Origin: an uncultured virus (IMG/VR IMGVR_UViG_3300042992_002627)
Taxonomy: Duplodnaviria > Heunggongvirae > Uroviricota > Caudoviricetes
IMG/VR virus record: IMGVR_UViG_3300042992_002627
DNA length: 20,000 nt
Strand: one strand, 5' to 3'
In this document: positions 1-20,000 of the stretch, one piece after another
Layout: each line of letters opens with the position of its first letter
How positions within the stretch are numbered: position 1 is the first letter of the stretch
The notes under the pieces: generated by a model
The model's input: only the letters and a program-made list of their open reading frames with translations
Databases searched by the model: none
What the model was told of the DNA's origin: nothing
Made by a program: the position numbers and the translations under genes

Positions 1-2
1 TT

Positions 3-239
3 TTAATTTTTGCAAAGCAAGGGATTCAAGGATTTACCACTGATGATGGTGATATTGTTGAACCTAAAACAAAAGAGGAAGTGCTAGAAGATATAGAATT
101 GATTGATGATTTGTTGTCAATTATGAAATCAAAAATGCTCTTAAATAAGAAAAAAGGGTTAAAAGCCGTAATAGATGGACGATTAGCGTTAGCAGTTGCC
201 CCCGATTCAGTTAGAATAGGTGGTACGAATCATTTTTAA
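3..239 (+). CDS. Partial hypothetical protein (5'-truncated by the window edge); gene of cassette-like unit A
   Basis: Hand-translated open frame LIFAKQGIQGFTTDDGDIVEPK...SVRIGGTNHF* ending at TAA 237-239, 10 nt before the AAC of the first site core (250-252). Not in the ORF track. Confidence 0.65.
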   Translation, partial: LIFAKQGIQGFTTDDGDIVEPKTKEEVLEDIELIDDLLSIMKSKMLLNKKKGLKAVIDGRLALAVAPDSVRIGGTNHF

Positions 240-243
240 AATG

Positions 244-280
244 TTTGCCAACGGTTCTCGGCTATATTTAGGCTGGGATT
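244..280. repeat. attC-like site 1, left arm only (degenerate or chimeric)
   Basis: TTTGCCAAC-GGTTCT-CGGCTATATTTAGGCTGGGATT follows a stop codon, as at sites 2 and 3. It is followed by the loop motif AACTTTAAATTAAAACAAAATG shared with site 3. No complementary right arm found. Confidence 0.55.
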
Positions 281-309
281 ATGAAAACGAAACTTTAAAT
301 TAAAACAAA

Positions 310-639
310 ATGAAAGTAGAAATTACAAAAATTATGCAAAGTACCGAAATACTAAACGAAATTAAAAATCAATTAGAACAATTAGAGCATAAAGGCTATG
401 ATAAAAATAGTTTTAAAAGCGGTTACCTTTTAGGATATGCCAAAGCGTTGCAATTGCAACAACCTGATGTTATAAAATCGGTTTGCGGTTCGTTGCCGAT
501 TTCAAAGGTGGTTTTCTTTGAGTTGAAAAAAGGGAAATACCTTGCAAGTAATGGGGTTGAAGTAACAACGGAATTTATACTAAAAAACGAACACGCTATA
601 TTTCACGATAATGGTTATGTGATTGTCGAAAGGCAATGA
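310..639 (+). CDS. Hypothetical protein, probably composite (cassette-like unit B)
   Basis: 109-aa ORF with an A-rich leader. It reads through a right-arm-like sequence (LQQPDVIKS, compare LPQTAVSKS in unit D), with GTT cores at 469 and 481 as in-frame Val codons. Confidence 0.6.
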   Translation: MKVEITKIMQSTEILNEIKNQLEQLEHKGYDKNSFKSGYLLGYAKALQLQQPDVIKSVCGSLPISKVVFFELKKGKYLASNGVEVTTEFILKNEHAIFHDNGYVIVERQ

Positions 640-771
640 CCGCTAACGTTGAGCATATACGAAGGCAGGGCTTTTAAATACCAAAGCTCGGTTACTTCCG
701 AAAGCTCAATAGAAATACAAAAGTTGAAAGTTTGCACGTCTGCCCTGCTTTTGTATATGCATTGTTGGCAG
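640..771. repeat. attC-like recombination hairpin (site 2)
   Basis: GCTAAC (642-647), GTTGA, then arm GCATATACGAAGGCAGGGC (653-671), 70-nt loop, arm GCCCTGCTTTTGTATATGC (742-760), ATT, GTTGGC (764-769). 17/19 Watson-Crick pairs plus 2 G.T pairs on the + strand. Confidence 0.8.
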
Positions 772-807
772 TAGTGCTTTTTATTTACAAACAAAAATTA
801 AACAAAT

Positions 808-1227
808 ATGAAAATAGTAAAAATATTATTAGACGATGGAACAAGTAGAGAAGTAGGAGAAATTAAACCTTTATCTCACTTTGAAGAAAAATACCCTGAA
901 AATAATAAATGGTATTGGCAAAGGTGTTACGAAAGACAATTCAATAATTTTGAAGATGATATTATTGAATTTCTAAATGAAAGTAATGTTGAAGAATACG
1001 CAAAAGACCACTTAAATTTAGTTGAAGAAGACGATGTGGAAGAAAAAGATATTTCTGATTTTACTGATGCTGAAATTTTAGAAGAAATGAAAGATAGAAA
1101 ATTAAATAAAGGAGGGAATATAATTACTTCTAGTTTTATTGAAAGATTTGAAAACATTGTAAAAGCAGAAAACATTATTTTATTAGACAATTTACTTTCT
1201 GAATTAGAAACTAAACTCAATCTTTAG
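808..1227 (+). CDS. Acidic hypothetical protein (cassette-like unit C)
   Basis: 139-aa, Glu/Asp-rich ORF with an A-rich leader, flanked by inverted repeats at 764-777 and 1239-1252. Confidence 0.75.
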   Translation: MKIVKILLDDGTSREVGEIKPLSHFEEKYPENNKWYWQRCYERQFNNFEDDIIEFLNESNVEEYAKDHLNLVEEDDVEEKDISDFTDAEILEEMKDRKLNKGGNIITSSFIERFENIVKAENIILLDNLLSELETKLNL

Positions 1228-1245
1228 CGACTCCAACGGCATTAC

Positions 1246-1382
1246 TGCCAACGTTCCGCAGCTTGTGGTCAGTTGCGGATTTAAGCACCGAGCCACAAAA
1301 AAATAAACAATAACTTTAAATTTAAAAACAATGAATAAAAATAATTCCAAAGACCCGCAATTGCCACAAACTGCTGTTAGCA
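1246..1382. repeat. attC-like recombination hairpin (site 3), overlapping the start of the YopX gene
   Basis: GCCAAC (1247-1252), GTTCC, then arm GCAGCTTGTGGTCAGTTGCGG (1258-1278), 76-nt loop, arm CCGCAATTGCCACAAACTGC (1355-1374), T, GTTAGC (1376-1381). One bulged T, one G.T and one C.A mismatch. Confidence 0.8.
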
Positions 1383-1771
1383 AATCGGCTTTAAAATTTG
1401 AATACGGATTTAATTCTGTGAATGGAATTGTAAAAAAGAGGTACTATTTAAGCGAAATACCGTTTATGCACGATAAATGCGATGTTTGGCAAATCTTACC
1501 AGTTGTTTATGTTAGGCAATTTACTGGATTTACAGACAAAAAAGAAGTTGAAATTTATCAAGGCGATATTTGTAAATACCATAAAAATACAAGTAAATGG
1601 TTAGTATCATATCATTTTGAAGTAAGGTTTAGAAATGGTGCTTTTTATGCTTATTGGGAACGTGAAATGATGGGAAAATTAGAGCAACATTGGGATTTAC
1701 TTTCTCAAAAAGATATGCGAAATATTAGAGTGGTTTCAGATATTTTTCAATCAGCGCAAACTACGTCATAA
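1331..1771 (+). CDS. YopX-family phage protein (cassette-like unit D)
   Basis: Motif RQFTGFTDKKEVEIYQGDI...FEVRFRNGAF...IRVVSDIFQ matches the YopX pattern (QxTGLxDKNGxEIYEGDI...EVIGNIYE). Confidence 0.8.
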   Translation: MNKNNSKDPQLPQTAVSKSALKFEYGFNSVNGIVKKRYYLSEIPFMHDKCDVWQILPVVYVRQFTGFTDKKEVEIYQGDICKYHKNTSKWLVSYHFEVRFRNGAFYAYWEREMMGKLEQHWDLLSQKDMRNIRVVSDIFQSAQTTS

Positions 1772-1836
1772 GCTGTTTGCTAACTACTATATGTAAAAAC
1801 CATTTATAAACCTTAACAAAATAAACACTACACGCC
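1770..1836. other. Candidate attI-like primary recombination site
   Basis: TTTGCTAAC core (AAC at 1782-1784) is not followed by a hairpin arm and lies 52 nt upstream of the integrase ATG. On the minus strand it reads ...TATAGTAG|TTAGCAAAC, pointing away from the integrase like attI. Confidence 0.55.
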
Positions 1837-2640
1837 ATGAACATCGGAAAGTACCTCGAAATGTATTCCGACGATTTAAAGTTAAAAAACTATTCGTCAA
1901 ACACAATTGAAAATTACAAATCACAAGTGGGATTATTTTTAAAACACTTTGATAAAGTAGCAACCAAGCCATCTGAGATATCAGAAAAACAAATAAAAGA
2001 ATGGTTGCTGATGGCCAACTCAATTAACGGCAGAAAACACAGAATATCTGCCGTGAAATTGTTTTACAAACTAACAGGAAAACAGCCTTTGAAGTTCCGT
2101 CACATTGAATATCCGCGGTCCGAAAAGAAGTTACCACAAATAATTGACAAAACCTATCTATTGGAATCAATCAATAAAATACAAAACAAAAAACACAAAG
2201 CCATCATTGCTTTGGCATACTCAACCGGAATGCGAGTTTCCGAAGTATGTAATTTGTTGATTGCCGATATCGACAGCAAACGAATGATTATTACCATCCG
2301 ACAATCAAAAGGGAAAAAAGACCGCATTGTGGCATTGTCATCAAAAATACTTGAAATACTTCGCGAGTACTTCAAAGAATACAAGCCAAAAACATTTTTA
2401 TTCAACGGTCAATTTGGTGATCAGTATTCACACACGAGCTGCAACCAAATAGTAAAACAATATTTAGGAAAAGAATTTCACTTTCATCAGCTCCGGCACT
2501 CAAATGCGACAGCACTTTTAGAAGCGGGAACCGATTTGCGAATCATACAAAAACACCTGGGCCACGCGTCTAGTAAAACAACAGAAATCTACACCCACGT
2601 CAGCACCAATTTATTACAATCAATGGCATTACCAATTTAA
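1837..2640 (+). CDS. Tyrosine recombinase, integron-integrase-like / XerD-like with N-terminal SAM-like domain
   Basis: N-terminal LKLKNYSSNTIENY. Catalytic motifs: YSTGMRVSEV (R), QSKGKKDR (K), HQLRHS (HxxR), LGH, TEIYTHV (Y). 267 aa. Confidence 0.93.
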   Translation: MNIGKYLEMYSDDLKLKNYSSNTIENYKSQVGLFLKHFDKVATKPSEISEKQIKEWLLMANSINGRKHRISAVKLFYKLTGKQPLKFRHIEYPRSEKKLPQIIDKTYLLESINKIQNKKHKAIIALAYSTGMRVSEVCNLLIADIDSKRMIITIRQSKGKKDRIVALSSKILEILREYFKEYKPKTFLFNGQFGDQYSHTSCNQIVKQYLGKEFHFHQLRHSNATALLEAGTDLRIIQKHLGHASSKTTEIYTHVSTNLLQSMALPI

Positions 2641-2650
2641 AAACTCAAAG

Positions 2651-2884
2651 ATGAAAATCTTCTTCACCTCCTTTTTTCAAATCGGCTTAGTAGCAATCAA
2701 TACCTACATGATCACGCAATTAATATGGCTCGGAATCTTTATAGTTTCATTTTTAATATCGCTATTGTGGTGTTTCAATGTGTCAAAAATATCCGTATCA
2801 ACCAGGGCAGCCAAATTAATCTACGCAACCGGTGCAGGAACCGGAGCTGTAACCGGACTTTTAATCTTAAAACTATTTATTTAA
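2651..2884 (+). CDS. Small membrane protein
   Basis: 77 aa with about three hydrophobic segments, starting 10 nt after the integrase stop. Confidence 0.7.
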   Translation: MKIFFTSFFQIGLVAINTYMITQLIWLGIFIVSFLISLLWCFNVSKISVSTRAAKLIYATGAGTGAVTGLLILKLFI

Positions 2885-2898
2885 CTAAAAATAAAGTC

Positions 2899-3021
2899 AT
2901 GCCAGAAACTGAAAAAGACAACTTGATCAAAAATCTTTACAAGTGTATCGAAGAACAAAAAGCGACAATAGAAATGCTTTACAAAGAAATAGATTTATTA
3001 AAAAAACCGACTAAAAAATGA
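2899..3021 (+). CDS. Small coiled-coil hypothetical protein (40 aa)
   Basis: MPETEKDNLIKNLYKCIEEQKATIEMLYKEIDLLKKPTKK. ATG 2899 follows an A-rich leader and is a better start than 2725, which would overlap the upstream gene. Confidence 0.5.
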   Translation: MPETEKDNLIKNLYKCIEEQKATIEMLYKEIDLLKKPTKK

Positions 3022-3072
3022 AACCATATTGTTGATGTCAACAAAAAGGTTTTTAACTAAAAAACAAAAACA

Positions 3073-3336
3073 ATGAACCCAAAACAATTTGCACAAACAT
3101 CCCACCGCATTGCTGTATTATCGGCATTGTTGGTTGAATCGTTGGAAGATATCAATGCATCATCCGCTGCAGCTTTAGATTTAAAGCAAAAAGCCAAAGA
3201 AATCATTCCGCATTGTGAAAGAATGCTCGAAGAAGTTTACACCGCCAAAAACATCACTTCCGGCACCTACTTTAACGAGCTTTCAAATAAAGTAGATACC
3301 GTAATCCGTAAAAATTTTGAAATAATAACGATGTAA
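3073..3336 (+). CDS. Hypothetical phage protein
   Basis: 87-aa ORF with an A-rich leader, tightly packed with the next gene. Confidence 0.7.
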   Translation: MNPKQFAQTSHRIAVLSALLVESLEDINASSAAALDLKQKAKEIIPHCERMLEEVYTAKNITSGTYFNELSNKVDTVIRKNFEIITM

Positions 3337-3338
3337 CC

Positions 3339-3731
3339 ATGAAAAAACACACCTTCGAAACCTATCAAAAAAAAATAATTGATTCAAACATCAAAAACCT
3401 TGAACACGAGCCAATTGTAAAACTTTGTTATGTTTTTTATTGTTTCATCACTGAAATTTATGAAAATTATATTGAAGATTGCGGAATCCCGTATTCTCCC
3501 AGCAGTGTAAATCGCGAATATTGCGAAAAGGTACTTAGTGTTTACCGAACATTATTTAATCGAATTCCTTCTTTAAACCAGGATCAATTGAACTGCTTTA
3601 TTCTTAGTATAAACGGTAATGATTTTAGTTATTACCAAGCACTTATGAATGTTAGATATAAAATTGAAGATGCTGAAAGATTTAAACCCGAAAACTTCGA
3701 CTTGTTTCACGATCAATTTAAAGCTTACTAA
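3339..3731 (+). CDS. Hypothetical phage protein
   Basis: 130-aa ORF starting 2 nt after the previous stop. Confidence 0.65.
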   Translation: MKKHTFETYQKKIIDSNIKNLEHEPIVKLCYVFYCFITEIYENYIEDCGIPYSPSSVNREYCEKVLSVYRTLFNRIPSLNQDQLNCFILSINGNDFSYYQALMNVRYKIEDAERFKPENFDLFHDQFKAY

Positions 3732-3732
3732 A

Positions 3733-3972
3733 ATGAGCCTTTTAAAACTACTTAACGAAGCAAAAAAACTCTACAGCGAAACCCGTGGAGCTGCATTTGT
3801 CATCACCGGTTCCAACTGTGGTGAATATTGGTTCTTAAAAATGCCTTCCATTGGTGAAACCTTTGAAAGTGTGCATTTAGAAACCGTATTGGAAGATTAT
3901 ATTGACCTGGTACTTAACAACCGTGTCAAAGTGGCGAAAAGAAAAAACACAACAAAAGAATTCCGACTATAA
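3733..3972 (+). CDS. Hypothetical phage protein
   Basis: Likely start is ATG 3733 (MSLLKLL...), 1 nt after the upstream stop. The ORF ends immediately before the terL ATG. Confidence 0.65.
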   Translation: MSLLKLLNEAKKLYSETRGAAFVITGSNCGEYWFLKMPSIGETFESVHLETVLEDYIDLVLNNRVKVAKRKNTTKEFRL

Positions 3973-5688
3973 ATGCAACCAGCCCAATCCCAACTCGAAT
4001 CAATCCCTTTTCAATATGCAGCCGCCGTTCGTTCCGGTGAAATTACTGTTGGAAAAAAAATAAAACTTGCTGTCGAGCGGTTTTATCAATGGATAGAAAC
4101 CGCTGAAGCCGATGGTTATCACCTCGATCATGCAACTGGCATGTTTGCAGTTACGTTCTTTGAAAACTTCCTGAACCATACCGAAGGAAAAATGGCGGGA
4201 AAACCGTTTGTGTTGGCACCATTTCAGCAATTTACCATTTACAACGTGTTCGGGTGGAAAGATGCCACCGGCAAACGCCGAATCAAAACCATTTACGACA
4301 AACGAGCCAAGAAAAACGGAAAAACGGCTGAAATGGCAGGTGTGGCATTATATTGCATGTCGTTTGATGAAGAAATCAAAGCTCAGGTGTTTATTGGGGC
4401 CACAAAAGAAGAACAGGCACGCCTTTGTTGGAATGCGGCCAAAGATTTCATTGATTCCTTTGTGGCAAACACTCGTTTAAAGCAATTGGGCTTTCGGACC
4501 ATGCAAAACAAGGTGATTTTCGAACCTACCAACAGTTTTCTTCGTCCGTTGGGTGGCGATAGTAAAACCCAGGATGGAATTAACAGCCATTTATCGATAA
4601 TTGATGAATATCACGCTCATGCAACCGATGGCGTGAAAGAAAACCTTGAATCATCAGCAGTTCAACGCTTGCAACCTTTAACTTGGCACATCACAACAGC
4701 CGGAACTAACATTGCATCGGTGTGTAAAAATTATGAAGATTCGGTTATTGAAGTGTTGGAAGGCCGAAAAAAAGACGACCGCCTTTGGATTATGATCCAT
4801 GATTTAGATGAAGATGACGATTGGAACGATGAAAGTAAATGGATAAAAGCCAATCCATTATTAAACCAAGGACTTTCAATCGACAATATTCGCGATGAAT
4901 ACCTTAAATGTGTCAATCAACCTTCTAAAATTCCGAATTTCAAAACCAAACATCTAAACATGTGGGTCGATGCTCCAAAAATTTGGATTCCAACCGAAAT
5001 ATGGCAAAAAAATAAAATTTCCGAAATACCGTTATCTAAGTTCCAAAAACATGGAAGCTATGCAGCTCTCGATTTGTCAACCACTACAGATTTAACAGCA
5101 TTTGCTATACTTTCCGAACCCGATGAACACGAAAAGCGATATTTAAAAGTATTACTGTTTTGTCCTGAAAAAACAATCGAAAGACGAAGCAAAGAAGACC
5201 GTGTTCCTTACAAATATTGGGCAGATGCAGGTTTTATCATTGCAACACCCGGTGATGTTGTAGATCATGCCGTTGTAGAAGATAGAATTCGCATTGAATA
5301 CCACAAACATGCAGTAAAACGCATCGAAATAGATCGCTATTTGGCAACAAATATCACATCAAATTTACAAGAAGAAGGTTTTGAAGTGGCCTATTTTACA
5401 CAAACAATTACAAATTATTCGTTTCCAACCAAAGAATTTGAACGCCTTGTTTACTTAAATAAAATAATTCACGACGGTAATCCCGTTTTAGAATGGATGC
5501 TTTCCGGGTGTGTGGTGATTTCCGACACAAACGAAAACATCCGAATATCAAAATCACGTTCACACGCAGGAGGTAAGAGAATCGATGGAATAATAGCTTC
5601 AATCATGGCATTAGGCGGTTCGTTATCACCAAAAGAAGAAAAATCAAAATACGAAAAACCAATGGATGAATCCGAAATCTATATATAA
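3973..5688 (+). CDS. terL: Terminase large subunit (Terminase_1-like)
   Basis: Adenine-binding LAPFQQF, Walker A AKKNGKT, Walker B SIIDEYH, coupling motif ITTAG, RNase H-like ALDLS, and C-terminal RIDGIIA. Confidence 0.96.
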   Translation: MQPAQSQLESIPFQYAAAVRSGEITVGKKIKLAVERFYQWIETAEADGYHLDHATGMFAVTFFENFLNHTEGKMAGKPFVLAPFQQFTIYNVFGWKDATGKRRIKTIYDKRAKKNGKTAEMAGVALYCMSFDEEIKAQVFIGATKEEQARLCWNAAKDFIDSFVANTRLKQLGFRTMQNKVIFEPTNSFLRPLGGDSKTQDGINSHLSIIDEYHAHATDGVKENLESSAVQRLQPLTWHITTAGTNIASVCKNYEDSVIEVLEGRKKDDRLWIMIHDLDEDDDWNDESKWIKANPLLNQGLSIDNIRDEYLKCVNQPSKIPNFKTKHLNMWVDAPKIWIPTEIWQKNKISEIPLSKFQKHGSYAALDLSTTTDLTAFAILSEPDEHEKRYLKVLLFCPEKTIERRSKEDRVPYKYWADAGFIIATPGDVVDHAVVEDRIRIEYHKHAVKRIEIDRYLATNITSNLQEEGFEVAYFTQTITNYSFPTKEFERLVYLNKIIHDGNPVLEWMLSGCVVISDTNENIRISKSRSHAGGKRIDGIIASIMALGGSLSPKEEKSKYEKPMDESEIYI

Positions 5689-5707
5689 CATAAAAACATT
5701 ATTAACT

Positions 5708-5953
5708 ATGACAAAGCTGGAAATCGAACAAAAAAAAATCATCGAAAAACAACAACATAAAATAAATCTAATGCGAAAGCTGGCAACATCATCTGGTTTT
5801 TTTGAGTATTATTTTTCAATCTTAAAAAAGTTTAAAACACAGTGTAGTTGTTTTCATGAAGTGAATGACATGTATTTTAATTTTTTTGGTGAATACAAAT
5901 ATTCCGATTACAACAGTTTTAGAAATACATTAAAAAGACAATATAAAAAATGA
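5708..5953 (+). CDS. Hypothetical phage protein (basic, aromatic-rich)
   Basis: Probable start ATG 5708 (MTKLEIEQ...) after an A-rich leader. ATGA overlap with the next gene. Confidence 0.65.
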   Translation: MTKLEIEQKKIIEKQQHKINLMRKLATSSGFFEYYFSILKKFKTQCSCFHEVNDMYFNFFGEYKYSDYNSFRNTLKRQYKK

Positions 5954-6141
5954 AAAACCCTAACCTTATTTCCTTTCTGGTGTTGCTTGCCGGAATTGCC
6001 TTGCTCATGGTCACATCCATGCTTTTAGAGCTCGATTTCTTTAACCGTAAAATAGTGCGACAAATAATTGTGTACTTCATAATGCTTTTCGAAGCTTATG
6101 TAATGTTTCGAATTTTAAAAAACATTAATCAAAATAATTAA
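5950..6141 (+). CDS. Small two-TM membrane protein
   Basis: 63 aa with two hydrophobic stretches separated by a basic loop. Confidence 0.65.
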   Translation: MKNPNLISFLVLLAGIALLMVTSMLLELDFFNRKIVRQIIVYFIMLFEAYVMFRILKNINQNN

Positions 6142-6161
6142 AAAACTAAAAAATTAAACCA

Positions 6162-6500
6162 ATGAAAACAATATACATTTCCGGCAAAATAACCGGCATT
6201 GAAGAAGAAGCCTTCCAATTATTTCAACAAATAGAAACAGTGCTATTTATAAAAGGCTACACACCTGTTAACCCAATGAAGTTACAACACAATAACCACG
6301 ATCAAAGTTGGCATTCCTACATGAAAACCGACATCAAAGCGTTATGCGATTGCGATGAAATATTTATGCTCACCAATTGGGCCGATAGTAAAGGAGCAAT
6401 CATCGAGCATACCATTGCAATGTTTTTGGGTTTAAAAGTAACCTACCAGCAAAACCATCAAGTTAAAACAGCAGTACCAACCAAAACTATAAGTGTATAA
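6162..6500 (+). CDS. DUF4406-family protein (nucleoside deoxyribosyltransferase-like fold)
   Basis: Signature IYISGKITG...NP...W..YM..DI..L..CD.I.ML..W..SKGA..E. Confidence 0.88.
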   Translation: MKTIYISGKITGIEEEAFQLFQQIETVLFIKGYTPVNPMKLQHNNHDQSWHSYMKTDIKALCDCDEIFMLTNWADSKGAIIEHTIAMFLGLKVTYQQNHQVKTAVPTKTISV

Positions 6501-6576
6501 ATAACACCTAAGCAAAAAGCCAAAGCAACTAATTTAAAAAGTTCAATTACAAATTGTTTCATTTGTAAATATAAAA

Positions 6577-6627
6577 AAAAAAGGAAACATAGTTGCACAA
6601 TCACCTTAAATTCCTGTTCTACTTTTG
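6577..6627 (+). promoter_or_regulatory. Putative late promoter upstream of the portal gene
   Basis: AAAAAAGGAAACATAGTTGCACAA, then 19 nt, then TACTTTTG (6620-6627), which fits the Bacteroidota -7 consensus TAnnTTTG. The box recurs at 13406-13429. Confidence 0.65.
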
Positions 6628-6652
6628 AAGTAATTTAAAATAAAAAGTAGTA

Positions 6653-7879
6653 ATGGGCATTTTTAAAAATATCTTTGCACTGCCTGAAATCCGTAATACT
6701 GTAGCCACTTTAAAAGTGCCTTATACAAGTTCATTCGGATTGTTTGGTGGCATGGCTACCGAAGCTACTTTGGCAAACAGCAAATCAGCTTTTACAATAT
6801 CAGCATTTTACAATGCAGTAGATCAGATTTCAAACGATATTGCAAAACTCCCCAAACACATCTACAAAAAAGAAGGTAAAAACCGTTTTGTCAACACAAA
6901 TCACCCGGCAAATTACCTTATTTCTTCGGCTCCAAACGATCTGATGACTTCCTTCGATTTTTGGAAAATCATTACTATTTCTACTATTATAAAAGGAAAC
7001 GGATATGCCGAAATCATTCGTAACGAAGTAACCGGAATTGAAGAAGCGTTTATTTTTAGAGATTCCGATGATGTAAAAGTATATGCAGGCGAAAACTTTA
7101 TGTTTTACAAATACAAAGGTAGCACAATCGAATCGTCAAACATGTTGCATTTTAAAGGACTTTCCTTTGATGGTGTTGTGGGTGTTGGAATCATAACCTT
7201 TGCGGCCCAGCAATTAGGCATCATGCTCGATGGCAAAAAATACCAGGGCGACATTTATAAAGATCGTGGTTTGGGTTATGGTGTTATAGAAACAGATTTG
7301 GCGGTTGCGGCACCTAATAAAAAAATGATTGAAGATGGTTTTACTAAAAAACTAGCGGCTGGCAATAAATTTAATGTACCTATGTTAGATGAAGGATTTA
7401 AGTATAAATCTATTTCTGTAACACCGCAGGAAGCCGAATTTTTAGCATCCGATAAAAATGCAGTGGTCGAAGTATGTCGTTGGTTAAACATAGCACCACA
7501 CAAATTAAAACACCTGGATAATGCAACTTTCAGCAACATCCAACACCAATCAATCGAACATGTTCAGGATTCTTTGTTGCCGTGGATCACTCGCGATGAA
7601 CAGGAATTAAACCGCAAATTATTTACGGTTGTGCAGCGTGAAACCTTATACACAAAATTTAACGAAAAATTTCTTTTACGTGGCGACCTCGAAGCACGTA
7701 AAAACTTTTATACAGCCGGAATCTATTCAGGCTTTTTAACACGTAACGAAGTGCGAAGCCTGGAAGATATGGATCCTATTGATGGATTAGATGAACCATT
7801 ACAACCAGTTAATATGCAAACACTCGAAATGGTCGAAAACCTAACAAAACAAAGTGCAAATGAAAACAGTAGTAACTAA
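6653..7879 (+). CDS. Portal protein, HK97 family
   Basis: AVDQISNDIAKLP, GNGYAEI, MLHFKGLSFDGVVG, NIAPHKL, TFSNIQHQ, LTRNEVRSLEDMDPIDGLD. 408 aa. Confidence 0.96.
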   Translation: MGIFKNIFALPEIRNTVATLKVPYTSSFGLFGGMATEATLANSKSAFTISAFYNAVDQISNDIAKLPKHIYKKEGKNRFVNTNHPANYLISSAPNDLMTSFDFWKIITISTIIKGNGYAEIIRNEVTGIEEAFIFRDSDDVKVYAGENFMFYKYKGSTIESSNMLHFKGLSFDGVVGVGIITFAAQQLGIMLDGKKYQGDIYKDRGLGYGVIETDLAVAAPNKKMIEDGFTKKLAAGNKFNVPMLDEGFKYKSISVTPQEAEFLASDKNAVVEVCRWLNIAPHKLKHLDNATFSNIQHQSIEHVQDSLLPWITRDEQELNRKLFTVVQRETLYTKFNEKFLLRGDLEARKNFYTAGIYSGFLTRNEVRSLEDMDPIDGLDEPLQPVNMQTLEMVENLTKQSANENSSN

Positions 7880-8489
7880 CGAAAATATGCAAATACGCGA
7901 AGCTGTGCTTCGTGCATTAACGCCTGAGCAAATTGAAAATCGCACGGCAGAATTTGTAATTTCTTCCGAAGCAAAAGATACATATGGAACCGTATTTAAA
8001 TTATCCGGGTGGGATTTGCAGCGATACAACGCAAATCCATTGGTGTGCTACAATCACTATTCCTGGGGAACTGATCCCGATACAATCATCGGAACATCTG
8101 AAGTATTTGTGGATGGTGATGTTTTAGTGGGTCGCGTTCGTTTTGAAACCGAAGATATTAACCCGAAAGCCGAAAAGGTTTGGAAAAAAGTGCAAGCCGG
8201 AACGCTTCGCATGGCATCGGTAGGTGTAAATGTAAAACGCGGTCATTGGGGTGATGATAAGTTGGGTGAAGATACCGATACGTTGTATTTTGATGAACAT
8301 GAGTTGCTAGAATGGTCCGTTGTGGCAATTGGCAGCAACCCCGATGCTGTGAAACGTAATGCAGAAAACTTCGAAGAAATTAAACTTCGATTTAAAAATA
8401 ATGAAGTTCCACCAGTGGTTGAAACTCCTACAGAAAAGCTTTCAGTTCGTGAAGCTCAGTTGAATTATAATCTAAAAAAGTTTAAGTAA
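7860..8489 (+). CDS. Prohead maturation protease, HK97 family
   Basis: NPLVCYNH, LRMASVG, ELLEWSVVAIGSNPDA; lies between portal and capsid. The start could be 7854, 7860 or a slightly later ATG. Confidence 0.92.
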   Translation: MKTVVTNENMQIREAVLRALTPEQIENRTAEFVISSEAKDTYGTVFKLSGWDLQRYNANPLVCYNHYSWGTDPDTIIGTSEVFVDGDVLVGRVRFETEDINPKAEKVWKKVQAGTLRMASVGVNVKRGHWGDDKLGEDTDTLYFDEHELLEWSVVAIGSNPDAVKRNAENFEEIKLRFKNNEVPPVVETPTEKLSVREAQLNYNLKKFK

Positions 8490-9796
8490 TGAAAAAAAGT
8501 GTTGAATTAAAGCAAACACGAGCTTCTAAATTGGAAGCTCAAAAGCGAATTATCGATGCTGCAAAAGCAGAAAATCGAGATTTCACGGCCGAAGAAAACA
8601 CACAGTTATCTTCGTTAGACACTGAGGTGGAAGCCTTAGATGGTCAAATTGTTCAATCAGAAATTAATGAGGCTCGCGAAATGCGAATTGCTCAAATTTC
8701 TGCAAAACCTGTTTCGCACGAATTAGGTAACGGTGAGCAAAGAGAAAACGAGAAAATGAAAGCTCGTTTCTCTATTCACAAAGTGGTTCGTGCCGGAATG
8801 CAAAACGGTGCACCATTGTCAGGTGTAGAATTAGAGTTTCACCAAGAAGCTTCTAAACGTGCAGCTGCTGCTGGCGTTGCAATTCAAGGATTTGCAATTC
8901 CTTTGGCTGAAAAACGTGCCGATGGTCAAACTGTAACACAAGATTCTACAAACTACGGTGGAAAATTGGTTGCTACTGAAGTAACAGATCCTATTGAGTT
9001 TTTACGCCCGCAACCGGTTTTAGAAGCCTTAGGGGCTCGTTACCTTACAGGATTGCAAGGAAACGTTCAATTCCCTACAAACGATGGCGGAATTGTAGCA
9101 AGTTGGGAGACTGAGGTGGCAAACGTGGCAAACACTAAAATTGCATACGGTAGTAAAACAATGTCACCAAAACGTTTAGCGGTGAGTGTGCCTATTTCGT
9201 TGCAAAACATCCTTCAATCATCTGTAGCTTTAGAAAGCTATACAATGGCTGAAATGATGGCAGAGGTGGCTCTAAAAATTGACCAAGCCGGTATTGTTGG
9301 AACAGGTTCTATCAATGGAATCTTAAACGTTGCAGGAACAACTGCTGTTGTTGGTGGTACAAACGGTGCGGCTCCAACTTGGGACAACATTATTGATTTA
9401 GAAACCGGTGTGTATGTGCAAAACGCAAACAGTGCTCAATTGGCTTATTTGTTTAACGCAGTTACTCGCGGTAAATTAAAAAGAACCAAACACACTGCTG
9501 GTGATTTCAACTACTTAATGACACCTGAAAACATGGTGAACGGTTACAAAGTTGGAATGTCTAACAACGTGCCTTCAAACCTCGTAAAAGGTACTTCAGG
9601 TGCTATTTGTTCAGCTGGTATCTTTGGTGATTTCTCTCAATTAATTATCGGTCAGTGGGGCTTTATGGATCTATCTGTTGACGAAGTAAGCCGTAAAAGA
9701 GAAGGTTATGTGGAAATCACATTGAACACTTTCTTAGATATTTTGGTGCGTCAACCAAAAGCATTCTCAGTGGTAAAAGACTGGTTAACTGCTTAA
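8489..9796 (+). CDS. Major capsid protein, HK97 fold, with N-terminal coiled-coil delta domain
   Basis: Helical N-terminus, GGKLV, MSPKRLA, GTGSINGILN, GIFGDFSQ, VRQPKAF. 435 aa. Confidence 0.96.
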   Translation: MKKSVELKQTRASKLEAQKRIIDAAKAENRDFTAEENTQLSSLDTEVEALDGQIVQSEINEAREMRIAQISAKPVSHELGNGEQRENEKMKARFSIHKVVRAGMQNGAPLSGVELEFHQEASKRAAAAGVAIQGFAIPLAEKRADGQTVTQDSTNYGGKLVATEVTDPIEFLRPQPVLEALGARYLTGLQGNVQFPTNDGGIVASWETEVANVANTKIAYGSKTMSPKRLAVSVPISLQNILQSSVALESYTMAEMMAEVALKIDQAGIVGTGSINGILNVAGTTAVVGGTNGAAPTWDNIIDLETGVYVQNANSAQLAYLFNAVTRGKLKRTKHTAGDFNYLMTPENMVNGYKVGMSNNVPSNLVKGTSGAICSAGIFGDFSQLIIGQWGFMDLSVDEVSRKREGYVEITLNTFLDILVRQPKAFSVVKDWLTA

Positions 9797-9806
9797 TATT
9801 TTAAGT

Positions 9807-10151
9807 ATGGCAAAAGCAAAAAAAGAAGCAGCTACTGTAGTAGCTGCTTTACAAAAAGTATATGAAGAAGCAGCGAAAAAAGTAGCTGACTTATCAGATG
9901 AAGAAACACTCGAAGTGCGACAAGCATTAGCTGAAGAAGTGGCTGCTGCTTTAGAAAACTTGAACAATGCTAAAAAAGAGGTTTTGGTAAAGTTCAAGTT
10001 TATTAAATCGCCCACTGGTCGTTTTGGGTTGGGTTACAATGCCGGCGATAGCGGCTATATTTCTCTTTTATTAGCCGATGTGGCACAAGAAGAAGGATAT
10101 GGCTTTATTCAAGAAGGTAAAGATGTAGCCGATATCGAAGTAACCGAATAA
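9807..10151 (+). CDS. Hypothetical head-associated protein
   Basis: 114 aa with an Ala/Glu/Lys helical N-terminus, located between capsid and connector. Confidence 0.7.
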   Translation: MAKAKKEAATVVAALQKVYEEAAKKVADLSDEETLEVRQALAEEVAAALENLNNAKKEVLVKFKFIKSPTGRFGLGYNAGDSGYISLLLADVAQEEGYGFIQEGKDVADIEVTE

Positions 10152-10161
10152 AGCAAAAACA

Positions 10162-10713
10162 ATGATCACAAACGCTACTATCACACCAGCCAGTTCTTAT
10201 GAAGTTGTTTCTTTAGCTTTAGCAAAAATGCAATTGCGTATTGAAAGTAGTTTCACGGCGGAAGATACTTTGATTCAATCAATGATTGCTTCGGCGGTTT
10301 CTGCTGCTGAAGATTACATGGGTTGCAAAATTGTTGATAGTGATGTGGTGTTGAACCTGGATGAATTAGAAGATGTTATCAATATTCCTTATCCTGTTCG
10401 AAGTGTAACATCATTAAAATATTTTCCGACGTCCGGTGCTGAAGAAACAATGCCGGACACGGATTATGAATTGCTTCGTTTTGGTAAAGAAAACGGTATT
10501 CGCATAACTGCTTACTGGATTCCTGAAACCGACACACGTTACGATGCCGTGACTATAGCTTTTAAAACGGGTTATGCAACAGGAACGGTTCCTAAACCAA
10601 TTATTCAAGCCGTGTTATTGCAAATCAGTGATATGTATGATCGCCGTGAAGATAGAGTGGAAGTGCCTTTGACAATGTCAACTAAATTGCTTAGACCATA
10701 CAAACTATTCTGA
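10162..10713 (+). CDS. Head-tail connector (HK97 gp6-like)
   Basis: VSLALAKMQLRIE...EDTLIQSMI...AEDY...VPKPIIQAVLLQISDMYDRRE...LLRPYK. Confidence 0.92.
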   Translation: MITNATITPASSYEVVSLALAKMQLRIESSFTAEDTLIQSMIASAVSAAEDYMGCKIVDSDVVLNLDELEDVINIPYPVRSVTSLKYFPTSGAEETMPDTDYELLRFGKENGIRITAYWIPETDTRYDAVTIAFKTGYATGTVPKPIIQAVLLQISDMYDRREDRVEVPLTMSTKLLRPYKLF

Positions 10714-11042
10714 TGGATAAAAAACCATTCATAGGGCAAAAGGACCGCCGCATTGTTATCAATAAAAAAACATTGCTAGGAAACACTGCGGGGGAACGAA
10801 AAGAAACGTTGGTTAAAATAACCGATGCTTGGGCTTTTATGGATGATTTGTCCGGTGGTGAAGATGTAGAAGGCAAAGTAAGAGCTTTATACAGCCGAGC
10901 CTATGTAGTTAGATGGCAAAGTGAATTGTTAACGGAAAAACGCCTGGTGATTGTAGATGATGAACGAACGTTTGAAGTGGTTTATGTTGCTGAAATTGGA
11001 AGAAAGGATCATGTTCGATTAGTGTGCAAAGCTTATGAGTAG
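10713..11042 (+). CDS. Head closure / head-tail adaptor (SPP1 gp16-like)
   Basis: IGQKDRRIVI...WA...VR...FEVVYV pattern, with the expected size and position. Confidence 0.85.
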   Translation: MDKKPFIGQKDRRIVINKKTLLGNTAGERKETLVKITDAWAFMDDLSGGEDVEGKVRALYSRAYVVRWQSELLTEKRLVIVDDERTFEVVYVAEIGRKDHVRLVCKAYE

Positions 11043-11556
11043 CGGAATTAATGTAAACGTCACCGGATTTCGTGAACTCGAAGCTAAAATAAAGCTATTG
11101 GCAAACGATAAAGATAAAAAGCGTGAAATGCTTTTGATTTTACGGCAAGTAGCAAAACCTACGTTGGATGCTTCAAAAACATTGGTTCCTATTTCTAAAA
11201 AAGCACACGTTGCCAGGGGAAAAAGAATTAATCCGAGAAATTTGCAAAAATCACTTGGATTGATACAAGGACGAAAAGGCAATGCAAAAGATAATCCAAC
11301 AATTTATGTTGGTGCTCGTGCAAAAGGTTCTTTTGATGGCTGGTATGCTCACTTTGTACATGAAGGTATAAATGTATATAGAGCAGGTTTTAAACGTAAA
11401 CGTGCCCGTGGTGCAAATGATTCCGCAGCCGTTTCAAGAACAAAAGGAAATCCTTTTTTACGAAAAGCATATCAACAAACACAAGCCGGTGTGACAAACG
11501 ATGCCGAAAAAAGAATGGCAGCATTCCTCCAACGGCGAATAAATAAATTAGCATGA
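11035..11556 (+). CDS. HK97 gp10-family tail component
   Basis: VTGFRELEAKI...GWYAHFVHEG...NPFLRKA. Basic protein. Confidence 0.88.
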   Translation: MSSGINVNVTGFRELEAKIKLLANDKDKKREMLLILRQVAKPTLDASKTLVPISKKAHVARGKRINPRNLQKSLGLIQGRKGNAKDNPTIYVGARAKGSFDGWYAHFVHEGINVYRAGFKRKRARGANDSAAVSRTKGNPFLRKAYQQTQAGVTNDAEKRMAAFLQRRINKLA

Positions 11557-11900
11557 TAATAGTTTCAATAAAAGTAGCCGATTTTTTCCTTACCAAACAG
11601 CCTTATGTGGATGTTTTTGGAGCAAACAGACCTTTTCCGGTAGTAGCTCCTGAAGGAACAAGCTTTCCTTTTGCAACCTACACGATTGATCGTGCCGAAG
11701 GCAAAAGTAAAGATGGTGATGAATATAGTGTAACTGCCTATTTTTGGTTTGATGCCAACAACTACACCGAAATGGCTACGTTGTTAGAAAGCATCATTCC
11801 TGCAATACAAGATGAATATGATTTTCAAGCAGCAACAATGGACTTTGTCGAAGACAACCAATCCTTTGTTGGAATTATAAACTTTTTAATTAATCAATAG
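11553..11900 (+). CDS. Putative tail terminator/completion protein
   Basis: FPVVAPEGTSFPFATY motif, acidic, directly before the tail tube gene. Confidence 0.7.
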   Translation: MIIVSIKVADFFLTKQPYVDVFGANRPFPVVAPEGTSFPFATYTIDRAEGKSKDGDEYSVTAYFWFDANNYTEMATLLESIIPAIQDEYDFQAATMDFVEDNQSFVGIINFLINQ

Positions 11901-11902
11901 AA

Positions 11903-12586
11903 ATGGCAAGAAAAATTTATAAAGGTAAAAACCTTAGAATTTTTGTAGGTGGAAAAGCATTATTGCATTCAACTGAATGTGGCTTTTCAACATCTACCAA
12001 TTTTGAATCAATTGCAACTAAGGACACGAACGGAAACGTTCAAACGCCTGGCAATTACGAATGGTCCGTAACGGCAAACACGCTGTTTGTGGACAAAGAT
12101 GTATTAGATACTGATCGTTTCGATACACTTGAATTATTAGAGCAATATTTAGCTCAGGAAGAAGTGACAATTCAGTTCATGACAAACATTGGTCAGGAAG
12201 TGGTTATTGCTGGAAATGCTTACATGAGCGGTGTTAATTTCTCAGCTCCAACGGAAGGTTCAGCAACCGGTGATTTCTCTTTTCAAGGAAATGGTGATTT
12301 CACAGCAACACGTTTACCAACTGTAGGGGCACTTCCTGTAATTAGTTCTTCAAGTGTAATAGCTATTACAAACGGAACTGCTGGAACACGTGCAACTACA
12401 GCTTCTAACACGCCAACGCTTTACGAATTGGTAGGAACAATTCCTTCAGGTGTAACAATAAACGCTACTTCAGGTTTGATTTCCTGGACAAACGCAGTAC
12501 CTGTAGGTAACTACTTAGGAGCTTTTATTAGAGTAACAAACGCAGCAGGATCTGTAACGCAGGAAATTGCAATCATTGTAACATAA
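11903..12586 (+). CDS. Major tail tube protein with C-terminal Ig-like domain
   Basis: KGKNLRIFV...IATKD...EWSVTAN...FSFQGNG tube motifs, followed by PVISS...GTIPSGVTINATSGLISW...VTNAAGS (putative Ig / He_PIG-like). Confidence 0.9.
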   Translation: MARKIYKGKNLRIFVGGKALLHSTECGFSTSTNFESIATKDTNGNVQTPGNYEWSVTANTLFVDKDVLDTDRFDTLELLEQYLAQEEVTIQFMTNIGQEVVIAGNAYMSGVNFSAPTEGSATGDFSFQGNGDFTATRLPTVGALPVISSSSVIAITNGTAGTRATTASNTPTLYELVGTIPSGVTINATSGLISWTNAVPVGNYLGAFIRVTNAAGSVTQEIAIIVT

Positions 12587-12590
12587 TGTT

Positions 12591-12971
12591 ATGAAAATTA
12601 AAATTAATAAAAAAAACTTTGAACTCACTTTTGGGTTCAAAGTTTTTTACATCTTAGGTAAGCATTGGGAAATGAAAAATTTCAACGATGTGCTCAAACA
12701 TGTGATGTCGGTTTTTGGTGATTATGCTACTACCGATGTAAATAATACTGCTGAAGAACCTAATTTGAGTTTTGCCACAATGGAAGTTTTGGCTGATATT
12801 ATTGTGGCTGCTATTGTGGCTAATAAAGAAAACAAAAAAACTTTTGCTGATTTTGAAACTGCTGAAGTGATTGAATCGATTGTGGAAAACATTGCGGTTA
12901 TTCCGGAAATAATGAAGGAGTTTGTTTCTTCAATGCCTTCACATAAAAAAGAAGAAGATCCGGGAAAGTAG
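12591..12971 (+). CDS. Tail assembly chaperone (lambda gpG-like)
   Basis: Lies between tube and tape measure genes and ends in CCG GGA AAG TAG, containing the slippery heptamer GGGAAAG. Confidence 0.85.
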   Translation: MKIKINKKNFELTFGFKVFYILGKHWEMKNFNDVLKHVMSVFGDYATTDVNNTAEEPNLSFATMEVLADIIVAAIVANKENKKTFADFETAEVIESIVENIAVIPEIMKEFVSSMPSHKKEEDPGK

Positions 12972-12996
12972 TAAGCGGCCAAAAAGATACGCCGCT
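12962..12996 (+). other. Programmed -1 ribosomal frameshift signal
   Basis: G GGA AAG (12962-12968) followed after 5 nt by a stem AGCGGC (12974-12979) / GCCGCT (12991-12996). The -1 frame is open to 13336. Confidence 0.85.
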
Positions 12997-13336
12997 CACG
13001 TTTGATGCTCTGATTGTGTTATGTGGCGAAATGGAAATCAGGTTATCTGATTTCTATGAAATGACACCAAAAGAGTTTTTTTTGTATCGTGAAGGGTTTA
13101 TTGGTAAACGTGATGCCGATGCAAAATTTACTTTAGTAACCACACGAAAATTAATGTTTGCTTCAATTATGCCACATGCCAGACGTGGATTGAAAGAAAC
13201 TGACATTATGGAATTCGCTTGGGAAAACGATTTGATTGAAACACTCACGGAAGAAGAAATAAATGAACAACGAAAAGAAGTACAGCAATCAATCGAGTTT
13301 TGGAAAAATTATGACTTGAATAATAATAGGTGCTAA
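12968..13336 (+). CDS. Tail assembly chaperone frameshift extension (gpT-like part of gpGT)
   Basis: The -1 frame reads VVSGQKDTPLTFDALIVLCGEMEIRLSDFYEMTPKEF..., with the typical FYEMTPxE motif. It includes the ORF-track ORF 13016-13336. Confidence 0.82.
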   Translation, partial: VVSGQKDTPLTFDALIVLCGEMEIRLSDFYEMTPKEFFLYREGFIGKRDADAKFTLVTTRKLMFASIMPHARRGLKETDIMEFAWENDLIETLTEEEINEQRKEVQQSIEFWKNYDLNNNRC

Positions 13337-13366
13337 AATTGGTTTTATATTGTTTGTTTGGTAAAA

Positions 13367-13391
13367 GCCTGTCGAAAGACAGGTTTTTTTT
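13367..13391 (+). terminator. Intrinsic terminator
   Basis: GCCTGTC-GAAA-GACAGGT stem-loop followed by a T-run. An upstream A-run suggests it may be bidirectional. Confidence 0.85.
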
Positions 13392-13405
13392 GTTTTGGTA
13401 AATTG

Positions 13406-13456
13406 AAAAAAGGAAACTTAGTTGCATAAAAATGTTAATGGCTAAGTCTAATTTTA
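13406..13456 (+). promoter_or_regulatory. Putative late promoter upstream of the tape measure gene
   Basis: AAAAAAGGAAACTTAGTTGCATAA, then 19 nt, then TAATTTTA (13449-13456). Same box and spacing as upstream of the portal gene. Confidence 0.6.
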
Positions 13457-13471
13457 TGCAAATTATTTACT

Positions 13472-15850
13472 ATGGCTTCATTAGCATCCATTAACGTAAA
13501 GTTCACGGCAGACTTGAAACAATTTTCAAGCGAAATGCAATCGGCTTTGCGGGATATTAAACGAACCGGTGAAGAATTTCAAAAGATTGGTAGTGCTTTA
13601 TCTATTGGGCTTACTTTGCCGCTTTTAGCCGTTGGTGCTGCTTCTGTAAAATTAGCTTCTGACTATGAAGAAAGTTTAAATAAAGTAAACGTTGCTTTCG
13701 GAAATTCCGCTTCTTCCATTGAATCTTTTGGTGATACAACCTTAGAAACTTTTGGTATTGCAAAAGGCACAGCTTTAGATATGGCTTCGCTGTTTGGTGA
13801 TATGGCAACTTCAATGGGATTGCCACAAAGTGAAGCAGCTGAATTATCAAAATCATTGGTAGGTTTAGCCGGTGATTTAGCTTCTTTTAAAAACATCGGG
13901 ATTGAACAGGCTACTACGGCTTTGAATGGTGTTTTCACGGGTGAAACCGAATCGCTTAAACTATTAGGAATTGTAATGACTGAAGCTAATTTGGCTCAGT
14001 TTGCTTTAGAAAAAGGAATTCAAAAAAACATAAAGAGTTTTACTCAAGCTGAAAAGGTGCAATTGCGTTACGCTTATGTAATGGAAAACACTAAAAACGC
14101 ACAAGGTGACTTTGCTCGAACTTCGGGCGGTGCGGCTAATCAAATGCGTGTTTTTCAGGAATCTTTAAAAGAAGTAGGTCAGCAATTTGGTGCAATTATT
14201 CTTCCGGCTTTTACTAATGTGGTGAAAAGTTTGAACGGAATGGTGAAATCATTTGGTGATTTGTCACCAGGAGTGAAACAAACAATTGTGGTTGTGGCTG
14301 GTTTAGTTGCTGTTATCGGACCATTGTTAACTGTTATCGGAACCGTGTTGACTTTGGTTCCTTCTATGGTTGCTGGGTTTGCAGCGGTAAAAGTTGCTTT
14401 TGCTTCTTTAACGGCTACGATTGCGGCTAATCCGTTTGGTGCAATTGCTTTGGCGGTTGGATTAGTGGTTGGTGCTTTATATGCTTATAGTCAGGCCACA
14501 AAAGAAGTGGTTAAAACAAAAACAACCTTAGATAAAATAAACGAAAAGGCTTCTGAAAATTTATTAAAGGAACGGGTTGAATTAGATCGTTTATTGGCTA
14601 TTGCAAAAGACAAAAACAAAAGCGATGTTGAACGTCAAAAAGCTATTAAAGACTTAAACAAACTTTCGCCTGAATTTTTGGGTAACTTGACTTTAGAAAC
14701 AATAAATACCGATAAAGCAAAAGTGGCTGTTGAAAACTACACTAATGCTTTATTGCAAAAATATAGAGTTGAAGCCGCTGAAGCGGAATTGAAAGAATTA
14801 GCAAACAAACGATTTGCTTTAGAACTCGGACAACTTAAAGCAAAAGAAGCTTTGTTGAAACAGGAACGCAAATTAAAATCGAACGGTACTGCTTTAGAAA
14901 TTCAAGAATTTGAACGATTAAAGAAAACAGTTTCCGGCGGTGGAAAAGTGATTGCTGATTTTTATAATGAAGAACAAAAACTGCTTGAAGGTATTATTAA
15001 TGGTACTGAGCAATTAACTACTGCTACCGGCGGACTTGGTGGAGTTAAAGAAGCTTTAGTTAAAAAAGGAACCATTGCTTATTTTGAAGCTGAAATTGCT
15101 AAACTGAAACAGCTTCAAAAGGAACAAGTTACTACGGCAGCCGGTTATAACTTAATTCAAAATGAAATCAATCTTTTGCAAAAGGAAATTGACACATTGT
15201 CTTTTGTTCCAAAGAAAATTGAACCGATTGTTATTAAAAGCGATTTTGATAAAACAGGATTAATTGCCGGAAAAGTATTGACTGATGATTTAGCAACTTC
15301 AATGGATTCTCTTTCGTTGAAAATGCAAGCCATGAATGAAATGACGAGTGTTGTTGCTTCTTCTGTTGGTGAAGCTTTTATGAGTTTAGGAAATTCTTTT
15401 ATTGAAAGTTTAGGATTGGCGGAAACAGGATTAGAAGGTTTTGCAAAAGTTTTGTTGCAAACAATTACTAAATTATTATCAGTAGCAATAGCAAATGTTA
15501 TTGTTGGTGCAACTCAATCAGGAACAGCAACAGGCCCTGGTGCTGTTTTTACAACCCCAGCTTTTATTGCAACGGCTGTTGCTGGTGTTATTGCTGCTTT
15601 TGCGGCTATTCCAAAGTTTGAAACGGGTGGTGTTATTGGCGGTACATCTTATTACGGTGATAAAATATTAGCCCGTGTAAATAGTGGTGAGTTGATTTTG
15701 AACAGTAAACAACAACAAAGCTTATACGGAATGCTTGCTGGTGCTTCGGGATCTAATGTGAATATTGGTGTGCAGGATATTCTTTTAGATGGTAATAAAA
15801 TCAGAATTGTGTTGGATAGAACAGATAAAATAAATAATCGTAAAAGATAA
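13472..15850 (+). CDS. Tail tape measure protein
   Basis: 792 aa, Ala/Gly/Leu-rich and helical. MASLASINVKFTAD start, central hydrophobic segment with ANPFG, and C-terminal PKFETGGVIGG...NSGELILN. Confidence 0.94.
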   Translation: MASLASINVKFTADLKQFSSEMQSALRDIKRTGEEFQKIGSALSIGLTLPLLAVGAASVKLASDYEESLNKVNVAFGNSASSIESFGDTTLETFGIAKGTALDMASLFGDMATSMGLPQSEAAELSKSLVGLAGDLASFKNIGIEQATTALNGVFTGETESLKLLGIVMTEANLAQFALEKGIQKNIKSFTQAEKVQLRYAYVMENTKNAQGDFARTSGGAANQMRVFQESLKEVGQQFGAIILPAFTNVVKSLNGMVKSFGDLSPGVKQTIVVVAGLVAVIGPLLTVIGTVLTLVPSMVAGFAAVKVAFASLTATIAANPFGAIALAVGLVVGALYAYSQATKEVVKTKTTLDKINEKASENLLKERVELDRLLAIAKDKNKSDVERQKAIKDLNKLSPEFLGNLTLETINTDKAKVAVENYTNALLQKYRVEAAEAELKELANKRFALELGQLKAKEALLKQERKLKSNGTALEIQEFERLKKTVSGGGKVIADFYNEEQKLLEGIINGTEQLTTATGGLGGVKEALVKKGTIAYFEAEIAKLKQLQKEQVTTAAGYNLIQNEINLLQKEIDTLSFVPKKIEPIVIKSDFDKTGLIAGKVLTDDLATSMDSLSLKMQAMNEMTSVVASSVGEAFMSLGNSFIESLGLAETGLEGFAKVLLQTITKLLSVAIANVIVGATQSGTATGPGAVFTTPAFIATAVAGVIAAFAAIPKFETGGVIGGTSYYGDKILARVNSGELILNSKQQQSLYGMLAGASGSNVNIGVQDILLDGNKIRIVLDRTDKINNRKR

Positions 15851-18480
15851 TGCCAAGCAGAATAACAATAGAAATCGATTCAAATCCTGTTCATGGGAGC
15901 ACATTGGTTATAACTGTGGCAAATCCGGATATAAGTTATTCGAGCACACAGGCTTTTACTTTTATTAATGGTGTTCCGGTAAATAGTAATCAAATACAAA
16001 TTGGAGCTACTGCTGAAGATACGTTGCAAAATATTTATACAAACTTTCAATTGGCTTATCCTACATTGGTTGTTAGTATAGAATATCCGTTTGTTTACTT
16101 AGATTTTCCTGTTCCTGGCGATGCAACAGTAACAACTATTTTAAATACAACCGCGGGTGCTATTACTGCAGGAACTGAATTGATTGATGATATTCCGGTG
16201 GTTGTTCCTGAAGCGTTTGAAATCGCTGATTTTTCTATTCAAATAATTGACACCTACGAAAACGAACTTGATTTGATTGTGGAACTTACCCGGCAATCAG
16301 CTCCTAAATTAGTTTTCGATTCTGGTGAATCAATTTTAGAGCCATTAATGACTTCTGAATTAAAGTTTGATATGCGTGTTCCAAATGCGGAAGATGCTCA
16401 TTTTAAACATCTTTTCACAGGTGATGAAAAAAGATTTAAAGTAAAATTAAATGCAATTGATTCTGATGAAAATATAAAACTGATTTGGCAGGGATTTTTA
16501 TTAGCTGATTTATATAAAGAGCCCTATCAAAACGGTAATTTATTTGTTGAATTTTCTGCAACCGACATGATTGGAACCTTGAAAGCTTCCTATTTTAAAC
16601 CATGGGAATATGCAAGAAAAATTAATATCATGCGTTTGTTTTCTGAAATAATGGCACAAACGGGTTTGAGTCAAAAGTTTGTTGTAATGCCCGCAATGGT
16701 TCCTCAATCAGCTTTAATTCCGTGGTATTATTTAAACTTAGAGTTGAATACTTATTTTGATGGTAAGAAAGGTGAAAACTTATATGATTTATTGTCGTCT
16801 GTTTTACAATCAAATTTATTAACACTTCGGTCTTTTGAAGGTTATTGGTATATTGAAGGGGTAAATAGAAAATTTGAAAAAACAGGAATCGCCATGCTTT
16901 TTGATCAAGCTGGTGTTTTTGAAAGTAATTTAGAATTTACTCGAAAAGAGCAGCAATTTGATTTTGTAAAAGGAACATTAAATTTTGGAATCAAATCACC
17001 TTTAAAAGAAGTTTTTATAAATTATACAGGTAAAAGTTCTGATAATTTATTTCCGGATGATTTGGTTGATCGTGATGCCTATTTTGGAATTATGACAAAC
17101 AACGAATGGGATGAAACAAGTCAAACAACTTCCTATTTAGATTATTGGCTAAAAGTAGGTGCTTTAAATTTAGTATTTAAAGATCAACATAGATTTTCTT
17201 TTGGAACCCTGGGGGGTAATATTGGTGATGCTTATGTTGTTTCAGAAAATGATGCTTTGAATAATTATTTTAAATCTAAAATAAAGCCTTATTTACATAA
17301 AAATAAAAAATATCGTATAAAAATAGATGTTGAATTTTTTGGACTTTTTTTCCCTTTAGCTAGTGCAAATTGGATTATAAATACAGGAATACCTGGTGGA
17401 CATTTTGATAACTTTTTGCTTTATAGATTAATGTTAAATGGTGTAGAGGTGCTTAGTAATCGTCAAGGAGTTAATTATCGATTAGAGAATGATTTTTTTA
17501 TTAGTTATAAATCAAAAAAAGATGTTAATGTTCAGGTTTTAAGTTATGTTTTAGATACAACTTTTGAACTGGATACAGATGGATTTGCGGAATTACAATT
17601 TTTAAGTCCGGTATCAAATTCTGCTTATGGTGTTGGTTTGGCTAGCGGAAGGTTAATGAGTAATTTTCAGCTTGATGTAAAAAAAATAGAATTAATTCCT
17701 GAAAATGGACTTGATTTGAATTTAATTGCAAGTCGTGACTTAAATTTTAGTAATAAATATGAATTAGATGTAGATCTTGTTTCTTCTGCTGAAATTAGTC
17801 AAGGTCCTAATTTCGGGCTAGGAATTCAATTATTGCCTTATCAACAAAATGTTCCTGTTGCAACACAGGTTTATGTTGAAAACCTTCATACGTTTAACTC
17901 TACTAATTCAATCAATAAAATATTTTCCTGGCGTTTTCAAATATCATCACAAGTTGAAAATATCTTATTTAAGCAATTAAAAAAACAATCTTTATTTATT
18001 ACCCGTGAAAATGGTAATCAGGATTTTTTTAATAGTGTATATACTAATAGAATAACTTTAGCATCATTAAAATATTTGTATTATTTAACAGATAGATATG
18101 GTAATCCTAAAATACCAAGTGATTATAGTTATTTACCAAAAATAGAAGCCGGTGATGAACTCACAATTTTGCTTTCAAATTATCCTGAAGAAGATTTGAA
18201 TCAACGTTTGTTTTGGAAAATTTATAACGAATCATCAATACAAAATTTTGTAGAAACATTGGCAAAAATTATTCATCAAATGCATCCTGATAATTATTAT
18301 GCGGTTGAAGGAACGCTTTTAGGATTGTATTTTCCGGGTGAAGTGACAAGTTTTTATTATGATAACGAACCGCGTGATTTTGTGGCAAGTAGAATTGAAA
18401 TTGATTTGTTTAACAGCAAAACAACTATAACAGGCCGTGAAGTAAAATATGAAGTTTTAACAGATATTAGTTATGAGTGA
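15850..18480 (+). CDS. Large tail-tip/baseplate-hub structural protein (putative)
   Basis: 876 aa directly after the tape measure gene. IWQGFLLADLYKEPY...VEFSATDMIGTLK resembles hub-type motifs. Confidence 0.65.
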   Translation: MPSRITIEIDSNPVHGSTLVITVANPDISYSSTQAFTFINGVPVNSNQIQIGATAEDTLQNIYTNFQLAYPTLVVSIEYPFVYLDFPVPGDATVTTILNTTAGAITAGTELIDDIPVVVPEAFEIADFSIQIIDTYENELDLIVELTRQSAPKLVFDSGESILEPLMTSELKFDMRVPNAEDAHFKHLFTGDEKRFKVKLNAIDSDENIKLIWQGFLLADLYKEPYQNGNLFVEFSATDMIGTLKASYFKPWEYARKINIMRLFSEIMAQTGLSQKFVVMPAMVPQSALIPWYYLNLELNTYFDGKKGENLYDLLSSVLQSNLLTLRSFEGYWYIEGVNRKFEKTGIAMLFDQAGVFESNLEFTRKEQQFDFVKGTLNFGIKSPLKEVFINYTGKSSDNLFPDDLVDRDAYFGIMTNNEWDETSQTTSYLDYWLKVGALNLVFKDQHRFSFGTLGGNIGDAYVVSENDALNNYFKSKIKPYLHKNKKYRIKIDVEFFGLFFPLASANWIINTGIPGGHFDNFLLYRLMLNGVEVLSNRQGVNYRLENDFFISYKSKKDVNVQVLSYVLDTTFELDTDGFAELQFLSPVSNSAYGVGLASGRLMSNFQLDVKKIELIPENGLDLNLIASRDLNFSNKYELDVDLVSSAEISQGPNFGLGIQLLPYQQNVPVATQVYVENLHTFNSTNSINKIFSWRFQISSQVENILFKQLKKQSLFITRENGNQDFFNSVYTNRITLASLKYLYYLTDRYGNPKIPSDYSYLPKIEAGDELTILLSNYPEEDLNQRLFWKIYNESSIQNFVETLAKIIHQMHPDNYYAVEGTLLGLYFPGEVTSFYYDNEPRDFVASRIEIDLFNSKTTITGREVKYEVLTDISYE

Positions 18481-19036
18481 TATAGTAATTCAATTGAACA
18501 CTAAGATTGACAGAAAAACAATTCATGCCGATACTACTATTGATATAGTTAACAACTATGCCAGTGAAGCCCTGCCTTTAAATACATTTAAATATAGTGA
18601 TTTATCGGGATCAGAAAAAGAAGCTTTGAATGAAGTTTTGGATAAACTGACTTATGAAACCGAAGGTGGTGCAATTGTTTGGAATGTTTTTAGAACTGAT
18701 AAAATTTTTGATTTGCGTAGTTCTTATGTTCGTGATGCTCAAAGTACAGAAACGCCTACAACGGATATACCTGATGGTACCGCAATGACGGTTCGGTTTG
18801 AGGTAGCTGGATTTGTTGAAAACACGTATCGAGAAGTCTCTCTTTGGTATAATGAAGATTTTTTAACCCCTGATTTAGATGCTTTAGCTGAAATAGGAAT
18901 TACAATCACGGGTAATGGACGTGATTTTGAAATTACTAATAATTTACCATGTAAAGTGAGTTTTATTAAACCTGGAGCAGTGAGTGATTTTTATATAATT
19001 AACGACGTTGAACAATCTCAAATCATCCCGAAATGA
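18473..19036 (+). CDS. Hypothetical tail-region protein
   Basis: 187-aa acidic ORF overlapping both neighbours. Confidence 0.7.
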   Translation: MSDIVIQLNTKIDRKTIHADTTIDIVNNYASEALPLNTFKYSDLSGSEKEALNEVLDKLTYETEGGAIVWNVFRTDKIFDLRSSYVRDAQSTETPTTDIPDGTAMTVRFEVAGFVENTYREVSLWYNEDFLTPDLDALAEIGITITGNGRDFEITNNLPCKVSFIKPGAVSDFYIINDVEQSQIIPK

Positions 19037-19161
19037 TAAATAATGTAATTCATATAATTCGCTTCACGGCAAAAAAATGGAATCAAGGTATTATTCGCTT
19101 ATTAGCGACAGAAGATAATGTGGTTATAACAACAGAAGATGATAAAATGATTGAATTATGA
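19033..19161 (+). CDS. Small hypothetical protein (42 aa)
   Basis: MINNVIHIIRFTAKKWNQGIIRLLATEDNVVITTEDDKMIEL*, with ATGA overlaps at both ends. Below the ORF-track size cutoff. Confidence 0.6.
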   Translation: MINNVIHIIRFTAKKWNQGIIRLLATEDNVVITTEDDKMIEL

Positions 19162-20000
19162 GTATAGCAAAAATAAAAGGATCAGCGTTGCCGGCACGCA
19201 ATACGGCGGAAAATACAGATTATGTTTTAGTTATATCCGGTGGTGTGACCTATAAAATGCTGCGAAGTGTTTTTTTGGCCGGGATTACTGTTAGTCAGGA
19301 TTTGCAGGGTGCACTGGATAATGGTAAAACTGCTGAATTTACAGATATTAACGATGATGTTATATCTATCAATTTAGGGGAATATAGGGAGGACCAGTTG
19401 CAGAGTATTATCAGCCTGTCTATGACAAGGGATCTTTTGGATACTTTCCAACGGGTTTATTTTTATTTAGCACAAGGTCAAATATCTTTAAGTAGTAATT
19501 ATGACGATTTAATTAATAATATTTTTAATTATTCAGCAATATCAGTTGGCAATGGTGATGTGAGTTTATATAAGCAAAATTCATTTGAAAGCCGATCAAA
19601 AAATCAATCATTTTCTTTTGAAAATGAGACTGAAGAACCTTCAGAAAATTTAGATATTTTATACAAGCCTAATCCAAAAAATTCTTCAGGAACTTATTAT
19701 TTAGCTACAACGGAGGATATTCCTGAAAACATATTCATCTCAAAACAAAACGGAACATTTGGAAGTCATACTGGTGACTTGCTGGAAACTGTTTTAAGCT
19801 CTGATAATGTTGTTGGTGGTTTTTTTGTAGCTGGTGACACGATGCTTATTTTAATTTCAGGAGAAAAATCAGGAGCTGTGGCGAATGTTACTTATAGAAT
19901 AAGATTTGGAACCACCGGAACAACTTCAGATGAATTAATTGCTACTTATACCGGAAACAATCGAGGTTTAAATATGCAAAGAGTAAATATTTCATTTTTA
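19158..20000 (+). CDS. Putative tail fibre / receptor-binding protein (3'-truncated by the window edge)
   Basis: Hand-translated open frame MSIAKIKGSALPARNTAENTDYVLVISGGVTYK...QDLQGALDNG...SGTYYLATTEDIP... running off the window. Position and linker motifs are fibre-like. Confidence 0.6.
   Translation, partial: MSIAKIKGSALPARNTAENTDYVLVISGGVTYKMLRSVFLAGITVSQDLQGALDNGKTAEFTDINDDVISINLGEYREDQLQSIISLSMTRDLLDTFQRVYFYLAQGQISLSSNYDDLINNIFNYSAISVGNGDVSLYKQNSFESRSKNQSFSFENETEEPSENLDILYKPNPKNSSGTYYLATTEDIPENIFISKQNGTFGSHTGDLLETVLSSDNVVGGFFVAGDTMLILISGEKSGAVANVTYRIRFGTTGTTSDELIATYTGNNRGLNMQRVNISFL

Follow-up and report, generated by a model that had tools for sequence, protein, structure and literature searches.

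We found that an uncultured tailed phage of the freshwater Flavobacterium type probably carries an integron-like gene-cassette array together with its own recombinase, a reading that we hold with a probability of roughly 0.7. The window, by which we mean the whole 20,000-nt stretch of viral DNA analysed here, has the array and the recombinase gene at its left end, all on the + strand. Four consecutive short ORFs precede the recombinase, and the initial annotation had proposed that each ends 5-22 nt before a GCYAAC-type core. This was confirmed: the distances from ORF end to the AAC of the + strand core are 10, 5, 22 and 10 nt. The first ORF (3-239, 78 aa, open on its 5' side at the left edge of the window) and the second (310-639, 109 aa) have no family match, the third (808-1227, 139 aa) matched only phrog_24322, and weakly, and the fourth (1331-1771) belongs to the YopX family (PF09643, E 2.5e-11). 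The GCYAAC motif is not enriched in the whole window (13 observed vs. 13.7 expected), and 8 of its 13 occurrences fall within the first 2,020 nt.

Two of the four cores, the second and the third, open hairpins. The annotation had described two hairpins of about 130 nt closing on GTTRGC with an asymmetric unpaired spacer beside the core, and such elements were found at lengths of 128 and 135 nt. Hairpin 2 (642-769) starts with GCTAAC at 642-647 (AAC at 645), followed by a 5-nt spacer, an arm (653-671), a loop (672-741), the second arm (742-760), a 3-nt spacer and GTTGGC at 764-769, so that 5 nt are unpaired on its 5' side vs. 3 nt on its 3' side. Hairpin 3 (1247-1381) runs from GCCAAC at 1247-1252 (AAC at 1250) through arms at about 1258-1278 and 1355-1375, with a loop between them, to GTTAGC at 1376-1381. 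Its loop contains a stretch resembling a ribosome-binding site (RBS) and the YopX start codon at 1331, and its 3' arm forms YopX codons 9-17; the first 17 or so codons of YopX thus come from the loop and the 3' arm. The arm-duplex energies are -20.6 and -19.6 kcal/mol for hairpins 2 and 3, respectively, and the next best AAC...GTT-closed hairpin on either strand of the window reaches -14.1 kcal/mol. Folds of the whole regions gave z scores of -1.84 and -1.08, which are weak evidence taken alone. Core 1 (GCCAAC at 247-252, AAC at 250), after which a cassette border probably falls, is followed by an orphan stretch resembling a 5' arm that lacks a 3' partner. Neither core 1 nor core 4 opened a hairpin (fold z +0.86 and +0.37). 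A search of Rfam gave no family match, only a single chance-level hit to a miRNA precursor (E 0.58), and an exact 22-nt pattern from hairpin 3 had no match in the viral contigs searched. Flavobacterium phage mumin6-1 contains a stretch with 77.7% identity to positions 1270-1396, there located upstream of another gene.

The array is followed directly by an intact ORF (1837-2640, 267 aa) for a tyrosine recombinase, as had been annotated. The protein consists of core-binding and catalytic domains only (PF13495/PF02899 and PF00589, the latter with E 4e-40), as simple Xer-type recombinases do; it aligned to XerA over its full length, including the R, H-x-x-R, H and Y positions. Its best solved relatives are the XerA structures 4a8e and 5hxy, and its best profile is the XerA-like NF040815 (184 bits), whereas the integron-integrase profile TIGR02249 of NCBIfam scored 134 bits, under the cut-off of 265. 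The available portion of Cury et al. (2016) gives as the mark of an integron integrase an additional domain of about 35 residues near patch III, partly responsible for reading the structure of attC. In a two-piece alignment to Vibrio IntI4 (PDB 2a3v), the phage recombinase has 31 residues (181-211) where IntI4 has 79 (183-261), and this insertion is absent. Because the insertion is absent, the platform is integron-like and not an integron by definition. Thus, the annotated integron-like platform is supported by sequence comparison, but with an enzyme that is Xer/XerA-like and with a layout opposite to that of the integron cassette: an integron cassette is an ORF followed by attC, transcribed away from intI, whereas here the ORF is 3' of the hairpin and on the strand of the recombinase.

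Core 4 (GCTAAC at 1779-1784, AAC at 1782) forms a direct junction with the conserved 52-nt leader of the recombinase (1785-1836), which begins TACTATATGTAAA. DNA homology to about 38 relatives begins at 1778-1781. Wherever a locus extends 70 nt or more upstream (47 loci), an AAC lies about 57 nt before the recombinase ATG, with a TAT-rich box after it. Four contigs begin exactly at TAAC, and other lake contigs join the window at 1781 or depart from it at 1784. A conserved site beside the recombinase gene at the first cassette border corresponds to attI, suggesting that 1779-1836 is a putative attI-like docking site.

We then analysed the hairpins in related phages. The scan for AAC...GTT-closed hairpins (dG <= -15) covered the window and 51 of 80 viral loci, 510,874 nt in all; the other 29 loci, in which the match started after residue 1, were left out of the leader, hairpin-position, arm-pairing and breakpoint counts. 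The 127 hairpins divide unevenly around the recombinase gene: 124 are found 0-5.5 kb upstream, a density of about 0.68 per kb, and the remaining 3 are downstream, at about 0.01 per kb. All clustered phage hairpins share one orientation. Among 33 viral loci with 1.5 kb or more of upstream sequence, 32 held at least one hairpin, so the co-occurrence of hairpins with this recombinase clade, which the annotation had made a test of its proposal, holds among these loci. The span from AAC to GTT has a median of 124 nt (interquartile range 116-126), with a consensus of TAACG...TGTTA and a spacer of 4-5 nt on the 5' side vs. 0-1 nt on the 3' side. The arms of different elements are only 30% identical (median), yet each pairs with its own partner: the mean duplex energy was -18.5 kcal/mol for own arms vs. 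-7.1 (sd 2.2) for arms paired across elements. RNAalifold on 71 elements, which were chosen by complementarity, gave 22 pairs with compensatory changes in 16, and the covariation score was 0.685, compared with 0.160 after shuffling (0 of 500 as high) and 0.10-0.16 when the alignment was slid. The + strand folded more stably in 109 of 124 hairpins; since elements were chosen by complementarity, this bias is partly built in, as is the figure of 93.6% paired. Two G.T wobbles are conserved, in 69 and 59 of the 71 elements, and hold a fixed place comparable to that of the extrahelical bases of attC, whose counterparts were not identified here. The loops bear A/T-rich RBS-like stretches and in some cases the start codon. 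Taken together, these are imperfect hairpins bounded by AAC and GTT, with an unpaired spacer and a variable loop, that keep their structure while their sequence varies, as attC sites do.

A model of the family (R1) was built with hairpins 2 and 3 in its seed, which it scored at 64 and 86 bits, respectively, and scanned against other genomes, as the annotation had suggested. Outside its seed, it found 10 sites each in phage mumin6-1 and in an array of Flavobacterium saccharophilum, and no further site in the window. R1 had no match in Freya, Ingeline or P12002L; generic hairpin scans found few in the Freya pieces (dG <= -13) and one, at -14.7, in P12002L (dG <= -14). The 10 hairpins of mumin6-1 occur in a phage from which a tyrosine recombinase gene is absent, suggesting that the phage enzyme is not needed in cis.

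If the hairpins are recombination sites, gene content should change at the AAC, and this is what relatives display. The genes upstream of the recombinase differ among them, and 29 of 60 left ends of inter-locus HSPs (ends at a locus edge excluded) fall no more than 6 nt from an AAC border, where the background rate is 1.2% of positions. Two pairs of blocks, L004:3002-4028 with L032:4922-5948 (92.9% match) and L024:3143-3977 with L028:5115-5949 (95.3%), take an internal position in one phage and the recombinase-proximal position in its partner, with homology stopping just after the AAC. Other lake-water contigs diverge from the window at 648, 1781 and 1784; at 648, contigs from two other lake runs depart into a different hairpin, and contigs of other lake samples reach the ORF at 310-639 from differing upstream sequence, at 298 and 322. 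Two read joints, 786>1239 and 1396>1757, were set aside, as their sides are only 19-28 nt with undetermined letters between them. The cultured Polaribacter phages Freya_1, Freya_5 and Freya_10, whose recombinase is a distant homologue, are 99.9-100% identical over the compared stretches; Freya_5 equals Freya_10 minus 903-4100 (3,198 nt) and Freya_1 equals Freya_10 minus 4,942 nt, values that match the differences in genome length. Every block end lies at an AAC, and the partners share at most 13 nt. These breakpoints, which the annotation had predicted at its cores, thus appear in inter-locus HSPs, lake contigs and cultured phages alike. The comparisons suggest that cassettes have been gained, lost and reordered by crossover at the core, and that the platform is apparently active. 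Since the border is at the 5' end of the hairpin, the hairpin moves together with the ORF that follows it. Of 52 HSPs, 16 cover nothing but the hairpin, flanked by unrelated ORFs, and this is the most frequent class of homology. Such homology is not made by one crossover per site; it needs either a homogeneity of sites like that of attC in chromosomal integrons or a second process. The sequences themselves show how the platform is built, that its arms covary, that the hairpins accompany the recombinase family and that breakpoints fall at AAC in metagenomic and cultured relatives.

We propose the following mechanism. A cassette consists of a hairpin site of about 124 nt and then one small ORF, with YAAC as its end a few bases past the stop codon. 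On a single-stranded + strand, the hairpin would fold, its 5' TAAC pairing with its 3' GTTA to form a short duplex, next to an unpaired bulge of 4-5 nt and a stem of about 17 bp with the two conserved wobbles. The adjoining Xer-type recombinase, or a host homologue acting in trans, may then cut the strands at the AAC or inside it and exchange them. If two hairpins take part, a circle comprising hairpin and ORF would be released, here of about 395, 605 or 532 nt, and exchange between a hairpin and the double-stranded docking site (the AAC and the leader, 52 nt before the start codon of the recombinase) would insert a cassette in the recombinase-proximal position. Cassettes run in the direction of the recombinase and the phage genes and bring their own A/T-rich RBS stretch, and sometimes the start codon, inside the loop, and the array may serve as a store of exchangeable accessory and counter-defence genes. 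Single-strand folding, the position and strand of the cut, the acting enzyme and resolution by replication are inferred from the analogy to integrons, in which the folded bottom strand recombines and replication resolves the product.

Hairpins of the same family were also present in Bacteroidota chromosomes. In 78 bacterial loci with recombinases 40-51% identical to that of the phage, likewise without the IntI insertion, 83 hairpins lie downstream of the gene vs. 6 upstream, about 28 times denser, and at least one downstream hairpin was present in 33 of the 43 loci with at least 1.5 kb downstream. The chromosomal arrays, for example in Flavobacterium saccharophilum (L112), resemble the phage arrays in their hairpins (up to 110.8 bits with the phage-derived model) and in an AT-rich TATAT box beside the first core, but their arrangement is the opposite: the array is downstream of the recombinase gene, and the ORFs precede their own hairpins, like classical cassettes. 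The TAACG-first strand, on which 71 of 83 chromosomal hairpins fold better, is opposite to the recombinase and antisense to the ORFs. R1 matched 55 of 61 sampled Flavobacteriaceae genomes, with 1-30 sites per genome, some of them singletons. Only 3 tblastn hits (E <= 1e-8) linked cassettes of the phage arrays to those of the 78 chromosomal loci. We consider it an even chance that these arrays form a Bacteroidota-wide analogue of integrons, with Xer-type recombinases that lack the IntI domain, common to host chromosomes and phages, in which the phage cassettes have been reversed, making the recombinogenic hairpin strand the coding strand as well, and which shuffles counter-defence genes during infection.

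The relation to host chromosomes bears on the rival that survives best, though we regard it as rather improbable. In it, the cassette array is real, but the phage recombinase is a lysogeny integrase or a genome-dimer resolvase, the AAC and leader are an attP- or dif-like site, and a chromosomal homologue in the host exchanges the cassettes. In the available portion of Bartlau et al. (2021), homologous integrases of Freya, Ingeline and Leef are taken as markers of a temperate lifestyle. A host enzyme would also fit the array of mumin6-1 and the presence, in Flavobacteriaceae genomes, of homologous recombinases together with arrays of the same hairpin family. Furthermore, a contig of 119,844 nt from a Flavobacterium MAG carries a close relative (84% identity). 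That contig stops 192 nt upstream of the gene, within another ORF, and we saw no integrated copy joined to host DNA at the AAC; this MAG has no DNA match to window 2641-20000, and the nearest virus record has none to window 1-6000. Against lysogeny, the array abuts the recombinase leader at the AAC in all 47 loci noted above, and in 32 of 33 loci the sequence to the left of the junction is made up of successive phage cassettes, not host DNA. Close homologues are carried on viral contigs of 100-360 kb, presumably from large phages of lytic type.

Slightly less probable still, in our view, is that the hairpins act in RNA, as intercistronic elements for processing, stability or translation control, and that general recombination between these repeats shuffles the genes. 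In T4-type phages, cassettes of promoters and stem-loops have been proposed to shuffle genes by recombination between repeated regulatory elements. The phage hairpins, which have RBS-like loops, precede each ORF on the sense strand and would therefore fold in mRNA too; the G.T (in RNA, G.U) wobbles make the sense strand fold better, and the modules recur beside unrelated ORFs. However, the breaks occur at one base between elements with unrelated arms, and what the Freya partners share is too little for homologous exchange. Chromosomal hairpins of the family lie 3' of the ORFs, so that the link to the 5' end of an ORF is not general. The lack of an Rfam match also speaks against RNA elements, which would leave the strict one-sided association with a tyrosine recombinase family unexplained. 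That the hairpins are selfish palindromic repeats of the MITE or REP kind, spread in Flavobacteriaceae and their phages independently of the recombinase, would suit their wide and partly solitary occurrence in host-family genomes but is very improbable, since arms of 30% identity form no conserved, transposase-type terminal repeat, no target-site duplication was seen at the examined borders, and 124 of the 127 phage hairpins keep to one side of the recombinase gene in one orientation.

Three further candidates were rejected. Intrinsic terminators were ruled out by the absence of a T-run and by loops of 60-90 nt. Invertible-promoter switches fit poorly with the very short segments between repeats, and an informal look revealed no inverted variants. 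A promoter reading of TTTG...TAnnTTTG at the cores lacked a consistent second box.

A cassette array is thus the reading that we prefer, and its cargo is typical of mobile accessory genes. A Pfam match was obtained for 22 of 150 array ORFs; the cargo includes N6/N4 and C5 methylases, Mom, an Acb2/Tad1-like protein, GNAT and YopX. The platform would explain in concrete terms how phage accessory and counter-defence genes such as the methylases, Mom and the Acb2/Tad1-like protein turn over so fast. If a plain Xer-type enzyme does run a complete and active platform, this would change the view of what hairpin recombination requires, and, with the hairpin family in most sampled host-family genomes, also where cassette pools are sought. 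If the Bacteroidota-wide reading is true, single-strand hairpin recombination would not need an IntI-specific domain, and integron surveys keyed to that domain missed the cassette pool of a whole phylum. The platform could be studied in the laboratory with the Freya phages, among which only cassette blocks differ, and their host, Polaribacter sp. HaHaR_3_91.

Integrons are the textbook device for gene capture. The phage platform resembles them in having a tyrosine recombinase gene beside a docking site and single-gene cassettes arrayed in one direction, in its imperfect AAC/GTT-box hairpins, in crossover at that box, as suggested here by the breakpoints, and in a cargo with methylases and defence-related genes. 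On the AAC-first strand, the order of hairpins, docking site and sense recombinase is that of the bottom strand of integrons, as derived from their established layout, and, as in sedentary chromosomal integrons with homogeneous attC sites, site types are common to unrelated cassettes. It differs in its recombinase, which lacks the insertion of IntI, in being phage-borne, in loops that carry translation signals and in the ORF downstream of the hairpin on the recombinase's strand, so that the strand of the recombinogenic type is the coding strand. The Xer recombinases offer a second parallel: XerCD integrates the CTX phage via hairpin-folded single-stranded DNA. There too, a simple recombinase with core-binding and catalytic domains acts on a folded single strand, as it would here by analogy, but a whole phage is integrated, whereas here many arrayed sites are predicted to exchange genes. 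The initial annotation knew of no characterised example in a Bacteroidota siphophage, and our literature search found no paper describing such a phage cassette platform; clusters of attC sites without an integrase (CALINs) are, however, known in phages. In the available portion of Qi et al. (2023, PMC9892861), such clusters surround DNA methyltransferase genes, and an assay showed IntI1 to recombine one site of Polaribacter phage P12002L. The array of mumin6-1 is likewise one of attC-type sites in a phage without a recombinase gene. As described in that portion, the CALINs comprise 2-3 sites with no dedicated enzyme or docking site, whereas the window appears to hold a complete platform with a recombinase other than IntI.

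Pfam matches at 3973-9796 of the window mark the packaging and head module of a tailed phage: large terminase, portal, prohead protease and major capsid. Several small ORFs lie to its left and, further left, a tyrosine recombinase of 267 aa (1837-2640), which is preceded by four short plus-strand ORFs at 3-239, 310-639, 808-1227 and 1331-1771. The last belongs to the YopX family; the other three have no family. The closest named relatives of the window are Flavobacterium and Cellulophaga phages, a Flavobacterium MAG contig carries a recombinase 84% identical to that of the window, and about 22 metagenome runs, from lake water or freshwater, contained a substantial share of the window sequence. 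The initial annotation proposed that the four ORFs end just before GCYAAC cores, and this was confirmed: the plus-strand cores GCCAAC (core 1, 247-252), GCTAAC (core 2, 642-647), GCCAAC (core 3, 1247-1252) and GCTAAC (core 4, 1779-1784) place their AAC 10, 5, 22 and 10 nt from the ORF ends. The motif is not enriched window-wide (13 found vs 13.7 expected), and 8 of the 13 fall within the first 2 kb.

The two hairpins it had described were also recovered. The one at core 2 has 19-nt arms (653-671 and 742-760) and closes on GTTGGC at 764-769, and the one at core 3 has arms of about 21 nt (~1258-1278 and ~1355-1375) and closes on GTTAGC at 1376-1381; the fold test gave no hairpin opened by core 1 or 4. 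In a scan for structures closed by AAC...GTT, they reached -20.6 and -19.6 kcal/mol, respectively, and the runner-up in the window, on either strand, reached -14.1. Their whole-region fold z-scores, -1.84 and -1.08, are weak taken alone. The YopX start codon lies in the loop of the core 3 hairpin, whose 3' arm encodes codons 9-17. Window 1331-1396 and positions 3060-3125 of the locus from the cultured phage mumin6-1 (L001) encode unrelated proteins that share their first ~20 codons, with a Q-L-P-Q-x-A-V motif, because these codons belong to the hairpin loop and 3' arm; several further cassette pairs are alike only over the N-terminal 19-38 residues. Inside the ORF at 310-639, the stretch 435-475 contains an internal GTTA preceded by the context of the 3'-arm consensus. 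The 5' arm that follows core 1 finds no partner in this region, which resembles a hybrid or decayed site; at 464, contigs of other lake samples part from the window.

We next turned to relatives. Eighty viral loci were retrieved with the recombinase protein (49-89% identity), and we analyzed the 51 matched from residue 1 onward, for which the gene start is therefore known. About 38 of them share DNA homology with the window that begins within core 4, at 1778-1781, and ends at the stop codon, at 2640-2649, indicating that the gene and its leader (the conserved 52 nt at 1785-1836, a putative attI-like docking site) are a module with sharp limits whose surroundings otherwise differ. In 47/47 loci with at least 70 nt upstream, the ATG was preceded at about 57 nt by an AAC, after which came a TAT-rich box, and TAAC forms the exact first bases of four contigs. 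Directly after the window recombinase comes a 77-aa ORF (2651-2884, phrog_6764), with DNA about 71% identical to genes of Flavobacterium phages hattifnatt and snusmum; this side of the window carries no hairpins. In Freya and Danklef phages, the next gene after that of the recombinase codes for an HNH endonuclease (4969-5592 in the Freya_10 locus, L082).

The window and the 51 loci (510,874 nt) were scanned for hairpins with dG <= -15 on the strand of the recombinase. The scan gave 127 hairpins, 124 of them upstream of the recombinase gene (0-5.5 kb) and 3 downstream. At least one was found in 32 of the 33 loci with at least 1.5 kb upstream, in agreement with the expected co-occurrence of hairpins with this recombinase clade. 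Among the 124 elements, the 5' end is TAACG (T in 112, G in 119) and the 3' end TGTTA (T in 118, A in 111), the spacer is 4-5 nt on the 5' side vs 0-1 nt on the 3' side, and the median AAC-to-GTT span is 124 nt (IQR 116-126). The arms of different elements have a median identity of 30%. Arm duplexes averaged -18.5 kcal/mol with their own partner vs -7.1 (sd 2.2) across elements, and just 0.6% of cross-element arm pairs reached -15. At 145 of 175 borders, a plus-strand ORF ends no more than 80 nt upstream (median 10 nt), its TAA stop forming part of TAAC in 33 of these; the median border-to-border distance is 486 nt.

Covariation was analyzed with RNAalifold on a MAFFT alignment of 71 elements. 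Of 22 consensus pairs, 16 showed compensatory changes, cells changed on both sides numbered 441 (136 in shuffles), and the covariation score was 0.685, compared with 0.160 in shuffles (0/500 reaching 0.685) and 0.10-0.16 in slid alignments. A G.T is conserved next to the TAAC/GTTA box in 69/71 elements and another within the stem in 59/71. Because the elements were chosen by complementarity, the share of cells paired on the consensus structure (93.6% vs 64.1% in shuffles) and the greater stability of the plus strand (109/124 elements) are in part a product of that selection. It does not enter into the enrichment of positions on one side of the gene or into the matches of R1, a model built from the alignment. 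In the window, R1 matched only its two seed sites. It found 10 unseeded sites in 6.1 kb of mumin6-1, all on the plus strand, and 10 sites in a chromosomal array of Flavobacterium saccharophilum, at up to 110.8 bits and all opposite the strand of the neighbouring recombinase; there was no match in Freya, Ingeline or P12002L. The mumin6-1 sites (Flavobacterium phage vB_FspS_mumin6-1, MN812220.1 1553-7677, reverse complement) lie between small ORFs and four DNA methyltransferase genes. A PF00589 gene is absent from the whole mumin6-1 genome; this is an array without a recombinase.

The initial annotation also expected breakpoints at the AAC cores. The upstream regions were compared all against all by BLAST, which yielded 32 HSPs of 100 bp or more at 80% identity or higher. 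As expected, 29 of 60 left ends fell within 6 nt of an AAC border, against a background of 1.2% of positions, and 9 of 62 right ends fell at 0 or +1. Two blocks, L004:3002-4028 = L032:4922-5948 (92.9%) and L024:3143-3977 = L028:5115-5949 (95.3%), lie inside the array in one phage and next to the recombinase in the other; homology stops right after the AAC, beyond which one phage has a further hairpin and the other the leader. As sequence comparisons, these two blocks are decisive. The commonest HSP class (16/52 at >=75% identity) covers the hairpin alone, the flanking ORFs being unrelated as proteins, which probably reflects site types common to unrelated cassettes, comparable to the homogeneous attC sites of chromosomal integrons; a second exchange process may also be involved.

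Divergence at the cores was also seen in the window's own population. We compared positions 1-4000 with contigs from four other lake-water runs, which, as assembled sequences, show alternative neighbours and not events. Contigs of two runs leave the window at 648 into a different hairpin, others join it at 1781 or 1774, coming from the ends of different cassettes, and in one run the exit at 1784 leads into a hairpin, not the leader. Among cultured phages, Freya and Ingeline have the same GCTAAC about 50 nt ahead of the start codon. Freya_1, _5 and _10 are 99.9-100% identical over the compared stretches except for two blocks: Freya_5 equals Freya_10 minus 903-4100 (3,198 nt) and Freya_1 equals Freya_10 minus both 48076-48920 and 1-4097 (4,942 nt together), matching the differences in record length. 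All block ends fall on an AAC, the sequence common to the partners does not exceed 13 nt, and certain Freya records begin exactly at an AAC-type core. The available text of Bartlau et al. (2021), where the homologous integrases of Freya and Ingeline are read as signs of a temperate lifestyle, mentions neither 'hairpin' nor 'variable region'.

A Pfam scan of 150 of the 180 array ORFs (E <= 1e-4) gave matches for 22: N6/N4 and C5 DNA methylases, Mom, Acb2/Tad1-like and PAPS-reductase-like proteins, GNAT, YopX, dATP/dGTP pyrophosphohydrolase and several DUFs. The Acb2/Tad1 hairpin-domain match (L015 5605-5895; PF24729, E 2.8e-7) is to a family named for anti-CBASS/anti-Thoeris sponges. L009 3221-3829 and L024 694-3024 and 4053-4832 include cassette ORFs that match Mom (PF25680, E 3e-26); in L024, one array has three DNA methylase ORFs. 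A 107-aa cassette ORF (L023 5192-5512) matches the EF-Tu GTP-binding domain over its first ~45 residues (PF00009, E 6e-7) and may be a piece of a gene taken up as a cassette.

In 78 bacterial loci, with XerA-like recombinases 40-51% identical to that of the window and arrays of the same hairpin family as the phages, 83 hairpins lie downstream of the gene (0.33/kb) vs 6 upstream (0.012/kb), and 71 of the 83 fold better on the strand opposite the recombinase gene. At least one downstream hairpin was found in 33 of the 43 loci with at least 1.5 kb downstream. In F. saccharophilum DSM 1811 (L112, 7758-16400), an ORF precedes its hairpin each time, a TATAT box adjoins the first GTTAGC, and the recombinase likewise lacks the IntI insertion (206 of 265 bits with the IntI model). 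R1 matched 21 places in the Flavobacterium MAG and had hits in 55 of the 61 genomes sampled from the same family. The IntegronFinder surveys, in their accessible text, report Bacteroidetes with only In0 elements and one Salinibacter integron.

Taken together, the anatomy, the covariation, the one-sided, family-wide association with the recombinase and the base-exact borders in metagenomic and cultured relatives support, at the level of sequence, a site-specific cassette platform that would work like an integron. By analogy, the plus strand would fold, it would be cut at the AAC and the exchange would be resolved by replication, the acting enzyme likewise being assigned by analogy with integrons. 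A full-text literature search found no description of such a phage-encoded recombinase with an array; the closest report, from its accessible text, is that of Qi et al. 2023 (PMC9892861), which deals with phage integrons and CALINs. The catalytic R, H-x-x-R, H and Y of the window recombinase align, its top NCBIfam model is XerA-like (184 bits, cut-off 220), and its best relatives among solved structures are 4a8e and 5hxy, both of XerA. The integron-integrase model reached 134 of 265 bits in two stretches, and the alignment to IntI4 (2a3v) breaks where 79 IntI4 residues face 31 in the window recombinase, showing that the window enzyme lacks the IntI-specific insertion, the role of which is described in the available text of Cury et al. 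(2016). Thus, of the integron-like platform first proposed, the cassette anatomy and the AAC breakpoints hold, but the enzyme lacks the IntI domain and the phage array departs from the ORF-then-attC order of integron cassettes; for these two differences we class the system as integron-like.

Follow-up and report, generated by a model that had tools for sequence, protein, structure and literature searches.

The window, as we call the 20,000-nt stretch of DNA analyzed here, comes from a Flavobacterium-type tailed phage or prophage, and its positions 253 to 1836 are best read as a phage-borne, integron-like gene cassette array of reversed polarity that works through folded top-strand sites, a reading to which we assign a probability of roughly 0.6. 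A cassette would consist of a hairpin element and the gene behind it, and the full site—unit end, hairpin, and unit start—would be present only in a cassette closed upon itself. The cut, by a tyrosine recombinase, would fall at the 5′-arm AAC of the folded coding-sense strand, and the partner in the exchange would be either another such site or a conserved one that immediately precedes the recombinase gene. In this way, whole cassettes would be excised, inserted, and reordered, and new ones would enter at the conserved leader of that gene. The acting enzyme is most likely the small Xer-type recombinase encoded beside the array. In this scheme, we infer that single strands fold in vivo and that cassettes pass through circular intermediates.

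What does the array consist of? The runs in which the window occurs are lake-water metagenomes, and the structural genes in the window comprise a large terminase (3973–5688), a portal protein (6653–7879), a prohead protease, and an HK97-type capsid. Ahead of the recombinase gene lie small, co-oriented ORFs at 310–639, 808–1227, and 1331–1771, the last of which carries a YopX domain. Searches of the array cargo against PHROGs and Pfam assigned no function except YopX, and the unit C ORF matches no known family and is without relatives among the viral contigs searched. Eight of the 13 GCYAAC motifs of the window fall within its first 2,019 nt, where they are arranged as GTTRGC ... GCYAAC brackets. 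The features of the region are as follows:

238–252, + strand: end of the upstream gene, of the same end type and resembling the other unit ends; it ends in GCCAAC, and the first junction lies at 252/253
253–468, + strand: long, atypical first inter-unit element, which contains the start of ORF 310–639
469–647, + strand: unit B, with its junction GTTA at 469–472 placed by homology (the first-pass annotation had put the start at 481) and its end at 632–647
648–763, + strand: hairpin element 2, 116 nt, with an inner stem 653–671 / 742–760 that is complementary at 17 of 19 positions
764–1252, + strand: unit C, with start arm 764–777, ORF 808–1227 (139 aa), and end arm 1239–1252
1253–1375, + strand: hairpin element 3, 123 nt, with its 5′ arm from 1256 and its 3′ arm to 1375; duplex energy −19.8
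1376–1784, + strand: unit D, with start arm 1376–1391, the YopX-domain ORF (1331–1771), and end arm 1770–1784
1253–1784, + strand: cassette made up of hairpin element 3 and unit D, missing from a natural variant (a contig of run X7)
1785–1836, + strand: conserved leader of the recombinase gene and candidate docking (attI-like) site, marked by the homology edges of related loci
1837–2640, + strand: small Xer-type tyrosine recombinase, 267 aa

The recombinase gene is observed to be co-directional with the array and downstream of it, with the leader (1785–1836) between the two. The YopX ORF begins within the loop of hairpin element 3, which contains its ATG (1331) and a leader of 15 codons, and the element as a whole is 78% identical to an intergenic element of the Flavobacterium phages mumin and filifjonk. 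Over its last 48 nt, the atypical element at 253–468 shares homology with the 3′ arm and leader of 1253–1375 (77%, in the same reading frame); the atypical element has no clear inner stem, and the hairpin profile described below did not detect it.

Do the two ends of a unit belong together? The first-pass annotation had claimed that the ends of each unit are complementary to one another outside the hairpin cores, that the flanks of any one hairpin pair poorly, and that the resulting outer stem exceeds the 7-bp R box of classical attC sites. In unit C, the two ends (764–777 and 1239–1252) are indeed complementary at 13 of 14 positions, the sole exception being a G.T wobble, and the variable positions 5 to 10 are Watson–Crick paired throughout (6/6). 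The ends of unit D (1376–1391 and 1770–1784) form nine consecutive Watson–Crick pairs, a one-base bulge, and six more pairs including one G.T, with five of the six variable positions paired in an ungapped score. The two flanks of a single hairpin, as claimed, pair poorly in the window (at four of six and three of six variable positions), and the outer stem measures 14–15 bp. For unit B the claim survives in part: positions 481–497 and 632–647 do pair, at 5/6 and with an internal loop, but a start at 481 is doubtful because homology with the hairpin upstream of unit D puts the junction at 469–472 and contigs diverge after 472 (metagenome contigs of runs X2 and X13 do so; divergence after 464 is found in all four runs).

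Taken alone, such pairing says little. Inverted repeats of 14 nt with at least 13 matches and a spacing of 100–1,000 nt occur at three distinct places in 3 kb (six overlapping counts), against a mean of 1.07 counts over 60 shuffles, of which two reach six, and the 13/14 end pair by itself is near chance and not significant. Its significance comes from the context of GCYAAC brackets and from a comparative test across related loci.

For that test, a search with the recombinase protein yielded 80 viral contigs, and a sequence profile comprising the junction and the 5′ arm was run on the window and on a comparison set of 82 related loci. There were 85 profile matches, all of them on the + strand, on which the recombinase gene is also encoded. 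Downstream of each junction, in most cases by 76 to 123 nt, lies its GTT partner, and the two enclose a stem of ~20 bp; 78 of the 85 elements were kept, those with a duplex energy above −12 or a length above 200 having been dropped. In units lying between two detected hairpin elements, we compared the first 16 nt past the GTT junction with the last 16 nt ahead of the next AAC junction and scored the six variable positions, 5–10, beside the invariant GTT/AAC; identical pairs were counted once, and L082, a near-duplicate of L081, was omitted.

The observed covariation of cognate ends is pronounced. All six variable positions are Watson–Crick paired in 18 of 37 cognate start/end pairs (16 of 25 in units of up to 800 nt), compared with 9 of 1,324 noncognate pairs and none of the 71 cases in which the two flanks of one hairpin were matched, and not one of 20,000 permutations reached the observed cognate mean. 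The refuting condition named in the first-pass annotation, that cognate ends across many arrays are no more complementary than noncognate ones, thus fails decisively. Cognate pairs that miss full pairing come mostly from long intervals, which probably hide an undetected element in between. Among the well-paired units (at least 5/6 Watson–Crick; n = 23), position 11 is a G.T pair in 21, while the variable positions hold only Watson–Crick pairs and a few true mismatches, with no G.T. The outer stem consists of 10 Watson–Crick pairs, the middle six of which are cassette-specific, followed by a near-invariant G.T at position 11 and then three to four more pairs.

If the outer stem belongs to the closed cassette, circularization should improve the fold. 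Joining each cassette's own end to its hairpin in silico, as the first-pass annotation had proposed, makes the DNA fold at lower energy in 25 of 27 cases, with a mean site energy of −24.9 kcal/mol for the own end vs. −17.8 kcal/mol for the linear hybrid (a mean gain of −7.1) and −17.9 for random foreign ends. The sites of the window behave likewise, at −30.9 vs. −20.9 for hairpin element 2 with the end of unit C and at −25.4 vs. −17.8 for the other. This energy test is independent of the selection of elements, because the outer flanks were not used in choosing them. Covariation and folding gain, along with the AAC breakpoints described next, support the main contention of the first-pass annotation, namely that the outer stem is a property of the closed cassette and marks real mobility. 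Among the assembled contigs, the sole data examined, there were no closed cassettes or circle junctions.

Where do the arrays break in nature? A 996-nt contig of run X7 joins position 1249 to 1782, skipping 532 nt with three ambiguous letters (AAC); it lacks exactly 1253–1784, and at least 255 letters lie on the shorter side of the joint. A joint from 648 to 1781 in run X2 was not counted, as its support amounts to 30 letters and unknown letters separate the two sides. Loose contig ends at 796 and 828 were rejected as junctions, as they involve a 33-nt start region common to other genes. In another array, that of locus L084, a copy of unit D is 91% identical to that of the window (97% near its start). 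Its homology stops exactly at 1784 (AAC), where another hairpin element follows rather than the recombinase, and to the left of the GTT junction the identity falls to the level of the family. Homology between related loci and the window starts at 1778–1781 in 33 loci and at 1763–1770 in five more; the start of the shared homology is the last AAC, 52 nt ahead of the recombinase start codon, and the sequences upstream of it are all different. Four contigs begin exactly at the TAAC before the recombinase leader.

Further evidence for mobility comes from comparisons of elements and of cultured phages. In 12 pairs of hairpin elements that are 78–94% identical, the sequence 5′ of AAC is unrelated in 12 of 12, and downstream homology persists in three. 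The Polaribacter phages Freya_1, 2, 5, and 10, whose flanks are 100% and 99.3–99.7% identical, form a nested series: immediately ahead of the recombinase leader, their arrays terminate at four YAAC junctions in succession. Freya_8 is missing an internal block that is bounded by two of these four. The Freya arrays have the same 118-nt hairpins and cognate unit ends. Thus, the crossover that the first-pass annotation placed at AAC does coincide exactly with natural breakpoints, but breakpoints occur on the GTT side as well (several close hairpin pairs, the loose contig ends at 472 and 1377, and L084), and a single crossover point does not account for all of them. Its idea of mobile units likewise needs amending: the arrays do vary at the junctions, but the block that goes missing is a hairpin element plus the downstream unit, not the unit alone.

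Which enzyme acts on these sites? Judged by its sequence, the predicted 267-aa recombinase is Xer-like and lies outside the curated XerA, XerC, and XerD families. Its best score among the curated models is 184 bits to archaeal XerA (cut-off 220), with 162 bits to XerC (335) and 158 to XerD (330), and the nearest solved chains are XerC-like 4a8e and XerA 5hxy. The integron-integrase models gave 134 bits for TIGR02249 (cut-off 265), in two pieces, and 83 bits for NF011946 (cut-off 435). Aligned with IntI4 (2a3v), residues 12–180 match 11–182 and residues 212–257 match 262–307; the IntI-specific insertion is absent, 31 residues of the recombinase standing opposite 79 of IntI4 (~48 shorter). The recombinase of Freya is 34% identical to that of the window.

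In at least one case, this small recombinase is not the lysogeny integrase. On a 293-kb Flavobacterium contig, the recombinase and array lie ~11 kb inside a prophage: host genes (PNPase, an RpoD-type sigma factor, and a TonB receptor) end ~11 kb upstream of the recombinase, phage replication genes and the array are found directly upstream of it, and a separate 407-aa tyrosine recombinase, probably the integrase at the far end of the prophage, is encoded ~29 kb downstream. We considered whether the junction at the recombinase is the phage attachment site and rejected this, given a gene internal to the prophage and a separate 407-aa integrase.

Could the enzyme be supplied from elsewhere? Among the alternatives, the one that survives best—though we regard it as unlikely—keeps the same hairpin-bounded cassettes and has them moved by site-specific recombination in trans, by the host Xer or by a co-resident element, with the adjacent recombinase serving some other role. 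The Flavobacterium phages mumin6-1 and filifjonk9-1 speak for it: each has at least six hairpin elements and encodes no PF00589 tyrosine recombinase, and yet the two are 99.94% identical over 5,263 nt and then diverge 3 nt past AAC, a cassette replacement at an AAC/GTT junction. For these arrays, the enzyme may act in trans or may not be needed. Polaribacter phage P12002L also has related sites beside methyltransferase genes, with the same pairing of ends; according to passages of Qi et al. 2023 (PMC9892861), one of two predicted attC sites of this phage recombined with attI1 by IntI1 in E. coli, and the sites found here may be the two published ones. The position of the hairpin elements speaks against an enzyme in trans. 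Across the 80 recombinase loci, 69 of 69 profile matches lie upstream of the recombinase gene and on its strand, with none downstream, and the most variable junction sits 52–57 nt before the recombinase start codon; in the prophage, moreover, the recombinase differs from the integrase located at the end. Of the 53 recombinase loci with at least 1,500 nt upstream, 32 have at least one profile match, a proportion that, like the missing IntI insertion, counts against the integron-like reading.

How do the hairpin elements fold, and on which strand? The consensus fold of 56 elements of 108–124 nt has 24 pairs, 17 of them with compensatory changes. A 5-bp box, TAACG / TGTTA, includes an invariant G.T and is invariant except for its outermost pair (UA in 49 of 56); a 4-nt bulge on the 5′ side leads to a stem of ~19 bp with another invariant G.T, which closes on a loop of 60–70 nt that contains the translation start region of the next gene. 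In 27 of 72 elements, an ATG reads through into the unit. A strand bias is observed as well: in 58 of 71 elements, the computed stability of the top (coding-sense) strand exceeds that of its complement, and the invariant G.T pairs sit on this top strand.

These features bear on a second, rather improbable alternative, in which the stems are RNA structures of a polycistronic early transcript that control its processing or translation—a long-range stem closing each cistron and hairpins separating one cistron from the next—and the cassette-sized indels arise when replication slips over the hairpin bases at the short AAC repeats. The better fold of the sense strand, the invariant G.T pairs, and the start regions in the loops are all points in its favor, and the sense-strand G.T pairs fit an RNA structure as well as they fit single-stranded DNA. 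A linear array can also form all stems in cis, and the complementarity of ends would be equally satisfied by long-range cis pairing on one of its strands. Three points weigh on the other side. The variable outer-stem positions of well-paired units are free of G.T, as a selected RNA stem seldom is; dozens of phages have different cassettes at one junction, which calls for insertion besides deletion; and no matching family was found in Rfam, where the search returned only a chance-level hairpin match (E 0.44).

Repeated stem-loops between phage genes have a precedent outside integrons. PeSL cassettes of T4-type phages were reportedly described by Comeau et al. 2014. According to Arbiol et al. 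2010 (PMC2839356), PeSLs are intergenic stem-loop elements, and the intervening genes are reported to come and go and to occur as mini-circles. The array resembles them in its repeated intergenic stem-loops within a plastic early region whose genes come and go, and its hairpin elements form a repeated family, 70–94% alike. Were the elements regulatory cassettes of this type, genes would be shuffled by ordinary homologous recombination between the repeats; in its favor, mini-circles have been reported as a product of PeSL exchanges (Arbiol et al. 2010, PMC2839356). We nevertheless consider this very unlikely. PeSLs consist of a promoter and a terminator and recombine by homology, whereas neither signal is evident here: sigma-70-like promoters number 12 vs. 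12.1 expected in a scan that does not cover Bacteroidota promoters, and there are no terminator-like sites on the + strand of positions 1–3000, in keeping with the first-pass view that the hairpins are not terminators. The breakpoints are exact and fall at AAC also when the exchange partner is the recombinase leader, a sequence without homology to the hairpin; the retained end in Freya keeps the version of the left copy up to AAC; and homologous recombination gives no reason for the cassette-specific covariation of ends. Finally, that each unit is a small transposon-like insertion is scarcely credible: inverted repeats of 14–15 bp do bracket every unit, but they differ between units and covary, the window encodes no transposase, nothing but the shared AAC is duplicated at the target, and the block lost in nature includes a hairpin element.

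How does the integron-like array that we favor compare with systems already described? Integrons consist of an IntI integrase, an attI site, and attC cassettes; in them, complementarity between a cassette's start and its own end is the footprint of the G/TT crossover. They are regarded as bacterial devices dependent on a specialized integrase. The array shares with them its co-oriented series of mostly one-gene cassettes and its imperfect-palindrome sites (R''-L''...L'-R'), which combine the AAC ... GTT box with a second stem and an unpaired spacer, here in the consensus fold of 56 elements. As in integrons, each cassette begins with a match to the inverse box with which it ends, extended here to 14–15 bp; junction variability peaks next to a tyrosine recombinase gene; and close relatives carry nested arrays. 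Those of the Freya isolates, nested at the leader junction, would fit the integron habit of excising cassettes as circles and inserting them at attI.

The differences are equally clear. The phage recombinase is Xer-like, scores below the integron-integrase cut-offs, and is without the extra segment of IntI. The cognate box spans 14–15 bp, against 7 in integrons. By computation it is the coding-sense strand that folds better here, while integrons use the bottom strand, and the phage site precedes its gene on the 5′ side and provides it with a start region. The phage recombinase gene is co-directional with the array and downstream of it, whereas intI is divergent from its array, with attI between them. 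A further parallel is the CTX phage of Vibrio, in which Xer recombination of folded single-stranded phage DNA integrates the whole phage at the chromosomal dif site. Both cases would involve an Xer-type enzyme on a hairpin of one phage DNA strand, but single genes are exchanged within a phage genome here, and in CTX a whole phage enters dif.

How much of this has been described? A link to CALINs, which are clusters of at least two attC sites, as identified by the attC covariance model, with no IntI nearby, comes from Polaribacter phage P12002L: Qi et al. 2023 (PMC9892861) classed two sites of this phage as attC, and these may be the ones related to the family of the window. As far as its main-text passages go, that study reports clusters of attC sites in 17 phages and treats the phage sites as parts of integrons picked up by phages (Qi et al. 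2023, PMC9892861); these passages contain no hairpin family, cassette-specific outer stem, dedicated Xer-type recombinase, or array polymorphism. For the Freya genomes, Bartlau et al. 2021 (PMC8776804) give, in the parts consulted, sizes of 44.0–48.9 kb and one integrase, and the words cassette, insertion, indel, and "variable region" are absent from the main text. A literature search that covered few subscription journals returned no account of the hairpin family, the outer stem, the Xer-type recombinase, or the Freya array series.

Together, these observations allow a broader and more tentative proposal: Bacteroidota phages may possess a second kind of integron of their own, with a minimal Xer-type recombinase, folded coding-strand sites, a cassette-specific address stem of ~10 bp that pairs the ends, and exchange points at both AAC and GTT, so that either whole cassettes or frame-preserving combinations of leader and body could be swapped. 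The cassette-specific outer stem has no counterpart in classical attC sites and is directly testable, and because collections already include cultured phages of Polaribacter and Flavobacterium that differ in array state, the system is open to experiment. If the integron-like reading is true, cassette capture at folded sites needs no IntI-specific domain, and the array would be a phage-native analogue of the integron that runs on a plain Xer-type enzyme. It would also provide a concrete mechanism for the known plasticity of phage early regions and would explain how methyltransferases and YopX-type genes move among flavobacterial phages.

In four related viral loci, units (gene-bearing stretches between two hairpin elements) that share one start/end arm type hold ORF bodies that have no nucleotide similarity to each other (approximately 601-900 in L004, 1858-2270 in L055, 619 in L005, and up to 3100 in L036). 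Similarity among these units is confined to the first 40-50 nt past the junction, and one arm type may be reused around different cargo. In Polaribacter phage P12002L (approximately 37300-38120, minus strand), the two ends of the gp53-bearing unit are complementary over ~30 nt, an A/T-rich run included, which is longer than the end complementarity found in the window.

Two Flavobacterium phages, mumin6-1 and filifjonk9-1, both virulent, match at 99.94% identity across 5263 nt; they split 3 nt past an AAC junction (position 5247-5250) and continue into different methyltransferase cassettes. Both lack a tyrosine recombinase gene.

Across the window (1331-1391) and the related loci, 27 of 72 hairpin elements have a loop ATG from which a reading frame continues across the 3' arm and past the GTT junction into the unit; in 18 of those 27, the GTT junction is itself a codon. 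On the basis of these frames, the hairpin seems to give a start codon and a leader of 15-25 residues to cassette genes that lack a start of their own.

Upstream, at 322-535, summed contig depth was 6-10 times that of adjacent phage sequence in three lake-water metagenome runs, and contigs part from the window after 464 and 472. It therefore seems that many genomes have the N-terminal part of the ORF at 310-639 in common, fused to differing C-terminal units. The interior of unit D and the conserved recombinase leader share a 17-nt inverted repeat (1623-1639 versus 1799-1815; 16 of 17 positions complementary), which may be due to chance.

The small recombinase gene is present in two copies in a single Flavobacterium genome bin (contigs C28 and C8), with DNA 74-75% identical to that of the window. 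Homology with the window begins at 1780/1781 for both copies, one of which is separated from a contig end by 135-190 nt. A short contig from metagenome run X2 carries an apparent joint of 648 to 1781, with only 30 letters on one side and possibly unknown letters intervening. If this joint is true, both later cassettes have been removed.

Follow-up and report, generated by a model that had tools for sequence, protein, structure and literature searches.

The stretch of DNA analysed here, referred to as the window, comprises 20,000 nucleotides of an uncultured Caudoviricetes virus (IMG/VR IMGVR_UViG_3300042992_002627), a lake phage of the Flavobacterium type. One part of the window carries, on a single strand, unit B, unit C and a YopX-family gene, each associated with complete or broken hairpins resembling the attC sites of integrons, and downstream of them a gene for a tyrosine recombinase. 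The features are as follows.

242..280, plus strand: left part of site 1, a broken site, comprising a left box (242-252, ..CAAC), its spacer and a left arm without partner
291..336, plus strand: two stacked leaders of unit B, one of site-3 type (ATG 310) followed by one that relatives conserve (ATG 334)
310..639, plus strand: unit B ORF, 109 aa, no Pfam family; head of about 47 aa, site-encoded linker and body
446..484, plus strand: unit-B-type right arm and right box, GTT 469; in-frame reading ALQLQQPDVIKSV inside ORF 310-639
637..774, plus strand: site 2, intergenic attC-like hairpin with 89% complementary arms
637-647, 648-651, 652-671 / 742-761 and 764-774, plus strand: left box, spacer, arms and right box of site 2
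808..1227, plus strand: unit C ORF, 139 aa, no Pfam family, own ATG 3' of site 2
1242..1386, plus strand: site 3, attC-like imperfect hairpin with boxes; homologous element in Muminvirus phages
1242-1252, plus strand: left box of site 3, ending in ..TAAC (AAC at 1250-1252)
1253-1256, plus strand: unpaired spacer of site 3
1257-1278, plus strand: left arm of site 3, pairing with 1355-1375
1279-1354, plus strand: loop of site 3, holding the leader 1312-1330 and ATG 1331
1355-1375, plus strand: right arm of site 3, pairing with 1257-1278
1376-1386, plus strand: right box of site 3, starting with GTTA..
1331..1771, plus strand: YopX-family ORF, 146 aa; residues 1 to about 19 site-encoded, YopX body from about residue 21
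1774..1836, plus strand: last left box (1774-1784), then the conserved region next to the recombinase, attI-like and with two short direct repeats
1837..2640, plus strand: short Xer-like tyrosine recombinase, 267 aa (Phage_integrase, 4.2e-40)

With two full and two partial sites in 1.8 kb, the arrangement has the geometry of a CALIN, a term defined through IntegronFinder and HattCI as attC sites, at least two in a few kb, in the absence of IntI, and applied here as a likeness of geometry.

Site 3 and the predicted start of the YopX gene

Site 3 is the strongest AAC...GTT duplex of the 20-kb window (-21.4 kcal/mol), and its long-range pairing appears in both the minimum-energy and the centroid fold of both DNA strands. 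Compared with shuffled sequences the fold energy is not significant (z = -1.51 and -1.05, with 18 and 32 of 200 shuffles equally good), and the significance of the site is drawn from comparison across sites. A search of Rfam found no family, the sole match being a chance one between a plant microRNA model and the long hairpin (E = 0.44). The first-pass annotation had placed the YopX ATG inside the site 3 loop and had read the right arm as coding sequence with the GTT core as an in-frame Val codon, and at this site both statements hold: the ORF at 1331-1771 reads MNKNNSKDPQLPQTAVSKSALKF, its ATG lies in the loop, the right arm translates as PQLPQTA-V-SKS with GTT 1376 as the Val codon, and the site carries the start codon together with the first 16 or so codons of the gene. 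The ORF matches PF09643 over residues 52-141 (44.1 bits against a gathering cut-off of 22.4; 2.5e-11).

Units B and C

Unit B had been described as a second instance of the same arrangement, starting at ATG 310, and this description stands in part. Positions 246-263 resemble 1246-1263 in a repeat search, the stretches 437-484 and 1344-1391 form a 77% direct repeat in the identical codon phase, GTT 469 is in frame within the ORF, and the leader that was said to be common to both loops is confirmed, 291-314 being 88% alike with 1312-1335 over 24 nucleotides. The hairpin itself is not intact in the window: no pairing links the left arm (246-280) to 446-484, folding of 240-490 gives z = +1.13 and leaves the centroid empty, and the site finder makes no call at unit B. 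The start at ATG 310 is not conserved either, as relatives keep only the second ATG (334 in the window); four related loci with an intact hairpin (L006, L007, L008 and L056) have an upstream stop and begin at the equivalent position. Homology to L006 and L008 is confined to 314-485, and the body is not common to relatives. Unit B of the window is thus a hairpin-less chimera whose conserved start is 334, not 310. Unit C uses its own ATG, as had been proposed, site 2 being intergenic and the ORF at 808 beginning past the site.

The site family in related phages

In 640 kb of related phage DNA, 221 sites were called on the recombinase strand and 14 on the other, compared with 8 in shuffles. The anatomy follows a constant order: a left box ending in TAAC, a spacer of 4-6 nucleotides, the stem, a loop of 10 to more than 150 nucleotides, the return stem, 0-3 nucleotides and a right box beginning with GTTA. 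Pairing of the stem is kept while its sequence is free, so that sites of the same geometry can have wholly different stem sequences, and the non-coding left arm co-varies with the coding right arm. At stem positions 13-18, which lie outside the criteria by which sites were selected, 64% of positions are paired in register versus 21-36% when shifted. Mismatches on the top strand comprise 141 G.T and 79 A.C, which nominally favours folding of that strand, but this excess is not leaned on since both mismatches are of the transition type and the sites are related.

The left boxes are cassette-specific, and a right box finds its complement in the left box of the site that follows, which places every gene between the halves of an inverted repeat of its own, like an integron cassette. 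The two boxes around one cassette are complementary at six or more of eight positions in 114 of 154 cassettes, compared with 148 of 5000 random pairs, whereas box pairs of the same site average 2.95 against 2.75 for random pairs. Such complementarity across each cassette is a hallmark of integron cassettes. In the window, the agreement is 7/8 positions between the boxes flanking unit C, 6/8 between the last left box (1774-1784) and the box that follows GTT 1376, and only 1/8 between the box that follows GTT 469 and the left box after it.

Within hairpin families the sites are 70-95% alike with both flanks unrelated, and identity between sites falls to background precisely at the 4-nucleotide TAAC and GTTA boxes. 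The cassette bodies are nearly all unique, with one DNA-homologous pair among 154 and 23 protein-homologous ones among 147. Twenty cross-locus pairs have homologous genes, and in all but one of them neither hairpin is shared; without such co-inheritance, the assignment of a hairpin to a side of the cassette rests on the attI-like junction described below and on a small excess of identity after GTT. Muminvirus phages carry 11 sites and no tyrosine recombinase, an annotated recombination protein being present. Five sites of this geometry are present in the Polaribacter phage P12002L, on the strand of its early genes, and an attC site of this phage has been reported to be recombined by IntI1 in the laboratory (Qi 2023, PMC9892861).

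The recombinase and the attI-like junction

The best-scoring model for the recombinase is XerA, at 184 bits (below the cut-off of 220), and the best solved relatives are likewise of XerA type; the integron-integrase model TIGR02249 gives 134 bits (cut-off 265), and both this match and that to IntI4 fall in two stretches. The protein does not contain the extra domain by which IntI reads extrahelical bases, and its gene lies downstream of the array and co-directional with it, not divergent as in integrons. Among loci with enough upstream DNA, 48 of 53 recombinase genes have a site within 2.5 kb upstream, and by position relative to the recombinase 187 sites are upstream and 9 downstream. The boundary between variable and conserved sequence falls directly after ..TAAC in 30 of the 30 loci shown, and in 48 of 69 by pattern. 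With the fixed junction on the ..TAAC side, the hairpin belongs 5' of its own gene, unlike the 3' attC of integron cassettes. Bacterial loci with recombinases 40-46% identical have their sites in the opposite orientation. The enzyme may instead be the lysogeny integrase of the phage, tRNA genes lying immediately 3' of it in two loci (L012 and L071).

Natural breakpoints in lake contigs

Contigs of four lake metagenomes have loose ends at the left boxes (643/644, 648 and 1781, the last in contigs X9 and X21) and at the right boxes (464/472 and 1368/1375/1377), and join other DNA at positions 298 and 322 of the unit B leaders. In X9 and X21 the recombinase region (1781-3000, with 13-17 differences) continues into other DNA; in another joint the YopX body (1375-1785, 23 differences) is preceded by 25 unlike letters, and the unit-B head is joined at 464 and 472 to at least three different continuations. 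Breakpoints at both boxes are not explained by a single crossover point of the integron type. Joints from 782/786 to 1239 and from 1396 to 1757 have short sides (24-28 letters) with unknown letters between, and are not counted as evidence. In one lake metatranscriptome run, 5% of the sampled words were present.

Predicted translation through the sites

In about a third of the sites (73 of 221) the loop contains an ATG whose ORF passes through GTT. The leaders of these ORFs are 50% A and 7% G, with A at -3 in 62%, which fits Baez 2019 (PMC6847099), and a motif like that of the leader common to unit B and site 3 is found 17-19 nucleotides before the ATG in 17 of the 73, compared with 12 of 318 ordinary leaders. 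By eye, these nearly G-free leaders have no clear -7/-33 motif of a host-type promoter. The frame bias of the GTT core that had been predicted exists without being fixed: the three frames are used in the ratio 46:22:5, so GTT is Val in 46 of 73 ORFs and not always, and the third frame is mostly closed by TAG or TAA within GTTAG or GTTAA. A further ATG within 30 codons past GTT is present in 41 of the ORFs and absent from 32; 44 sites have only a short ORF through GTT, ending near the ATG of a later long ORF. The first-pass annotation had named a true start downstream of the core as the outcome that would overturn it, and in the window neither ATG, GTG nor TTG occurs from GTT 1376 up to the first strand conserved in YopX, both candidate starts (ATG 1331 and TTG 1361) lying before GTT.

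The annotation had further proposed that captured sequences obtain from the site both an A-rich initiation region and an N-terminal peptide, which would then head unrelated proteins, and had suggested a search for a common N-terminal tag on unrelated domains; comparison across phages supports the proposal. Among the 73 site-start ORFs there are 45 pairs with homologous heads, in 42 of which the bodies are unrelated, and Pfam domains of five different families are found on 11 of 70 such ORFs, the headed proteins being gene-caller predictions and no independent proof of translation. The Muminvirus protein gp012 shares only residues 1-22 with the YopX protein of the window, the corresponding DNA being 77.7% identical over 1270-1396 with both flanks unrelated, and has an in-frame ATG immediately after GTT. 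The site-encoded head usually has 15-21 residues, or about 45-50 in a longer class of sites; heads from different site families are unlike one another, and different heads sit on Cys-rich bodies of a similar kind.

Homologues of the YopX protein (n = 88, 87 with PF09643) comprise 44 without a head, 33 with the head V-S-K-S and 11 with L-A-N-R, the last being the same box DNA read one base later. Two unlike peptides from the same box DNA place the constraint on the DNA and not on the peptide, and the site-encoded peptide looks like a by-product of this constraint. Untagged homologues begin 2-6 residues ahead of the first strand, and tagged ones have no Met there. With its native Met gone, the gene would depend on ATG 1331 (or TTG 1361).

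Interpretation and alternative explanations

Comparison of the sequences suggests that site 3 is probably both a site-specific recombination site of an integron-like cassette system of Bacteroidota phages and the 5' end of the YopX gene. The loop would tolerate any sequence and, in the third or so of sites with a start, would hold an A-rich initiation region free of a Shine-Dalgarno sequence, translation starting at the loop ATG and continuing past the right stem and GTT box to the body of the cassette, so that proteins with nothing else in common would carry a head encoded by the site. Changes of the coding right arm can be matched in the non-coding left arm, so this double use costs little. 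The adjoining recombinase is proposed to cut folded single strands at their TAAC and GTTA boxes, and phages without one would rely on a related enzyme provided in trans; heads and bodies would be swapped by exchange at the GTT box, and the head peptide itself would be without function.

A bolder possibility, which we regard as doubtful, is that the sites are a device for shuffling protein modules, the translated GTT box joining site-borne heads to cassette-borne bodies in frame. It is suggested by the several continuations of the unit-B head, the varied heads on Cys-rich bodies and the occurrence of YopX under three kinds of start. If true, site-specific recombination within coding sequence would let phage populations generate new chimeric early proteins for anti-defence or host takeover, the heads would range from 15-residue peptides to folded domains of about 45-50 residues such as that of unit-B type, and two usable frames with a stop in the third would be part of the design.

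Turning to explanations other than a recombination site that doubles as the YopX 5' end, the hairpins could be regulatory modules between whose copies the genes are shuffled by homologous recombination, as proposed for the stem-loops of T4-type phages, with no dedicated recombinase. Families of similar hairpins between unrelated flanks, initiation regions in the loops, and the Muminvirus phages with an annotated recombination protein in place of a tyrosine recombinase are all consistent with this. It is nevertheless unlikely, as identity ends and natural contigs break at the 4-nucleotide boxes, as homologous recombination would neither create nor keep cassette-specific inverted repeats, and as the sites cluster by the recombinase and end at a fixed junction. 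Still less probable is that the hairpin acts in RNA only, as a terminator, an insulator, a stabiliser or a control of translation in a polycistronic early transcript, its likeness to a recombination site being incidental. The sites lie on the coding strand with a top-strand excess of G.T mismatches, the start codon lies within a loop that is open and A-rich, and initiation in Flavobacterium has been described as tuned by mRNA structure (PMC6847099); an RNA function does not account for box complementarity across genes of 300-900 nucleotides, for breakpoints at the boxes or for linkage to the recombinase, and the stability of the fold is unremarkable. An RNA role alongside recombination may exist.

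It is very improbable that the shared N-terminal peptide is itself functional, as a targeting, packaging or cleavage tag selected at the protein level with DNA pairing secondary. Capsid-targeting leaders on T4 internal proteins offer a comparison for such shared short heads, and both the occurrence of one conserved head on many unrelated phage proteins and the frame bias towards Val would fit; however, homologous YopX bodies carry dissimilar peptides that come from one box DNA read in two frames, one half of the homologues are headless, heads differ between site families, and the non-coding arm co-varies with the coding one. Equally remote is an annotation artefact with true starts after the GTT box, for although the further ATGs, gp012 and the sites with only a short ORF, resembling the coupling ORF-11 of attI1 (PMC8876359), would suit it, the window's YopX gene offers no start past GTT, 32 ORFs have no nearby alternative and tagged YopX homologues have no Met where untagged ones start.

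An integron-like system running on a plain Xer-like recombinase would be abundant in Bacteroidota phages and would offer a natural case of a recombination site doubling as coding sequence, supplying the 5' end of a gene with its start codon. This bears on the origin of attC sites and cassettes and on the trade of phages in methyltransferases and small early genes, and provides a compact recombinase-and-site pair tolerating translation through the site. In practice, gene callers will list unrelated proteins with common N-termini, and metagenome assemblies break at such arrays.

Comparison with known systems

A literature search found no description of an attC-like phage site with a start codon or a coding arm within it; the supplements of Qi 2023 and of the rAID-1 report may hold site sequences. 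In the PeSL (promoter-stem-loop) elements of T4-type phages (PMC2839356, PMC4122927), a conserved stem-loop with expression signals precedes variable small genes, an arrangement linked to the shuffling of modules; PeSL shuffling is thought to proceed by homologous recombination, and the abstracts mention no inverted boxes, adjacent recombinase or coding arm.

The attI1 site of class 1 integrons, with ORF-11 and ORF-18, resembles the sites described here in having an initiation region and an ORF spanning the crossover point, in a GTTRRRY core that often gives a TAG stop in one frame, and in that cassettes without an initiation region of their own depend on that of the site (PMC8876359). N-terminal fusions of cassette genes also occur in class 1 integrons (PMC8876359). 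attI1 is, however, described as one fixed site with a short coupling peptide and a Shine-Dalgarno sequence (PMC8876359), whereas the phage sites are repeated and attC-like, have no Shine-Dalgarno sequence and commonly open an ORF that continues as the body of the protein.

The rAID-1 (recombinase-associated acquired interbacterial defence) elements of gut Bacteroidales (Ross et al., 10.1101/471110) share the bacterial phylum of their hosts, Bacteroidota, with the system described here, as well as long arrays of small AT-rich genes adjoining an XerD-family recombinase and repeated intergenic sequences that their authors call reminiscent of integrons. They are recognised by an XerD-like recombinase more than 44% identical to a B. 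fragilis protein and located 5' of at least two co-directional low-GC genes. In contrast to the window, where the recombinase lies at the 3' end of the array, they are chromosomal, with the recombinase at the 5' end and the co-directional genes, which are immunity genes, downstream; the text consulted describes no hairpin anatomy, in-site start codon or fused head (10.1101/471110).

Integrons are regarded as rare in Bacteroidota, where IntegronFinder 2.0 lists nothing beyond In0 elements and a single complete integron (PMC9024848). In phages, attC clusters without integrase have been reported (Qi et al. 2023, PMC9892861). The likeness of the phage sites to those of integrons and phage CALINs (PMC9892861) extends to an imperfect hairpin whose boxes are ..AAC and GTT.., with a variable loop and a spacer left unpaired, to stems conserved in their pairing and not in their sequence, to a box after GTT that matches the box closing the same cassette, and to one-gene cassettes that include many DNA methyltransferases. 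They differ in boxes of 10-11 nucleotides, longer than classical ones, in a lopsided spacer of 4-6 versus 0-3 nucleotides, in a loop that can hold a start codon or even a head of about 45 residues, in the hairpin standing 5' of its own gene, and in a 267-aa Xer-like recombinase, without the IntI-specific insertion, encoded downstream of the array in the same direction.

Gene layout of the window

The first 2.7 kb of the window hold three small plus-strand genes and then a recombinase gene. The source is a tailed phage of Flavobacterium type; the top DNA matches are Flavobacterium phages, and many lake-water metagenomes contain the stretch.

Features of the window
310-639, plus strand: small gene, unit B
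808-1227, plus strand: small gene, unit C
1242-1252: left box of site 3, ending AAC, outside the stem
1331-1771, plus strand: YopX-family gene
1376-1386: right box of site 3, beginning GTT, outside the stem
1837-2640, plus strand: tyrosine recombinase, 267 aa
3' of the recombinase gene: small ORFs, then the large terminase

Directly 3' of the recombinase lies ORF 2651-2884, whose DNA is 71% identical to genes of the Flavobacterium phages hattifnatt and snusmum; at its start (2666-2688) the right-box repeat occurs a third time in weaker form. Positions 1623-1639 of the YopX coding region and 1799-1815 of the conserved recombinase-proximal stretch form a 17-nt inverted repeat with 94% complementarity, which may be due to chance.

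A probable start codon inside the putative recombination hairpin

The first-pass annotation had proposed that a recombination hairpin at the YopX gene, site 3, doubles as translation start and coding sequence, and at this site the proposal was borne out. Positions 1257-1278 pair with 1355-1375, the YopX ATG (1331) lies within the 76-nt loop, and the GTT core at 1376 is an in-frame Val codon in an ORF that reads MNKNNSKDPQLPQTAVSKSALKF. On either strand, both the minimum-energy and the centroid fold show this pairing, which forms the strongest AAC...GTT duplex of the window; its fold energy did not stand out from that of shuffled sequences (z = -1.51 and -1.05). The leader said to be common to the unit B and site 3 loops is likewise real (88% over 24 nt), whereas the corresponding claim for unit B proved only partly correct: the unit B right arm (446-484) repeats that of site 3 (77%) in identical codon phase, but the left arm (253-280), which comes from another hairpin family, does not pair with it (z = +1.13). 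The proposed start of unit B at ATG 310 needs correction, as relatives with an intact hairpin of this type start at the equivalent of window 334, with a stop codon upstream of that ATG. Because lake contigs switch to other DNA at 298 and 322, within the unit B leader, unit B of the window is a chimera. Exactly two full sites were found in the window by geometry search, at 645/764 (site 2) and 1250/1376 (site 3).

For YopX, the reading that the true start lies downstream of the GTT core finds no candidate, there being no ATG, GTG or TTG between GTT 1376 and the first conserved strand; the start candidates are ATG 1331 and TTG 1361, and beyond them GTG 1418. For this reason the gene would need an initiation codon within the site, and we infer the actual translation start from sequence. 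Half of the YopX homologues (44/88; 38 plus six unplaced by pattern yet plainly starting there) lack a head, the site-encoded N-terminal peptide, and start 2-6 residues ahead of the first conserved strand, while 33 carry a ..V-S-K-S.. head and 11 a ..L-A-N-R.. head. These two heads are one box DNA in two frames, as seen directly in the window and the related locus L039, and because the same DNA is read in both frames, the conserved entity appears to be the DNA and not the peptide.

A family of sites flanking cassettes

Sites were sought across 640 kb, comprising the window and 84 related loci, as AACG followed by 4-6 nt and a 12-nt stem, with at least 10 of 12 positions complementary to the 12 nt ending 0-3 nt before a GTT located 35-300 nt off. 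This geometry gave 221 sites on the recombinase strand, 14 on the opposite strand and eight in shuffled sequence; a stricter search gave 184, three and one. Stem positions 13-18, which lay outside the selection, were paired in register in 64% of cases against 21-36% at shifts of 1-3 nt, and stem sequences are entirely unlike from site to site. Site sizes cluster around 43, 80-86, 113-128 and 180-196 nt; ten minimal sites, each about 43 nt long, combine one near-invariant 10-11-nt loop with unrelated stems (L063, L071, L072, L077, L082, L087, L004). Stem mismatches over all 221 sites place G or C in the left arm and T or A in the right (G.T 124, C.A 74, T.G 17, A.C 5), a strong asymmetry that may come from the AT-rich codons of right arms, which are often coding, or may, alternatively, provide marks distinguishing the strands.

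The sites flank genes in the manner of integron cassettes. When the 8 nt that follow the GTT of a site were compared with the 8 nt preceding the AAC of the next site, across a single gene, at least six positions were complementary in 114 of 154 cassettes (random pairs, 148/5000), whereas the two boxes of one site matched no better than random (mean 2.95 versus 2.75). Within the window unit C reaches 7/8, YopX 6/8 and the chimeric unit B 1/8. Such complementarity across the gene is the relation defining integron cassettes. Across the 221 sites T at left-box position -8 (about 90%) and G at right-box position +10 (about 70%) are conserved and would meet as a G.T pair once a cassette is circularised, which is why the count peaks at 7/8. 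Almost every body between sites is unique: at the DNA level there is one homologous pair among 154, and at the protein level there are 23 among 147; hairpins, unlike bodies, group into families.

Heads on unrelated bodies

A site-internal ATG opens an ORF extending at least 35 codons past the GTT in 73 of the 221 sites (71 in a second count); of the 141 sites measuring 100-135 nt, 60 are of this kind. In 32 of the 73 ORFs the first 30 codons past the GTT contain no further ATG. Most heads have a length of 15-21 residues, or about 45-50 in the long site class. The leaders are rich in A (50% A, 7% G, A at -3 in 62%), which agrees with the Shine-Dalgarno-free initiation described for Flavobacterium (PMC6847099), and the motif shared by unit B and site 3 marks a sub-family (17/73 loop-start leaders versus 12/318 background leaders). 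The supposed frame bias of the GTT exists, the triplet being a codon in 46 of 73 ORFs, but the frame is not fixed (22 at +1, five at +2; in a strict set 19, 11 and two); the rare frame meets TAG or TAA within GTTAG/GTTAA, and part of the bias stems from sequence and shared ancestry.

The idea of a portable element serving unrelated genes was upheld. Positions 1270-1396 are 77.7% identical to a Muminvirus stretch with unlike flanks on both sides, which there precedes and begins gp012, a protein resembling that of the window YopX gene only in its first 22 residues (12/22 identical). Four more viral contigs matched a right-arm pattern search, and the GTT was an in-frame Val inside an ORF in 7/7 instances examined, with variable sequence before and after. 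Among the 73 loop-start ORFs, BLASTP found the bodies unrelated in 42 of 45 pairs with homologous site DNA, and one 12-member site family has 12 different bodies. Pfam families of five kinds occur in 11 of 70 ORFs scanned (N6_N4_Mtase (7), C5 DNA_methylase, MethyltransfD12, PAPS_reduct and YopX), the other 59 being without family, and full-length domain matches start 19-46 residues into the ORFs. The original observation thus stands at site 3 and partly at unit B, and its interpretation is supported once frame, unit B start and peptide role are corrected.

Exchange points and the adjoining recombinase

Contigs from four lake metagenomes, compared with window 1-3000, depart from it at left boxes (643/644, 648, 1781) and at right boxes (464/472, 1368/1375/1377). 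The recombinase region 1781-3000 runs on into unlike DNA in two of them, X9 and X21, with 13-17 differences, and the YopX body 1375-1785 recurs in a lake contig with 23 differences behind 25 unlike letters. Because divergence occurs at left and right boxes alike, both are exchange points among close relatives. An integron-type exchange with one crossover point would not give this pattern; it may be that both folded strands are used. Lake contigs also link 782/786 to 1239 and 1396 to 1757, retaining the boxes of units C and YopX with the bodies missing; the sides of these joints are short and the letters between are not known.

Relatives of the recombinase number 229 in viral contigs. Of the 53 loci with 1.5 kb or more of upstream DNA, 48 have a site within 2.5 kb upstream of the gene, and 187 sites are upstream against nine downstream. 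Cassette-specific sequence stops at ..TAAC in 30/30 loci displayed, and from this junction to the recombinase ATG extends a conserved stretch of 50 nt containing two short direct repeats; a loose pattern recovers the junction in 48/69 loci. Many viral contigs stop 50-210 nt before the recombinase start (L010, L018, L020, L021, L025, L037, L038, L043, L049, L052, L084, L089), as expected if assemblers break at a variable cassette array. Homologous hairpins show identity slightly above background for about 20 nt past the GTT and not ahead of the AAC, and on the strength of this excess and of the fixed junction on the ..TAAC side the hairpin is assigned to its cassette's 5' end. Seen from the opposite strand, the arrangement matches an integron whose cassette genes have been turned round.

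The recombinase itself is not an integron integrase: its top family model is XerA (184 bits, below the cut-off of 220), integron-integrase models align in two pieces, and the nearest solved structures are XerA-type. How it acts, and on which strand, we infer. Since tRNA genes adjoin its 3' side in L012 (5903-6162) and L071 (4876-6928, one of them 93 nt past the stop), it may additionally serve prophage integration at a tRNA gene.

Comparison with known systems

Eleven sites lie between the methyltransferase and small genes of Muminvirus filifjonk, in which no match to the tyrosine-recombinase family was found. Polaribacter phage P12002L has five sites on the early-gene strand, one with a head of about 45 residues read through the GTT. 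The loop of one P12002L site (39709-39518, minus strand) contains a complete small ORF annotated gp57, its stop just ahead of the return stem, so that loops can carry whole genes besides heads. Phages are reported to have clusters of attC sites without integrase, one example being P12002L, with two methyltransferase genes, and IntI1 recombines one P12002L site (Qi et al. 2023, PMC9892861).

Bacteroidota chromosome contigs (L091-L170, e.g. L119, L113, L167) encode a Xer-like recombinase 40-46% identical to that of the window, with 67 sites opposite the recombinase strand, 3' of the gene, and five on that strand. The boxes on either side of a cassette match in 19 of 28 bacterial cases, and loop-start ORFs are near-absent (5/67 sites). 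These arrays look like a chromosomal, rAID-1-like counterpart with another cassette layout; rAID-1 arrays adjoin an XerD-family recombinase in gut Bacteroidales and have integron-like intergenic repeats (Ross et al., 10.1101/471110). A literature search found no description of start codons or coding arms within such phage sites. The PeSL motifs of T4-type phages, as far as described, are a looser analogue, and in class 1 integrons ORF-11 in attI1 spans the crossover point and lends an initiation region to cassettes (PMC8876359).

Follow-up and report, generated by a model that had tools for sequence, protein, structure and literature searches.

A probable phage-borne, integron-like cassette platform with reversed gene polarity upstream of a Xer-like tyrosine recombinase gene

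We propose, with a probability of roughly 70%, that positions 246-2640 of the DNA analysed here are the int-proximal end of a phage-borne, integron-like cassette platform in which the polarity of the genes is reversed. The DNA is a 20,000-nt stretch from an uncultured virus (IMGVR_UViG_3300042992_002627), referred to throughout as the window, and int is the tyrosine recombinase gene at the right-hand end of the proposed platform. The window comes from a tailed phage, and its + strand carries the genes for a large terminase (3973-5688), a portal protein (6653-7879), a prohead protease, and an HK97-type capsid. The carrier is a freshwater Flavobacterium-type phage. At odds a little better than even, we also lean toward the broader reading that Bacteroidota phages of many kinds, among them siphoviruses, crAss-like phages, and perhaps giant phages, have a gene capture system of their own, in which a Xer-type enzyme that is free of the IntI insert would use folded sense-strand hairpins, an attI-like site, and genes of reversed orientation.

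The features of the proposed platform are listed in Table 1. All four ORFs upstream of int lie on the + strand, the same strand as int, as an earlier note made from the sequence alone had stated. The first of them, which is open at the start of the window, gave no Pfam or PHROG match, and the array may continue beyond that point. The next two encode proteins of 109 aa and 139 aa that belong to no family, and the last encodes a protein of 146 aa with a YopX domain. A GYYAAC core follows the stop codon within 25 nt in 4/4 of these array ORFs, compared with 1/25 of the other ORFs in the window. The looser motif TKYYAAC is not enriched in the window, where it has 57 matches against 42.8 expected and where 5 of 200 shuffles reach 57.

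Table 1. Features of the proposed cassette platform, with positions counted from the first letter of the window
Feature	Position	Strand	Description or basis
ORF end, open at window start	3-239	+	Precedes core 1; from ORF list
Core 1, TGCCAAC	246-252	+	7 nt past stop codon; proposed right end of preceding cassette
Cassette 1	253-647	+	Weak 7-bp hairpin 256-278, ORF 310-639, core CGCTAAC 641-647
Cassette 2	648-1252	+	Long hairpin, ORF 808-1227, core TGCCAAC 1246-1252
Cassette 3	1253-1784	+	Imperfect hairpin, ORF 1331-1771, core TGCTAAC 1778-1784
attI-like docking site and int leader	1785-1836	+	52 nt, hairpin-free, kept with int in all relatives
Tyrosine recombinase gene (int), 267 aa, Xer/XerA-like	1837-2640	+	Family models, structure alignments

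The direction of these genes is not peculiar to the window. In 21 relatives, almost every ORF upstream of int shares its strand and is directed at it, so the earlier view of this arrangement as the reverse of canonical integrons is borne out by the ORF strands in the window and in these relatives alike. Integron genes are read away from intI and driven from Pc, whereas the cassette ORFs here face int. Because the cassette genes are flipped, the attC-like site precedes its gene and transcription runs toward int. At the DNA level, none of the window cassettes is shared with 59 upstream regions of relatives, in which only 1763-1836 matches, and mobility therefore had to be shown by way of other cassettes. 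A search of window positions 1-4000 against Rfam (E up to 0.1) gave no match, and no tRNA or tmRNA was found in the window, so an att site of the tRNA type is not supported. A palindrome at 3029-3044 was considered as a conserved second site and rejected; of the 80 viral loci described below, no more than 2 have it, and there it lies elsewhere.

The last core, TTTGCTAAC at 1776-1784, includes TGCTAAC at 1778-1784, reads GTTAGCA on the minus strand, and adjoins the leader of int, whose ATG is at 1837. The 52 nt from this core to the ATG do not fold, with a DNA minimum free energy of -1.8 kcal/mol on the + strand and -1.4 kcal/mol on the - strand (z-scores of +0.37 and +1.16, respectively), and the core is thus, as described earlier, without a hairpin and directly against the int leader. 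Xer recombinases act at dif-type sites, in which two inverted arms of 11 bp flank a centre of 6-8 bp; around 1784, a putative imperfect inverted pair may be made out by eye (TGTTTGCTAAC, 8 nt, GTAAAAACCA).

In a viral contig collection, we confirmed 229 relatives of int and kept 80 loci. The junction upstream of int was aligned for the window and for the 50 loci that have both a match from residue 1 and upstream DNA; the remaining 30 of the 80 loci, in which the position of the start codon was uncertain or upstream DNA was absent, were not used. An AAC stands 50-53 nt 5′ of the int ATG in all 51 of these sequences. When the 45 non-identical sequences are compared, mean pairwise identity is 60% at +1 to +45 versus 32% at -50 to -8. 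The AAC is invariant among them, the T at -4 is kept in 87%, and the T at -11, 11 nt before the C of the AAC, is invariant in the alignment as well. The best-kept columns of the attI-like site are +4 to +11 (TATATGTA). Conservation among the int-upstream regions begins sharply at TAAC 1781-1784, which is where the earlier note had expected it to begin, and it does not extend well upstream of 1782, with none seen upstream of 1781.

The same edge appears in other comparisons. TAAC is the exact start of four contigs among the int loci, and when the window is compared with the loci by blastn, 70 of them match only from about 1778/1781 to about 2640, five of these 70 having weak terminase or portal similarity besides. 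No conservation was found downstream of the int stop codon in the relatives compared with the window. The int module is found inside phages whose morphogenesis genes differ, with portals of the HK97, lambda, and P22 types, in another context with an S49 protease and an E-type capsid, and at other loci followed immediately by replication genes or an RNA ligase. The 52-nt site and int thus move together as one unit into unrelated phage backbones, and the DNA upstream of the 52-nt site is swapped exactly at the core. We find, as in integrons, a candidate attI site next to the integrase gene, as judged from the sharp break at the AAC, from int-adjacent blocks that are internal elsewhere, and from the phages Freya_1 and Freya_10 (see below), in a type of comparison in which insertion and deletion look alike.

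We turn now to the internal sites of the array. Site 2 has arms at 653-671 and 742-760 that are 89% complementary, and its core AAC (645-647) pairs with GTT (764-766) of the inverse core GTTGGCA (764-770). Reading both arms confirms a previous observation that the mismatches at this site, of which there are two, are all G.T on the + strand, and the site folds with -16.8 kcal/mol on the + strand versus -14.4 on the - strand (z -1.71). Site 3 is an imperfect long inverted repeat at 1246-1382 that extends from the core at 1246-1252 to the inverse core GTTAGCA at 1376-1382, with the ATG at 1331 inside its loop and the 3′ arm within the YopX-domain ORF. Its folds on the two strands are nearly equal, with the - strand slightly ahead (-15.3 kcal/mol on the + strand versus -16.5 on the - strand). 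The region of site 3 at 1270-1396 is 77.7% identical to an intergenic element of the Flavobacterium phages mumin and filifjonk. At site 1 (core 246-252), we found only the weak hairpin of Table 1, which is not better than shuffles. Such single-sequence folding statistics are modest, and the weight of the evidence lies in the comparison with relatives.

Among the relatives, internal sites are imperfect hairpins of about 120-140 nt with the form TAACG...TGTTA. The intergenic regions of the arrays begin with ...YTAAC-G just past the stop codon or overlapping it and finish with T-GTTA(G/T), the two cores being separated by a stem, a loop, and an A-rich leader. Translation starts either past the hairpin element or within its loop. 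A constrained-fold scan, which for the strict TAAC...GTTA class covered 36 loci, found 68 strict hairpins in 127.8 kb upstream of int versus 6 in 132.6 kb downstream, an 11-fold enrichment. When candidates are chosen on either strand, the + strand is the better-folding one upstream of int in 80 cases versus 12 (p about 2e-13), compared with 18 versus 15 in the downstream control, so the + strand preference put forward earlier for the window extends to relatives. The 41 candidates with a core no more than 25 nt past an ORF stop give a better + strand in 39 cases versus 2. Folding of + strand DNA is indistinguishable from folding of the mRNA, and the bias could reflect the latter.

In two small hairpin families, 14/27 and 9/23 of the predicted pairs show compensatory changes, and the core-adjacent G.T pair (TAAC-G opposite T-GTTA) is invariant in both. 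In one family of hairpins, the 3′ arm is read in differing frames in different cassettes and is thus conserved as nucleotides, not as protein. Sites 2 and 3 and the hairpins of the relatives have the folded palindromes and RYYYAAC/GTTRRRY cores of attC sites, a likeness judged from the hairpin scan and covariation. The same hairpin class is present in the integrase-less phages mumin and P12002L.

Upstream regions were compared all against all by blastn, and we observed that blocks touching int in one phage sit 1-2 kb further upstream in another. The int-adjacent block at -1079 to -53 of locus L032 corresponds to an internal block at -2999 to -1973 of L004 (92.9% identity over 1027 nt), and the int-adjacent block at -886 to -52 of L028 corresponds to an internal block at -2858 to -2024 of L024 (95.3% over 835 nt). 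A third int-adjacent block, at -262 to -52 of L036, is likewise internal in L024, at -1372 to -1153 (82.7%). The homology ends directly after ...YNAAC in all three pairs, and what comes next is either the attI-like TACTATATGTA or the start of the next hairpin.

We inspected 16 borders of such blocks. Eight lie at the AAC core, three lie at or just after the start codon behind a shared hairpin and leader (in the pairs L047/L051, L009/L023, and L022/L032), three lie within ORFs, one lies near the 3′ core, and one is ambiguous. Clean right-hand block ends are at the AAC in 4/4 cases, and four left-hand ends are located there as well. Where borders are readable, then, cassettes run from AAC to AAC as the earlier note had it, as seen in these right-hand and left-hand ends, in the Freya junctions, and in contig breaks at 648 and 1779 (see below). 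The cassette unit suggested at the same time, a hairpin together with its downstream gene, held up in part: it agrees with the AAC borders (8/16), but the three start-codon borders and the one near the 3′ core mean that hairpin and downstream gene are not an indivisible unit. Similarly, the suggestion that new cassettes enter next to int fits the three genome pairs and the Freya phages, but deletion gives the same picture.

The Polaribacter phages Freya_1 to Freya_10 have been cultured (Bartlau et al., PMC8776804). Their int is 33.7% identical to that of the window, and their genomes are 44.0-48.9 kb in length. We compared three of these phages, Freya_1, Freya_6, and Freya_10. Freya_10 equals Freya_1 plus 4.9 kb with 12 annotated small genes, and the flanks of this block are 100% and 99.8% identical in the two phages. 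The extra block enters after ...TACAAC and ends with ...GCTAAC directly 5′ of the conserved leader of int. Freya_6 and Freya_10 have one cassette in common and diverge directly after ...CCAAC. We found no discussion of these block differences in the available portion of Bartlau et al. (PMC8776804).

The window is also present in lake-water metagenomes, no RNA dataset being among the sequencing runs listed for it, and we compared contigs of four lake-water runs (X3, X14, X17, and X20) with window positions 1-4000; being contigs and not reads, they tell which forms are present, not how frequent the forms are. In X3, the contig goes on as in the window across the int junction. In X14 and X17, contigs with an int that is ~99% identical join unlike DNA at 1779 (1485 and ~1800 nt, respectively), and in X20 the match begins at 1774 with just 19 unlike letters ahead of it. 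All four runs have a contig piece that spans 435-648 and breaks off at 648, with unlike DNA beyond this point in X17 and X20. One contig matches 1375-1785 only, a segment bounded by the 3′ core of site 3 and the last core, which places a border at that 3′ core. Contig ends and borders of this kind can also be produced in assembly by repeats. Joints at 786>1239 and ~1392>1755 were considered as deletions and rejected; their short sides measure 19-28 letters, and we take them to be the conserved ends of other cassettes. The nearest virus record, a 10.4-kb fragment (G001), has no match to window positions 1-6000.

Repeats could in principle be responsible for more than contig ends. In T4-type phages, promoter-stem-loop (PeSL) cassettes are repeated regulatory modules that drive mosaicism by homologous recombination, and the hairpin and leader described here might similarly be regulatory modules at gene starts, acting as terminators, promoters, or translation signals, that are shuffled by homologous recombination, with int a bystander. 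Such shuffling would account for the borders at start codons, where in three pairs the same hairpin and leader stand before different genes and homology stops at the ATG, and also for the one border near the 3′ core. It does not account for the right-hand ends, which lie exactly past the AAC and not anywhere in the 140-nt repeat, or for the junction at int, where the partners share TAAC and a few bases, too little for homologous recombination, and where the break is exact in 51/51 sequences and fixed at 50-53 nt from int. The presence of hairpin elements in integrase-less phages and the fact that the better-folding strand is the mRNA strand both agree with a regulatory role, but the entry of int and the 52-nt site into unrelated phage backbones as one unit does not agree with int being a bystander. 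We consider this explanation unlikely.

The enzyme itself has an N-terminal SAM-like domain and a catalytic domain, with candidate catalytic residues by alignment at R133, K161, H217, R220, H243, and Y252. The best family model for Int is XerA_Arch, with 184.4 bits, which is below the cut-off of 220, and Int is also below the cut-offs of XerC (162.4 versus 335) and XerD (157.6 versus 330). Its best solved relatives are the XerA-type proteins 4a8e and 5hxy. Int is Xer-like in fold and length but is not a called Xer.

Neither is it an IntI. Int scores 134 bits in two stretches with TIGR02249 (integrase_gron), for which the cut-off is 265, and 83 with PRK15417, for which the cut-off is 435. When Int is aligned with VchIntIA (2a3v), residues 12-180 correspond to 11-182 and residues 212-257 correspond to 262-307; the alignment breaks between query residues 180 and 212, and about 48 IntI residues are without counterpart. 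We take the VchIntIA stretch missing from Int to be the IntI-specific additional domain, so that Int does not have the additional domain by which the IntI-type integrases of integrons are recognised. The IntI insert is held to be needed for recognising folded attC.

Relatives of int in a genome collection numbered 541, and among the best 80 of these only 2 clearly belong to the int subfamily, both on metagenome-assembled contigs. One further locus (L091), with 65% identity over a partial match, is a possible third member. Matches at 40-46% identity are longer proteins without a TAAC leader, and they were set aside as another family. A Flavobacterium metagenome-assembled contig of 119.8 kb carries the int module together with genes for a polyvalent protein of 2259 aa and a protein with a crAss-type muzzle domain, both 6-19 kb away. 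On this contig, the module is 58-70 kb from two integrases of 431-445 aa that adjoin host-like genes, and because of these separate, larger, host-adjacent integrases the comparison suggests that the small recombinase is not the lysogeny integrase. Large contigs that carry the int module reach up to 362 kb.

The opposite has to be weighed as well, namely that int is the lysogeny integrase, that TAAC 1781-1784 is the core of an attP site, that the upstream DNA is a plain hypervariable "moron" region of accessory genes, and that the hairpins are terminators or regulatory elements. Int is annotated as a member of the phage integrase family, and some of its relatives (L046, L051, L077, and L078) are from isolate genomes, in records of proviruses, but so few clear subfamily members among the best 80 of the 541 genome-collection relatives speak against such a role, as does the carrier contig with separate large integrases by host-like genes. 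Several contigs terminate near int, and conservation that breaks off at a core would be expected if integrated and free forms were being compared; yet every locus with enough flank has phage DNA on both sides of the junction, which is preceded by small ORFs of one direction and followed by genes for structure or replication. An att site would also not lead one to expect a core that recurs past each upstream gene, hairpins that are enriched 11-fold, or blocks that shift between int-adjacent and internal places and end at the AAC. Taken together, these observations make a plain att site quite improbable.

The canonical polarity is very improbable indeed. It would have attC follow the gene, the minus strand serve as substrate, crossovers take place at G|TT in the 3′ core (764, 1376), and attI lie at a far, unseen end. 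In its favour, the sites read RYYYAAC...GTTRRRY on the gene-sense strand like canonical cassettes, the gene-sense strand is also the one given by the forward oligo of P12002L_attC1, and two borders are at or near the 3′ core. Against it, the last cassette ends in a 5′ core alone without a hairpin, eight borders and all Freya junctions are at the 5′ AAC, and the + strand folds better (80 versus 12). A crossover at the 3′ GTT core cannot have made the int-proximal junction, because this junction is a hairpin-free 5′ core, and the + strand crossovers at G|TT 764/1376 that the earlier note had named as the opposing outcome were not seen.

On our preferred reading of 246-2640 as part of a cassette platform with reversed genes, a cassette would extend from just past one ...YNAAC core to the next core and would contain, in + strand order, an attC-like hairpin (AAC-G...T-GTTA, about 120-140 nt), an A-rich leader, one small gene, the stop codon, and the next core. 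We infer the steps of the mechanism (binding by Int, cutting, strand exchange, and resolution by replication) by analogy. The + strand, which is the sense strand for the cassette genes and for int, would fold, and the folded 5′ TAAC and 3′ GTTA would form a duplex recombinase-binding box. The recombinase would cut at or next to the AAC and exchange this strand with that of a partner, either the attI-like site or a second hairpin, and replication would resolve the strand-exchange intermediate. The outcome would be the insertion, deletion, or reshuffling of cassettes beside int. Transcription of the cassettes would presumably come from upstream phage promoters or promoters within the cassettes, not from a Pc; inspection by eye for Bacteroidota promoter motifs gave none that we claim. 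The chemistry proposed here has a precedent in XerCD acting with the CTX phage, where a Xer enzyme that is free of the IntI insert exchanges one strand pair on folded ssDNA and replication finishes the reaction. That case is different in that a whole phage is placed into the host dif site by host enzymes, with no cassette array and no phage-encoded recombinase.

We sampled the cargo of relatives heuristically, as the 144 ORFs located between the first detected hairpin and int at 33 loci, and 17/144 of these array ORFs have Pfam matches. They include five N6/N4 DNA methylases and one C5 methylase, as well as Mom, two PAPS-reductase-like proteins, and an Acb2/Tad1-like protein with the Acb2/Tad1 hairpin domain. 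The others are two YopX proteins, PcfK, PcfJ, two DUFs, and an EF-Tu-like N-terminal fragment. Of the cargo that can be recognised in relatives, a large part serves DNA modification and counter-defence. The proposed platform points to a dedicated mechanism for the exchange of counter-defence genes among phages.

Integrons are defined by IntI and are regarded as bacterial devices. Here the site logic of integrons is tied to a shorter, Xer-like enzyme in phage genomes, with the cassette genes turned round. If this enzyme does carry out such chemistry, the need for the IntI insert in the integron mechanism becomes directly testable, and if the reading is true, recombination of single strands in the manner of integrons has arisen, or persists, outside the IntI lineage. 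The system would then also be a main route by which these phages trade orphan methylases, Mom, Acb2/Tad1-like sponges, and other counter-defence genes, and it would explain the "orphan" attC clusters of integrase-less flavobacterial phages. The array differences between isolates of the Freya phages on Polaribacter provide a system that can be cultured.

In several respects, the platform resembles an integron. Both have a tyrosine recombinase gene beside a fixed docking site and a series of cassettes with one gene each. The cassette sites are imperfect palindromes that measure about 120-140 nt and have ...YAAC/GTTR... cores, and borders are at the core. In both, further blocks displace the int-adjacent ones, cassettes share families of sites, and the cargo is mostly of unknown function. 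Sedentary chromosomal integrons, for example, have homogeneous attC families. In addition, int, attI, and attC are oriented alike with respect to one another, such that reading the minus strand here gives int, an attI-like G|TTAGCA, and attC-like sites in canonical integron order, with only the genes reversed. The differences are that the enzyme here is without the IntI insert and under the cut-off of the IntI model, that the carrier is a phage, that no Pc arrangement is possible, and that the better-folding strand is the gene-sense strand, whereas IntI recombines folded attC bottom strands.

Our literature search, with subscription journals mostly outside our reach, turned up no account of an array in a phage that has both a non-IntI recombinase and an attI-like site of its own; the nearest systems in print are the CALINs of phages and the arrays of rAID-1. 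CALINs are clusters of attC sites without an integrase. Qi et al. (2023, PMC9892861) treat those of phages as related to bacterial integrons and tested them with IntI1; of six sites, P12002L_attC1 was the only one for which no IntI1 junction was verified. This site is of the same hairpin class as those described here, on the gene-sense strand and between two methyltransferase genes, so that a DNA methyltransferase cargo is shared as well. The present array is different in having its own non-IntI recombinase and an attI-like site beside the sites, and with a recombinase gene 52 nt from the last core it is not a cluster that has no integrase nearby.

In rAID-1, as described by Ross et al. (preprint, 10.1101/471110), a XerD-like recombinase is followed by co-directional immunity genes in gut Bacteroidales. 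We liken the two systems by layout and description. They share a Bacteroidota origin, a XerD-like tyrosine recombinase, small co-directional genes, and integron-like intergenic repeats. rAID-1 arrays are recognised by a recombinase that stands 5′ of at least two co-directional genes and shares at least 44% identity with the rAID-1 recombinase of B. fragilis, whereas the array here is upstream of int. In addition, rAID-1 arrays are chromosomal and carry immunity genes against interbacterial toxins, whereas the platform proposed here is phage-borne.

Hairpins of the array class, that is, the imperfect TAACG...TGTTA hairpins of about 120-140 nt that stand between array genes, also occur in a bacterial contig and in phage P12002L. 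On the minus strand of a Flavobacterium saccharophilum DSM 1811 contig (L116), the hairpin at 7471-7608 belongs to one family with that at L046:718-850; it lies ~0.7-1.6 kb from a larger integrase that is 44% identical. Because this contig is bacterial chromosome, such sites are not confined to phages. The two attC sites published for P12002L (Qi et al. 2023, PMC9892861) are unlike each other, as attC1 belongs to the array hairpin class and attC2 does not look like a member of it.

Two words, AAGTACAAA and TTTAAATTAA, recur in many otherwise unrelated hairpin loops (L005, L009, L028 and L046), shortly 5′ of the start codon, and could serve as a shared leader or promoter signal. The hairpin and leader directly 5′ of one relative's cassette ORF, L023:3192-3515, are found in an unrelated L009 cassette as well. 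At its N-terminus, the product of that ORF resembles the GTP-binding part of EF-Tu (Pfam GTP_EFTU, residues 12-46), and the ORF seems to be a piece captured from a host gene. In another relative, the int-adjacent cassette ORF (L015:3605-3898) encodes an Acb2/Tad1 hairpin domain (E 2.8e-7), a family with phage members that act as sponges for the signalling nucleotides of defence systems. Within the window, contig depth over 322-464, inside the cassette 1 gene (ORF 310-639), was 4-8 times that of the surroundings in each of the four lake-water runs compared, and contigs started or stopped there at 322-340, 435 and 464. Thus, part of this cassette gene is common to many other lake sequences.

An 84%-identical int lies in a Flavobacterium MAG contig, G002:C8, which ends 191 nt upstream of it. 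The same contig carries crAss-type muzzle-domain and polyvalent-protein genes, and 58-70 kb from int two integrases of 431-445 aa and a resolvase adjoin host-like peptidase genes.

Downstream of int in the window, a palindrome consists of two core-like words in inverted orientation, GTTGA and TCAAC. Lake-water contigs break at 3026, 3042 and 3071-3073, one run (X17) yielded a 75-nt contig over 2997-3071 at ~3x the depth of its neighbours, and in some runs unlike DNA lies to either side of this segment. The segment may be a second module border.

Coordinates of the features discussed
Feature	Location	Strand	Setting
P12002L attC1	L087, about 29,160-29,243	+	array hairpin class
P12002L attC2	L087, about 30,017-30,075	-	between convergent gene ends
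Palindrome TTGTTGA-TG-TCAACAA	window 3029-3044 (within 2997-3071)		3′ of small ORF 2899-3021
L168	G002:C8:46000-65000		Flavobacterium MAG contig
L169	G002:C8:100000-119844		Flavobacterium MAG contig
Invariant T	window 1774		11 nt before C of AAC at 1784

The int-adjacent cassette ends are variable, and when the window is aligned with the same columns in 44 relatives, T is invariant at -11 (counted from the last core AAC) and -4 is mostly T. The resulting pattern, T-N6-TAAC, has the same length as the binding arm of Xer-type sites.
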